DNA from: Amoeboaphelidium protococcarum X5
Taxonomy: Eukaryota > Fungi > Aphelidiomycota
Assembly (NCBI GenBank): GCA_023515725.1
Contig: JALDTO010000237.1
Coordinates: forward strand, 479,573 to 543,572
DNA length: 64,000 nt
Direction of reading: 5' to 3'
The notes beneath the pieces are model-generated. The model ran no database searches and was not told the DNA's origin. It saw only the letters and a program-made list of their open reading frames with translations. Of this stretch, positions 1 through 64,000 are shown one piece after another. How positions within the stretch are numbered: position 1 is the first letter of the stretch; each line of letters begins with the position of its first letter. A program made the translations under genes and the position numbers.

Positions 1-252
1 ATGACTGGCATTCTTTTACAGATTGAGTTTATGGAAAATTTAGGTATCAGGGACAGCCACGATATAATCAATCATCTTCTTTTCTTCCGCATTGTTAATA
101 GTCTGTTGATTATTAGACGCTTTTGATCTGCGTTCAGATTTAGATCTTGGAACTAGGCCACCATGTTGATTGAATACACCTGAGCCGTAGGCTATTATAG
201 CATCAAATTGTGTTACTGGAAGACACTTTTAAATTAGTTACAATTTATTCAT
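1..252 (-). CDS. TAM41: Mitochondrial phosphatidate cytidylyltransferase Tam41 (5' part; runs off window edge)
   Basis: Table-6 translation MNKLQLIQKC...AIIAYGSGVFNQ...KMIDYIVAVPDTQIFHKLNLQKNASH matches the Tam41 motifs AYGSGVF, MIDxIxAV and HxxNLxxNxxH. Confidence 0.85.
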
Positions 253-310
253 CAGTTTTCTTATAACTTATAATAGAACTAAAGGCAGAAAAGAGATATA
301 TTGAGTAAGT

Positions 311-1000
311 TCAATCTTTTAAAATCAGGGATGCCGCGTAATAATCCTCAGTTTGATCAAGCCATAGGATGCCTTCGGACAATAGACGCGCAAGAATCAA
401 CTCTATCCGCGGCTCATCCCACTGCAGTGTCTTCTTTATAAGATTTTTATTCAACAGTCCATCGTTTTAAGACGCCAGATCTAAAACTTTGCGGTCGTCT
501 TGCTGCATCTCACGCGGTACACTCTGCACAAAGTCTCGCCCACCAATCCGGATGATCTCAAAGCCATTACCGAACGGTTTCAGCGTCTTGATGGCGCGTC
601 TCACGTCACCGCTGCTTACGTTCTCAACGTTCAGGTTGCCTAACAGAGTATCCATATCTGTGAGTCCGCCTTGACTGTGCAGGATACACTGCTCTATAAC
701 TTTGACTGCGAGTTCATTATAAAAGTCTCCCAGAATGACATTGTACACGCTCTTACTGCTGTGTAGTGGATCAATTCCCACATTATTGCACATCTGATGA
801 AACTGGTCCCTGAACACTGGATCTGACATGATCTCTTTCTTGTACTTGACGGCAAACTGTGACAGCTGGCTTTTAAGCATTTCCAAATCTCGCTTTATAT
901 CTTCAATTTATATTTATTTTAACTCTGAGCCTTTCTCTTTGAGCTACTTCTAGTCCTGCTTCATTTTCTGCAGTCCAGCTATACCCACTCCTCTCCTCAT
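311..1000 (-). CDS. SNF8: ESCRT-II subunit Snf8/Vps22
   Basis: MRRGVGIAGL...FAVKYKKEIMSDPVFRDQFHQMCNNVGIDPL...GDFYNELAV...VQSVPREM...EGILWLDQ; one open frame ATG1000 to TGA311 with TAR=Gln. Confidence 0.93.
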
Positions 1001-2527
1001 ATTAAGTGTCTGTGTTAATGATTTTAATAGCGGATAGAGGAGGCTAATTAAACGGCAGAGTTTGAGATCGCGTAAGAGAAAACTTCAACGGTAATTCCAT
1101 ATGAAACAAAGCACTGTCTTGCAGTATGGAGTTTTGACTTGATCATTTGGCACACCGTGTATTGCGTCCTCATTCATTGGAGCTATTATTGGTAAGGATT
1201 ATAAACATACTTAGAGATAGGCAAATATATCAAACTACTGTAGTTCCGCTTCCAAGACGTCCTGGTCAGTATCGCGCCTTAGATCGTAACTTTCCATCAA
1301 TCAAGTTGTTGTTTGATGTGATGACTTATAAAGATCACTAGCGATGATTAGTTATTTGAGCTCATAAAGTTCTCTCTCCTAAGTTTCTCATGACTTATGT
1401 ACAATAAAAGACGGAGTGCTGTATGGTATACAGCTTATATATGCTTGACTGAAAAAAAGATTAGGACGGAGGTTAACGTGTCGCCATTGATGTCATTTGC
1501 ATTATACTGTATCAGGCTCAAATTTGCCAAGCACGAATAGCCCACGTAACACTAATGGTTTGGTAACCCGCTCAAATTTGTAAAATTCTTTATATCAACT
1601 CAAATATGGATAATCAATCGTTGATGCGGTAATTTACAAGATTACAGAAACTGGCAGAGAGAGATACAGCACTAGAAGCTTGACGCGCAAGAACAGACAT
1701 TGTAGACACAAGAAAAACAGACTGTGAATCTTTGATAATGCGGCGCTAAGAGAAGAAAGTATCAAATTGAAAGAGAAAAATGACTCGTTGTAAAATCAAG
1801 TCTCTGGTAGCAATAGAAGAATTGCTCAAATAGCGGACGAGTATAAGGATCTCCGCAACAAACTGCGCGATTTCGCGCTTTGCTGTAAGTTCATCTGCTA
1901 CTGCATGTAAACTAGAGAAATTTGTGGTAAAAACTTAGTCTTTGTACAATTGACACTATTATAATTGTGTTCTTTTGCGTAGATAACCATCTTAAAAGAA
2001 CTGTTAAGTGTTGCTTATCCTTCCTAAATGCTGGTTATATTTAAAGACGCGTGTGGTAATGATACCTTCCAAGTGAAGATTGATGCGTTCGCGATCTTTG
2101 GCTGATCAAGCACATTCGGTTTATTGAACCAGTGAATGTGTGTAAGTTAAGATTAATATATAGTTTCTATATTATATTGTAATCTCCATATCTTAAAGAA
2201 ATTTTTATTTAAATTTTGGTTCTCAATATGGAGTTTAGTTCGCGCGATATCTGACGTTGATACATCAGACGCTTTGTGTTTCAAGTTGTCTTTTACGGCA
2301 TGAATACGATTACTATTGCATTTCACGCACCTTCACTCTCTCTTTTTAAGTCGTCTCATTGTTATGCAAATAGTGAAGTGGCAATCAATGATTTAGTTCA
2401 TGTCTTTGAACACAAAGTTTCGAATGATGGGAAGCCCTTTGCTTGATCTCAACTTGCTACATAAATGCCTCAAACACGCCGTTGAGATAATCATTCATCA
2501 GTTTGGTTAGAAGCGTGAGACGTCGGC

Positions 2528-4150
2528 ATGAGCCCGTTTCGGCAAGGCGAATTCATCCACTTTTCCTCATCGTTCCTATCGATCGTTGTATGCCTGTTTC
2601 AGAGATTCCAATCAGCAACTTTAGTCTCTATATCGCTTATTGCATCACTCTATTTAGTTTAACCATATCGTTTAAATAACTAAAGTTCCCCTGATGGACG
2701 AATCTGCAGAAGCTTATTCGGAGCCGAGGCCATGCCTAAAGATTTTCAAGTATAAACCATACTGCGAGCAATGAGCAATTAAAATACATTCACAGTCTGC
2801 CCAACAGGGAGTGGCAAGTCATTCATCTACTTGGCATTATAGAGATTAATGCCTAGTAAATCGGTCCTGGTAGTGACGCCAACAATTGCATTGGAGAAGG
2901 ATGCATCAGACAAGGCTAGATAATTAGGATTTACAGCAGTCACCAATTATGCTACACTTTTGCAGGATATTTCAAGTGTATAGCCATCATTGATCTTTGT
3001 GGCGGTGGAGCACTTGGAGTATGGCACGTACCATTCACTGATGACTTACCTGGTAGGGACAGACTAGCTAGGATGCATAGTAATAGACGAAATCCACGTG
3101 TACATACTATGGCAAGAATTCAGACCACAAATGCTTAATCTTAGCTTGGCAAGACTGTATAACGCGCCATTGATAATGCTATCAGCAACAATGCCAAATG
3201 CATATATGCGGGACATAGTCAGAGATTGGTAATTAAAGGCGGCAGCAGTCAGACTACTAAATGTCAAGCCAGCAACAAGATATTCCAGAGTGACAGTATC
3301 AGAAGCACAAGCTCTAGCTTTGATCCAATAAAAGGCGAGGCAATTAGAGCGACACGGTAAGATGGTGGTGGTGTTCTGCTACAGAATTGCTGATGTCACC
3401 AAACTGCAAAGATCTGTACTTGTTCCTGCTAGTTAATACTACCACGCGCTTGAGGACAAAGACACATAGATGAGCAACTTCATGAACGGGACCACCAATG
3501 TGATGATATGCAGTAATTCAGTTGGACTGGGCGTGGACATTCCTAATATCAGAGCAGTGTATCATTACGGGCCCTCATACACCTTGATTGATTATGTTCA
3601 AGAGACTGGCAGAGCTGGAAGAGATGGACGTCCGTGCGAAGCAATACTTTTGGATGTAGGCAAGGCAAGGCATGTGAATGATCCTGTTATGACTGTGTAC
3701 TGCAGAGACTTGGCAACTTGCAGAAGAGAGTTGATGCACAGAGAGATTGATGGAGAAGATCTGATGACGTGTAACAGATTAGGCATAGTAAGTTGTGATA
3801 ATTGTGCATTGCAAGGACGACAGGGAAGACCAGATTGGCAACATATCAACTGGAGAGAGCGCCTTAGAATAGAATAGTTTGGCGACGAGGACATGGCAAA
3901 ATTTAAATTCTACCTCTTTGTAAACCTTTATGAACTGGCATATGCTTTGGGATTAGATCTAGCTCTTGAAGTCAGCCTGAAGTTCCTCGTCTTAACTGTA
4001 TCCTCGTATAGCTACATTTGCGCTAAGGCGATTCTCAAGCCTTAGGACTCGGTGCAATGGCTTCTCTGCGGACCGGACTGTCTGCTCTCAGCTCTGTATG
4101 AAGAAGTCTGGAAAGTACGGATAGCCGGAATCAAACGACGATACGAGTGA
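2528..4150 (+). CDS. RecQ-like SF2 helicase (telomere-linked-helicase-like architecture; start uncertain)
   Basis: Motif I CPTGSGKS, Ia VVTPTIAL, II DEIH, III SAT, V GLGVDIPNIR, VI QETGRAGRDG, and Zn-binding CRR...CDNC; open to TGA at 4148. Confidence 0.8.
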
Positions 4151-6202
4151 GTCGCTTTTAAAACGACTAGACTCTTCACCCTTATATACTCCCCGTTTCA
4201 ATTGGCATCAACCATGGTACTACCGTACAGACAAGAACAAAGTAATGCCGGGAGATAATTTGAAGTATAGCTCTACAAGCAAAGTGTTCACTTTATCAAA
4301 AACAGTGGTAAAACCACTTAGCCGCTCAGAATTGCTGATTAAACTGAAATGATGTAAAAGATAGTGTCAAGTCAGTCTGGTGATACTTTGAAGAATCATA
4401 AAATGCAATATTATATTCCAAAGCAATTCATTCTGTGTGATTGACATTCTATCACTTTCTACCACTGGTTCTTACCTGAATTACGAATTTCTAGGCCGCA
4501 GGTGCAACAGCTTCATCTTCAACCAAAAATCCAGACAGCAACTTGTTCTCGTCAATCGCAGCACGTACCGTTGCGGTATCACCAATCTTTCTCTTTGGCA
4601 CAATACCATCAACGAGCAAGGCCATTCTCGCTGCACTCTTGACACTGCAATTTGGATATAATTCCTACAAACATTAATGTGTACTAGCAACTAAAGCTGG
4701 AGGCGGGCCTGCACGACGTCCTTGACGCTGAGGAGATACAACAGGTGCCCTTAATTGCCTTAATACTCGCCTTCTCCTTGTTTCGCGATTCTTTTCAGTT
4801 TGTTGAGGCATTATTTTTTTAGAATTCTTAATGTGCAGATGGAGCCAATGTATTTTTGCAAAGAAGGTAGCATAATACAGAGCTGCTTGAATATTATCAG
4901 GTGGGATTGGAACCGGTTTGATTCGATGACTTGATTTTTCACGCTGATGTGGCGTGGGAATGATGCCATCACTCAGCTTATAAGGCGATCGCACTACTTC
5001 CTCTCTTTTCTCCTCCTTGTGCGGTAAGTCATTATTTTATATTTAATTATACATTTATTAACTTCACATTTTATGTAGTTGTTGCTCGCTCTTGCTGCTG
5101 CATGTGGATATGCCTCATTCTGCTTTTTATACCGGGTATCATGTGTTCGTCTTGCTGCATCGATGGGGTGGCTGTTTACTCGTCCACGCTACACTGCTGC
5201 TCATGGTGTATGTTTACGCTGTACTCTCTGCTAAGTCTCCTCTGAACGTCTCTTCTGCCGCATCTCGTCTGTCCAATCCACTTCTATTGTGTTCACTTGG
5301 CATGTCGCTTCCGTTTAGGATACGGCATGTCACTATGCGTGGCACATAGGCGACTCAGTCGCTGGGCCTTCCGTTTCAGGATGACCTGGGTCCTTTTGTT
5401 GTTACGTGCAGCCATTCGCTTACGCAACCTCCTACCCATATAGGATTTAGGGAGTCCTAGTAACTCGGGACATGTGTTTTATCTATATAGCCCTGTTTCT
5501 TATAGATCAAAGCCCTTGTCGATAAGCAGAGTTTACATTTGGGAAGAAGGGAGGACTCTAACCCGACATGCCGGCTGGGCTGAGCTGGTGTGGGATGAAA
5601 AAATTTGATGAGAATCAAGAGCAGTGGAACGCGTAATAGTAGGAGCTGGCTTATCTCAAGAAGAATAGTGCCTAATTGAAGAACGATTATGACTTTTTAT
5701 CAGACAAAATTGGTTACAACACTGCTTGAATCGGATAACTTAAAGCTGAATTAAGAGAGATGATTTAAGATTAGTTGCATGATTTAAGTCTGTAAACCAT
5801 TATGTCTGTGAAATCTAGCCAATTAGCTCATCAAATGGTAATTTCACTTTGTGATAAAGTAATTATTTGATATTTGATTGTTCTTACTTGTAGATCAAAA
5901 TCCTCAATGTTAGCTTTGTGATAGTTTGCATTTGTTACGCGATCGCCATCAAAATTGCGACCACCGTTTCGAGTGCTGATCAGCTGGTGACAGTGTTAAC
6001 TGGCTGGATGCCTACTTTAGGCCTATTTATGGTTGCGTACTACAGAGCACTAAGGAACATTTACTATCACTAGGCGAGCGTTGAGAACTATAACCAGCAG
6101 CTACAGTCATTCGAAAATTTGCAACAATAAGGAAACGATTAGTGATAGCTGAAATCAATCAAGATATTAAGATGTTTATTACCACAATACAATTTTTAAA
6201 GT

Positions 6203-7201
6203 TCACTTTACTTATCTGGCCTAATAGTTCCATGGAGCGTACTAAAGGTCGCCATCTACAGAAGTCTCAACTTCAACATTCTCAGGCACGACAGGCTTCT
6301 CTACTTCAGCGGCACCTTTCAACGCGCTCTATCCACCAATCGACAACAGAAATTCTTCATAATCTGCTTCCATCTTCCTAGATCGTTCCTCTGCTTTCTT
6401 TATATGATCAGGATCACTAGAAAGAGGGCACTAATTCTATTGATGTGCAGTATCGCCACAGATCTGACAACCTGTAACTGCCAGCTTACCGCTTTCATCG
6501 ACATTAACACCATTAAGCTTCGCAAGTTCCACCAGCTATTATCGCCTCATCTCAACTACAGATTCTGGATCGGTACATGCCTTCTCAAGTATATCATTCA
6601 CTAATTTAACACCTGCGACAAGATTCTCTTCATTCTCAGCCATTATAAGAGCATGTAGATCGTCATCCATTCCCTCTTGACCGGCATTAGAGCGAGCATC
6701 AGCTCTATCCTTCTCCGCACCGCGACCACGTATAGATATTTTCACTCCAGCCTACTACTCGAGACTTTGAAGATACTTTCCACGTGGGCCTATCAGCAAA
6801 CCCATGAAATTAATCTCGGGGAAATCCCGCACTGGAATGTATATCCGCTCATTTAATTTAGGCGTCCGGCGATAATCTGCTGGGGGCTTGTACAAGTGAT
6901 CAGCATCACACGCCTCTTCAATCAACTAATTTCTCTCCTCCTCCAGTCGCGTCCGATATCTAACATCTCTTGTATTAATTCTCTTCATGTCCTCATCATA
7001 TTCAGGCTCAGGACTAGGGGATCGCGGCCTACTCCCGTTATACTCTGGAAACACATTACCTGTGCGAAGCATCTGTGTAATTTCCTCAATCCTAATAATG
7101 CGCATGTACTACCTTAGCTAGTCATCGTTCATGTACATTGGAATAATCGCAGGAAATCCCGGAATCACAAGCTTTTCACTATCTGGCCCCCACTTGGTCA
7201 T
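6203..7201 (-). CDS. MSL5: Branchpoint-binding protein / splicing factor 1
   Basis: RSPSPEPEYD, RINTR, KH domain INFMGLLIGPRG...KISIRGRG...DDLHALIMA, QUA2 region and zinc knuckle CQICGDTAHQQNQC. Confidence 0.92.
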
Positions 7202-7335
7202 AATCTTGAATTTGTTTAACGTTTTAACGCGTTATATGAGTTTTACTTGGAAGAGATCGCGTTTTCTTTTCAAAGAGGAATTCGCCGTAAATCTTTGAAT
7301 TTCTTTTTTCGTTGTCAGATTGGTGTTGAAACAAC

Positions 7336-9282
7336 ATGTTTAATCCCTCAAATGGAAGTATGCTGAACCAAACACGTAATAACAGTGTTAAAACTCAATC
7401 CACTTATCGTAAGAAGAAGATCAAGGTATATAAGGATGATATTACTGATGTAAATTCCCAGGAATGTTCAAGGTCCTCTCAAGAAAATGACTTTTAACTG
7501 CACAGCTCTCAAAATTCCTCCGTCTCTAGCTAGCCAGTGCAGAAGAGAAGAACCATTCAAAGTGTCAAATGTTCCACTATGAATTCCTTCAGTAGAACTG
7601 AGAGTAGTGTATCTGCTGAAAGTGTTGGTGTCAAGCTTTATGGATTAAAGTCTGTGTTCAAAGCATCATCTCAGAGCAGTTCTATTACCACCTTGGACAA
7701 CGACGACGACGACTCGTTGACGACTGAAACGCGACTGGGAGAAGAGTATCTGGTCAAGTATCAAAACGCGTCTCAGTCAAACTCTGATTAGTAGTAATTG
7801 CCATGTGCATCTTAATGTTCATCATCTCTTGGTGCCTCTCCATAGGATGACTAAGTTTAATTGGCTCAGTGTGTTGAAGTAAAGACTGTGAGTGAACTCC
7901 GATTCAATGGTGAATTCTAGCGGTTCTCTGATGGAATATCATTTCTGATTGATGGTCTTCAGTCTGATCAAAGTCTATCTGTACAACAAAATAGGTAAAT
8001 TTAACTATATTTTACCATAAAGATTAAATGAGCGTCTAGGTAGTATAGTTGAAATCATGTTAAAGTGCAAAGATAAAGAATTTCTTGAAAGACTCTGCAT
8101 CACTCAGAATCATGAGAAAATCTTGGGCTTACTCTGCGGATATAAAGACTAGGTATGATTGACTCAATACATTATGAACGAGCTGTTAGATTGCTTGTAT
8201 TTGTGTAGGTGATCGTGTGTGCTTTAATTGTTATGATAAGACTTGTGTATCTGAGTGCTAAGAATTTTCTATCACCGTCGCTGGTTAGCTATCCTTTAAC
8301 TAAGTTGCCTGATATTCTGGATTAATAATCTGAAATACGTGTCAGCAAAAAGCAATAGAAGCTTTTAAATGAGCTTTATGAACTGGTTGATGATCCTGAC
8401 ATGTAAATAGTTTTTATTAAATGCTGCCACGATATCTGTTGTGATAGTAATCTGAGAACTGTTCTCGGTCAAATTGATGGAATTGCAGAGGAATGGTTTG
8501 CTCATTTGATTCTTAAATTACCGTGCATTAATACATAGCTTAAGACTCAGATTCTTACCGTGCTAGGTAGTGTATGTCTGCATAATCCTAAGCTTTTAAA
8601 ATGTGCATACGATATCATCTTGCCCATGATGTAGTCTCTCAATGATGAATCTACCTCATACAATCATCATCTTTACACAATTTATCTGAACATCTGCTTG
8701 AAACTTACGCACGACTGGAAAGAGTTTATACTATGGCTTCATTAGTAGGCGGACAATGCTTGGATGTCCTCTCAAATTGCTAGAATCAGCGAAGCCATTA
8801 AGAAAATAACTTTAATTGTACATGAAGACCATGGACAGGTTGGTGAGGCCGAGACTATATGCTCGCATATCACAATGTCAGCTTGCTCACTAATTAACTT
8901 ATTTTAATGCAATGATCCGCCTATATTCGATGCAGCTCTTTATGAGTCAATTGCTAAAAACTGCATTTAGACTCTTAGATTACTGGACCAGCTGCAATCT
9001 CATCCTCTGCTCGAATCTTAACTGATTTCAGCCTCATTCCTATGCTACCTCATTGTATTATTGGTCATGAAGTAGTTAACATTAGAACCAGTATTTGTCA
9101 AAGTATTCAGTGACTCTGATGTCCAAATTGTTAATTAGGTGCTTCAAGCGTATGTTACAAGTCAATAGGAAGTTATGAAGAGGGAAGAAGTGTCGGCTCA
9201 AGACTCTGCGAAGTAACAGCACATTGTCGAGAATTTCCAGCAAGCTTTATCATACTTGAACTAAAGAAGAGCTGAAGAGTGA
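7336..9282 (+). CDS. WAPL: Wings-apart-like (Wapl) cohesin release factor; about 2 short introns near 7995-8200, boundaries approximate
   Basis: Ser-rich N-terminus with TYRKKK, then VKTVSELRFNGEFQRFSDGISFLIDGL resembling the start of the WAPL domain, then a helical-repeat region; ends TGA 9280. Confidence 0.6.
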
Positions 9283-9345
9283 AATGAATGATACTGTACG
9301 GTATAAGTGATGATGAATAAATCTGTCTACTTATTCCCCCCAATA

Positions 9346-11187
9346 TCAATGATTCGACTTCTCACCAGTAGCCTACTACTATTATTCCGAGATGTGAATG
9401 GCTTGAATATCAGGCTTCATAGCAGGGAACAACAGCACTTCTTTAATATTGGCAGAATTAGTCAAGAACATCGCCAATCGATCAATACCAAGACCCCAAC
9501 CGCCAGTAGGAGGCAGACCATACTCAAGAGCAGTACAGAATGTCTCATCAATCAGCTGAGCCTCATCGTCACCTGCAGCCTTATCGTTAGCCTACTACTC
9601 AAATCTATCGCGCTAGTCCATAGGATCGTTCAACTCGGTGTAAGCATTACAAATCTCCTTGGTGGCGACAAAGCACTCGAAGCGCTCACACAGTCCCGGG
9701 ATGGAACGATGCTTCTTGGCCAGAGGAGACATAACCTACGGATGACCCACAATGAAAGTTGGCGAGATGCATTAAGACTCCAGGTACTCACCCACCAGCT
9801 TATCCAACAGTCTGGTTGCAGTTCTCGGTGCACCACATTCCACCTTGTTCTCAACACACAACTTATCCAAGAACTGGCGCGCAGACTCCGTACCCAACTC
9901 AGTGGCTGGTGGAAATTTGACCTTCAGCACCTTCTCCAGCTCTTCAAACATGTTGATACGCCTGAACGGAGGCTTGAAGTTGATGACCATAGGCTCAGGA
10001 TCATCGACATGCGCGTGATACTTCACTTCATAACTTCCCTTCACAGCCATGACGACACCACTCAGAAACTCTTCAGTGATGCGCATCAGATCTTCATAAT
10101 CAGCGTACGCCTGATAAAACTCACACGTGGTAAACTCTGGATTATGCGTCATATCAATACTCTCATTTCTGAACTGTCTACCAATCTCGTACACTCTATC
10201 AAGGCCACCGACAACCAGCATCTTCAGATACAACTCAGGAGCAATGCGCATAAACAGGTCCAGATTCAAATCATTATGATGAGTAACAAACGGCTTGGCA
10301 GTTGCACCTCCAGCGATTTAACTCATCATCGGAGTCTCCACCTCAATGAAGCCTCTAGTGTCAAGAAACTGTCTCAGGAACTAGATTATCTTGCTTCTAA
10401 TGATGAATTTATCTCGCACCTACTCATTCATGATCAGATCCAAGTAGCGATGTCTGTATCGCAACTCCTAATCTTTGAATCCATAAAATGCACTAGGAAG
10501 CATGTGAAGACATGGCGACAATAGAGTAACTTCCCGGGCAAAGACAGACAACTCACCATGACGCGTACGACCAGGATATCCAACGACACCAATGATATCA
10601 CCTCTTCTGATGATATCGTGCATAGCCACAAAGTTAGTAGGGCAGTCCGAAGCATTAGCATGAATCTAAACTTTGGATCCATCAGAAATTAAATCGTAAA
10701 ACTTCAGCTTCTTACCAGCCGTACGGATAGACTACACTCTACCAGCCACCTGGATCTTGATATCCTGCAGCCCTTCTTCAGGCTTCAAATGATCGTATTA
10801 TTGAGTAAAGTTCTTCACCGATGTAGATACATGGAACTTGTGCGGATATGCGGCATCTTTCAAATCAGCCACCATCTTCTTTCTCATGTCAAAGTACTGA
10901 GCAGGTGTCAGCGAAGACTCATCCACCACATTCTCCTTGACGGCGGCCTGTGCACCACCATTACCACCAGCAGCGCCTCCCTTCTACTTCAACTTCTCAG
11001 CCTTCTCAGCATCTTTGGCGCGTTTCTTCTCGCGTCGCTTCAACTCCGATTTGGAAACCATCTCGCCAGTTACCGGATCCAGCAGTTGTCTCTCTTCGCC
11101 ACCTGCTGCTGTAGTCTTTGCGCCTTACTATCCATCTAGAGTCGCGTCCTGCATCTACTTTGCAATATCTTTAACACTATCAGCCAT
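9346..11187 (-). CDS. KRS1: Cytosolic lysyl-tRNA synthetase (class II)
   Basis: [60 protein letters not shown]; intronless, 613 aa. Confidence 0.97.
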
Positions 11188-11565
11188 TGCTCTCTTTATT
11201 GTGATATTACTATGTGAACTATGCAATAAATTTAGTTTGTATGTCGTGCCAAAGTTTTATAGAATACTACAATGTCGCGAGATAAAGTTCCTAAGCATTT
11301 ATCACAACAAACCTGGGCGGGAAAACTAAAAAAAGGTGAAGAAATCTCTGAGCGCGCGCCTTTGAGATGTTCGTTTCGGTTGATCTTTGATCGATCAGCG
11401 GCGTGTTGTCTTCCACTGGGATGATGTGCATCCATCTACCTTGATCAGTGAGTAGAGTGTATCAATTGAGCCTCTAAATATGATACCATGAAGCATTTGT
11501 GATAAAAATAATATTTTAAAATATATGTATCCATCAACATCTGATAAATAATACATTCTAGACAT

Positions 11566-12159
11566 TCATTAGTGGCGGGATCTCTTCTTGAGCGGAGACT
11601 ATGGTTAAATCTGACCAACAACAGCGGCGGAACCATTTTCAGCGTCCATCGTCGCCGGTTATGCAACAATACTTGGCCTCAGCTATCTGATCATTTCGAA
11701 ATCGGCAAAACTGATATCATCGCTGATATTCCTACTTAATTATTGAGAGCTGGCACGTCGTTCCTGCAGCTATCTCTACATGGCTTCCTTCATCATCACG
11801 TCTTGACGCCCGTTGAGGTAATCAATCATAACATCGCCATTAATCAATCGCTACTATTATCGCTGAGATGCAGATTATGGCAGAGTAGTTCCGCTTGAAT
11901 ATAATTATTATTAAGCAGCACCGAGAATATTAATATCAGTCATGGGTACAGACAATATTAGCTAGATGATATCTTGTAGACAGCTCTGATATCCAGCTTT
12001 GAATGATTCCATATCACCGCCATCCTAAACAGATTAGTTACTCTATTGTTACATCGCTAATGCATCTTTGTATAATTTAGTCAATGCAGTCGCTGCTTAT
12101 CTAAAAGAGCCAGCTAAAACTTCCTACTGAATATCATCGCCTTTATTAGAATTCATCAT
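11566..12159 (-). CDS. HAPSTR1/C16orf72-like (fungal YJR056C-like) protein
   Basis: LAGSFRQAATALTKLYKDA...FKAGYQSCLQDI resembles the family pattern FxxAAxxVTxLYK...GYxxxLxD; 197 aa. Confidence 0.55.
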
Positions 12160-12323
12160 TGAATTGTATCAGTATTTTGGCACAAATTTCAAAGTGTTCA
12201 AAACGAAGAAAAGTGAAAGATTGTCTGCTCTACGATCTGCATCATCATCGGTTATAAAATAGTTAGTCAAGATGGAACATTTAATATCATAGCATAACCG
12301 CAGAATATATTTCATTTTATATC

Positions 12324-15149
12324 TCACAATAGTGATGGTTCTTCTATGGTATCAAAGATATCTGTAAGCCCATCTTTAATCTCTGGATTAGAGTCGAACG
12401 CAAATGGCTTATCATTATATTGCTGATAATTGAAGACATTGTCAATCTCTTACTTTTACTCACCAGGTGATGGTAAATCAATAGGCGCTCTGTGAACTTC
12501 TTCTTATTCTAAGTACTGCTATTCATTAAGAGCCAAACTTTGTACTTGCGCCGCAACACCCAATTATTGGCCATCAAAGCTATTCTCAACATCCACTGCG
12601 TTTTCTCCCAATTCTTTCAATCTCTACTTCAATTTCTTCATTTCCACGTCCTATTCTGCTAGACAGACTAGCAAATCCTCCATTTCTTAATTAACAGATT
12701 GATATTACTCATTCGCTTCAGACAACTACTATCTCAGATCAATCACAACTGGATGCTTTTCAATATCAATTTGATCAGAGTTATGTTTATTACTCTGGGG
12801 CGATGGCTGCTTCTATTATTATTGAGAACTCAGCTATTACGTCAGCTGCGACACTTCTGCTTTTAAAGACGCAATAGTCTAATCTTGCTCGCCAATTAAC
12901 ATTTTATAACTTTGCATTGCATTCTCGTGCTATTTGGATTCCTCTTACTAACGCTACTTCATTTTGACAGACTTTGGATTAACTACAGACTTTTGAATGG
13001 AGTCAGAGTGGCTTTTGAACTGCTCAATAAATTCTTCAATAAATAGCACAGGCTCGTCATCATTAGAGCCTGCAGACGGGATTCTATTTGCAGCATAGAT
13101 GGGCTAGTAAGACACTACAGCGTCTCTGAGTCTGTTCATTTTACTAGAGTAAGATTCTACACCGACTCTTGTGATTACAACATTAGAAATCTCTGCGCGG
13201 CCCAATGTTTTTACTTGTCCATCATTGTACTCAAACAAAAGACCAATCAAGTACGCACAAAGTCCTTAGACAACCTGTGAAGGATGAGACTGGATTTACT
13301 CGAGCAGAAAGGCAAACCGTGAAGACTCTTTCATAAACTTGCCGCACCATTCAGAAGAATCTGCCAGACAAAGAGATAAAAGAGACAGATACGTGATGAG
13401 CAGACGATAATCAGAGCTAGAGTCTCTGCTGCAAACCATCACGCAATTGATTATGGATGTGAACAAGTCCTTCTCCCCGTCTATTAAATCGTTAGGACTG
13501 GAAATCTTTGCAGACAGACAAATACCTCTATTCTCTGGGGAACTACTGATGAGCAATGAGAATATACAAGAGGCAAACCATACACGATAGATATCATTGC
13601 GCTTTCTAGCATACTAATAATCAAGAAGAGAATCCAAAAGCAAATCACCAAAGCCATTTTCACCAATAATGCTTCCACCACCACTACCGCTCTAAATTCC
13701 CAACTTTACAAAATTCACCAACACTTGAATCAAATCACTATTACCAACCACAGACGACTTTATTAACTCAAACGCTCCAAATCTTAATCTAAGCTAACAA
13801 TTTGAACGAAGTCTATCATCACCAACAGATTGTGGCAGATCTACATGGGTAGACTGAAATACCATTTACATGCAATATGTGAGTAAAGCAGTAGGCATTT
13901 CTGTAGGCTATTGGCTTTTAATAGCAATACAATTGATCAGTGACTGCCCAGCAGGAAGTTCTTGAATAGAGTAAGCAAGAGTATACAAACACCTCGATCT
14001 CAGCAGACAGACAATATCGTATCCGCTTAAAATTTAATCAGCTGGCGGTCCGAATATCCCAAACATAAAAAATGGATACCAAAGACCACAATTAATAAAC
14101 ACCACCTAATTATTTACAATACCCGATGACGCAGATTGAGATCCACTGAACACCAGTAGATCCATTACATCCAACATTTTATTGAGATTTCGACACTGCT
14201 GAACGGAGAACTCTTCATCACCATTCAGCGTCAACTTTGGAGGAGTCCCCAGCGTGAGCCTATTAGGCAGTTTACCTCCTGCAGGCAATACTGAAAGATC
14301 ATATCGGAAGAAAGTCAACAATCTCGGAATGAGACCGCTCTCTCTGAAATAATTCTAATTACTAGAATTGTCTTTCAGCAAGTTATAAATCAAGCAGAGA
14401 CAATCCTCAACCACCACCTAGCCATACATTCCACCCTCAACCTCAATAGCCAGATGCAGACATTATTCGAACGCATTATCAAACGCAATAATTTTCTAAA
14501 TGTCTGCAAAAGATCCATGTGATGATGGAGATGTCAAGTCTACCAGCAGCAGAATACCTTCATTTCTCAACACCTCTCTACTATCACTCAACAGATTCAT
14601 AATATGAGAAATGCAACCGGCGCCATTAATGATATTCTTCTAAAACAGAGTCAAATCATTACGTACCAAAATCCGCAATAATTCAATCAGAGCAAACTGG
14701 ACATGAAACGAGTAATCCTGCAATAAAGTGTTAATCATAAAAGGAACATTTTCGCAGTTTTTGAGTAAAATTTGACTAAACTAGAGGCCCAAATTCTATT
14801 ATGAACTCTAACCAGCAGTGTCTGTAAAGGATGAGCTAACAACACTGCTCTCTTAATAATCTCCCTAACACAGATTGATAAAAGTATCCAGAACAGACTT
14901 TACAATCTCCGCATCTTCCATACAATACTCATCATGCAGGATTTCCAGTAGTAATTATATAGCCTAAGTACCAACTTCCAGCTAATATTATCTAGACAAT
15001 CCTTTAAGACTGAGAATGGCAGCACGCTTATCCTCAATCATCGTTGATGTCCGCAGACGGTCACACAGCTTTTCAATAATTTCATGAGGAGACACTTCTT
15101 ATTACGCAGATGATGGAGCAGCTTTCACCAGACTCGACAAGAAATTCAT
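12324..15149 (-). CDS. USO1: Vesicle tether Uso1/p115
   Basis: IEKLCDRLRTSTMIEDKRAAILSLKGLSR, REVLRNEGILLL, QKIIAFDNAFE armadillo head plus C-terminal coiled coil; 941 aa open frame. Confidence 0.9.
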
Positions 15150-15232
15150 ATTTATTATGAGTATACAATAGAAATAAAGCTGTTCTTTCTCGAGTATAAG
15201 AGCAACTTGCAACTTTACTTCTTGGACAAAAC

Positions 15233-15380
15233 AGAGAGAGAGAGAGAGACACACACACACAGTTGGGAGAAGGAAAGAGAGAACGAGGGGGGGGGAGAGA
15301 GAGAGAGAGAGACACACACACACACAATTGGGAGAAGGAAAGAGAGAACGAGGGGGAGAGAGAGAGGGAGAGAGAGAGAA
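15233..15380. repeat. Compound (GA)n/(CA)n microsatellite in a ~63-bp unit repeated about 2.3 times
   Basis: The unit (GA)n(CA)n-TTGGGAGAAGGAAAGAGAGAACGA-Gn occurs twice, just upstream of USO1. Confidence 0.9.
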
Positions 15381-15711
15381 CAGCGAGTTGAAGATCAGTG
15401 CGGCGGAAATTGGAGAGAATGAGCAAACGACCTGAAGGAAAGGACTTTAAACGGAGGCGAGTTTTGTCGTTTCAAGTTTCATCATCCGACCTGTGCAATT
15501 AACTCCATCAGTACATATATATCATGGACAGAATATCCTTTTGAAAGTTTCGTGCTTACTCAAGTGTAACTAATTGGTCATACATATTGTCCATAGTTTA
15601 GTCTGAGAGATATAAATATGGCGGAGAAACGATTTCATTTAAACAGAAGCAGCATTGAATACGAATTCGCGTATATTTATTCACACATTATTCAGACGGC
15701 GGGAGACTTTT

Positions 15712-16744
15712 TCACACTTGAGAAGTCTTCTTCTCCACTGCAACCTGTTACTACTACTATTACTGCTTAATATCAGATTTCAGACGTTCAATCTCAGTCT
15801 GGTACTTGGCAATCTTCTACTCATGATCTCTCTCCATCTTGGCAAATTGAGTTTTGAGTTGAGCAATCTCTTCATTAGAGTCTCTCATCATTACAGAGTG
15901 ACTAGACGCGCCACCACCACTATGCTGATTCTACTGAGCATGATTCGATTACTGAGGCGGGACTTGATGCGGCTGCTACTGCATCTATTGCTAAGAGGGA
16001 CTAGAGAAGAGCGTCTCTGATGGTTTGCGGGAGATCTGAGACAGTTTACCAGTAGTTGCCGCATTTAAACTACACAACAAGATCGATAAATCAAATTCAA
16101 TTAAATTGACATTATTATCCACTAAATAAAACATACCTGCTTATGGAAGCATAGGGAGATGTGGTGGACCTGTTCTTCTTCATCTCATCCAGCTGCTTAG
16201 TCAATCGATTGACTATAAACTCTTGCTCCTGCTCCATAGCTATTTCCAGGTCAATCTTCTCCTTCTGCAACTCTTTCAGTTTCCTCTGCAGTTTATTGGT
16301 GATGTACTCCTCCTCCCGTTCCATCTGAGTCAACATCTCAGTCTTCTCCCTCTTCAAACCCATGATGTTCTTGAGCAATTTATTGGTGATTTACTCCTCT
16401 TCAATCTCATGTTCTTGATAGATTTCAGCATGCATCTTCTTCAACTGCTCATTGTCATGTCTCAAGATTTTGACACGGCCATGTTCACAATCCAGATCAA
16501 ATCTCAACTTTTTTATCAACTAGTGTTGCATCTCAAGCAAATCCTTAAACTTTCTAGTCTCCACGGATTCATCGCCAGTTGCAGAGCTCTACAGGTCCTT
16601 CTGTAGTTAAGTGTACAGAGTATCATAACTTTCCAGGGAATTTTTCAGTGACATGTGAGAGGACAGACTATCTATGGACAGGGATCTATCATGTTTATGC
16701 TACTGCGCCAAACTTCCCTCTGGTGATAGCGACTGCTTTTCCAT
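15712..16744 (-). CDS. CCDC6: CCDC6-like coiled-coil protein (DUF2046); intron 16070-16136
   Basis: Repeats EIEEEQITNKLL / EREEEYITNKLQRKL / EQEQEFIVNRL typical of CCDC6; GTATGT...TAG intron restores the frame. Confidence 0.75.
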
Positions 16745-16960
16745 ATTTACTATTACTATTGTTTAAACAAGTATAAAATACTTTCTGTGCCAAGTATTTA
16801 AATTGATTCTGTAACTGAAATTCTCACAGAAGGAAACGGCCAATTAAGGAACTAGCCGCCCATTGAAGAATCCTTTTCATATCACACGCGCAAACCAGCA
16901 AGCATATTAATAAGAACTCATCAAAAATAAAAAAATCATAAAAATAAAAATCTAATAAGA

Positions 16961-17788
16961 TCACTGGCCAAGGTTCAACAACATATTGGATCCCTTCGTT
17001 GGTAGATAGACGACATTGCGTGTCTGGGATAGGGTGCCGGCGATTTCTTTGCTCGCCTCAATCTTTCTCAGCTCAATCAGACCAGAGCCGAACGACTGCA
17101 AAGACTTGGAGATCAGGTCGGCAGCGGTGGCTTCACCTTCAGCACGGATCACCGCGGCCAGTTTCTCTTGCTCAGCCTTCTCCACGACAAAACGCGCTCT
17201 CTCCGCCTCCTACTGTGCGACCTGTTTCTATTCGACAGCGTTGGTGAATTCCTGGCCGAAAGTCAGATGCGTGATGGACACGTCTTCCAGCAGAATGTTG
17301 AACTCTTTGGCACGCTTCACCAAATCACCGCGAATCTGAGCAGATACAATCTCACGCTGTGTGATCAATTCACCAGCGTCAAACTGAGCCACAACAGCCT
17401 TCAACACTTCATTACCGATAGAAGGCAGAACACGATCATCATAATCAAGACCGAGCGATTGATAAATCACAGGCAAGCGTTTGACATCAGGCTTGTGCAA
17501 GACACGAAGGGTCAGCGATATCATCTGCATATCTTTAGAGCCAGTTGTCGTGCTGATATTACGCGGTTTAGTACGGACATCATAGGTGATGGCGCGTTAT
17601 AACCATGGAACCAAGAAGTGAGTACCCTCATTAATCACGTCCTTCTTCACACCCTGAAATCTGTCGAAAATCACCGCTCTGTGGCCACCAGGAACGTCAT
17701 ACATACTAGACTATACCAAACTAGCGCCAGTACCGAGAACCACAGCTGCTACTCCAATTCTTTCCAATGCGCGTTATGCCGCTGCCAT
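16961..17788 (-). CDS. PHB1: Prohibitin 1
   Basis: [64 protein letters not shown]. Confidence 0.96.
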
Positions 17789-18080
17789 TTTTTATTTTAT
17801 TTTATTCCGCTTGATAATAACGTCACTTGAAATGCGAGAAAAGGTTTAGGCGATATATTACGACGCTTCTTTATGAGAGAGAGGGATCGCTCCCAATCAG
17901 TCAACCTTAGCGAGGACTTGCTTGACAACGAATGGAGATTGTTTCACAACTGATTGTCATCAATCCCACCTGATACTCAATGAATTTGTAAAGTAGAAAT
18001 CACTTTAGAGCTTGAAATTTGACCCTGAATATTTTGGCTTTACAATAAACATAATGTAGCAAAGTACCTCATGTGATGAT

Positions 18081-18710
18081 ATGGCATCTAGAAGGCCCAG
18101 CGTTCACACTGCACAAGAAGGATAAGCTGGCGAAGAATATCTAAGAGCAGCGCAGGACAAGCTTGTTACATCCTCCAATGAGATTCAGACTTAGTCGATT
18201 TCGATTAAAGATCACGCCGGGAATTCTGTTGAATAATGTCTTGAATCATAGCTGCAGTAGCTGACAGAGATTGAAGCCAAGTTTATTAGAAGCAACAACA
18301 GAGTTAGAGCCGAAATATCTGATATTGAGTCGATGGTTGAGCGTGGGTCTATCGAGAGAGAGTTCAATTCAATCAGACAAGATTTAAATCAAGAAATGCA
18401 ACGAGTATAAAGTGAGTCTCTAGCTTTAAGGGCGTTATATTAGCTTAGAGTTAGCTCAAGCGAACATGTTTCGTTGATAGTAGGACAATTCGACAATTCA
18501 ACTTTCATAAAGGAATGGTAATAGCTTCAATCTTTAAGAGAGTGCACGGCTCACTCTGACATGGATCTGCTGAACCGTGTTAATATGCAAAATGTTATTT
18601 AGCAATCAGAGCAGACGCGCAAGTTTGTTGCTAAACGACATCTCATTAAAGAGCTGTATAAGCTGAAATCACTGAGCTTTGACGCTGACAACGCGCCTAA
18701 ATAGTTATGA
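18081..18710 (+). CDS. Hypothetical coiled-coil protein (209 aa)
   Basis: Uninterrupted table-6 ORF from ATG to TGA with heptad-like E/Q/L composition; no family recognised. Confidence 0.6.
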
Positions 18711-18893
18711 ATCTTATTATTGAAAATATTAAGATTGAATACTGTTGTTTAACTAAATTTTATCGGTAAAAATGAGATTAATCTCGGACCGAGCCAAGAT
18801 CAAGGGTAAATAGAATAATAGATTGATGGAAAAACAAAACTGTATTAGAAAAAGAAACATTTCATTATTATTTCATCAACCAAGTCAGTTCAA

Positions 18894-20678
18894 TCAGATC
18901 TCTGGAGCAGCCTGATTAAGCCAAGGAACCTGATTGTTGGAAGGATCCAATAAGTCAGGATTATTAATCACCTCTTATTGAGTCTCACGGTAGTTTTCAG
19001 TCAGATGATCAAGATCTTTTTGCTCCTATTGTGTCATAGGTCCATATTTGTCTCTGTCTTGAGGTGCATCACGATAATCGGTTGCCTTGTTATACATCGT
19101 AACGCCACCGCGTTAGTAGGCCATAAAGTTTCTCATACCACCAAGCTCTTGAGGTCCCTTGGCGAAAACTCTTGCAGATTGTTCATTGGCATAAGCGCCA
19201 TTACCATCAGCTTTGATTCTTTGAATCTCTTCCTCAGAATAGCCCATTCTCTTCCAAAGGCCGCGACCAATCCTAGCTGGACCTATCTCTTCCATATCAT
19301 TGCCCAGCTTACCACGTTGCGCCTAATCCGCATCATTAGGCATGTTCTGACCACCGCCAGTCTCGGTTCCAACAGCACCTAGATACAACGCGTTAGCATA
19401 TCTTCTCTGTTCAGGATCCTAGATTTCAGAATTGATGCCACGCTATGCACCACTCTTAGCGGCTTAATAGTTGTTCATGTTCATGATTCCACCTCTGCCG
19501 GCTTAAGACGCAGATTTAGAACCTGGTTGAGCCAAATTGTACTAACCAGGAGAGGATGGTCCTTTTGGTGGAGGAGGGCTCTAATCAGTAGGCGGCGGAG
19601 GATTAGAACCAGGCGCGCCAGGCGGAGTACCAGGCGTAGACCCAGAAGGAGCACCAGGCTATCCTGACTAACCACTGGCACCATTAGACGGAGAAGACTG
19701 CGAGCCAGGAGCTGATCCAGGACCTCCGTTTGAATTACCAGAAGGGGGCATAGCAAATAGCTGATTATTTACTTCCTAAAATTTGCGGCCTTCTTAATCA
19801 GTCCACTACTTTGTGGCAGGGTCAAACTACATGTTACCTTCACCATTACGGACTCGATCCATATACTCGCGTTCAGGAGTACCAGGTGAAGCATCATTGA
19901 CTTGAGCATTAGGATCAAATTACTTTGGTTAGTAATTTTGCTGTTAACCAGATTATTGTTTTTATGCAGGCGGTTAAGGCTATTGATTACCACCATTTGC
20001 GGAATTGCCTTATTCAGCAGGAACTTAAGGCTACTACTGTGGCTGACCACCACGTTGAGGAGTTTGTGGCTATTGCTACGGTGCTTATGGCGCAGGAGCG
20101 GGCGGAGTGCCTCCCCAGCCGCCGAAACTAGGCGTAAATCCACCATTACCACCACCAAAAAATGGCATACCGCCAAAAAAGCTTTAGAATGGATTGGCAT
20201 CAGTATCAAATTAGGCGTATGGCTGTTAATACGATTGGCCACTAGGATTCATTGGCCTGCGCATTGCGCTCTCGTCACGCGATTGCTAAGATGCTGCGTC
20301 CTAAGGCATCGTATTCTGAGGAGCAGTCTTGGAAGAGGATGCTCCAGCGCCATTATTTCTAGCTGGCTTGACAGGCGCGGGAGGGGAAGGCTACTTAGGA
20401 GGAGCAGGTGCAGTCTTCGCTGGTGATGGCGGATTGGCTGGTGCAGCCTTACGCTCAGGCTTTTGCGCAGGTTTTTTTTCAGCAGGCTTTTGCGCAGGCT
20501 TAGGACTAGCACCACCACCAGAGTTCTTTGACTGAGGATCTCTCTTATATAGATAAACGGACGGAGCAGAGCCAGAGCCAGATTCAGCAGCAGGCAACGC
20601 GTCAACTGAATGCAAATCAATCATATTAATAGCAACAATAGTAAACGCAACTATACAAGGAATGTTATTTAGTCGCAT
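18894..20678 (-). CDS. Secreted P/G/Q-rich protein with C-terminal putative lysozyme-like domain (594 aa)
   Basis: Signal peptide, KR dibasic site, long low-complexity linker, then LGAVGTETGGG...IGPARIGRGLW...FMAYQRGG...VPWLNQAAPEI. Confidence 0.75.
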
Positions 20679-21145
20679 GATTTAAAATTACAGTTAGTGA
20701 TATTTAAATAAATGAAACAGGGAATAATAATAATACTATAAAATGGACTACTATACGTAAGTCTTTGTAATAGGGAGATAAAGGACAGAATTTCATAGAT
20801 GTCAGAGCTATAGCACATCTACCTACTGCGTGGTGTAACAGTTACATTTAATGGTGGCGACATCACTGGCTGTCCCTGACGTGTGACGAACTCAGGTGAC
20901 CAACTCAAGTAACACCAGGTTTGATCACATTTAAATACTATACGTTACTGCAACTTGGTATTATATAATGACTTGATAAAAGGCAATACAAGTAAGAAGG
21001 CCAAAGACAATATTTAATACATGATTCAAATTGTGATACGGACTGTGCAGTGTATCTTAAGCACAAAGAAGGCGCAACTGATAAAACACTGTATCTGACT
21101 CTTTTAAAACAAATAAAACGCTTGTTTTCTTTTGCACCGGTAGTG

Positions 21146-23828
21146 TTTTGCACCTTGCACCCGGAGAAACGCACCGAACTCGCTTTGTTACAATCTCGAC
21201 CGTCTCGCATGTCTGGCAGGAAGCGTTCTAGAGCAGTGTAGAGTGACTCGTAGCCATCTGGAGGGGGTATCACCACCTCCAACAGTAGTACTGGCATCCC
21301 AGCCGTTGATGAGTGTGCTGGTGTTGGCAGTAGTGTCGGCGTATCCGCCTCCTCAAGTTCTGGTCTGGCTGGGTGCGAGGCTGAAACAAGTGTTGTTAGC
21401 ATGAATCAAACTGCTGATATCACTTCACAAAGTTCTGCTCAAGTCAGTGCTGCTTTCAATAGGTAGCTGGAGAATGAAGATGAAGATGACGACGACGATT
21501 ACGACTCTGATGATGGTCTGGATGATGAGCAGTTGGCGAAGAAGGTGAAGAGACGCAAGAAGTCGGAGAACAGCCATGTGTATCGCATTGAAGCGGCGTA
21601 CAAGTATAAGCTGGATGAAGGCATTGGAGAGACGTTGAAGCTGCTGAGGTTGACTCGATCCGACGTATCTGTGCCACTCACTGGCGGTAGGCCTTTGGCT
21701 GTGAATAGTATGTAAGCCTACTAGAAGCATTACAGAGGATTGCGGTACTTTTTTGCGCTAATTGGTGACTACAGCTCGAGTTTAATGCTGCTTCCTAACC
21801 CCCCGCAGTACACACCGTCAATGAACGCCAAGAGCATCATTTTGTTTATCAAGTTCAAGCGTAATGAGAAGGGTTCTTTGCTAAAAGACGAGAATGGCAA
21901 CGCTGTGAAATGTGTCTATGGGCACGATATCAAGTGCTAGGGTGGTTGGAATATGCCACAGAATGTTGACCAGTTGTTATCGGCTGTCTCTGTGCTGCAT
22001 GATAGTCGTAATTAGAGGGGGGAGTACAGAGATATCTGCGAAGAGTGCATCCAACGTTCTGAGCGTGGTGATAGATCTGGCTGTCGGTTCCATCCGATGG
22101 CTCCTCGTATTTGGCTGGGTGGAGATCCAAAGAATTCTTCCCTCATGACTAACATGTAGAGATTGAACTCCCGCGATGGATGCAGCTACGTGTCCGAAGG
22201 CAGCTAGCCGCTCACACCTTGGGAATTACTACGTCTCCGCGAGTATTTCATCTCGAAAAATGATGCGAAGTCATTCATGATGTGGACGATGATTATCGTT
22301 AGTATCAAGCTATTTCTGCGCAATGATGAAGTCACCGATTTGAAAATTCATGATCCTAGGCTGGAAAATTGTCTCAACAAGGATCTTGCGACCTTTCAAA
22401 GTGATGGCAGTATATCTTCCCTTGCTTTCTACATTAAAGGCAAGTCTGATCGTGTTAGAGTGTGCTTGACTCTTTGGACGGATTATGATGTGCCCGAATT
22501 GTGCCCGGTTCGTGCGCTTTTGACGTGGATTTTTATTTCTGGGATTAGAACTGGATTCTTGTTCCCTCAAGAGAGTACACTGGATGCTGTGAAGCAAGTT
22601 GGGCATGCGGCGTACAACATCTCTTACGTATCTTATCATAGGCAGTATCAGAAAGCTTGTAAGATTGCTACCGGCAATCCCGATGGTAAATTTGGTACGC
22701 ACACTAGTAGGAAGACTGGCTATTTGCTTGCTGTTTGGGGAATGGGATCAGAGATTGACATCACTAAGAGTGCGCGACACGCTTCGTCCGCTAATGCCGC
22801 ATTGTATAAGAAGGATGCTAGCTATTTGCTAGAATTAGCGAAGACTAGACGTTTGGACGTGTCTTCCGTGGTAAGCAAATTCAGATCAGCCTACTGTGAG
22901 TAGCTATAGATGGCTCGCAGTCTGAATGCTGCCCATTCTAGAGGCAATTTTTGTCTGCAGCAGGTGAGTCAAGAGATTGTTCGTAGCTTATGTGGATTAT
23001 CTGATGTTGATGCAGTTGGTGGACCTAGAGTGATTTACGATGCACTTCTCCAGTTGCAGAAGAAAGAGACTGTGCTGCAGCTTATTGAGGCAAAGTTGAA
23101 AGAAATTGCACCTAATGCCACTCCGGAGGAGATTAATGAGCTGCGTAGGATGCTTGAGCTTTATGCGAATGGATTGATTGCTGCCACTCAATCAGCTAAG
23201 TTGAAGTAGCCAAAATCTACTCTGACTTCTCAATAATCTTCTTCCAGATAGTTACGTGAACAAGCTGCGGTTCACTCTGATGATGAACTCTATGAATCCG
23301 ATGAAGAAGACACTGACGTAGCTGATGTTGTACCTGCCATCACAGCTGTTCAGTAGGATGAAGTTGTGAATGATATGCCTGGGAGAGAGAAAGTGAGAAA
23401 AGCGAAGACTGCCATGGCGAAGTTGGAGGCCATTCTTGCAGTGGATGATCCTGGCTCAACCGTCGGGTTATCAGCTGGCGCCAAATCATTCTACGTGAAG
23501 CAATACTGCCCGATCATGAAATGTCTGAGAAAGCACTTTGGCGGTGATTTGGATAAGTTCATCGCACATTGGGGGAACTTCAAACCAACTAGCTTCAAGA
23601 CAAACAATTGCTCTGGTACCATGGATGAGTGTAGTATTTGAACAAGACAGATAATATGGAGACTGAGATTGAAAGTGGATTTAATACAAAAAGTTTAATG
23701 CAAAATCATTGAGGATTTGTTTGAAACAACTGACTTGTCTGTTTTCTGCGAGATCACCGTCGCGCGCTCGATCGCTCGCGCATTCTTCCAACGTCAACCT
23801 TAACGGTTTCCGTTTTTGCACTTTGCAC
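21146..23828 (+). mobile_element. Crypton-like tyrosine-recombinase DNA transposon (boundaries inferred from direct repeats)
   Basis: Single YR ORF flanked by TTTTGCACCTTGCAC (21146-21160) and TTTTGCACTTTGCAC (23814-23828). Confidence 0.7.
21209..23641 (+). CDS. Tyrosine recombinase, Crypton-type (810 aa)
   Basis: Catalytic residues LFLRNDE (R), KGKSD (K), THTSRKTG (HxxR), ARH (H), ALYKKDA (Y), plus CPVRALL; open frame with TAR=Gln. Confidence 0.88.
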
Positions 23829-24012
23829 TTTTAACAATAAGAGCATTTTACTATAACCGAGTTTTTTTCAAAAATATTAACAAAATTACATAATTAAGAC
23901 TTTATAGTTAAAAATAGGCATCACGTTCATCATTGTTCAAATTTACATTACTCAATATCACGTATTGTCCTTAGACCGCAAAAAACTTGCCCAAGTTGTA
24001 GTCGCGCTTACT

Positions 24013-24018
<6 letters not shown>

Positions 24019-24050
<32 letters not shown>
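24019..24050. repeat. (TC)n microsatellite
   Basis: Run of TC dinucleotides upstream of RPT6. Confidence 0.9.
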
Positions 24051-24051
<1 letters not shown>

Positions 24052-24137
24052 TGTTGCTGTTCTTCACTCGTAACGTTTTTTCCCATTTCAAATCCGTTCA
24101 TCTTTCTGCACTAAGCGAAACTTGTATATAACGAGCA

Positions 24138-25346
24138 ATGTCTGCTGCAGTGGGTGATTTTCAGATTCCCGCTAACAGTCTGTAGTCCTTCTACAAGAAC
24201 AAGATTGAAGAGTTGGAAGCAAATATCAATGACAAGGCTCAGAATTTGAGAAGACTGGAAGCTCAGAGGAGCCAGTTGAATCAACAGGTGCGCTCGTTGC
24301 GTGAAGAGTTATCGGCACTTTAGGAGCCTTCATCGTACGTCGCTGAAGTTGTCAAGCCTGTGGGTAATAATAAAGTTCTGGTCAAGGTGAATCCGGAGGG
24401 GAAATACATTGTTGATGTTGCACCCACCATCAAGATACCAGACTTGAAGCCGAACATGCGTGTGGCTCTGCGCAGTGACTCCTATATGCTGTACAAGATA
24501 CTGCCAAACAAGACTGATCCGCTGGTTAGTCTGATGATGGTTGAGAAGGTGCCAGATTCTACTTACGAAATGGTTGGTGGTTTAGATTTGCAGATTAAAG
24601 AGATCAAGGAGGTTATTGAGCTGCCTATCAAACACCCCGAACTGTTTGAGTCTCTAGGCATTGATCAGCCTAAAGGTGTGCTGCTGTACGGAAGTCCCGG
24701 CACTGGTAAGACTCTGTTGGCAAGAGCTGTCGCACATCACACAGATTGTCGCTTTATTCGTGTCTCTGGCTCTGAACTGGTGTAGAAGTACATTGGTGAA
24801 GGAAGTCGTCTGGTTAGAGAGTTATTTGTGCTGGCCAGAGAGTAGGCGCCATGTATCATATTTATGGATGAAATTGATTCGATTGGTTCTGCAAGAAGTG
24901 AAGGTGGCTCAGGTGGTGGTGATTCTGAGGTGCAGAGAACAATGTTGGAGTTGTTGAACTAGCTGGATGGATTTGAGCCTACCAAGAACATCAAGGTCAT
25001 CATGGCTACCAATCGTCTGGATATTCTGGATCCCGCGCTATTGAGACCTGGTAGAATTGATCGTAAAATTGAATTTCCACCTCCAACTGAGAATGCTCGT
25101 GCAGATATTCTGAAGATTCACTCTCGCCGCATGAACCTGATGCGTGGAATTGACTTGTAGAAGATTGCCTCGATGATGAGCGGTGCCAGCGGTGCAGAAG
25201 TTAAAGGTGTATGTACTGAGGCGGGTATGTTTGCCTTGCGTGAGAGGCGTGTTCACGTCACACAGGAAGATTTCGAGATGGCAGTCTCCAAAGTGATGAA
25301 GAAGGATTCCGACTCGAACATGAGTCTGAGAAAGCTGTTTAAATGA
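24138..25346 (+). CDS. RPT6: 26S proteasome AAA ATPase Rpt6
   Basis: [68 protein letters not shown]. Confidence 0.97.
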
Positions 25347-25544
25347 GCAGTATTATGTGTACTTTAATTTACAGTTACTTACTGCTTAGATTTACTTTGA
25401 TTTTCTCTCTTATTGATGTTAATTGAGTGATTTATTTAGAGGGAGTTGTCGATGTTCCTCTAACGTCGTAATCAGTGATTGCTATAATCTTTTTTCTTTA
25501 TCGGGAAATTTATAATCACCACAAACTCGTTCAATTTATCATTA

Positions 25545-26303
25545 ATGGAATTCTAAATTATGCCTACGGATAGCGAGTAAGTTGTGTAGAGAGCGGTAGA
25601 ATTGGCAGAGGATATGGATCCTGAGCAATTGAAATAGTTTGTCACTTATATTCTGGAGAGACCAACGATGAGATCTCTTATGGCCTTGGTACGCGCTTTG
25701 CCTGAGAAATTTCTGGATTTCGCTGAAGAAGGTCCAGATCATGTTGGGGCAGCTTCTAATTAAGCTTCACATAGCAGATCTGAACTGTTTAGGACTCCTC
25801 AAAAAAACGCGTAGGGAATTTAATCTTAATCACGTCAACAAAGTTCTAGTAATAAACAGCGCGGACGGTCCTAGTCACCAAATACTCCGCCACCTGTTAC
25901 TGCTAATCCTCCGGCTAATGTACGCACGTCCGAATAATCGCGTCAGTAGGTCGGAGATAATGCTGCTGCATTTGAATCTGTGCCGCTGAATGAAATCTTT
26001 AATCAACCAGCCATTCTCAGTCCGACTAGATAATCAGCCCAGACTTAGCCACCTCCTGTTGGATCGCCAAGTCGTCACAATTTGCCTTGGGATGATGCTT
26101 AGCGTGATCGATTACTTGCACTTTTAGCTGAACAGAAGGGAATTACATACGTCGCATAATCTATGGGTCGCACTAACAGGGCTATTAACAAGCAATTGCA
26201 GTCGATTCTGGTGAATAAGTTTGGTTAGTTGTCGGATGCTGAAATTTGCAATACACTAAACATTAATCAAAACCTTCTGAATTATGTACGAAACGCAGAA
26301 TGA
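25545..26303 (+). CDS. Hypothetical protein with C-terminal Myb/HTH-like domains (paralog A, 252 aa)
   Basis: N-terminal ALVRALPE domain; C-terminal PWDDAQRDRLLALL...VAQSMGRTNRAINKQL followed by LSDAEICNTLNI. Confidence 0.75.
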
Positions 26304-26521
26304 ATGATATGTCTATTTTATATGGATGATATTACGTGGCAAGCGAAATAATTATGGTCATTTGGCAAAGGATCTTGACAGCGCAGAAGGATAAGAGAAT
26401 GTGTGTTGAATAAATAAAGATTGATTGATTTTTAGCTTGTGAAACCTTGACGATCTCTTCACTCTTTTTTTTAACCAAATATGTGATTTTTTGGAATATT
26501 TTGGTTATTACTGAATGCTGA

Positions 26522-27181
26522 ATGGCTCAATAAAATAGAGATTCTTTGGCGAGAGAGGCTGAGCTGTTAGCAGAAGAGACAAGTATCGATGATTTACAAG
26601 ACTTTGCTCGCTATCTGATGAACAAGCGCACCCTTAGGACTTACATAGCTTTGGTGAGAGCCCTGCCTGAGGATTTCATCGAATTCAGGGGTAACAGTAA
26701 TAGGCGCCCTAACAGTGGTGGAAGCACCAGTAGTAGGAATATCAATAGCGATGTGCAAGGATCCAATGACGGATTTAGTACGCCGGTGTCTGCAGCCCAA
26801 ACGCAATCATCTTCTACCCTTTAATCTCCGGCCGAGATTGCATCCGCGCAGTAGTTAAGAGATTACAACGCCGCTTAGAGCTAAAGCAGCAGCACCTCTC
26901 AGTAGCCTGCACAGCAGCGGTCATAGCGGCAATCTCCATCGCGTGCTAATAAATTCTGGACCAAAAACGATCTGATTACCATGAAAAATGAGCTTGCAAG
27001 TGGGAGATCTTTCGCTCAAGTTGCCAGCAGTTTGGAAAGAAGTCCATTCGCAGTCAAGTGCAAGTTAAAAGAGCAAGTCAATTCACTGGGTCATTTGAAT
27101 AATGCTGAAATTGCTCGAGCAATGCATATGTCAATTCGTTAAGTTGAAGAGGTTAAATACATGCGCCTTCGTAGAAATTGA
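26522..27181 (+). CDS. Hypothetical protein with C-terminal Myb/HTH-like domains (paralog B, 219 aa)
   Basis: N-terminal ALVRALPE domain; FWTKNDLITMKNELASGRSFAQVASSLERSPFAVKCKL followed by LNNAEIARAMHMS. Confidence 0.75.
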
Positions 27182-27488
27182 TCATTTGATTTTGGTGAAT
27201 ATAACTTTTTGATTAGGTGATTAGATAATTGCTTTCGATAATATTAAGAGCTTCATTATATCTTTACTTTTTTCTGTTCACTATCTCTGGATCTTTCAAG
27301 TCTATGTATTCAAGACGTGAAGCTATCCCAGTGTCAAGCATTGTTTGATCAGTTTCGAGCTCTCCTGTATCGATTGGACCGCTTTTGAGAATTCCCATTA
27401 GAAAAACTTACATTTGCTGTGCCAAACCTCTGAATTCCATCATCTACTTTCAGTCATTATAATCTCCTAAAAACAAAGTTTCTTCGAT

Positions 27489-28696
27489 ATGAATTTCATT
27501 AAAGTTAGGCGCTTACTGTCCGCTGCAAGGTAAAGCAATGTGGTTCGAATAGTGGAAGGTAAATTGCATATATTTAATCTAGTCATCTTTTAATCACTTA
27601 AACTTAATCTAATTTGTAGTCGGTCCTAGAGACGGTTTGTAGAATGAAAAACTAACGCTAAGCGCTGCGGAGAGAGTTCAGTTCATAAGAGATCTCTCAA
27701 AGGCTGGTCTGTCTAGAGTGGAAGCTGCTGCCTTTGTCTCTCCACAATGGGTACCATAAGTAAGACAATCCTGACTTTTATTATAGCGCGACAAGTCGCA
27801 ATGTCTTTATTACATTGATGAATATGTAGATGTCAGGCGCGGCTGAGATAATGACCCAGATTAGTTAGAATCAAGTTCCTGGATAGTATTTCCCTGCCCT
27901 GGTGCCTAACATTAAAGGCTTGCAAACATTTATCGAAGCAACTGACAATGCTGCGCAGCCTCTGTAACGTGAAATTGCTATATTCACAGCAGTGTCAGAC
28001 TCTTTTAATTTAAAGAATACTAATGTCAATGTTAAAGCGTCATTGAAGAAGTTTGAACAAGTTATCTCGATGGCTCAGGATAATGGTATTCGCGTTAGAG
28101 GCTATTTGAGTTGTGTATTGGGATGTCCATACGAGGGACTTAATGTGGATTTTACCAAAGTTCGTCAATTGTGTTCTTAATTGCTCGATATGGGCTGTTA
28201 TGAAGTCTCGCTGGGTGATACTATAGGTACGGGCACTGCTGTTAAAGTTGAGTAAATGATAGATTGTCTGCAATAACAATCATCCGCATCATCTTCTGAT
28301 TTATCCCGCATCGCTGTTCACTTTCACGATACATACGGTTAGGCTCTGGCTAATATTCATCAGTCTATTAGAATGGGAATACGTACGGTAGACTCTAGTG
28401 TAAACGGTCTTGGTGGGTGCCCATACGCTTAGGGAGCTAGTGGTAATGTTGCTACCGAGGATGTCCTGTATTTGCTGCGTGATTTGACCGAATCTGACAA
28501 TTTGATATTGGAGATTTTTGATGATTAGTAAGGTGAGATTGCGCACATTTAAGGCCGTGAAGCTATAGACACCATGTTGAGGGAGGTTGCTCTGGTTGGT
28601 AGTCAAATGTCGCGTCGACTTGATCGCCCCATTGGAAGTAAAGTTGCCGCTGCTGTACTGACCAAATCTAATGCTACTAAAAAGAGTAAACTATGA
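27489..28696 (+). CDS. HMGCL: Hydroxymethylglutaryl-CoA lyase; introns 27559-27619 and 27760-27829
   Basis: VRIVEVGPRDGLQNE, FVSPQWVPQM, EVSLGDTIG, AVHFHDTYGQALAN, GLGGCPYAQGASGNVATED; GT-AG introns. Confidence 0.95.
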
Positions 28697-28885
28697 TTAA
28701 TAAATTTAAAGTTGCTTTAGCCTCACACTTCACTCTGAGCTCCGTCCCTTGCTTAATCTTGTGTAACAGATCATCGAAATCATAATGTTACAGCAGCAAA
28801 CACGATTGTTTAGAATTGCTTGTTGTGCAACTAACTGTGACCTTCTTCATATTCCATTTCATCAAGAATATTATTAATATCAGAT

Positions 28886-29515
28886 ATGAATGACAAATTA
28901 AGTGACAAGCTTAGTGAGCAAAGTGAGGAAAATGAAAGACTCCTGTCAGTGATCGATGTGGGCAATGTGGTGCAGGGCTCTTACACAGCTCTTAATACAT
29001 GGCTGATTGATTTCAAAAAATTTATCGCTCGCAGCTCAACAGTCAATGTCGGATTGGGTATAATAGTGGGTGGGATATTTAGTGAACTGGTTTCAAGCTT
29101 CCTAAAGGACATCTTGATGCCCCCACTTGAATTGGGATTCGGCAACTCTCTCGTCAATCTATTCATCGTGTTGAAACCTGGCAAATCTAGGCGTGATTAC
29201 TACACCACTTTAGAAGAGGCTGTGGCGGATGGTGCAGTAACCGAGAATTATGGACAATTTCTGCAGATTCTCGTCTAGTTTCTAATCATTGTATTCATTC
29301 TTTACTGGCTGATAAAAGCATACACCGCATTTACTGAGAAATTCGAGCGAGAGCTGATGTAGATGAACATCAGCAGGGGTGAAAGTGTTAGCTAATCATC
29401 AGCAATATGTCCTCATTGTCTCGAGCAAGTCAAGCTGCTAGCATCTAGATGTCCGCATTGTACCTCCTAAATTAAGTAGTAACAAATAGCTTATGACTCC
29501 ACAGACAAGTCTTGA
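28886..29515 (+). CDS. mscL: Large-conductance mechanosensitive channel MscL (fungal type, with C-terminal CxxC...CxxC)
   Basis: DFKKFIARSSTVNVGLGIIVGGIFSELVSSFLKDILMPP, YTTLEEAVADGAVTENYGQFL, CPHC...ASRCPHCTS. Confidence 0.88.
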
Positions 29516-29744
29516 AATATAATATATCTGCCTCATCTGAATCCCGCGTTCCACAGTTTCACTTTCTTATTTGTTGTTTCAACTCCATTGTTCAAAGCGG
29601 GGGTTCTTTTAGTGTTATCTGATGATCTGAAACCGTGTTGACGCGTTTCAGTCACTCACTCATTCTCTTTATCACACATAAGTTGAAACAACTGTAAACA
29701 TACTTGTTATATCTCATATTCACTTAACTCTTTTACCTTATACT

Positions 29745-31615
29745 TAACAAATATCACAATCTCGTACTCTAGCTATGCTCTTTTGGTTAATGATAAAATA
29801 GTCTATTCTTGATTATGATTTAACACCATTTACAATGTAGACAGAGTGGGTAAAGCATCTCTTGTCTGGGTTAAGAAGTCTCCAGATATCAATCAGTCTA
29901 TGCTTGTACTGTTCATTAGTAATTTGACGCATTATTTTAACTTCGGCTTGGTAGAACTTTGGCGAGATCTGCTGTCTCCGACTATGAATCTGTAAATAGA
30001 TGGGTCGAGAGCACAGTCCCAGTCTCCACCAAAGACAGTATGTACTGAGTTATCGGATTGTGCTAGAACTTCTTCTATTTCACTTGCAAATTTTTCTAAT
30101 TCAGATTAGCTCTCCTTCTTGCCAGGAGAAGGTGGTAGGTAGAAGCATACTGTAAGCATGTCTTTGTCTTTACATCTAAGTTGTATACATGTAATTCTTC
30201 CTTCTAATTAAGAAACTTCCTAAATGCATCCTTACCAGCATTTGGCGAATATAATCGCCGTGCCTTTTCCATGTTTGTCATATTTATTGAAGCCATCGTT
30301 GTGATCAGTGATTATATCATAGTATTAATTTAGGATTCTATACTTCTTTATCCATTTACTAAACTCTTCAGCGGATGCTCAGGTCTCAGTCAACATGAGA
30401 AACTCAATTTACTTGGTGCTATCGAGGGCAGCTTCTTGAAGCATTCAGGATGGTAGATTTCTTTATAGTGCCGTCAGCTCTTCCGAAGAGACTCTACACT
30501 TTTTGATCAATGATGTGGATATGATTATAACTATATATATTAACTTTTGGAGGGTTTAATAAAGATCTAAAATTGATGTAGGCGTCATCCAGCTAAGATA
30601 TTCTATTTAAGTTTGGCTACTTCGAATCAAAATGAACCTCAGCTTCGTTGTCTGAGCGAGGGGTGGAAGCGCGAAAATCAGACAGAGATTTGAGATCACT
30701 GATTGAAATTTGTTATTTGTTAATATCATTTTCCCTTCCGTCGTTGGAGTTATTAGCTGGAAATCCTACTTTCATACTCATCTTGCTCTTCTTTAAGCTT
30801 CTGGGTGGATACGATACAGAGCTGGTGACTTATGTTCACTGTGAGGGAAGACAAATCCTTTCGATGCAAAAAAGTCTTAAACCTGTTTCATGCTTTCCGC
30901 ATTGCCAAAATCAAATTAGACCTCAATTGCATTATCTGTCAGTTGCCAGTATTCATAGTACTTAATCTAAATTTAGTTGGCTTTGAAAAAATGATTGATG
31001 CGTTACGTGTGAAGAACTCTGGTAGCCTTGTGTATGATGGTGCCTGCTAGACGAAGTTGTACGCTGGGTAATTGTCATCCTGGATGAATATTTTACCATT
31101 ATAATCTCCAACTCTGGCATTAGCGCTTTTACATTAATTCCCTAGATCTCTTCTGCTACATAGACCGTTATGCGTCTTACAGAATATTCATTGGATTCTC
31201 CCATGATCGTATGTGTAGCACCAGAGTTACGCGTATTCCATTTGTTATGTTTGGATGGGGGTCTCTATGTAGAGTTTTTATCTTAGCTATAGCCAGGTCG
31301 AAAGTGATGTCATCCGGCGCCCAAACCCAGTATCTATGATGCAGATGCATTGGATTATATCTAGGAGCCTAAGATTCTTAGAAGTCGGTTGTTAGAGCTG
31401 CAGTCTCTTGTTCATGTTTCGGCAGCCATTGTGACTCTAGATTAATGCGTAGTTTGATACTCCTCTAATTCTTGGCTATTATACATCGTCTTGTCCTCAA
31501 AGCGCTAAAAAAGCCACTTGGATCACCTGCCTACTATTACGAATTCGTTTAATCCATCATCATTTCTACTTGCTCTTCTAGTTCTTTGTATACATCTTCA
31601 AGTTCTTAGGAATAA
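29745..31615 (-). mobile_element. Degenerate non-LTR retrotransposon (L1-like) fragment: APE endonuclease plus upstream remnant, no RT seen
   Basis: APE motifs MLTET, GKGTAII, GRI, YLPP, GGDWD, LIDIWRLLNP...FTH, SRIDYF at about 29780-30410, with TGA stops and frameshifts. Confidence 0.8.
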
Positions 31616-31619
31616 GATC

Positions 31620-32259
31620 GCAGACATGTGCCTTCTTCAAGTAAACAGCCATATCAAGCATCGGAACGGCATCATCGGAAAACATGGCGACAAGATAATG
31701 CTAAAGAATGACCGGTGCGTGTATATAACATAAACCGCTTAGCTGAACGCGTTCCACGTAGGCATGGGGCTTGTCCTTGAGTAACTTATGATCGCGGAAA
31801 ATTACATAACTATTTTCGGGACCCCATTCCGGATGCTTGCCAACAAAAGCATCAAACAAAGTCCCCTCATCGTCGAAGTTCTTGCCGACCTTTCCTATAA
31901 CAACAATCCTTCTAAGTCGCTCACGGGCCTATTTCAATTTATTGCGCGCCTCATCAGATACCATTGCACGATCAGGATTGAGAAGATTGTCAAATTTCTT
32001 CGTTCGTACCACACTTTCCTCGTCTCGAATAATACCCTTTGCATACAGGAAAAAAACGCAAAACATCTTTCATCTCTTCTTCTGTTAGCCCGTCCGCCTT
32101 AATCAGAGCCATGGCAGAATTTGCGTCGTCGTCCGATAATTTCCAAGAATTTCGACGCTTCTCAATAACGGCTACCTCCGTAGTCACAGCTGCACTGATC
32201 TTAGCTGCTTTCGTGGACGATGGCGAATCAGACAATATCTTTCGTTTTCTGCTCGACAT
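31620..32259 (-). pseudogene. Truncated, frameshifted papain-like cysteine peptidase gene
   Basis: Reconstructed LRFFLYAKGII...HPEW...FRDHKLLKDKPHAYVERVQLSGLCYIHAPVILQHYLV (QxxGxCY catalytic Cys motif); about 3 single-base frameshifts; 3' half replaced by the LINE relic. Confidence 0.6.
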
Positions 32260-32531
32260 TTACAAGAGATGAAGAAATGAAAGTAAATGAAATCTATAAT
32301 CACGTGTTTTGTTAGTCGTGTAAGAGAATAACCGGCAAGATCACGTGTTTACTTTAATATCTGCCTGTAAACAATATGCAGTAGGCAAAGGAAATCAGGT
32401 GAATCGAAATGAGGCAAGGAAGACGTCTGCTTGTTACACAATTGAAAACAATTCGGAGTCATCGTGACTTAGAAAGAACAATAAGAATACGTGCGGTCCG
32501 AGGCCACAAATTGAGTAAATATATTGATTTT

Positions 32532-33035
32532 TCAAATTGATTAAAAAACGAGATCGACTTAGTTCTTGATCTCTTGATTTTTCTCCACCGTCAAAACAGC
32601 CTTCTCGATGTCGAGGTCTTCCGAGTCAGTGTGTAAAGGATTGATACCACCGCAAGTGACCTTGAAGATTGTAATTGACACTAAAAAAGCCATCCCGATC
32701 AACATGAACAGAACATATGGACTCCCAAAGCTTAAGAGAGTAGCCCAAGCGCATAGTGCATGGCCGGCTCCAAGTACAAACACGTTCGAAGGGAAAAAAT
32801 AGAACCAGTCCAGTAAACAAGGGATCAGCGAACAAATTGACACAAACACGGAAAGTACTGCTAGGATGGCGTACAAGACAATAACCGGCAGGATCACGGG
32901 CAATCCAATATATAGCAACGCAAAGCTTAATATAAGAACGAGAGGTGTTGAGAAAATTCCATAGATCCATCCAAGCCCATATGCGGCCAGTGAAAAGACA
33001 CCATTTAAATCAGGAGTATTTTGGATCGAGTACAT
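32532..33035 (-). CDS. Hypothetical multi-pass membrane protein (start uncertain)
   Basis: Open frame with 4-5 hydrophobic segments ending at TGA 32532. Confidence 0.5.
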
Positions 33036-34205
33036 CAGATAAAAGCTTTTGACCAAAAATACTGCGCTGTTTACCTTACTTACTTTTCAATATTGTAAAT
33101 AAAATGAATGGATGTTGTTCTTCTAGAGTACTCTTAGGAATGTGGAGGTGAAATCCCCTTTTCAATAAGTTGTGGGGTAAATTGCGCCAATATCACGCGT
33201 TTACTTAAGTTTTTTGCCACTTTTTGGATAAGTTATTGCCCTAATGTTATGGCGCAAAATCCACGCTCTTTGTATATGTTATACAGATTTGAGACCTCTA
33301 TCGAAAGGTACTTATTTAATATATGTCTCATAAGTATTTTTTGAGTTATTCTTGAATTTATTAAAATATTTAAATTAACTTTTTTTGTAGTGAGTTATTC
33401 TAGCACTTAGAATAGCACTAACAAAAACTGGCAAATCAAAAATAGGGAATCAATTAAAATGGTGTCAAAAATCAATTTAAAAGCTTCAGACGATTTCCCA
33501 GTGTAGAATATATTTACATGACCAATTTTTATTCAGTTTTATCATTAATTTGATAGTGTTTCAACACGAAATAGTTAATCACCATGCCAAAATTTTCATC
33601 AAAGTATTGTTGTGAAAATTAGCGCAAAACATAGCGACTGATTGGAACGAGCGCGCACGGAAATGCGCTCATTAATCAAATACATTATAATACGTATCGT
33701 ATTGGATGTGACTTGAGGAAAAGGGATATTGCACATACTGCGCAAGAATATAGACGCGTATATACATCCTTCTTCATGAGATTGTTTTACCGGGCTTTCG
33801 TTACAGTCCACTTGGTGTATTCTAAAGCAATCGGCCAATGCAATTTGCACACTGGTGACACAATTTTATCAACTGAGAACGCCAGTTTATTGTTAGACAA
33901 ATTTAACCAGTAAGAAAATCAGAGTAACGTATCTTTGTGCTAACTACACTCAATGTGAGTAGATTATATTCTGTTGGGACGCGTGTCAGTATTGTTGCAA
34001 GTCTTGATGATTGGATCATTGTTTACACATCATTTACTGAGTCTTGGAAGCTATTAATAATACGCGTCCATAATGAACAATAATAAACTCTTCTCTGTAG
34101 TGAAATAAATTTTCGTACTCTTGAGACGGTACCGTGCCGAACAATGAGCAATATCAATACATAACAACGTCTGCCGCGCTCCACGAGTTTCATTGCTATT
34201 GCTGA

Positions 34206-34784
34206 TTGGTGCTGGGTGATTAGGAGGCGAACTACACCTACTGTCCCTTTTGTGACAGCAACGCGCGTTATGAAAAGTCCCTCTATTACAGTGGGCATCT
34301 GGTTGTCGAGTGTCCTGTCGCTATGGACATGCCCGCTGATATGTTAAGGTAGTTCGTCTAGTACCTTTTGAAGAGGTAGGTTGGTCCGGCCAACCACGTC
34401 CTCCTTGTGGCAGCGTACTGTCATGTCCAAAAGAAGTACATGCTGTACACCAATGACATTAGTGCGCCTCCGCTCCTTCTCTCCCGCGAGTAGCTGCTGG
34501 AGTGTCCTCCTGCTGTGGTAAAGGCTCTGACGCGATTATATCAAAAGTCTTATACATTGGAAGAGATGTGTCGTTCTGCGCTGGAGTAGAACTACCAACT
34601 CCATGCACGTATCCACGGCAAGCAATCAGATACGTGCTTTCTCTGCGAGCAGAAGCCTGCACCAGCCGCTAACTGCACTCTTGGAATGTCTTCTTTGCCT
34701 CTGCCCAGACTGATGGTGCCTCCCGCCCTCCTTCTTATATCACAATACCGACGCTTCCAAAGACACTTAATACTGTTTTTATGA
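34206..34784 (+). pseudogene. Degenerate Cys/His-containing frame, possibly a non-LTR retrotransposon C-terminal zinc-finger relic
   Basis: YCPFCD...GHLVVECP and LHARIHGKQSDTCFLC resemble zf-RVT; no in-frame start upstream of the first motif. Confidence 0.3.
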
Positions 34785-35047
34785 AAATCTATCTCAAATC
34801 GCCACTCTCTTAAAATATAGATCATAGTAGCGCAGAGGGGTGAAATATTAATTTCAGCTCTGCAACTTCCAATGGGGATCGCATTGTTTCAAATTTGTCG
34901 CGTATGCCAAAGGATATGCCCCAACCTTATTTTATGAAGTGGCACGCGGAGCTACAAACTTCAAACTAGAAAGATGAATAGTATTTAGCACAAATTTAAG
35001 CGTTAGAGAAGATAAATGTAATTTCACTGGCTAAAAATGTGCTTTAT

Positions 35048-36316
35048 TCAACGAGGCCTTTTATCAAGATCAATCAATAGCTGTTCCAAATCACGGACTT
35101 CGTCTTCCGGCATAATACGAACACGCGAATACATAGGTGCTATATTAATAAATCCTGATAAGAATTTAGGCTAAATTAACTAGAGCTTTTAAGAACGAGC
35201 TACTTTCTGATCGTCTTCGCCATCCCTCTTTCTCTTATTGCCTATTTGCTTACCAGTAGAGATCCCAGTGGATTGAAACTCATACGACTTTAACGGCGTC
35301 TTCGTCTATGAGAGGTCATCTTCCAATGATACGTCGCGATCATCATCACCGCAAGCTAGCAAACAAATAGATATTACAGATAATATCACACCCGTCATCT
35401 GCTCAATGCAGTAAGAACGAGCCACCATTTCCTTAGAGTAAGGTTCTCTGTCGTCGGCAGAGTCGCTGCTCCCAAACGGCCAGGTGTGTATAGCTTCACG
35501 GGCATCATTTTCCACGAATACTTTAAAAGCTTGCTAAGAATAGAGAATAGTTGGGCATCCTGCCCGATACATCGTCGAAATCATCTGGATGCCACGTGAG
35601 CCATGATGCCATGGTTTATCTGTAGGAAATGCCGATGCTTTCTTACATTCAGTTGCCAACAAAGCATTTCCAGACCAACCTCTGAACAAAGTGTCAGATC
35701 TGCCGCGAATATCGTAATGTGGTCGAGACAAGATACCACCAATGACAAATGATTAATTGTGGAAACCCCTGACTGTAATATCAAGACATGAACCAACTTA
35801 CACCACAAGAGCATCAAACGAATCTTATATTATACTTTCGCTTCCGGACAAATTTAAACTAACGAATTCGCGATAAAGTCGTTAAATTTTAGAATTATTC
35901 ATTACTTTCTAATTTACAATATCAAGCCAATTTGATGGTGCACCAACGATAGCGGCCAATGCGCCAAGAGAGTCTATAGGCTGCAGGCTTCTGTAAATAA
36001 AAGGATTTAAAACCAGGTGCATCATTGCGGAGGCAGTAGGCTTTTTTACAATCTAAATATCACCAAGCGAAGCATTAGGTGACTCAACGAACTGCCACAC
36101 ACCAGCTTCTTCATCAAGATACACGCGATTAGCTTGCAGCTTCGCACTCATTAACTAGTTTAAATTTTGCTCCACATTGATTTCCTCCGGTAATTCGAGT
36201 GACTCTACAGAGACCTAGGATTCAACATCGCTTTCACTAAAGTAGCTATCAATATCAGAGTTGACTCGGATGTTTATGATCTCTTATTCACTTTTAAACT
36301 TAGGACCATGAAGCAT
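35048..36316 (-). CDS. Putative PD-(D/E)xK restriction-endonuclease-fold protein (422 aa)
   Basis: Intact table-6 ORF; SESIIQ...IRGRSDTLF...LLATECKK...SRGIQ; basic KRKR near the C-terminus. Confidence 0.65.
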
Positions 36317-37298
36317 CTTGTTAGTGTATATACAGAGGTTATAAAATCTGTGAAAAAGAAATGAAATGTGCAAGTACAGTGGAATCTTAGTTTCAATCTC
36401 ATTGGTAGAATTGGAAGGGACGGTCCTTTAAAGCCCCTCGTTTTTACACTGAAATTCAGTTCATGTGAATCGTTCTGTTTCAAGATTGAGTTACAAATAA
36501 TCGATGGTTTCATAGTAGCATCAATATATATTGTTATGCCGACTTTTTGTGCTATTTATGAAAGCATCCTGTAGTATTATCTCTTTAGAAACAACTAATT
36601 ACTATGTCAGATACAGGTATACGTTGAGAATTTATTTCACCGTAAGGTACATGTAAATTCAGTTTTCTAGTTAAGTTCAATCCTTCTCAAAAATGTTGTA
36701 CGCGAAATTGTAATTCAACTTCCGTCTACGAGCCTCACGACGCTCAAAATCCGAGAAATGATGCTTATTCCTTTCAGGCGCACGTAATATAACCACGAAT
36801 GTTCTGGGACATCTTCGGTTGGCGTCCTGTCCGCCAAGGAAGATTTAAGACCCGGTTACCTGCAAATCAGCAAGAGCTTGCATTGTTATGTCACGGAGTT
36901 ATTCGATGGAGAATTAACTTTGGTTGCAGTTGAGTTGACCTGGCGCAGTGGACTTTTTGCATGAAATACTTGATGTCTATGTGCATATCTTGCTGAAATA
37001 CTATCGCGCTGTAATTAATGTTTGGTCGCTATATCAATAAGTATTTCGTTTGCTAGTCATTGTTATTGCATCATACTGTGATTATCTTTGCGTCTGGGTA
37101 AGTTGGGTAAATTGGCACACGTGTTAAGTACTGCTACGGAGGCGCTCATTGGTGCTGCAGATGATGAAGGGCTTATGCAATGAATTTAAGCAAGGTGTCA
37201 TGCTAAATTGGTCAAGGTTAAGGTGATGGTGTCCAGTGCAATGCCAGGTTGAGTTTTTGGGCTTTGTTACGTTGTTGGGACAATTCGAAGATTACAGT

Positions 37299-37383
37299 TG
37301 CTACTACGGGGATATGTGGGTACCCCGATGAAAAGATCGTCGGAGCTTTTTTGAAAGTGTACGAGTGATCGCTGAACCCGCAT
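37299..37383 (+). ncRNA. Orphan Fanzor omegaRNA scaffold / transposon right end (copy 2)
   Basis: 71/85 identical by hand alignment to the reverse complement of 40416-40499; compensatory pair changes; ends in CCCGCAT. Confidence 0.7.
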
Positions 37384-37658
37384 GAGCGTGAGCTGAAAGA
37401 GATGAACATTAGCAAGGGTGAAAGTGTCAGCTACTCATCAGCTGTATGTCCCCATTGTCTCGAGCAAGTCAAACTTCTAGCATCTAGATGTCCTCATTGC
37501 ACCTCTTAGATTAAGTAGTGAAAAATAGCTTTTGACTCCACTGATCAGTCTTGAAATAGAGCAGTTTCCGTCTCTTCTGATTTCGCGTTTCACAATTTCT
37601 GATTCTTCTTTGTTGTTTCAACTCCATTGTTCTGAGCGGGGGTTCTTTTAGTGTTATC
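37384..37658 (+). pseudogene. mscL: 5'-truncated mscL paralog (3' coding part plus flank), homologous to 29345-29619
   Basis: Colinear 275-bp match with mostly synonymous differences; encodes ERELKEMNISKGESVS...CPHC...RCPHCTSQIKQ*. Confidence 0.85.
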
Positions 37659-37696
37659 AACACACTCAAATAACACTAAATATCACAGTAAAAGGC

Positions 37697-38905
37697 ATGG
37701 ATTATTTTGTGTATGAATAGATTGAATAAATTTAGGAGAAGCGATAGTATAGATCCAGGCGAAGAGGTCATACTGCTCCGTTGAAGTTGTCTGATGAGGC
37801 TGCCGGGGCGCTCCGTAAAGGCAGTCAATTGATATCAAATGTATTTCACGCAGTCAAGTAAGGCAGTATTGTCGGAGCTTTAGATGCAGTTACTGATACT
37901 TACAGTGCAGACGATTAAAAATCTGCTGGATATATCTGGAGGCACCAAGAGTCAAAGTCTAATGAAGGATTTTTTAGTCAATTAAAGTCGTTATGGACTG
38001 GACCTGTCAAGAAGGAAGTAAAAGAGGACACTGGCATGAATGCTGCTGATGTAGGAAGAAGTCTGGCGCTAGTTTAGTAACAAGTAGAAAAGGATTAATT
38101 GCGATCAAGTCAAGTGAATTTACTATCACGCTGCTGGGATGAAGACGAGTAATCCACAACGCTCTTAAATGAGCAAGCTCACGAGGAATCCCAGGCGGCA
38201 GCAGATGATTCTGTAAACCAACTGATCGAATAGCTGGATTAGACGTCTCACAGCTTAAAAAAGTCTGAGAAGAGACAGGATCTAGTCAAGTAGAATCACA
38301 GCGATAATCAATTCTCTTTAATGGCGATGTTAGTACGCAGGAATACATTCAACAATTAGAGCTCATCCAGATCGCGGGCTCTATAAATTTATAGCAAGAT
38401 TGAAGACTTGAAAAAGGTAAGCCGCAACGTAGTGTATAAGGCTGAGATTATATGAATTGTGTAGGATCTCCTTGAATATGCTGGGACTTTAAACTCTGAA
38501 TCCTTGGATGATGATATAATACTTGCGCCAAAAGTGGAGCCACGAATACCGCCGCCACCTCCACCTCCAAACTTTGCGTCATTATCACTCAATAAACTGA
38601 GTAGTTCAGAGAAAGTAAAAATGACTGAAGTTGGACGCGGTTAATAATCATCATCAAATGCTGATTTACAGACCTCTATTAGCAACAGATTAAAGTCTTC
38701 GGAGCCGTACTTGAGAAAGACCAACATTTAAAGAAGCCCAGGAGGTAAGGAATTTATTAAAATGACATATTATAATTGATATTGTCTCATAGTAAAAAGT
38801 AATGTAGGCACTCCAATAAGAAAGCCGTCTGATGGTTATTAAGGCCCTGGAAAAGATTTGATACTTGGATTATAGCGAAAATTCAAGTCTATTTGCATCG
38901 ATTGA
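37697..38905 (+). CDS. MTFR1/PRR11-like proline-rich protein (2 introns)
   Basis: PPPPPPP, then LRKTNIQRSPG/GTP across an intron, and GLQRKFKS; GTAAG...TAG introns near 38417-38464 and 38745-38808. Confidence 0.6.
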
Positions 38906-38980
38906 CAAATGATGATATATCTTTAAAGATTTAAGTCAAAATACATTAAATGGCTATATTCTATACAAATTCATTTATCA

Positions 38981-39373
38981 TCATGCGTTTTAGTCTGCGT
39001 GACTCTCGCTCAACTGTTGATACTAAACCGGTCGTTACTAACGCCGCAGCACCGCAATGGTCACTATCGCAGCTACGGCAACCATCACGCTTAAGCCTGA
39101 AGCAATGGCAGCAATACTCACATTCGACTACTATTTCTAAGCCGCGGCATCCAACAATTCCTGCTGAGCCTACCAACTCTCCTAATCATAATCTGTTTCA
39201 ATATTGGCCGTCTTGTCCGGCATACTTGGCGGTGTATCAGTGACTGCCATGCAGCCATTGTCCATGTCCATATCCATGTCAGTGGACATAGTGTTGTTTT
39301 AAGCATATGTCAAAGGGGCATATGGCAATAATGCCATGATAATGAACTATACGAATGTGATGCTTAAGCGCAT
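38981..39373 (-). CDS. Small type-I membrane protein (130 aa)
   Basis: Signal peptide MRLSITFVQFIIMALLPYAPLTYA; TM segment IAAIASGLSVMVAVAAIVTIAVL followed by RR; YQQL motif in the tail. Confidence 0.7.
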
Positions 39374-39724
39374 TTTTAACTGCAATCAATTGTGGTTGCA
39401 ACGTTGACAACGAAGAAACTGATTGTCAAATCTTTAGTATCAGTTGAAGAGCAATCACTAGTGCAATGTCTAATTTTAGCTCGCGTTGATGTTCCGACAC
39501 TACAGGTTAATTTGTGTTAACAGCCTAAACCTGATGAATCGAGTCTAGACACGCATGAGTTAAATGTAAATTGCATTGCCGTGTGTACCACATTATCGCC
39601 GCTACCCTTTAACTTTGGAAAGATCACTCACTATCAAAGTCATTGAAAATCTAAATTAAAAGATCGCACTATGATCAAATAGTTCATATACCATTAATTC
39701 AATACTCAAGTATTGGTAAGACGC

Positions 39725-40126
39725 TCAACTCTTCTACTCATCCAACGATGGCATTTTCAAAATCTTGCGACCTTCATTCTTAAAGTGTTTCGTCATCATT
39801 TTCAAAATCTCATTATCGCGCAAATGCTCAGGCACCTCCTTCTATCCAGCAGTCCAGTAATACAGGTCCCAGTCATTTTCATCAAGTAATCGGTCGTACT
39901 ACTGTAACTACTGATGAGATAGAGAGTGCAAATGCTTTTAGGCAAACGTAGAGCAAAGCAGATCACTCTCCAGAATCCCCCTCTTTCTTGATTAATACAG
40001 CAAACGGGCACGCATTGTGTCAATACTCTCACCATCCCTAGCTATTCTAAGTGGTGGAAGAGGACCACTTTAAACTGACATAAATCGGGACTATCGCGTT
40101 ATTAGATACACACCTTTCCTAATCAT
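39725..40126 (-). CDS. SDH5: Succinate dehydrogenase assembly factor 2
   Basis: [24 protein letters not shown]...YDRLLDENDWDLYYW. Confidence 0.93.
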
Positions 40127-40415
40127 CTTAAATGCTTGAATACTATCGGCAGTGATCTCATCATTAACGAAAGAAGAAAAATACGTCATTCAAACATTTC
40201 GCGACTGATGATCTTCGCAAAAGTCTTTGATTCAAATAGAATGGATCTTCTTCATAAAATGATCATATCTTAAAAATGAACGTTTGATATCATTGTTTTC
40301 TACCACTGATTTAAGACACGAATTGAAAATTGTTTGATATTAGAAGCGTTCGAATCTGTTTTATTAAACGCTAAAAGTTCAACATTGACTTTAATTAGAG
40401 GATACAGAAGCCGCC

Positions 40416-40603
40416 ATGTGGGTTAATCGATCATTGGTACACTTTAAAAAAGCTCCAGCAATCTTTTCATTGGGGTCCCCACATAGCCCCTTAATAGCAG
40501 AGTAACAGTATAGTACGAGCATAACGATAAGCAATTACAAAACACTTCTATGATTTAGTGATCAGATGTTGAGCAAGGCGCAATATAGTCTCTTGCAAGA
40601 CCT
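40416..40603 (-). ncRNA. Putative Fanzor omegaRNA (conserved core 40416-40499; 5' limit unknown; guide would start at 40415)
   Basis: Directly 3' of the Fanzor stop; hairpin GGGGC-UAUGUGGG-GACCCC whose loop is complementary to the terminal CCCACAU; homologous copy at 37299-37383. Confidence 0.7.
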
Positions 40604-42835
40604 TCATATGGACATCACGAACTCCTTATATAGTGTCTAATCCGCTTAGTTCGCAGTAACCAATTTCACTTCTTCCTTAGAAAAACTTCGAGACATAACA
40701 TTATATGATCCAACATTATCCCGATATGCACGAAAATCACCCAACATGAAGTACTCATCAGCACCAAGACAGTTATGTAGCACATTCTGAAACGGATGTT
40801 GTTTCGACGTAAACTCCTCCGTTGTCACGAGCACTTACTTTCCAGATCTAAATATATTAGCTTATGCCATTGCAATAAGTTTCATACGACACTTGTAATG
40901 GCCAAACGCCAATAGAGTCTTCCGCGTATTTTTATGGAGAATATGCCCAGAATTTTATTAACCACGCGAGTGTGTTACCAGTACATCGGCCGTATCACTT
41001 AGAACGGGAGGTAGATTCAAACGCTTTCTCCGTTTCTTCACCATCTTAATAGTCAGAAACTCGGGAAGAATGATTAGATCATAATGCCGCATCAAAAAGT
41101 TGCCAATTCGGTTATGCAAATTCGATACATATGCAGAGAATTTGGTGTAAGCACGACTAATGCCAATATCAGTGGGAACAACATTATTCTTTGATTACTT
41201 CCATGTGTGCCATAATTCTTTCTTCTACGCTTTAAACTCCTCCAGACTCAATTGTCCATTCTGTAAAGCAGCTGCGCGATTATCCATCTAATCTTTCAGA
41301 GACTATGCATTGGAAATCTATTCACTCTTATTCTTATAAAGCTACTTGAAATCAGGCGCAATCGCAATGAATGACCTGCGATCCAAATCGAAGACGGTCA
41401 TGCTCACTCTAACACCTGGATCCACCGAGCAAGTGTTTCCAGTTTAACGGCAACGCGCATCACGGCGGCTTATAAATGATCTAGCACCTTCAAGATTCTC
41501 ATCTGCATTATTCATATCTTGCAGTTGCTAGTAATACCAATCAGTGAATGGACCTTATATACAGGAGGCATCATACGAAACAATCTCAAAGAACTTTTTT
41601 CTTCTTTTCACGAGCTTGAACTCTCTTCCTCTGCCATAGCCAAACTTGATGAAACGGGGCCAGTAGTCATTCTTGCCAGGCTCTTAGAATAGAGGATCTT
41701 TGGCATACAGTTTCCCAAAGCTCTTGAGGAATGAAGGCAGTAGGCGGACGCGATTGCTATCTGGATCTACACGGGCATCTTACGCTTGAAACTGGAGCAT
41801 CTAAAACTAATCATCATCTCTATTTGGCATAAAGTTGTAGTCTTTGATATCACCCTTTGTATACTTCTCATGAGCCGCATAGTAATACGTGCGAGTCGCA
41901 TTAATAATCTCATCTTGCACTGTAGATGGCATTCGCATCCAACGCAATCTTGGGTCGTCATCAGGCACGCGGCACTTTTTGGCTTTGACTTAACTTAGCG
42001 CAACATGGTTCCTTAGCGCTTGTATTGACACCTTTTCTCCTTAATCTCTGGAATCATTCAAAATGTTAATGATGAAATTGACCATTTGAAACTTGAGATC
42101 CAGCCATTCATTGAATTTGTGTATGAACTTCTTATCAGGGAATATACGAATATTAATCGAGCGTATCTGATCATACTGATTCAGTTCGGCAATCTCTCGC
42201 CGATTTTTCATCTTGCCGATTTTTGGTTTCATGTTTTCCAACGCCACTAGAGATTATCCCGAAAGCTGTAGCACTTTCTTCTTCTTCTTCTTCTTCAAAC
42301 TCTTAGATGACGACTATTACTGCTTAGATTTCCATTTAGCCATTAGAGAGTCTGTATCTGATGCAATCTACTGATTCCGCATTTTGGATTCAATGATATT
42401 CTCAATTTAATGCTGCACCTGACTAAAACTTTACTTCTCCTGGCTCTCACTTACGTTTTGTCCCATGTCTTTACGATTCAAATTAGGATTGAACTTTGCT
42501 GTTAAGGAGTGTTCTGTTTATTAAGATTACGGTATTTGCCAGTCCTTGTCAGTGCATTTTAACAACAGTCGTTAATTGAACGCGTCTGTGTTGCCATTCC
42601 AAACATAATGTCCAAACCATTCAGATTTAGTATTATACCAAGGGGCAAATACTGGAGCAAATGCGGCAAATGATGATGCGCCAAGTTCTTTGACTATCCG
42701 AATATCTACTTCATTGATCACCTTAGCACACACGGAGAGAAATCCGGGAATATCTTGATGATATGCTTAAGTTTTGAAATCTTCTAGTGCTGTCTTTGCA
42801 GCCGCAGATAATTCACGTTTTTGGCTTGGCTACAT
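40604..42835 (-). CDS. Fanzor2 / IS607-type TnpB-derived RNA-guided endonuclease (743 aa)
   Basis: IRIFPD N-terminal motif; RuvC-I SVDPGVRVSMTVFD; NLHNRIGNFLMRHYDLIILPEF; TRKTLLAFGHYK; rearranged RuvC-II TTEEFTSK; RuvC-III RDNVGSYNV; open frame with about 30 in-frame TAA/TAG. Confidence 0.88.
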
Positions 42836-43553
42836 TTTCAAATGATCAGTATTGCGATGAAAGAATTAGAACACTGTCAGTAAGCATTGAATACAATGCA
42901 ATGATGAGATGTGACACGACCAGTCATCATTTCATTGTGATATCAATGAGGATGGTCGCAGCTTTAAACCACTCAGGAGTTATTGGTATTGTTAAGGTAT
43001 TGAGACAAGCTCAGAAGATTGGCAATAAAGTAAACGAGTAATTAGATTATTGACTTGTATTGAAGAGTATGTAAAAATATATAGAATCTCATTGATAATC
43101 GTATTTAAAATAAGACTAACTATCATACAAATACTTTATGGATAAAAAATTTCAAAAGGACTTGGTGCACGAATGATTGATCCGCCCAAGTTCGGCAATC
43201 TGAAAATGGGAAATCCCGACGCTCATTTTGAAGTGTTCCGCAGTCACACGCGGGCGTGCAAAGCCTGTCTGGCAGTCCTCTGCTTAGATCTTGTAAGCAT
43301 AACTAATTATTCGAACGCTTTTCAATAGGCATGCTTTCAATCTAATCTGTCAGCCTTCGAAAACGCTCTTAATATTCTTGATAACTAAATTCATCACATG
43401 GCGCTGCTGTCCCTTGGTTTCTTGTTTGTTGTCGACGGAATGTTTTGAATTTCGCGAAACACTCAAAATCATTATTGTTTCACCTGAAACACTGTCTGTC
43501 CTGTCCGTTGTATATAATCGATAACACCCCCTTGATCGATATCTGCACTGGAG

Positions 43554-46475
43554 ATGGGGTTCAATTGGACTTATGCTGGCTTTGTGATCGCTATAGCTAT
43601 TGTCTTGCAGGTCTTTGTCTTTGAGAAGAGTGACTGGTTCACTGACTCTCCGCTGTTGTAAAGAAAGCGCCGTTCCCCAATTCCGACTTATAAACCGCTG
43701 ACTAATGGTACACTGGAAAAACGTACTTACTACTACGGCTGCAGACCTCCTTCATACAGACCTCCATCCTACAGACCTCCTCCTCCGCCCCCTCCTAGGC
43801 CGCCACCTCCTTCTCCTTAGCCTCCTTCTCCTTAGCCACCTGCCCCTTAACCACCTACTCCTTCTACCTAATGTGATCGCTAGACGATTTTTGCTTATGG
43901 GGATACCTCTTTTATTCAGCTGAGATTGACCAACAGTCTATGGGGCTGGTAGAGAAGTAGTTTGAGGTGCAGTGAAAACTGGGTCTCCAGTGCTCTGTAT
44001 ATGAACGCTGTCAACAACATCTTTAGCAGCGGTAGAGTTGTTGGTAATTTACAAGTCAAGTTCTCTTGCTCTGGTACTATTACCGCCCGTTACGTTGGCT
44101 TGAAGTAGTGTAAGAAGACGTTCCGCTCAGTCAATTTCCATGTTGGTTATTCCAGCTGCCCCTCTGTTAATCCGAGCCTATTTACCTGCAGTCCTAATGG
44201 CAGATCTAATGATCCAGCTTGTAGAAAAGACTGTGATAGTGGTCAATGCGATGGTAAGGATATTACGTTGACGTTCACTGGTTGGGATAGCAGGCGCACT
44301 GTATACTTTGTTGCTCACGCTGTATCCAATTCAGATCTGTGCGCTTCTGATGATTGTGGAAGTACTCCGCCATAAACTGTTACCGTCACATCGACTTTGA
44401 CCAAAACTATGGTGAGTACAGTTTTTAATACGATTATTAGGACTAGTACCATCTAGCTGCCCCCTGTCACAATAACGAGGGCCACGACTGTTACTCATAT
44501 AGTTTCCACGACTTTGACAATTCGTCCTCCGCCCGTGACGTCACATATCACAAGAAGTGTGTCGTATCCCGTTACTACCACTGTAACTCTGCCACCAAGA
44601 ACTGTCACAAGTCTGATCACGTTGCCGCCGGTTACTACTACTTATACTGTAACAGTTGAAAGACCTCCAGTAACCACCACTTGGACGCTTACCAACACTT
44701 AGTATGTCACTAGTACTAATACTGAAACTACCACTACATATCTGCCTGCATCTACCTTCACCATAACTGAGACTTCCATTCTGCCTGGTACCGTAACCAC
44801 TATAACTATCACTGAAGATGGTCAAGTGATTACTAGCTACATTACAAGCACTGGAACTATTACTATAACTGGTACTTAGACAGTAACTACAACTAATATT
44901 TAGTACATTACTTTGGATCCTGTCACTGTTACTGTTAATTAGCCTGCTACCACCATTACTACTGCGTTGACTATTACTTAGACGTCTTTGGTGACTGTGA
45001 CTGAAACTTCTCCTGTGTACTCTACTTTCTCTACTACCATTTTTAGTACGACAACGTCTACTGTGCTGGTGCCAACCACTATCATTACGTTTATACCTGG
45101 TGAGACTGCTCTGACCACTGTAACCTCTTTTATGACTTAGACAGTGATGTAGACACTGTACAGCTACATTACTACTACAGAGAGGATCACCGAAACTGTT
45201 ACTGTTAGTGGAGGTGGTGGTGGTCCGCCAGTGACTTCTTACATTACGATTACTTAAGCCCCTGTTACTGTTACTGAGACTCAGTCAATTACTCTGCCTC
45301 AGGTTACTGTGACCGTTACTGTTGCTCCGACTACTATTATCCAAACGTCTACTGTGTTTTAGACACAAACTTATACCATGACGTAGACTATCACTGAATC
45401 TGGTACCACCATTACCACTACTATCTTCAGTACAAGCACTGTATCTGTTCTGGCAACCTCAACATCTACTATCCCATCCACTACTACCACCTATACCCCT
45501 CTGCCTACTCCTACTTGTATCGATGTTGGTGGAGCATATCCTTTTAATGCGTTCTTTAGTGGTTCCTATTCTGCTAGCTCTGATGTTCAGGGAAGACTGG
45601 CTGTTGGTGGTGATGCAGCTTTTGCTGGCGGCTTCTCTATCGCGGATCAGCTTTATGGCATCGATTAATGTAAGTCAGCTACATTAGTCATTGGCGGTAA
45701 ATTGGTAAATTGGTTGACTGGTCGTAACTATTATGGTAATATTGTTGTTGGTGATGACTCTACTGCGAAGCCTTCTGTACCCAATAACAATATCGGTTAT
45801 GTTTTGGAGCCAGATTGTTCTATAAAGAAAATTCCTAATTTTATCAATTTCGATACCATTAGTCAGAAGTTGACTTAATTGTCCCAGAAGATGGCATCTT
45901 GGGTTCCTACTGCTCTGAGTGTTAATGTCAAGTATGGTTTGATGACCATCTAGGTTGGTGGTCTGAATCGCTATGAAATTATCAATATTTAGAACGGATC
46001 CATGTTTACCTAAAGAATGATCAACGACTTTGCGATTGAAGGTGCTACCAACAATACCATCCTCGTGTTTAACATCTTCGGGTCCTCTGGTGGATTCGTC
46101 GATATGAACATGGATGCGATGATTGACATTCCTACTATCTTCAATTTTCCTAATGCTACTTCTCTGGATATCAATGGAGTAGCTGTTCGTGGCATGGTTT
46201 TGGCACCATTCGCTAATGTTAATGCTGGACCTGGTGTTGTTTGGGGCCCAGTGTATGCTGAAAGTGCTGCCGGACCTTTACAGATCAATCTGGTTCCAGA
46301 ATTTCCATTGTGCTCTAATCCTGATTCTATTTATGGCCTATAAACCCCAGCGATGTCATAGACGACAGATAGCAGCAGTGGATCTCTGCCAATGAGAATC
46401 AATTTTAATTTTGGATTTGAATTGATTGTCGCTTTGACTATGCTGCTCTTTGGAGTATTCTACTTAACGATGTGA
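43554..46475 (+). CDS. Cell-surface adhesin-like protein: Pro-rich segment, Cys-containing domain, Thr-rich stalk, choice-of-anchor A domain, hydrophobic C-terminus (973 aa; copy 1)
   Basis: FNAFFSG...SDVQGRLAVGGDA...IFNFPNAT...GMVLAPFANV...GPLQIN matches the choice-of-anchor A / ice-binding-like fold; hydrophobic N- and C-termini. Confidence 0.85.
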
Positions 46476-47840
46476 GAGTGTCGTATGTATAATGTATGAT
46501 TATTTGGATTAAAAATAAACTATTGATTGATTACTGATTCAATCATAATTCTTCACTCAATAGACTGGATTACACAAAAGTTTGAGGTTAGCAATTTAAA
46601 GCTAAAATCACTGATTTTGACACCGCTTCCATTCATGTCATCATCGTATTGAGGATGATGTAATAGTGAAACCCGAGATTTCAATTCAAAAGACTTTGAA
46701 CACAAATAAATTTTCGGGCAAAATTAGACTGTAGTTTGAAGATTACTGTAATTAATCGGCACTGAATAATGTTTATCTACACGTCATCTGATGTCCTAGT
46801 TCGTTTTAACAAACAGACGCGTTAGTAAGAAGCCTAACCGTTTGAATATGCCATGCCAATCTTTTGAATAATCGAGTTTACACAATAAGGCAACTTATCG
46901 TGACAGATAATCAGCGATATATTTATAGAACAATCAAAGCCCACTGTGGCTCATCATTGTCAAAGTAGCACTCCTCGCGGTTCAACGCAGACCGATTGTC
47001 AGTCTGCTCATGACCGCTGGTCCAATTTGTTCAAAATCAAAGATCGCGGACAAACTGGTCCAGGAGGAACTTTAATTTAGCAATACAATCTTAGAGTTAA
47101 ACACGTACATATAAAACTATGAAATATAGTCAAATAATTGTTGCAATAAAAGGCCATCGAAAATAGCGTAAGATTGAACAAGAACTCCGTCAAATTATGA
47201 TTGAAACGGGCTTTTTCAACTAGAAAAATGAGAGCAAACAGCAGAATTGTTTTAGCTTCACTCTGAGTTGGCGGTGAACTAGCCTCTCATCGAAAATTTT
47301 TATGGTTTATTTTTGGGAAGATAGGATGCTAATATCATGATAGAAATTTTGTATTAGAATGTTACTACGCCCTGTTATTACTTCCTCGCTTAAAAATGAA
47401 TGCTGCACCGCGACAAATCTTTCTTGCATGATTAGATAAAATCCATATTTAGGGAATCCCAAATTCCTTTATGAATGTGTAACAGACATGGAAATCTACA
47501 TTTCGGTAGCCACCTGTATTCAAATGAAAAAAGGAGCCCATATCTTCCCTAACACTGAATGCAGACCAGGAGGCGCTCAGCAAAGCACGGAAAGATACGC
47601 AGTCTGGCCAGCTGCTCAGTGCAGCGAGGTGAAACGTTGGTTTGTTCGCAGCCACGCGCGCGTTTGTTTCAGCTTCTGGCAATCGCCGCTCGGCCCAGCA
47701 TTAAATTCGCCGGCTGCTTCGTCACCAATTTGTTTCCGCAAAGTCTCCAACTCATTGTTGTTGTTTCACCAGATTCATACTTTAAACCGTCCCCTTGTAT
47801 AACAGTTTAAGCTCCGTTGTGAGATACCTGTATACTAATC

Positions 47841-50681
47841 ATGGGTTTCAATTGGTCCTATGCTGGTTTTGTGATTGCTTTGGCTGTTGTCTTGCAGGTC
47901 TTTGTCTTTGAGAAGAGTGACTGGTTCAATGACTCTCCGCTGCTGCAGAGAAAGCGCCGTTCTCCTATCCCAACTTATAAGCCGCTGAATAATGGTACGT
48001 TGGATAAGCGTACTTTCTACTGGCCTCCTTCCTACTCACCACCTTCCTACTCGCCTCCTTCGAGCGCTTCGTGTGATCGTTAGACGATTTTTGCTTATGG
48101 TGATACCTCTTTTATCCAGCTCAGATTGACCAACAGTCTCTGGGGCTGGTAGAGAAGTAGTTTGAGATGCAGTGAAAGCTGGGACTCTAACATTCTGTAC
48201 ATGAATGCTGATAACAATGACTGCAATAGAGGTAGAGCTGTTGGCACCGTGCAAGTAAAGTTCTCTTGTACTGGCACAATCACTGTCCGTTATGTTGGCT
48301 ATAAAAAGTGTAAGAAGACGTTCCGCTAGATCAATTTCCATGTTGGATACTCTAGCTGCCCTTCTCTGAATCCTAGTTATTTTACTTGCAGCCCTAATGC
48401 AAGATCTAATGATCCAGCTTGTAGAAAGGATTGTGATGGTGGTCAGTGCGATGGTAAGGATGTGACGTTTACCTTTACTGGCTGGGACAGTAGACGTACT
48501 GTATACTTTGTTGCTCACGCTGTATCTAATGGAGAGTTGTGTGCTAGCGACGATTGTGGAAGTACGCCACCACAAACCGTCACTGTCACATCGACGATAA
48601 CTAAGACTGTGGTAAGTACTTTTTTTAGTACGATTATCAGGACTAGTACCATCTAGCTGCCCCCTGTCACAATAACGAGGACGACGACTGTTTCTCATGT
48701 TGTCACCTCGACTTTAATTATCCGTCCTCAGCCTGTGACTTCATACATTACAAGAACTGTGTCGTATCCCGTTACTACCACTGTAACTCTGCCACCAAGA
48801 ACTATCACAAGTCTGATCACGTTGCCGCCGGTTACTACTACTTATACTGTAACAGTTGATAGACCTCCAGTAACCACCACTTGGACGCTTACCAACACTT
48901 AGTATGTCACTAGTACTAATACTGAAACTACCACTACCACTACATATCTGCCTGCATCTACCTTCACCATAACTGAGACTTCCATTCTGCCTGGTACCGT
49001 AACCACTATAACTATCACTGAAGATGGTCAAGTGATTACTAGCTACATTACAAGCACTGGAATTATTACTATAACTGGTACTTAGACAGTAACTACAACT
49101 AATATTTAGTACATTACTTTGGATCCTGTCACTGTTACTGTTAATTAGCCTGCTACCACCATTACTACTGCGTTGACTATTACTTAGACGTCTTTGGTGA
49201 CTGTGACTGAAACTTCTCCTGTGTACTCTACTTTCTCTACTACCATTTTTAGTACGACAACGTCTACTGTGCTGGTGCCAACCACTATCATTACGTTTAT
49301 ACCTGGTGAGACTGCTCTGACCACTGTAACCTCATTTATGACTTAGACAGTGATGTAGACACTATACAGCTACATTACTACTACAGAGAGGATCACCGAA
49401 ACTGTTACTGTTAGTGGAGGTGGTGGTGGTCCGCCAGTGACTTCTTACATTACGATTACTTAAGCCCCTGTTACTGTTACTGAGACTCAGTCAATTACTC
49501 TGCCTCAGATTACTGTGACCGTCACTGTTGCTCCGACTACTATTATCCAAACGTCTACTGTGTTTTAGACACAAACCTATACCATGACGTAGACTATCAC
49601 TGAATCTGGTACCACCATTACCACTACTATCTTCAGTACAAGCACTGTATCTGTTCTGGCAACCTCAACATCTACTATCCCATCCACTACTACCACCTAT
49701 ACCCCTCTGCCTACTCCTACTTGTATCGATGTTGGTGGAGCATATCCTTTTAATGCCTTCTTTAGTGGTTCCTATTCTGCTAGCTCTGATGTTCAGGGAA
49801 GACTGGCTGTTGGTGGTGATGCAGCTTTTGCTGGCGGCTTCTCGATCGCGGATCAGCTTTATGGCATCGATTAATGTAAGTCAGCTACATTAGTCATTGG
49901 CGGTAAATTGGTAAATTGGTTGACTGGTCGTAACTATTATGGTAATATTGTTGTTGGTGATGACTCTACTGCGAAGCCTTCTGTACCCAACAATAATATC
50001 GGTTATGTTTTGGAGCAGGAGTGTAGCATAAAAAAAGTTCCTAACTTTATTGATTTTACTGCTATTAGTCAAAAGTTGATCCAGTTGTCACAGAAGATGG
50101 CATCTTGGGTTCCTACTACTCTGAATGTTAATGTCAGGTATGGTTTGATGACTATCTAGGTTGGTGGTCTTAATCGCTATGAAGTGATTAATATTTAGAA
50201 TGGATCCATGTTTACTGATAGAGTGGTCAATAATTTTGCGATTAAAGGTGCTACTAACAATACCATCCTGGTGTTTAACATTTTTGGGTCCGCTGGTGGA
50301 TTCGTCAATATGAACATGGAATCGCTCAAGGATATTCCTACTATCTTCAACTTTCCTAATGCCACATCTCTACAAATCAGTGGTGTAGGTGTCCGTGGTA
50401 TGGTTATGGCACCACTTGCTAACGTTAATGCTGGACCTGGTGTAGTCTGGGGACCATTTTTTGCTGAGAGTGCAGCTGGACCCTTGCAGATTAATCTGGT
50501 TCCGAATTTTCCTCTGTGTGCAAATCCGGATTCTATTTATGGTTTACAAACCGCAGCGATGTCTCAGTAGACTAGCAGCAGCAGTGGATCTTAGCCTTTA
50601 AGAATCAATTTTAACTTTGGATTGGAAGTGATCGTAGCTCTGACCGTGCTGCTTTTTGGAGTGTTTTATTTAACGATGTGA
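47841..50681 (+). CDS. Cell-surface adhesin-like protein with choice-of-anchor A domain (946 aa; tandem copy 2)
   Basis: Colinear paralog of 43554-46475 with a shorter Pro-rich segment. Confidence 0.85.
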
Positions 50682-50953
50682 TTGTGTTGTGTTGAATAAT
50701 GTTTGTGATCAAATGGATTGATTTGAAAAGTGAGATTGAGTGAATAATAAAAAATGGGTTTAAAAATGTTGTTTTTATTGAATCATTTAAAAGTTCCAAC
50801 ATTGCTGGTAACTGAGTTATGTTTTCATCAAACTAATATAAACTTTCTATACACTTAAGCTGTTTGATAACAAGACATTGATCATTGAACTTCATTCACT
50901 AAACACGTAACGTAACGCTTTTCAATTTGACAATGTATAACTAAAGCTATCAA

Positions 50954-51724
50954 TCATGACCCCATTCTCAGGAATTTTACTGCCGTATTGTAGATTACCC
51001 TATAAGGAAACCGGATTACTCAATTCAATTGACAACGAACGCGAATGATTAATCGGACGGACTTGCACTGCAGTCTGAGGATTGATAATCAGCGCCGGAG
51101 ATGTTTAAATATTAGAGTCGTCTGAAGTCGCGTCTTGTTTAGTCAGAGACTTTTTTCTTCCAAAGATACGATCACATATTCTATGGAATATACCACCACT
51201 GCGCTAATTAACAGAATCAGATTCTTTTGATGAGTGTGCAAGATCAATCTCTTGTATAGTTGACTTTATACCATGAGTAAATTTATCGTGACAAATAATC
51301 AGAGGCATATTTTATGGCACTATCAAAGCTTACTGTGGAGGATAGTTCGCGATTTGATCACGTCCGAGCGTTTCAGAACTCCAACAATCACGTTTCACCA
51401 TTGTTATCAACTACACAAGAAAGCCTGATGACTAGAATTCCAGTAATTTTGATGAAATACATTACTTTGGAGCATATAGCACATTTCTGCTTGGTAAAGA
51501 ATATTCTTTTGAAAGGGCAAGTATCCTTGAAACATGGTTCACAAAACTCGTGTCCACATGGATAGACTTGCACTTGAGTTTACAAAACTTTACACACAGG
51601 ACAACGTTACTCCAAATATGTACTTGAGGAACTTCCAGACTCAGTCTACAATTGTACAAAAGGTTAATTAAGTAATATAGTGGTCCATTAATCGATATCT
51701 TACGCGTTATACTAGATCAAACAT
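50954..51724 (-). CDS. C3HC4 RING-finger protein (probably 2 introns; exon structure tentative)
   Basis: CPVC...YPCGHEFCEPC...CAIC; GTAAGA...TAG intron after a short first exon; downstream frame ends TGA 50954. Confidence 0.6.
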
Positions 51725-51860
51725 GATGTTTAGGTACAAGCTGTGTTTCAAAATTGGTGATTGTCTGCTAAGCGGAAACAAAAGAGACACGACGACTTGG
51801 CTTAAGAGCGTTTATTGAAATCAAGTGGAGTTTATATCGTCAATTTACATCCTTATATAG

Positions 51861-52901
51861 TCAGGCTTCAGCAATTACTGCTGACACTGCAGACATATCA
51901 CCTGGAACCAGTACGGCTGATGGCATGCTAACTTGCTCCTACTTACTTCGATTTTGCTAGACCATCTCCATCATATGATTTCCACACACGGCAAGAAACA
52001 TCACCACGCCAGACAATGAGGGAGAAATAAGCAGAATACCGTATGGACTACGCCAAAATGGACTTAATTTGGTCTAAATTTCAGTAGACATTTACTAAAC
52101 TTCAACTATACTACAATACAACGCGTAACTTTTTGATGCTCCATAGGCTGTGGCTTGCATTATAGCCAGTGCAAAGAAAAGAATAGACCATATAGATATC
52201 GGAGATCGGCATCCTGTAGTAGCAAGCGCATTTACGCGTTGTTTGAACATTATGTTTAGTACCAGAAACCCTGCCGGAATAAGAACGCCAGGCACCAGGA
52301 CAGATAGAGACTGTAGGTATATCGTTAGCATTAGGAAGTAGTACACTCTGGACGTAGTTAGAATCATAGAGATTAACACAATGAATTGAACGATGGTAAA
52401 CGCAATCACACCGCTAACAATTCTCCATCGATGCACATAATATGCATTACTGACTTTAAGTGCCAACTGTGATACGACTTCATTCACTTTAGAAGTGCCG
52501 TGACTAATCGAGGCTTTAATAGCGGGGTTGCCCGGAAAATCAGTGGCAAAAAGTGCTATATTACGCATCAGCAGATCAGCGGTATAGTATGTAACAAGAA
52601 TTACAGCGATACCTGATATAGCAGCTTAAGTGAGCCATAGATGGGCGTTGCTGTCGAATATAGATAGCAAAGATTGTCCCAACATTTGATACGACATGTG
52701 AGCTATTGCTATGCTTAGGAGGTGACCTGCAGATGCAAGACATACAACTACGAGCAAAGACACTGCACTTATACTAACATTACCTTTCTTATATATTTAC
52801 ATACATCCCACGTAGTATATTACTACAAGTGTAGCCAAAAGACTGAAGACGTGCATCACAATCACCGCAGTGAGAAACGCCTCATCTGAAACTGAAGCCA
52901 T
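51861..52901 (-). CDS. Seven-transmembrane (GPCR-like) membrane protein (346 aa)
   Basis: Open table-6 frame with about 7 hydrophobic segments; no family motif recognised. Confidence 0.65.
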
Positions 52902-53203
52902 CTCCTCGAATGATATCACACAATATACAGAGCGAATAAACGAGGTAAATAATATGATGACTCACTTTAATGGCAATGCTGATGAGATTATGAAAGCATC
53001 AAAAGTAAAGAAAGCCGCGAGCTTCTAAACTTTATGCATTTCTATTTTTAGCCAAGACGTGAGCAGTTAGCTGTTACGTTTCCAAAAACGGTACTGATCG
53101 CAACGTCAAGCCATAAAGCGAGATCTCGAGCTGAAACAACGCCTCGGCTCTAAGCCTCCAAAGTCTTCATTTTCTCTTGCTAGTAGTCCGCTCTTACACT
53201 ATA

Positions 53204-54825
53204 ATGTCGCAGTTAGTCAGTCAAGTTGTCAATTACGCTCAGTAGTCAACCACGAGCACTATTCTGACCATCGCTGTCGGGCTGGTGCTGGCTGTAGCAC
53301 TGTCGCGAGTTGTAAGTCTTTTTGCAAGTTTCGTTGTATGAAGTTACACTAACTTTTGCGCGTTGTGTAGATTGCATCCGTATTGGGAACTTCTAATGGA
53401 ACAAGACATCCACCCATGGTCCCTTATGTCGTTCCATTCATTGGAAGTATGATCAGCTTCGGTATGAATCCACTAAAGTTTCTGGAAGAGAATCGCTTAA
53501 AGTATGGTGACTGCTATACCTTTTTGATGTTTGGGCGTAAGATGACCTACCTGATGGGAGCTGAAGGCAATAACTTTGTCTTGAACACTTGTAAACTCAA
53601 GGAAGTGTCCGCTGAAGAGGCGTATAAGCATTTGACCGTTCCTGTCTTTGGCGAGGGCGTCATATACGATGTTCCCAATAGTGTCATGATGGAGTAGAAG
53701 CGGTTCGTCAAGCATGGTCTTTCACCTGAGAACTTGCGTCTGTACGTTCCAATGATTGAGAAGGAAACCAGGGAGTACTTTGCCCGTTGGAAGGGAGACA
53801 CTGGTCGCGCTGAGCTCTCCGAGGCGATTGCCGAGTTGACCATTCTGACTGCCTCTCGCTGCTTAATGGGCTCCTTCATTCGTGAGCAGTTGTCCGAGAC
53901 TGTCGCCTAGTTGTATTGCGATTTGGACAAGGGATTCACGCCACTAAATTTTCTGTTCAAGTGGCTCCCGCTAGAGTCATACCGTAAGCGTGATGAGGCT
54001 CATATCAAGATGAGAGAATTGTTTCTTCGCATCATGAAAGATCGCCGCGAGAGAGGTGAGATGGACAATAGTGATATGATGTAATCTCTAATGGACTGTG
54101 AGTACCGCGATGGTAGAAAGATGAATGACAAGGAAGTTGCATGTCTGATGATTGCTCTTCTTATGGCTGGTTAACACACTTCAAGTACTACCGCAACGTG
54201 GTGTCTGTCTTATTTGGCCCAGGACAAGGAGTTGCGACAACGTCTGCTTCAAGAGCAGAAGGAAGTACTTGGCGATGATTTATCGGCCCCTCTGGACTAT
54301 GAAGCACTGAAAAGCATGGAATTGCTGGATCGCTGCGTGAAGGAGACTCTTCGCCTGAAGCCTCCAATTATCACGGTATTGCGCAAAGTTATGAGCGATG
54401 TACAGTACAAGGATTACACTATTCCAGAGGGTCATTATGTCTGTGTTGCGCCGTCTCTGGCTCAACTTGATAGCTCTCTGTGGGGTAAAGATGTGAGTAA
54501 ATTCACCCCTGACCGCTTTAATGAGTGCCAGAATCCAGGATTGTCCAAGTGCCTCGGTCATGGAGCATCATCGTCTTACTTACCGTTTGGCGCCGGTCGT
54601 CATCGTTGTATTGGAGAGGCCTTCGCGTATGTACAACTTAAGACTATCATTGCCACATTTATCAGAATGTTCGACTTTGAATTCCCTGCTGGCGGTAAAG
54701 GATTTCCAGACACTGATTTCACCACTTTGATAGTGATGCCAGTCAAGCCTGTGGCTATTGATTATTAGCGCAGAACTTCTCTCGGAGTCAATGGTACAAC
54801 TGCTGATCTACAGACGGAAGAGTGA
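53204..54825 (+). CDS. CYP51: Sterol 14-alpha-demethylase; intron 53312-53370
   Basis: AEEAYKHLTVPVFGEGVIYD, LMAGQHTS, KETLR, YLPFGAGRHRCIGEAFAY; intron with ACTAAC branch point. Confidence 0.97.
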
Positions 54826-54911
54826 TTTACTGCTAACGTTAAGAGTGATACGCGATAATAAGTATAAGTAACCGATATTGCATTTGTGTGTATTTACAAA
54901 TTTACATTTCA

Positions 54912-56399
54912 TCATAGCTTAGTGGATAGTAGATTTCGTGTGATGTCAAATCTATTACCATCTGGCTAAAGCTGGTATTTTTAACCAGCTGCATCTACAG
55001 CCAATAGAAAACCGTCATCTCCAATTCCCCTAATAGTGACTTCTTTCCGTTAATCTACTTCACCATCGATTTGAACAGATACTTTCTAATTAGAATGGAG
55101 CCAATGTTTATAATACTCCTACCTGAATTGATTTTTTCCAGAGCTGAAGAAGCTACGATAGATTGCAGTATACTAATTCATAATTTCAGCACAGAGAATC
55201 TCCTTACTCAGCTCATGTGTCTGGGTGGCATCATACTGCTTATTAATTGAGTGAAGACTAACAGTCGGTCTATCATTGTATACGTTGAGACCGCATCCAA
55301 TGACCACCTAACACGTATTCCCAAGTTGCGGAGACACCAAAATGCCGCCGACTTTAATTTGTTAAGGATTGCCGTCTTGTTATTTCATGGCAACATAGAT
55401 GTCATTAGGCCATTTGATCGCGATAGGAAATGCATCACTGTGCGCAATCAACTTAACAGCCTTCACCACAGCTAGCGACATTATGTATTAAAGAAATACC
55501 ACCTTAAGCATATCACCGAAGTCATAGTTGTGGATGAAAGAGAATTAAAGTGCTCCCTGGTCAGAGATCCAGCTGTTCCCGCTTCTACCTCGGCCATTCG
55601 ACTGATTGTCTGCAACCACCAAAGTCCCGTCAGGTATTAATGACTGAAACTTGTAATTATCAACCAGCAGCGATTAAGTTGATTTTAACTCACGCGTGGT
55701 AATAAGGGAGCTAATCATCGAATTTGGCTGCAACTATTAAAAGAACACATCAGCGTTAAACTAGCTTGATCCTCTTTACTTTAAGTCATCTTTAATCTCA
55801 ATTTGAAGCCCACCATCACCTTCATCCTAATCGCTGCCAGGCAAAGTTGATGATTAATGCAGAGAGAAATGAAAGCTCTCAGCGGAATCTGTAAACTTTT
55901 ATGTGCTTTGAATTGACTGTATGAATGACTGGCGCTACTAAATATTTCTAAAATATATGGCAAGACTAGATCTTTCAGCAAAAGTGCCAACATCAATTGG
56001 AACGTCGTGCTACGAGATTAGGCCTGCTTAGATGAGACGCGTTCTAAGATAATCATTGTTGTCACCAGTCTACATATCCAATAGAAAGACTTCCGCTTCA
56101 TTGTTTACAAATTAGCGCCATTGACACGACGAAGATGCCAAGATTTTACCACCAGAAGAGACGTAATCTTGTAATCGCCGCTTGATATAAATCTATCGCA
56201 TATTTGACAGCGTGTTGATTGCAGGTAGTTGGTGCATAATCATGGCAGCACAGGATCCTTCCCACGGAGATTTCCACAATAGAGATAGATCTGAGACCAG
56301 CGAAACATCATAATACCTCAACAGATTCTTTAATTTCAGGTAAAAGTCTGAGCTCTTTCCATCTCCGCAAGACAAGAATAGAATATTAATTTTCTTCAT
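54912..56399 (-). CDS. BPL1: Biotin-protein ligase / holocarboxylase synthetase
   Basis: QSNGRGRSGNSWIS, IKWPNDIY, KVGGILV, GIGDDGFL, LQPDGNRFD. Confidence 0.9.
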
Positions 56400-56550
56400 T
56401 ATATGTTGACACGGACGATGTGATTAATTTCAGATAGGAACTTGAGGTTGATCAAGATGGAAATTAAGAAGCGCTCCCGTAACATGAAAGCTTAAATGGC
56501 AATCAAAGAGGCATCAAACTCGAATGATTGTTATTTTACTTTGGCTACAA

Positions 56551-58428
56551 TCAACAAGTTATGACATTACATCTCTCTAAAATTGTTTTAACTTTAAGAG
56601 AATCTTTGTAATTGTTATGACCGTCGATGATATCCGAGCAGTCAACATTAACTATATTATTACCACGCGAAGGCTATGTGTCAACCTCTTTCAACCCAGC
56701 AATACTACCGAACGACGTGGCTCTAAACAGAAATCCCAATATCCAATCTTTACTTGAATACGCGTTGTAAATCTTGTTTGCCACCATCATCTACACTCTA
56801 CGCCACTCTTCTTGAGATGCAGCAATTGGAGCACCAATCAACACAACATCAGATACTATACCGAACGCATCAGCATCCTGGCTACCGACAGCACGCTCAT
56901 ACAACTAGAGAAGTGCAAAGAATATAACTCTTGCACCGGCGCTAGTTCCGATAAGTTTAATCGGTCTGTGACCATGAAGACGTTCAAACAAAATGTCACC
57001 CAGAATTTATCCAGCCTTGTAGGAGCGATCCATCACGATAGACCAAGGATTATCCACTAGGGAGGCAATCTTTAACAAAGACAGTGGCCATGCAACAGCA
57101 AGCATCACATTGGCCAGTATTGTTCTCATCAAAACTTGACGCGTTAAATATCCAACAGCTTCTGTCTTGATCAACTCTTCAACGGCATTACCCATGGCCA
57201 TCAACTCCTTACTCTCAAACACTAAGGACAGGCATTCGCCATTGAAGCATTAGTTCTACTAGTCTAATTATGTTTTAGCAAGTAAACATTACCACACACC
57301 AAGTGCATCTGTCAGCTGAGTCATCCACCCAGATATAACTATAGTGACAAATGGAGATTTAGTGGCGGATAAAGGATCACCTAAAGGCTCTTCTGAAGAT
57401 GGCAGTTACGACTACGACGATTACTATTATTTTTTCTTTGAGAACCAGCCACCACTCTCCTGTACCATATCCTCAGGTATAGAAGTATCCACGTCGATAA
57501 ACTTAAATTCTTAAATACCACGCGATTTGTATTCCATCTTCATCCCGGCAATACTCGCACCCGTGACACCAAAGACGGAGCCAATTAACGCCAGACCAGA
57601 AGTTCCCCCAAGGAAAGCTAGAGTTCCAGCACCGATTCCAATAGAGCCCCCGAGACCGATTAAAGCACCAGCTACTAAAGGTGCAGCCAATCCTCCAGTT
57701 ATACCAACTAACAGTCCTCCAGCAGCCACTCCAGCTCCAATGGTCCATAGTCTTTTATTTTTATTACGCGTCGAATGTTCGCCGATGATCTTGTCATGAT
57801 TGTCTGATTGTGACGCCAGTTATTAGGCGTAAACTTGTAACTGCACCTACCGACTCAGATTCAATTCCAAAGATATAGCATTTGAGTATGTCAGATTAGC
57901 GAGTAGCATAACTTTATGAAATAGACATTGAGAGCGAGCGTCATAGACAGCTCCATTTTATATAGATGCCATAAATATTAATTCACAAATGAGAGTAGAA
58001 TCTATTGAAAACAGCCCATTAGTTAAAGTGCCTTCATCCAGTACCGAATTATCTAAATCGAGATCGTTCAAAGTCAACGGCGTGCTTCTTTTGATATCGA
58101 CTACTGCGCAGATCCCCATCAACAGCGATTCTGACCAATTCCTGTAGCTTTGCAGATATAATTGAGATTCATCTAATTTTTCGTTGTTCTTTACTTAACT
58201 CTTAGAAGGATCCTTGTTCCTGTTACTGGCAAAGGTAAAAAAGGACGATTTAGACTTGTCTGACTGTACCACTTGTTACTGATCTGCACTGACGCGTTGA
58301 TTATCATCCTTGACCTCAGCTTTCAATCGCTCAGCATTGCAATAAGTGTTCCATAGAAGAATTTCAATTATACGCAGAAAGCCTTCCTTCTACACCTTAC
58401 TTAACGTTTTCAATTAATCTTAATCCAT
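56551..58428 (-). CDS. TMCO4: DUF726/TMCO4 alpha/beta-hydrolase-like membrane protein
   Basis: YDARS, GGLLVGITGGLAAPLV, WPLSLLKIASLVDNPW, RPIKLIGTSAGARVI, NAYSSKDWILGFLFR. Confidence 0.88.
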
Positions 58429-58688
58429 CCCGCTACTATTAATAGCACTCTGGCTGAAACAATAACAATAAAGACACGCTGAAATTTCCCAAACGCAAAA
58501 GATCTCCAAAATTACCGAAATGAGAGTTTTGGTTAAAAGAAGAAAAACTTGAAAGATTTCGAGTCAGCGCCAACTGGTGATGAATACAGCTTGCTGATCA
58601 TTATACTCATCAGTCATTACTTAAAGAATAAGAAATGCGCAAATAATAATTTATTGTAACGAGAAAGTCATCAATCTAATCAACAGTA

Positions 58689-59534
58689 TCATTTACAACT
58701 TTGTACAGTAACTTGGACGTATCCAGTGAGATGATACATAATGGCGGAAACAGTCAGTGTATAAAACGCGCCAAATACGCCCATCATCCATAGGGCAAAA
58801 GACCGAATTTCCACCGGTTCTTTAAATATGTACGTGTTCATAACTATAACGTAGTTAGTGGTGGGATTCATTCGAGCCATTGCGAGAGCATCCACGTGAC
58901 TTGACACAATCATTGAGAGACACGCCACAAACAACACCGCGATGGATATAGAGAGAATGGAGACTAGCCAGAGCATTGATTTATCTGCTCGCAGTGCTTT
59001 GAGTGGACGCATTGGTGAGAGCTGTATTTTATAATTCTGCATACATCTAGTGCATTTCAAGAGGGTATCTAATACATATGTTTGTGGGTAAAACAATCGC
59101 TAAATGTCTTACAGTATACTATAAACTGTGCCAATGCTTTGACACAACTACGTCATCCTTGCACCATTATAAATGTCACCATCATCCCGAGTTATTTATG
59201 TTTTATTCCATTATTATCTAAAAGACACAAAATCGGCCACTTGACAGTCCAGGATATTCCGACTACTAAATACATCATAAATCAGCATGGGAAATCCCGC
59301 TTGTGCCGCAGAGTCTTTGATGATATTGGTCACGTATAAATCTATGCAATTCTGATGGATATACTGTAAATCAGGATCTTTACATCCAGTGCATACTTAT
59401 ACAAGAGGATCTCTACAATTTGGGCCGCTATCAGACTCCCAGCACGCCCAACATCTGCTGCGTTCATCACTATCACTTTAACAATTACTGACGCTATTTT
59501 GCTCACTCGATGGTTACACTTTTTAGTATTCCAT
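58689..59534 (-). CDS. MARCH-type RING-CH E3 ubiquitin ligase with 2 TM segments (281 aa)
   Basis: CWAC...PLVQVCTGCK...YIHQNCI...(long insert)...CTRC, then two hydrophobic helices. Confidence 0.7.
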
Positions 59535-59848
59535 TCTATTATCAAATACAATCTTGGTAAATAAATCAAATTAAGGTATAGCGAATATTAAAATGGTATA
59601 TAGCCAATACTTTAATAAAGAGGATGGATATACACTATAATAAATAACTGAGTGAAAGGCAGTGATACAAAACATGGAAAAGATCGATCACTCTCATTAA
59701 ATGAGACACTTCCAGTGATGCTAAAATTATCAACCGTGTTCGAATCAAACTCAAAGATGATAGTTTTAGAATGCCAAAATAGCAACAATATAGTATTATT
59801 ATTTTATACTCAAAAATTCACAAACTCTGACACATACGGCAAAACTGT

Positions 59849-61411
<1,563 letters not shown>

Positions 61412-62007
61412 TTACACTGAATGGTACAAACTGTATAGAGAGTTCTTTGAGAGGAGAGGAAAGAAAACTGTTAGGCCTGGCGGGAGAGAGAGAGATCGCA
61501 ATGATCAAAGTTTCACCGATCTTCGGAACTGACCGCTGATGGCCAATAGAGGGAACGCGCTTCATCTTACTTACAATGAACGGCTCACCTCACTGATAAT
61601 GATTTTAGTAATGCGTATTCAATTTATTTATGCTACATAATATTCACTTGAGGCGTTGCACATACTTACTGGGACCGAAATGGATTCAGTACTGCTTCAC
61701 AATGCTGCAGACTGACAGAGATAATGTATCGAAAAGTAAAAGTAATTAAGTTATGCGTTTCATCTATCATTAAACCTTATGATAAGAAAGATTGATAGAG
61801 AAAGCCTCTCAAACTCTAAAGTACAATGCTACGATCGATGATCAGTAATTGATCGCGTTATTAGGCAATTTCAATCGGTATGGATTCAATTGTGAAACGT
61901 TTCACAACAGCGATTTGAGAGAGAGAGATCGTTTCATTGTTTCAGCTTTGAGAGCCTTTGATCGTTTCAAAACAAAGACGACACCATCATCTGAATACAC
62001 AGCTTTA

Positions 62008-62056
<49 letters not shown>
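62008..62056. repeat. (CT)n(AT)n compound microsatellite
   Basis: Visible directly upstream of CDC6. Confidence 0.9.
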
Positions 62057-62094
62057 ACACTGCACCAAATAAACTCAGTAATATCCCACTTGCA

Positions 62095-63857
62095 ATGAAG
62101 ACTCGGTAAGTATAAAGTTAAATGGTTAATTGATTGATTTCATTTGTTAAGTGTGTAGTTCGTCTAAACGATTGAGAGAAAAGGATGCTCCACTATTGTC
62201 GGAGAATGATACCCCAACTAAAAGAGTGCGGTCTGTTCAGAAGGTTAATATCAAGGAGAAGCCACTGCCAGTATTAAAAGATGTCTCTCATTCTAAAAAG
62301 TCTTTGGTTAAGAAGAATTAGAATGTTAAATCCTCAAAGGATGATTTATCTAAACAGCAGTTGTCTGGTAAGACGTCGAATTCTGACTCAACCTCTCATC
62401 ACTCTCAAGACTCTTTTATGGATGCTCTACATTATGCTAAATCTACATTCAGAACTGGATATATGCCGAAATAGGCTGTTGGAAGAGAGTAACAAGAATA
62501 GTCAATAAATAGTTTTCTGAATGATAATATCATGGCAAAAGCTAGCAAATCTCTTTATATCAGTGGCTCTCCGGGGTGTGGTAAAACCATGTTGGTTGAA
62601 AGCATATTGAGAAGATTTGAAAATAATGCCAAGTCTGCTAAGAATAAGTAACTAAAAGTTATCAAGCTGAATTGCATGATTTGCGGTAATAACGTCAACT
62701 CTATTTGGGAGAAATTGGCATCAGTTCTTGGTTTAAACACGCGTAGTTCAGGAGATGATGCGATGTAGTTGGTGAAAACGTATCTCACAGTTCCTGGTAA
62801 AAGTAAGTAGTTTGTTATTCTCATGTTGGATGAAGTGGATCAATTAATCAACTAGAATGCTGAGATATTGTTCAATTTGTTCAGCTGGATCGGTATTCCT
62901 TTAAGTAGGTATTTGCTAATTGGTATCGCCAACTCTATCGATTTAAGTGAGCGCCTGATTGCCCGCTTGTAAGCTTTGAATTGTGCTCCCACTCAGGTTG
63001 CCTTTTCAGCTTACTCTGCATCAGATATAAAAGCAATAATCACAGGTAGACTGAATGAGATAAAATTAAAGTTTCCAAGTGCTGGAGATTTATTTCATCC
63101 GGCGGCTATTGAATTGTGTGCACGTAAAGTTGCAGTGTTTGGAGATTTTAGACGCGCGTTGGATTTGTGCAGAATGGCTCTAGAAATGCTAGAACTGGAA
63201 TGCAATGATGGTGATAAAGAAAATGCTTCAACATTTAGTCGTCAAGTCGGCATTTAACATATGGTGAAGGTTATAGATAGATCTTTTGGTTCAGTGAATG
63301 CCTCTGTTAAAAAGTTGAAAGAGTTGAGTGCTAATGAGAAGGCTGTTCTTGCAGTGTTGGCTTCTGTTCTGTTTAGTGACTAGCCGGTTGAAACTTCGAT
63401 GTTGCGCACTTATGAGATATTCAAAACTTTGTGCAATCGTTAGAAAACTCTGAACATGCTGTCAAGAAGTGAATACGTTGATATGATCATGTCACTGGAA
63501 AATGCCGGCCTTATCGAGCCTGCGAAGAAAACTGCTAATGCTTTGGGGCGATCTTTGTCCAACTCGAGCACTCCATTCAAGTAGAATAAGGTGACAATGC
63601 CAAGTATTTTCAATACTCCATCTGCAGGCTACAAGAGTAAATTAAACACTACTCCTCAGAGTGCTCGCGCTCCCAAAACTCCAAGCTCCTCCCGTAAGCG
63701 ACAAGTGTCCATCCTGGATCCGTCTGTGAAAATTGCTATAACCGTCTCCGAGAAGGACCTCAGACTTGCTTTTAGAGATCAAGATCATCTACTAGCAGTT
63801 ATTGATGAGGGTGTATCTAATGTGGTTAACTAATCCGCAGAAAGTGTATTTGATTGA
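62095..63857 (+). CDS. CDC6: Replication licensing ATPase Cdc6; intron 62106-62158
   Basis: LYISGSPGCGKT, LDEVDQL, LIGIANSIDL, CARKVAVFGDFRRALDLCR. Confidence 0.93.
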
Positions 63858-64000
63858 TGTTGAATTGATGTGTTGTTATAAATAGACGCAAATGAATGTT
63901 GATTAAAGACTCTTGGCCTTTGGCTAAAAATAGTTTCCGTAGATCTTCCATTGGAATGCATAATTTAGTTGTATTTGATTCTTTGACACTTTTTCTACTA

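Follow-up and report, generated by a model that had tools for sequence, protein, structure and literature searches.

A transposon right end predicted to serve as a pseudoknotted guide-RNA scaffold for a Fanzor2-like nuclease in the aphelid Amoeboaphelidium protococcarum

Introduction

Fanzor nucleases are defined by a DPG motif, a rearranged glutamate and an RD motif (PMC10711439), and the features that concern us here, namely a guide RNA made from the transposon right end, a pseudoknot within that RNA and the existence of gene-less 'ghost' elements, have all been published already. The pseudoknot has been reported for TnpB and Fanzor2 and is absent from Fanzor1 (PMC10432273, PMC10711439, PMC11832414), so that a preliminary description of the present locus, which called it established for TnpB and Fanzor alike, was right for TnpB and Fanzor2 and too broad for Fanzor as a whole. 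The published support for it in Fanzor2 consists of one structure and a manual prediction. As for ghosts, the RNAs of those related to SpuFz1 worked with SpuFz1 in human cells (PMC10432273).

Here, we describe a module that is a variation on these themes, found in a window (the whole stretch of DNA analysed) of 64,000 nucleotides drawn from the 23.6-Mb assembly of A. protococcarum X5. Our main reading, to which we give a probability of about 0.8, is that the 85-nt right end of a small DNA transposon doubles as the guide-RNA scaffold of a Fanzor2-like nuclease, that this scaffold is pseudoknotted, and that the RNAs of related ghost elements can probably be loaded in trans.

A shared right end with a fixed boundary

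Two stretches of the window, 40499-40416 on the minus strand and 37299-37383 on the plus strand, align with 71 identities, 13 mismatches and one gap, exactly the 71/85 first claimed for them, and the local score of 111 lies far above the maximum of 36 obtained in shuffles (n=50, same stretch against the whole window). The minus-strand copy begins 105 nt beyond a Fanzor stop codon (TGA at 40606-40604, read with table 6) and ends about 188 nt beyond it, matching the interval of 105-190 nt given before. Homology between the two copies stops at CCC(A/G)CAT-G (40415 and 37384), also as described, with the terminal G being shared.

The genome search with a covariance model that the preliminary description had proposed recovered 46 right ends, comprising 27 of family A, 16 of family B and three of a third type, a count that includes duplicates on homologous contigs and so exceeds the number of independent insertions. 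Most A and B right ends across the genome terminate within one base of the terminal G, and the more than 30 loci that were read have a common 3' boundary and unrelated flanks. Two flanks, at L056 and L071, read as N. The family A ends among them stop at CCC(A/G)CATG, with one CATT variant, before running into unrelated sequence, and a copy from an environmental sample has the identical boundary with a different flank. These ends support both the placing of the scaffold/guide boundary at the terminal G and the view of the right end as an omegaRNA scaffold: judged from sequence, a related module closes family A, which has a Fanzor gene, family B, which has none, and family C, which has a diverged Fanzor, and does so at a fixed base.

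In the window, the predicted family A scaffold occupies 40415..40499 (minus strand), the figure of about 76 nt used below referring to its conserved core, counted from 40490. Its 3' pseudoknot strand, CCCACAU (40416..40422, minus strand), directly precedes the near-invariant terminal G (40415), and by TnpB/Fanzor2 precedent the guide would be the adjoining host flank (40395..40414, minus strand), which equals the homologous empty site except for a 1-nt insertion. The curated covariance models of Rfam gave no match at E up to 1 over 36800-43300.

Family A and its Fanzor2-like protein

The family A element itself spans 2,772 bp (40415..43186, minus strand), as delimited by its copies and by the homologous locus on contig C192, an empty site without the element, and it carries a single ORF and no transposase. 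Around 23 near-full-length copies are 93-100% identical, and at least eight retain the full ORF with all three catalytic motifs. The ORF (40604..42835, minus strand) encodes 743 aa, with TAA and TAG read as Gln at 33 codons. Its RuvC-I motif is VDPG (D472), the rearranged RuvC-II glutamate lies in TEEFTSKQH (E673), six residues before the zinc-finger position, and the RuvC-III RD lies in RDNVG (D706), the register of E673 and D706 being set by relatives that still carry the zinc-finger cysteines. In families A and C, and likewise in the Tilletia homologs, the cysteines of the C4 finger are replaced; they are kept in Borealophlyctis P0045 and in P0008 and P0012.

Relatives of the protein in Tilletia and Borealophlyctis are about 28% identical to it. 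Protein searches used stop-free pieces or database copies translated in the correct code (P0013, P0004), and with the stop-free pieces Pfam and PDB yielded nothing useful. Among solved Fanzors, the family profile matches ApmFz2 (9B0L) alone, at E 4e-14, and Fanzor1 chains gave no match up to an E of 10. Fold searches, run with a structure model of low confidence (pLDDT 60, pTM 0.34), gave the same neighbour: Foldseek ranked 9B0L first (1e-10) and SpuFz1 twenty-ninth (6e-4), and VIA-align ranked ApmFz2 first (Z 14.6, with a high rmsd). Placed in this way by profile and fold rather than by a tree, the protein appears to be Fanzor2-like, and by analogy it is predicted to act as an RNA-guided DNA nuclease. 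A pseudoknot is to be expected with a protein of this type, and protein type and RNA here agree.

The predicted fold of the scaffold

Two hairpins and a pseudoknot make up the predicted fold. Hairpin P1 (40472..40490, minus strand) pairs GGGGC with G-A-CCCC around a bulged A and has an 8-nt loop, the last 7 nt of which (40484-40478) form the 5' pseudoknot strand. The long stem P2 (40429..40463, minus strand) is capped by the GCUUU/AAAGU hairpin that had been noted as common to both window copies, and its 3' arm overlaps the right inverted repeat (40442-40426). The geometry, in which a 1-nt loop crosses the 7-bp helix and P1 adjoins without a gap, suits an H-type pseudoknot.

On sequence comparison, P1, P2 and the 7-bp pseudoknot helix all keep their pairing across families A, B and C. 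The GGGG/CCCC of P1 is invariant in all intact copies. Family A has C-G at the inner pair of P1, for which a C-G to A-U swap had correctly been reported; family B has A-U or G-U there, apart from one copy in which the pair is broken, and family C has A-U. P1 and the outer part of P2 are together 92% paired with three two-sided changes, as against 29-50% when slid, and the outer P2 helix has two-sided changes in C.

We consider it quite improbable that the omegaRNA instead consists of P1, a short hairpin around GAAAAG and the GCUUU/AAAGU hairpin, or that its loop and end form a plain long-range helix with no pseudoknot. The GAAAAG hairpin (hairpin 2, CAAU/AUUG) had been put forward as a conserved element; it can be drawn in A and B, and the pair at columns 32/43 is kept in 24 of 24 sequences (A-U in A, G-C in B and C), yet two of its four pairs are lost in C, its bases are shared with P1 and P2, and the fold that contains it, at -5.4 and -6.7 kcal/mol against -15.2 and -19.7 kcal/mol for the P2 fold, is 10-13 kcal/mol less stable. 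Hairpin 2 is probably wrong. A plain helix is what unconstrained folding returns, with the loop paired to the end and P1 missing, and the z-scores for folding in isolation are weak (-1.4 and -0.8). Since GGGG/CCCC is invariant and the inner pair covaries between C-G, A-U and G-U, however, P1 and the end helix are both kept.

Compensatory changes in family C

It had been argued that the fold was proven by covariation between the two window copies, a claim that a pair 84% identical does not support. Besides the window ghost copy, the CCCGCAU end occurs only in its duplicate on C192 and in one A copy, whereas the other B copies have CCCACAU as A does, so that no pseudoknot pair is changed on both sides between the two window copies. 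The pairing of loop and terminal strand that was proposed on this basis is nevertheless supported by family C. Found by a search with the catalytic region, this family has an intact Fanzor with 48% protein identity to that of A, and a second insertion was located in another strain. Its right end retains GGGG...ACCCC, UGAAAAGA and AAAGUG, but has the loop UUUUGGU and the end ACCAAAA in place of the AUGUGGG and CCCACAU of A and B, such that three of the seven pseudoknot pairs are swapped on both sides (A-U to U-A, and G-C to U-A twice). When A/B and C strands are crossed, pairing is left at just three positions.

The 7-bp pseudoknot is fully paired in 21 of the 23 intact distinct sequences. By our own rough estimate, three changes would match in this way at the same three positions with a chance of 1 in 1,000, an informal figure from one two-lineage comparison; the covariation is below the reach of formal significance because the independent lineages number just three, and Fisher tests, which took related copies as independent, overstate the effect. 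With these limits, the swaps in family C support a loop-to-end pseudoknot across three lineages.

Beyond the aphelid, the ends of the more distant homologs from Tilletia and Borealophlyctis escaped the covariance model. When metagenome and viral contigs were scanned for the motif, 59 hits came up, about as many as chance would produce, none of which had a nearby Fanzor or a correctly spaced pseudoknot, and viral and bacterial genome collections contained no related loci. The Tilletia elements have a conserved end of their own, of about 80 nt and with possible long-range pairings, that we could not align to the aphelid RNA and that was left out as evidence.

Family B, a ghost of the coding element

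The plus-strand copy was said to have no intact nuclease upstream, which is true, but it is no isolated relic, being part of a multicopy element. What the window holds is the right 512 bp (36873..37384, plus strand) of a non-coding family B element whose full length is about 1.17 kb, the left part being missing in this copy. Its RNA module (37299..37384, plus strand) has a predicted P1 at 37308-37326, P2 at 37335-37370 and pseudoknot strands at 37314-37320 and 37377-37383, and its predicted guide is again host flank (37385..37404, plus strand). Family B, with 16 right ends and copies that are 79-94% alike, has no long ORF and no tblastn match to Fanzor. The last 85 nt are the sole part that BLAST finds in common with A, and a short left-end motif is shared besides. 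Family B is thus a ghost, in that it is multicopy, lacks a nuclease gene and has both ends related to those of the coding element, and by analogy its RNA can probably be loaded in trans by the family A protein.

Two leads concerning family B were set aside. A long copy on contig C214, considered as a coding parent, carries an unrelated 2-kb insert, and B has no Fanzor similarity; a Helitron-like helicase beside a 122-nt B end on contig C207 is single-copy, and the adjacency looks accidental.

Among ten full B copies, 11 of 87 columns vary in the RNA part and 465 of 1,106 in the body (identity 96% and 85%, respectively). The best body window reaches 94.3%, below the RNA at 95.9%, and the P1 half of the RNA, which lies 48-87 nt in from the end, equals the terminal half in conservation. 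The copies behind these counts are related and constraint from a transposase is not fully separable from constraint on the RNA, but the excess conservation fits selection on an RNA. Conservation at the DNA level alone, with the right end being recognised by a transposase (through binding repeats, or through an IS605-like single-strand hairpin in which guide bases pair with the cleavage site) and the ghost RNA never loaded, seems unlikely to us. Non-autonomous elements always retain their ends, and some DNA constraint is indeed mixed in, since the P2 3' arm is a terminal inverted repeat, with an inverted counterpart at the left end of each of the three families (14/17 in A, 13/13 in C); in IS200/IS605 the same bases serve as both DNA end and guide RNA. 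The left end, however, shares only some 20 nt and at 84% identity is no more conserved than the body, whereas conservation at the right end extends over 85 nt and includes P1 and its loop. The A and B ends also fold poorly as DNA into P1 and P2, and G-U pairs are tolerated at several positions of the module.

The predicted guide of the window ghost copy (37385..37404) resembles a paralogous uninterrupted site at 29346-29365, with 16 of 20 positions identical, including 11 of the 12 that adjoin the scaffold. This site is preceded by an A-rich, target-like motif, and the ghost copy also sits at the homologous locus on C192, as might be so if the host had co-opted the copy as a regulator that directs the nuclease to an intact gene, the paralog at 29346. 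We regard this as very improbable, given that a guide is landing-site sequence by construction, so that a match to a duplicate of the site is expected, and that the flanks of other ghost copies are unrelated.

Ends, target sites and mobilisation

The left end (43165..43186, minus strand) consists of GGCGG and of 17 nt that repeat the right subterminal sequence, imperfectly, in inverted orientation. Joined ends would make two inverted repeats around a short spacer, an arrangement that resembles a tyrosine-recombinase site (PMC3212892). Insertion sites are A-rich at 4-7 nt ahead of a G, a target motif found upstream of the left end in most family A copies, and the right flanks have no such bias. 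Families A and B have fixed their last five bases (ACATG), and the target duplication beyond the shared G or TG is 0-8 nt, with a mean of 1.43 against 0.46 in permuted flanks. In family C, direct repeats flank the element, AAAAGA (6 bp) at one site and AGAAGAAC (8 bp) at the other, and in both insertions the repeat bases supply four of the seven pseudoknot pairs; a decayed relative in a non-matching site is without the pseudoknot. A third family C end lies on C192 and an empty family C site on C235; the repeats given here are those of the two insertions that were read.

The serine recombinase domain PF00239 had no match in the genome, in a search for which the control was positive in 12 of 14 genomes; a miss does not prove absence. 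The single ORF of family A leaves no serine recombinase TnpA in the element. The variable A/B duplications and the 6- and 8-bp repeats of C also differ from an IS607-like crossover at a fixed GG without duplication. The ends, CACATG or AAAAG at 11-14 nt past the repeat, have neither the terminal hairpin nor the CTRR end of Helitron or Helitron2. No tyrosine recombinase gene lies in families A, B or C, and one match was found elsewhere in the genome (C249:842461). Tentatively, and at less than even odds, we take a tyrosine recombinase to be the likeliest mobiliser, with DDE and rolling-circle enzymes as its main rivals.

A proposed mechanism

On our main reading, a transcript through the right end would be trimmed to the scaffold plus 15-20 nt of host flank, as in TnpB and Fanzor2. 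Polymerase III should terminate at the U6-U7 run in the A/B scaffold, suggesting that the precursor is made by polymerase II. The Fanzor2-like protein would bind the pseudoknot, again on TnpB/Fanzor2 precedent, and the host-flank guide would direct cutting of the same site when empty, beside an A-rich, G-ending motif, whereupon repair from the filled copy would restore the element. Family B ghosts would move with the same ends, each RNA having its own guide and being loaded in trans by the A protein, as the SpuFz1 precedent suggests, and the mobilising enzyme would be supplied from outside all three families.

A more elaborate scheme, rather unlikely as a whole, would have these elements form a fungal/aphelid Fanzor2 lineage that lost its zinc finger and resides on a transposon of no assigned class, which a tyrosine recombinase might mobilise in trans, and uses a minimal pseudoknotted scaffold of about 76 nt. 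In family C the duplicated target would complete the pseudoknot, so that the guide RNA would work only in the preferred A-rich target and target choice would be coupled to nuclease activation, whereas A and B would have fixed those bases.

Significance and comparison with known systems

The less usual features of this system are the core of about 76 nt, the lost zinc finger, the lack of a detected transposase and, at two sites in family C, pseudoknot pairs supplied by the target. It is a young, multicopy Fanzor2-like system whose boundaries are defined to the base, whose fold is supported by compensatory changes and for which a target motif can be given, such that direct reconstitution is possible, and its natural swaps add to the published support for the Fanzor2 pseudoknot. 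The scaffold, if its length holds true, would rank among the shortest of any pseudoknotted Fanzor2 and be useful for compact editors. Families A and B together form a natural experiment on whether a trans-supplied nuclease maintains gene-less ghosts, in a compact and well-defined system from an algal parasite.

The nearest solved protein, by profile and fold, belongs to the mimivirus Fanzor2 ApmFz2 with its omegaRNA (PDB 9B0L; PMC11832414). Both proteins have the DPG motif and rearranged glutamate, and in both RNAs a 5' loop pairs, here by prediction, with the final bases of the scaffold, beside the guide. The aphelid core of about 76 nt, with seven predicted pseudoknot pairs, compares with a 205-nt ApmFz2 scaffold, and the aphelid protein differs in having no CxxC zinc finger and an N-terminal extension of about 220 aa. 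In addition, no IS607 serine recombinase was found in the aphelid element or genome.

The Spu-1 ghosts of Spizellomyces punctatus (PMC10432273) are likewise a gene-less family with related but distinct ends and a retained right-end RNA, and there too the elements contain no transposase. SpuFz1 is, however, a Fanzor1 whose RNA has no pseudoknot, and Spu-1 has 30-nt terminal inverted repeats, whereas those of the aphelid elements are imperfect, with a 5-nt offset at the right end.

Cryptons, which are described as lacking terminal inverted repeats (PMC3212892), may be likened to family C in their short direct repeats (4-6 bp, compared with 6 and 8 bp in C and partial, variable ones in A/B), and the aphelid genome has its one tyrosine recombinase match, but Crypton-type elements differ from A, B and C in carrying a recombinase gene, and a link between the C249 copy and these elements would be conjecture. 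A further likeness is to the Fanzor2* nucleases in non-IS607 transposons of Chloropicon and Mercenaria (PMC10711439), where a Fanzor2-type nuclease is also found outside IS607 with a predicted pseudoknot. The aphelid target duplication is not constant (0-8 nt in A/B, 6 and 8 nt in C), unlike that of Fanzor2* and the ISXfa1 reRNA (PMC10711439), but in all of these systems fixed flanking or duplicated target bases join the scaffold.

Sites of insertion and guide matching

A 274-bp stretch, itself a portion of a host ORF, is present in the window as two diverged copies (29345-29619 and 37385-37658; 233 identities, 40 mismatches), with the ghost element of the non-coding family B sitting at the start of one copy, the other copy being uninterrupted. 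At 45628-45642, after TTTTGCTG, 13 of 15 bases match the guide predicted for the family A Fanzor element, a site that falls within a long ORF with a duplicate of its own close by; we estimate the probability of an equally good match arising by chance within the window at about 0.1.

Element ends and copy arrangements

One family A copy (L076, C142:714940) carries a family B-like left end (GGCCGATCTCTT...), which suggests either an exchange between the families or an older end common to both. Head-to-tail arrangements are seen at two loci: in L071 (C154:389715-394240) a full copy is followed immediately by a 5'-truncated one, and in L068 (C207:599599-602530) a 168-bp left-end fragment precedes a full copy. 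A family B left end of 125 bp lies at C158:50999-51121, and neither a matching body nor a right end was found on that contig. Elsewhere, a 122-nt family B right end is preceded, at a distance of 550 nt, by a single-copy ORF segment that encodes the C-terminal portion of a PIF1/Helitron-like helicase (L085:1-1259; C207:41500-42760).

Resemblances in other elements

Metagenome Helitrons contain 93-bp tandem repeats (L154:5150-5340, from an element with a Rep-helicase of 1,649 aa, and L121:940-1240), in which a G-rich hairpin followed by AUGAAAAGA is similar to P1, the GGGG/CCCC hairpin of the predicted omegaRNA scaffold, and its linker. Because both loci were picked by our own search pattern, we treat this resemblance as chance rather than as a real relation.

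Among Fanzor homologs, three relics resembling the diverged family C (L087, L088 and L089) carry frameshifts; in the latter two, the RuvC region is interrupted at the same place by roughly 500 bp of inserted sequence. Tilletia homologs (L090, L092 and L093) have a common conserved end, located 25-100 nt past the stop codon and terminating at CTGAG, for which two long-range pairings can be proposed, CACAU/AUGUG and CUCAG/CUGAG. The equivalent motif of T. walkeri (L098) and the stop codon overlap.

Follow-up and report, generated by a model that had tools for sequence, protein, structure and literature searches.

Next to a truncated copy of mscL in Amoeboaphelidium protococcarum lies the RNA-like right end of a Fanzor-type element that has lost its nuclease gene, and the intact mscL gene is found 8 kb upstream. 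This arrangement raises the question of whether the orphan RNA is directed against a gene of its own genome, or whether the resemblance between its guide and mscL is the trace of an old insertion. The window, meaning the whole stretch of 64,000 nucleotides that was analysed, is part of contig C235 of the 23.6-Mb assembly, and it was compared with the homeologous contig C192 and with the rest of the genome. The features discussed below are listed in Table 1.

Table 1. Features around the junction between the orphan element and the mscL fragment (positions within the window)
Feature	Position	Strand	Description
Intact mscL	28886..29515	+	209 codons in a code with TAA/TAG=Gln; TGA stop; C-terminal CxxC..CxxC tail
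TAM-like motif in intact mscL	29337..29345	+	Directly 5' of the position matching the element junction
Homology copy 1	29345..29619	+	Last ~43 codons of mscL plus 3' flank
Near-cognate target in intact mscL	29346..29365	+	16/20 match to the fragment-side guide
Solo LTR-like repeat	29620..29757	+	~135-bp TG..CA terminal direct repeat; starts exactly where the 275-bp homology ends
Old-family element, 3' 512 bp	36873..37384	+	5'-truncated, decayed, ORF-less, Fanzor2-derived; full unit ~1.17 kb
Conserved omegaRNA-like core	37299..37384	+	GGGG/CCCC hairpin with loop pairing to the last 9 nt of the element (pseudoknot); two further small hairpins
Homology copy 2	37384..37658	+	5'-less mscL fragment: tail codons, TGA stop, 3' flank
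Flank-derived guide position	37385..37404	+	First 20 nt past the element end
Young Fanzor2 element, 2772 bp	40415..43186	-	ORF 40607-42835; core 40415-40499; 3 kb from the orphan

The element families and the RNA core at their right end

The orphan belongs to an old repeat family. At eight other loci, the alignment covers exactly 36873-37385 with 84-94% identity, and a 191-nt probe was found at 17 places in the genome, which sets the size of the family at 15-17 copies at least. The length of the full unit and the 5' truncation of the window copy follow from these other copies, which reach about 660 bp further 5', as far as a left end that they have in common. No trace of this left end survives in the window copy. 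The family has no long open frame and has kept a fossil RuvC-III motif of a Fanzor2 protein; in the orphan copy about 25 fossil codons around this motif are all that remains, and the nuclease gene is absent. A reading of the 512-bp repeat as a solo LTR was rejected since full copies measure 1.17 kb and carry Fanzor2-type ends. Elsewhere in the genome, at C207:35749-35815 and 43309-43430, an insertion of about 7.5 kb appears to have divided another copy of the old family in two.

Of the 36 copies readable in the old and young families, 35 end in CATG and one in CATT, and in all 36 the flanks diverge from the next base onwards. The position of the guide is thus DNA just outside the right end, and because the CATG end is sharp in this way, the scaffold ends at 37384. 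The G at this position is shared by the element terminus and the mscL homology, in which it is aligned with 29345. An orphan omegaRNA-type end directly adjoining mscL-derived DNA, as stated in the original prediction, was borne out, with homology over 37384-37658. The scaffold end given there was also correct, but the 20-mer proposed as the guide starts one base inside the element.

The young element contains one large ORF of 743 codons with 33 in-frame TAA/TAG codons and no other ORF of size; a serine recombinase TnpA was not found within its 2772 bp. Elsewhere in the genome there are 22 near-full-length copies of it, of which 21 have 97-99% identity and one has 93%. Its place near the orphan is recent and coincidental, because the element is missing from C192, where the site is empty.

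As TAA and TAG occur in frame, the whole young ORF was assessed through its database homologs. A 78-aa piece covering RuvC-II found 30 proteins in a library of 1.8 billion proteins. Ten longer homologs were scanned for domains: eight contain a Cas12f1-like TNB domain (PF07282), five of these also OrfB_IS605 (PF01385), and two distant homologs alone (P0004 and P0014) have MerR and resolvase N-terminal domains. Over its full length, the window ORF shares 48% identity with P0003, which in turn is 96% identical to a second paralog in the genome with an open frame of 756 codons (C179:334124-336337). A profile built from P0003 and its homologs matches PDB chain 9b0l_P with an E-value of 1.4e-32 and, more weakly, Cas12f and ISDra2 TnpB; 9B0L is the structure of a mimivirus Fanzor2 (PMC11832414). 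The young ORF has the DPG signature in RuvC-I that separates Fanzors from TnpB (PMC10711439), and it lacks the zinc-ribbon cysteines. Direct searches gave no match, neither with Pfam on the stop-free pieces of the ORF, nor with phmmer against the PDB for two ORF pieces, nor at this locus in the genome-wide search with PF01385 and NCBIfam NF040570. By this transitive evidence, the assignment of the element to the Fanzor2 type holds.

The paralog on C179 is apparently a single-copy Fanzor2, 48% identical to the protein of the young family, and has its own version of the core. A further TnpB/Fanzor family, separate from these and with its zinc ribbon and RuvC motifs intact, was also observed (C264:680500-685500, C155:1148300-1152900 and about 22 other places); its open frames of 976 and 1113 codons match the C-terminus of NF040570, and neither BLAST nor phmmer detected similarity between this family and the window ORF. 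No literature linking Fanzor with Amoeboaphelidium was found.

Old and young families share both ends, namely 86 nt on the right with 84-88% identity (40415-40499 on the reverse strand in the young element) and 48 nt on the left with 77%. The right end is the core of a predicted structured RNA, which is common to three diverged lineages: the old family, the young family and the C179 paralog. Within the old family it is the best-conserved part, with a mean pairwise identity of 96.7% compared to 77-93% elsewhere. RNAalifold applied to 19 copies predicted two hairpins as well as a terminal stem between the last 8 nt and a segment further inside, and one compensatory pair, G-C to A-U, separates the old family from the young one. 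When the GGGG/CCCC hairpin was added as a pseudoknot, 97.9% of the cells were paired, compared to 23-63% when the partners were slid against each other. In the C179 paralog, the core follows about 80 nt after the stop codon, and its terminal stem of 9 bp keeps 9 of 9 pairs by way of three compensatory (double) changes; these pairs were counted by script as the C179 sequence has a wrongly placed gap at its 3' end in the MAFFT alignment. The window core is 97.7% identical to that of its homeolog, and the sole change in the terminal stem results in a G-U wobble. The folding energy of the core taken alone was not significant (z of -1.2 and -0.1), and a scan of the window with Rfam gathering cutoffs gave no match.

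In ApmFz2 and TnpB, too, the core of the scaffold is a pseudoknot, in which the very last scaffold nucleotides pair with a segment further upstream (PMC11832414). The architecture is of the same kind, although the conserved core here is much more compact, with about 86 nt compared to the 205-nt scaffold of ApmFz2. Conservation, covariation and position within the element support 37299-37384 as the putative conserved 3' RNA core of a gene-less Fanzor2-type element.

The mscL gene, its partial duplicate and the insertion site

Pfam MscL (PF01741) matches the stop-free piece 28886-29275 of the intact gene with an E-value of 2.5e-13. The MscL domain search of the assembly found two such loci, one per homeolog, and no third. 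In the public protein set, the product of mscL on C192 is listed as a hypothetical protein of Amoeboaphelidium protococcarum. The C-terminal zinc-ribbon tail is native to mscL, since the distant MscL protein P0033 has a tail of the same kind.

Gene and fragment are related at a constant offset of 8039, with 87% identity between 29345-29519 and 37384-37558 and 89% between 29545-29619 and 37584-37658. Genome-wide, the 275-bp segment occurs four times only, as two mscL 3' ends and two 5'-less fragments, with one pair on each of the homeologous contigs. The fragment begins downstream of the channel domain and therefore covers the zinc-ribbon tail and the 3' flank; the MscL domain (PF01741) and the transmembrane helices are absent. 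A 5' remnant of mscL between 29620 and 37384 was looked for and not found, and neither was a continuation of the homology past 37658. The resemblance is evidently homology by descent and not a chance match, and for this reason chance statistics are inapplicable to the match between guide and gene.

The LTR-like repeat at the end of the homology on the gene side has at least 20 genomic copies with 84-90% identity, including several direct pairs 4.84-4.85 kb apart. A remnant of it at the right border of the fragment was searched for, and the result was a 10-nt match at the level of shuffled sequence. Gene and fragment are separated by a patchwork of repeats in which the homeologs differ by an indel of 2.3 kb. 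The stretch concerned, 30178-32483, is absent from C192 and includes a 710-bp unit with copies of 90-91% identity on C98 and C135. A copy of another repeat family occupies 34952-36807 (90% identity to C98:1543131-1544984 and 93-97% to copies on C106 and C177). It contains an open frame of 470 codons on the reverse strand (35051-36460), and about 65 bp separate the end of this copy from the point at which the old Fanzor element is truncated.

Site preference can be derived from the genomic copies of the element. The left flanks of 21 independent young-family insertions share a motif of four to five A, two A/T, G/T and G (A-rich-W-W-K-G), and the left flanks of the old family fit the same motif once their first two bases are counted as flank. 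In most copies the left flank ends in K-G, although this is not always TG. In a weight matrix built from the 21 young-family flanks, the true sites score between 1.9 and 9.4 bits. The mscL site of the window, ending at 29344 or 29345, scores 5.6 bits, which lies inside the range of true sites and in the top 0.4% of all window positions. The corresponding site in mscL on C192 is in the top 1.2-1.8% and reads T-T-T-G at the junction, an exact fit to the model. The suggestion that the intact gene approximates the empty site and that the bases upstream are a TAM candidate is supported by this motif, as an insertion consensus obtained from the genomic copies, one of the checks proposed with it, recurs at the mscL site.

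The empty site of the young element on C192 has a single TG, while at the filled site each junction has its own TG and a longer duplication is absent. As IS607 crosses over at a matching dinucleotide (PMC10711439), this one filled/empty pair fits an IS607-like dinucleotide crossover without target duplication beyond the shared TG.

The substitution pattern between the copies had been taken as a sign that the fragment was once a gene under selection. The differences between the fragment and mscL of the window are indeed biased towards synonymous changes, with 11.5 synonymous and 5.5 non-synonymous differences and a pN/pS of 0.14 over 43 codons, and the swap between TAA and TAG is present as well. 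The same synonymous bias is seen between the orthologous mscL genes of the two contigs (pN/pS of 0.17). The comparison of the two fragments with each other, which is the sole branch that surely postdates the truncation, gave a pN/pS of 0.84 from four changes. In addition, mscL of C192 is 89-91% identical to both fragments and 81% to its ortholog in the window. Its TGA stop is common to both fragments, whereas mscL of the window has TAA (Gln in this code) at that codon and reads on for 12 codons (29472-29515). Since the C192 gene is closer to both fragments than to its ortholog and shares their stop, much of the divergence either lies on the branch of the functional window gene or has been redistributed by gene conversion. 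Either unequal rates or conversion events are thus part of the history of gene and fragment. Selection on the fragment itself is not compelled, because divergence on the functional branch together with gene conversion explains the bias equally well and no 5' remnant of mscL is present. In both homeologs, the fragment has an open frame of 39 codons (37402-37521) that begins at an in-frame ATG, covers the zinc-ribbon tail and closes with TGA.

Age of the junction, its origin and the fate of the guide

C235 and C192 are collinear homeologs over 23850-30177 (87.6% identity), 32484-40416 (91.8%) and 43182-46795 (88.5%). Both carry an intact mscL and the junction between orphan and fragment, and this junction is 95-97% identical between them. 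It therefore predates the divergence of C235 and C192 and is not a chimera of the assembly, the outcome that had been named as speaking against the original prediction. A hybrid genome with homeologous contigs and a repetitive element is a setting in which haplotypes or repeats could be joined by mistake. Nevertheless, the chance that the junction is such an artefact is negligible, as it is found again on the second contig at 92-97% identity, with flanks that are collinear over 8 kb and with private substitutions of its own.

Taken together, the locus is probably a fossil Fanzor2 insertion junction and not a working system. An early member of the Fanzor2/IS607-like lineage would have integrated at a preferred site consisting of an A-rich stretch followed by T-T-(T/C)-G, with the crossover at or next to the TG. 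This site would have been part of the 3' coding region in an additional copy of mscL sequence, at a time before the two homeologous subgenomes split. Since the scaffold ends at the right end of the element and transcription would enter the flank, the flank would have become the guide by construction, in this case an mscL-derived one. Rearrangements in this transposon-rich stretch may later have removed the 5' 660 bp of the element and everything upstream, so that the 3' 512 bp of the element and 275 bp of mscL tail and flank would be the remnant. The similarity between the guide and the intact gene 8 kb upstream is due to descent and is probably eroding neutrally. This order of events is a reconstruction, and so is the idea that the extra mscL copy once exceeded 275 bp. 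Insertion into a complete gene was deduced and not seen, because neither the 5' half of the paralog nor the left end of the element has left a trace. An open frame in the fragments of both homeologs, albeit with a length of only 45 codons, is unexpected for a long-dead pseudogene and counts against a fossil. Also to be set against it are the good preservation of the window core and the closer similarity of mscL on C192 to both fragments than to its ortholog.

The duplicate could also have arisen without any independent mscL paralog. The old element might have sat in the real mscL gene, and its 3' part might have been copied 6-8 kb away together with 275 bp of downstream mscL, by read-through of the right end (3' transduction), by filler-DNA repair or by reverse transcription of a read-through guide-precursor transcript, with the donor insertion later being lost by seamless excision or selection. 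Several observations would be expected from such a transfer: the duplicate comprises 275 bp of mscL only and its start coincides exactly with the element junction, the genome has no more than two MscL domains, the copy is 5'-truncated like retro-copies and products of abortive repair, and transcripts of such elements normally cross the right end into the flank (PMC10711439). However, the right limit of the homology is the edge of the LTR-like solo repeat on the mscL side, a right-end-like or poly(A)-like feature is lacking on the fragment side, and an insertion into a single gene that appears to be essential would have to be followed by its clean loss. This origin is therefore considered rather unlikely, and insertion into a duplicated mscL copy with subsequent loss of upstream sequence is favoured over a co-duplication of element end and mscL flank. 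Of the proposal that a Fanzor element had inserted into a paralog or homeolog of mscL and destroyed it, the insertion junction and the TAM-like site remain, while a full paralog is not demonstrable and destruction of the homeolog is refuted, as the comparison of the homeologous loci found an intact mscL next to a fragment in both.

Whether the guide could still act on mscL depends on how well it matches. The predicted 16/20 match was confirmed in either register, and counted from 37385 the mismatches are at positions 5, 13, 14 and 15. Against mscL of C192, the window guide matches at 14/20 positions. The guide on C192 differs from that of the window at positions 2 and 7 (2/20), and its match to its own mscL is 12/20 and spans a target from which 9 nt have been deleted. 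Between fragment and gene, identity over the first 20 nt is 80% compared to 82-87% for the whole fragment, so the guide is no better conserved, and between the homeologs it is diverging at least as fast as its surroundings. For efficient cleavage, TnpB needs a heteroduplex of 12-16 bp (PMC12803034). The TAM-proximal 7-8 bp or so form a seed-like intermediate, and binding tolerates mismatches only beyond about position 8; in Ymu1 TnpB, mismatches at positions 1-4, the only ones tested directly, abolish unwinding (PMC12803034). We read the guide as a match by descent that is probably decaying neutrally, and the orphan RNA would no longer be in use. Self-targeting or regulation of mscL, which had been put forward as a possibility, is not supported in view of the mismatch at position 5, the 2/20 difference between the homeologs and the 12/20 match in cis on C192.

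A living RNA would have to be loaded in trans on a Fanzor2 protein, either from the young family or from the C179 paralog, and to bind or cut the intact mscL beside the TAM-like motif. It might then act as a regulator by binding without cleavage, similar to TldR, or introduce breaks that would promote gene conversion between the copies. The genome does hold intact Fanzor2 genes, the RNA core is intact in both homeologs, the target has its TAM-like motif, guide positions 6-12 are matched, and mscL of C192 has signs of conversion with the fragment; TnpB is also able to bind targets with TAM-distal mismatches without cutting them (PMC12803034). Against this, the mismatch at guide position 5 falls within the seed-like TAM-proximal stretch of about 7-8 bp (PMC12803034), the guide is conserved neither between the homeologs nor towards mscL on C192, and the young element nearby is absent from that contig. 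Furthermore, only one intact Fanzor2 is multi-copy; its core and that of the orphan differ at 14 of 86 positions, and upstream of the core the two are unrelated in sequence. We consider an active RNA very improbable. A similarly slim chance is given to the more general idea that the ~1.17-kb ORF-less family is a eukaryotic counterpart of the bacterial omegaRNA-only elements, with its RNAs loaded in trans by intact Fanzor2 proteins and with the RNA of 37299-37404 giving a binding-competent, cleavage-poor complex on mscL, be it the organism's own gene or that of a mating partner. If this were true, such a complex could modulate mscL or promote conversion between the mscL tail and the fragment.

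Relation to known systems and significance

The locus adds a member to a known kind of system. As in the OMEGA systems of the Fanzor2/IS607 type (mimivirus ApmFz2, PDB 9B0L; ISXfa1 TnpB), there is a TnpB-superfamily nuclease with the DPG signature in RuvC-I, carried here by the young element, and a structured 3' RNA whose last nucleotides take part in a pseudoknot. The guide likewise comes from the right flank and the motif from the left flank, and the elements form multi-copy families. Integration, judged from one filled/empty pair, may also take place at a short dinucleotide common to both partners with no true duplication of the target. In contrast, the left-flank motif here is A-rich and followed by TTG, whereas that of ApmFz2 and ISXfa1 is GGG. 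The protein also differs by its missing zinc-ribbon cysteines, the 2772-bp element by its missing serine recombinase, and the orphan copy by the absence of any nuclease gene.

The bacterial PATE-type elements are reportedly ORF-less derivatives of IS200/IS605 that keep their ends and the omegaRNA, as Meers et al. are said to have described in 2023. The old family resembles them in being a short, non-autonomous family of about 1.17 kb in which both ends are kept and the RNA-coding right end is strongly conserved, with proteins supplied in trans, an activity that is putative here. It is unlike them in its eukaryotic host, in its Fanzor2/IS607-like lineage and in its decayed nuclease gene with a still visible RuvC-III fossil.

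TldR proteins are nuclease-dead, TnpB-derived, RNA-guided repressors (PMC10705468), and the idea of a transposon-derived guide that binds beside a TAM and regulates a host gene is common to both cases. However, the guides of TldR are conserved and match their targets, whereas the guide at this locus is decaying and mismatched; the site is in a 3' coding region and not in a promoter, and the Fanzor2 proteins of this genome keep their catalytic residues. With self-targeting CRISPR spacers, the locus shares a guide similar to a gene on a chromosome of its own genome. Unlike an acquired spacer, this resemblance appears to be a by-product of insertion beside a duplicated gene fragment, and it is imperfect in the seed. 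Since an insertion beside duplicated host DNA can yield such a guide, a match between guide and gene alone should not be read as regulation.

The locus is a natural read-out of the site choice and the scaffold end of an aphelid Fanzor2. The left-flank motif of 21 insertions, one empty site in the homeolog, the sharp right end and the compact core backed by covariation provide parameters for in vitro tests of the enzyme. Beyond these useful parameters for end, motif and RNA core, a gene-less family with a strongly conserved RNA end is of interest for the study of non-autonomous OMEGA elements in eukaryotes.
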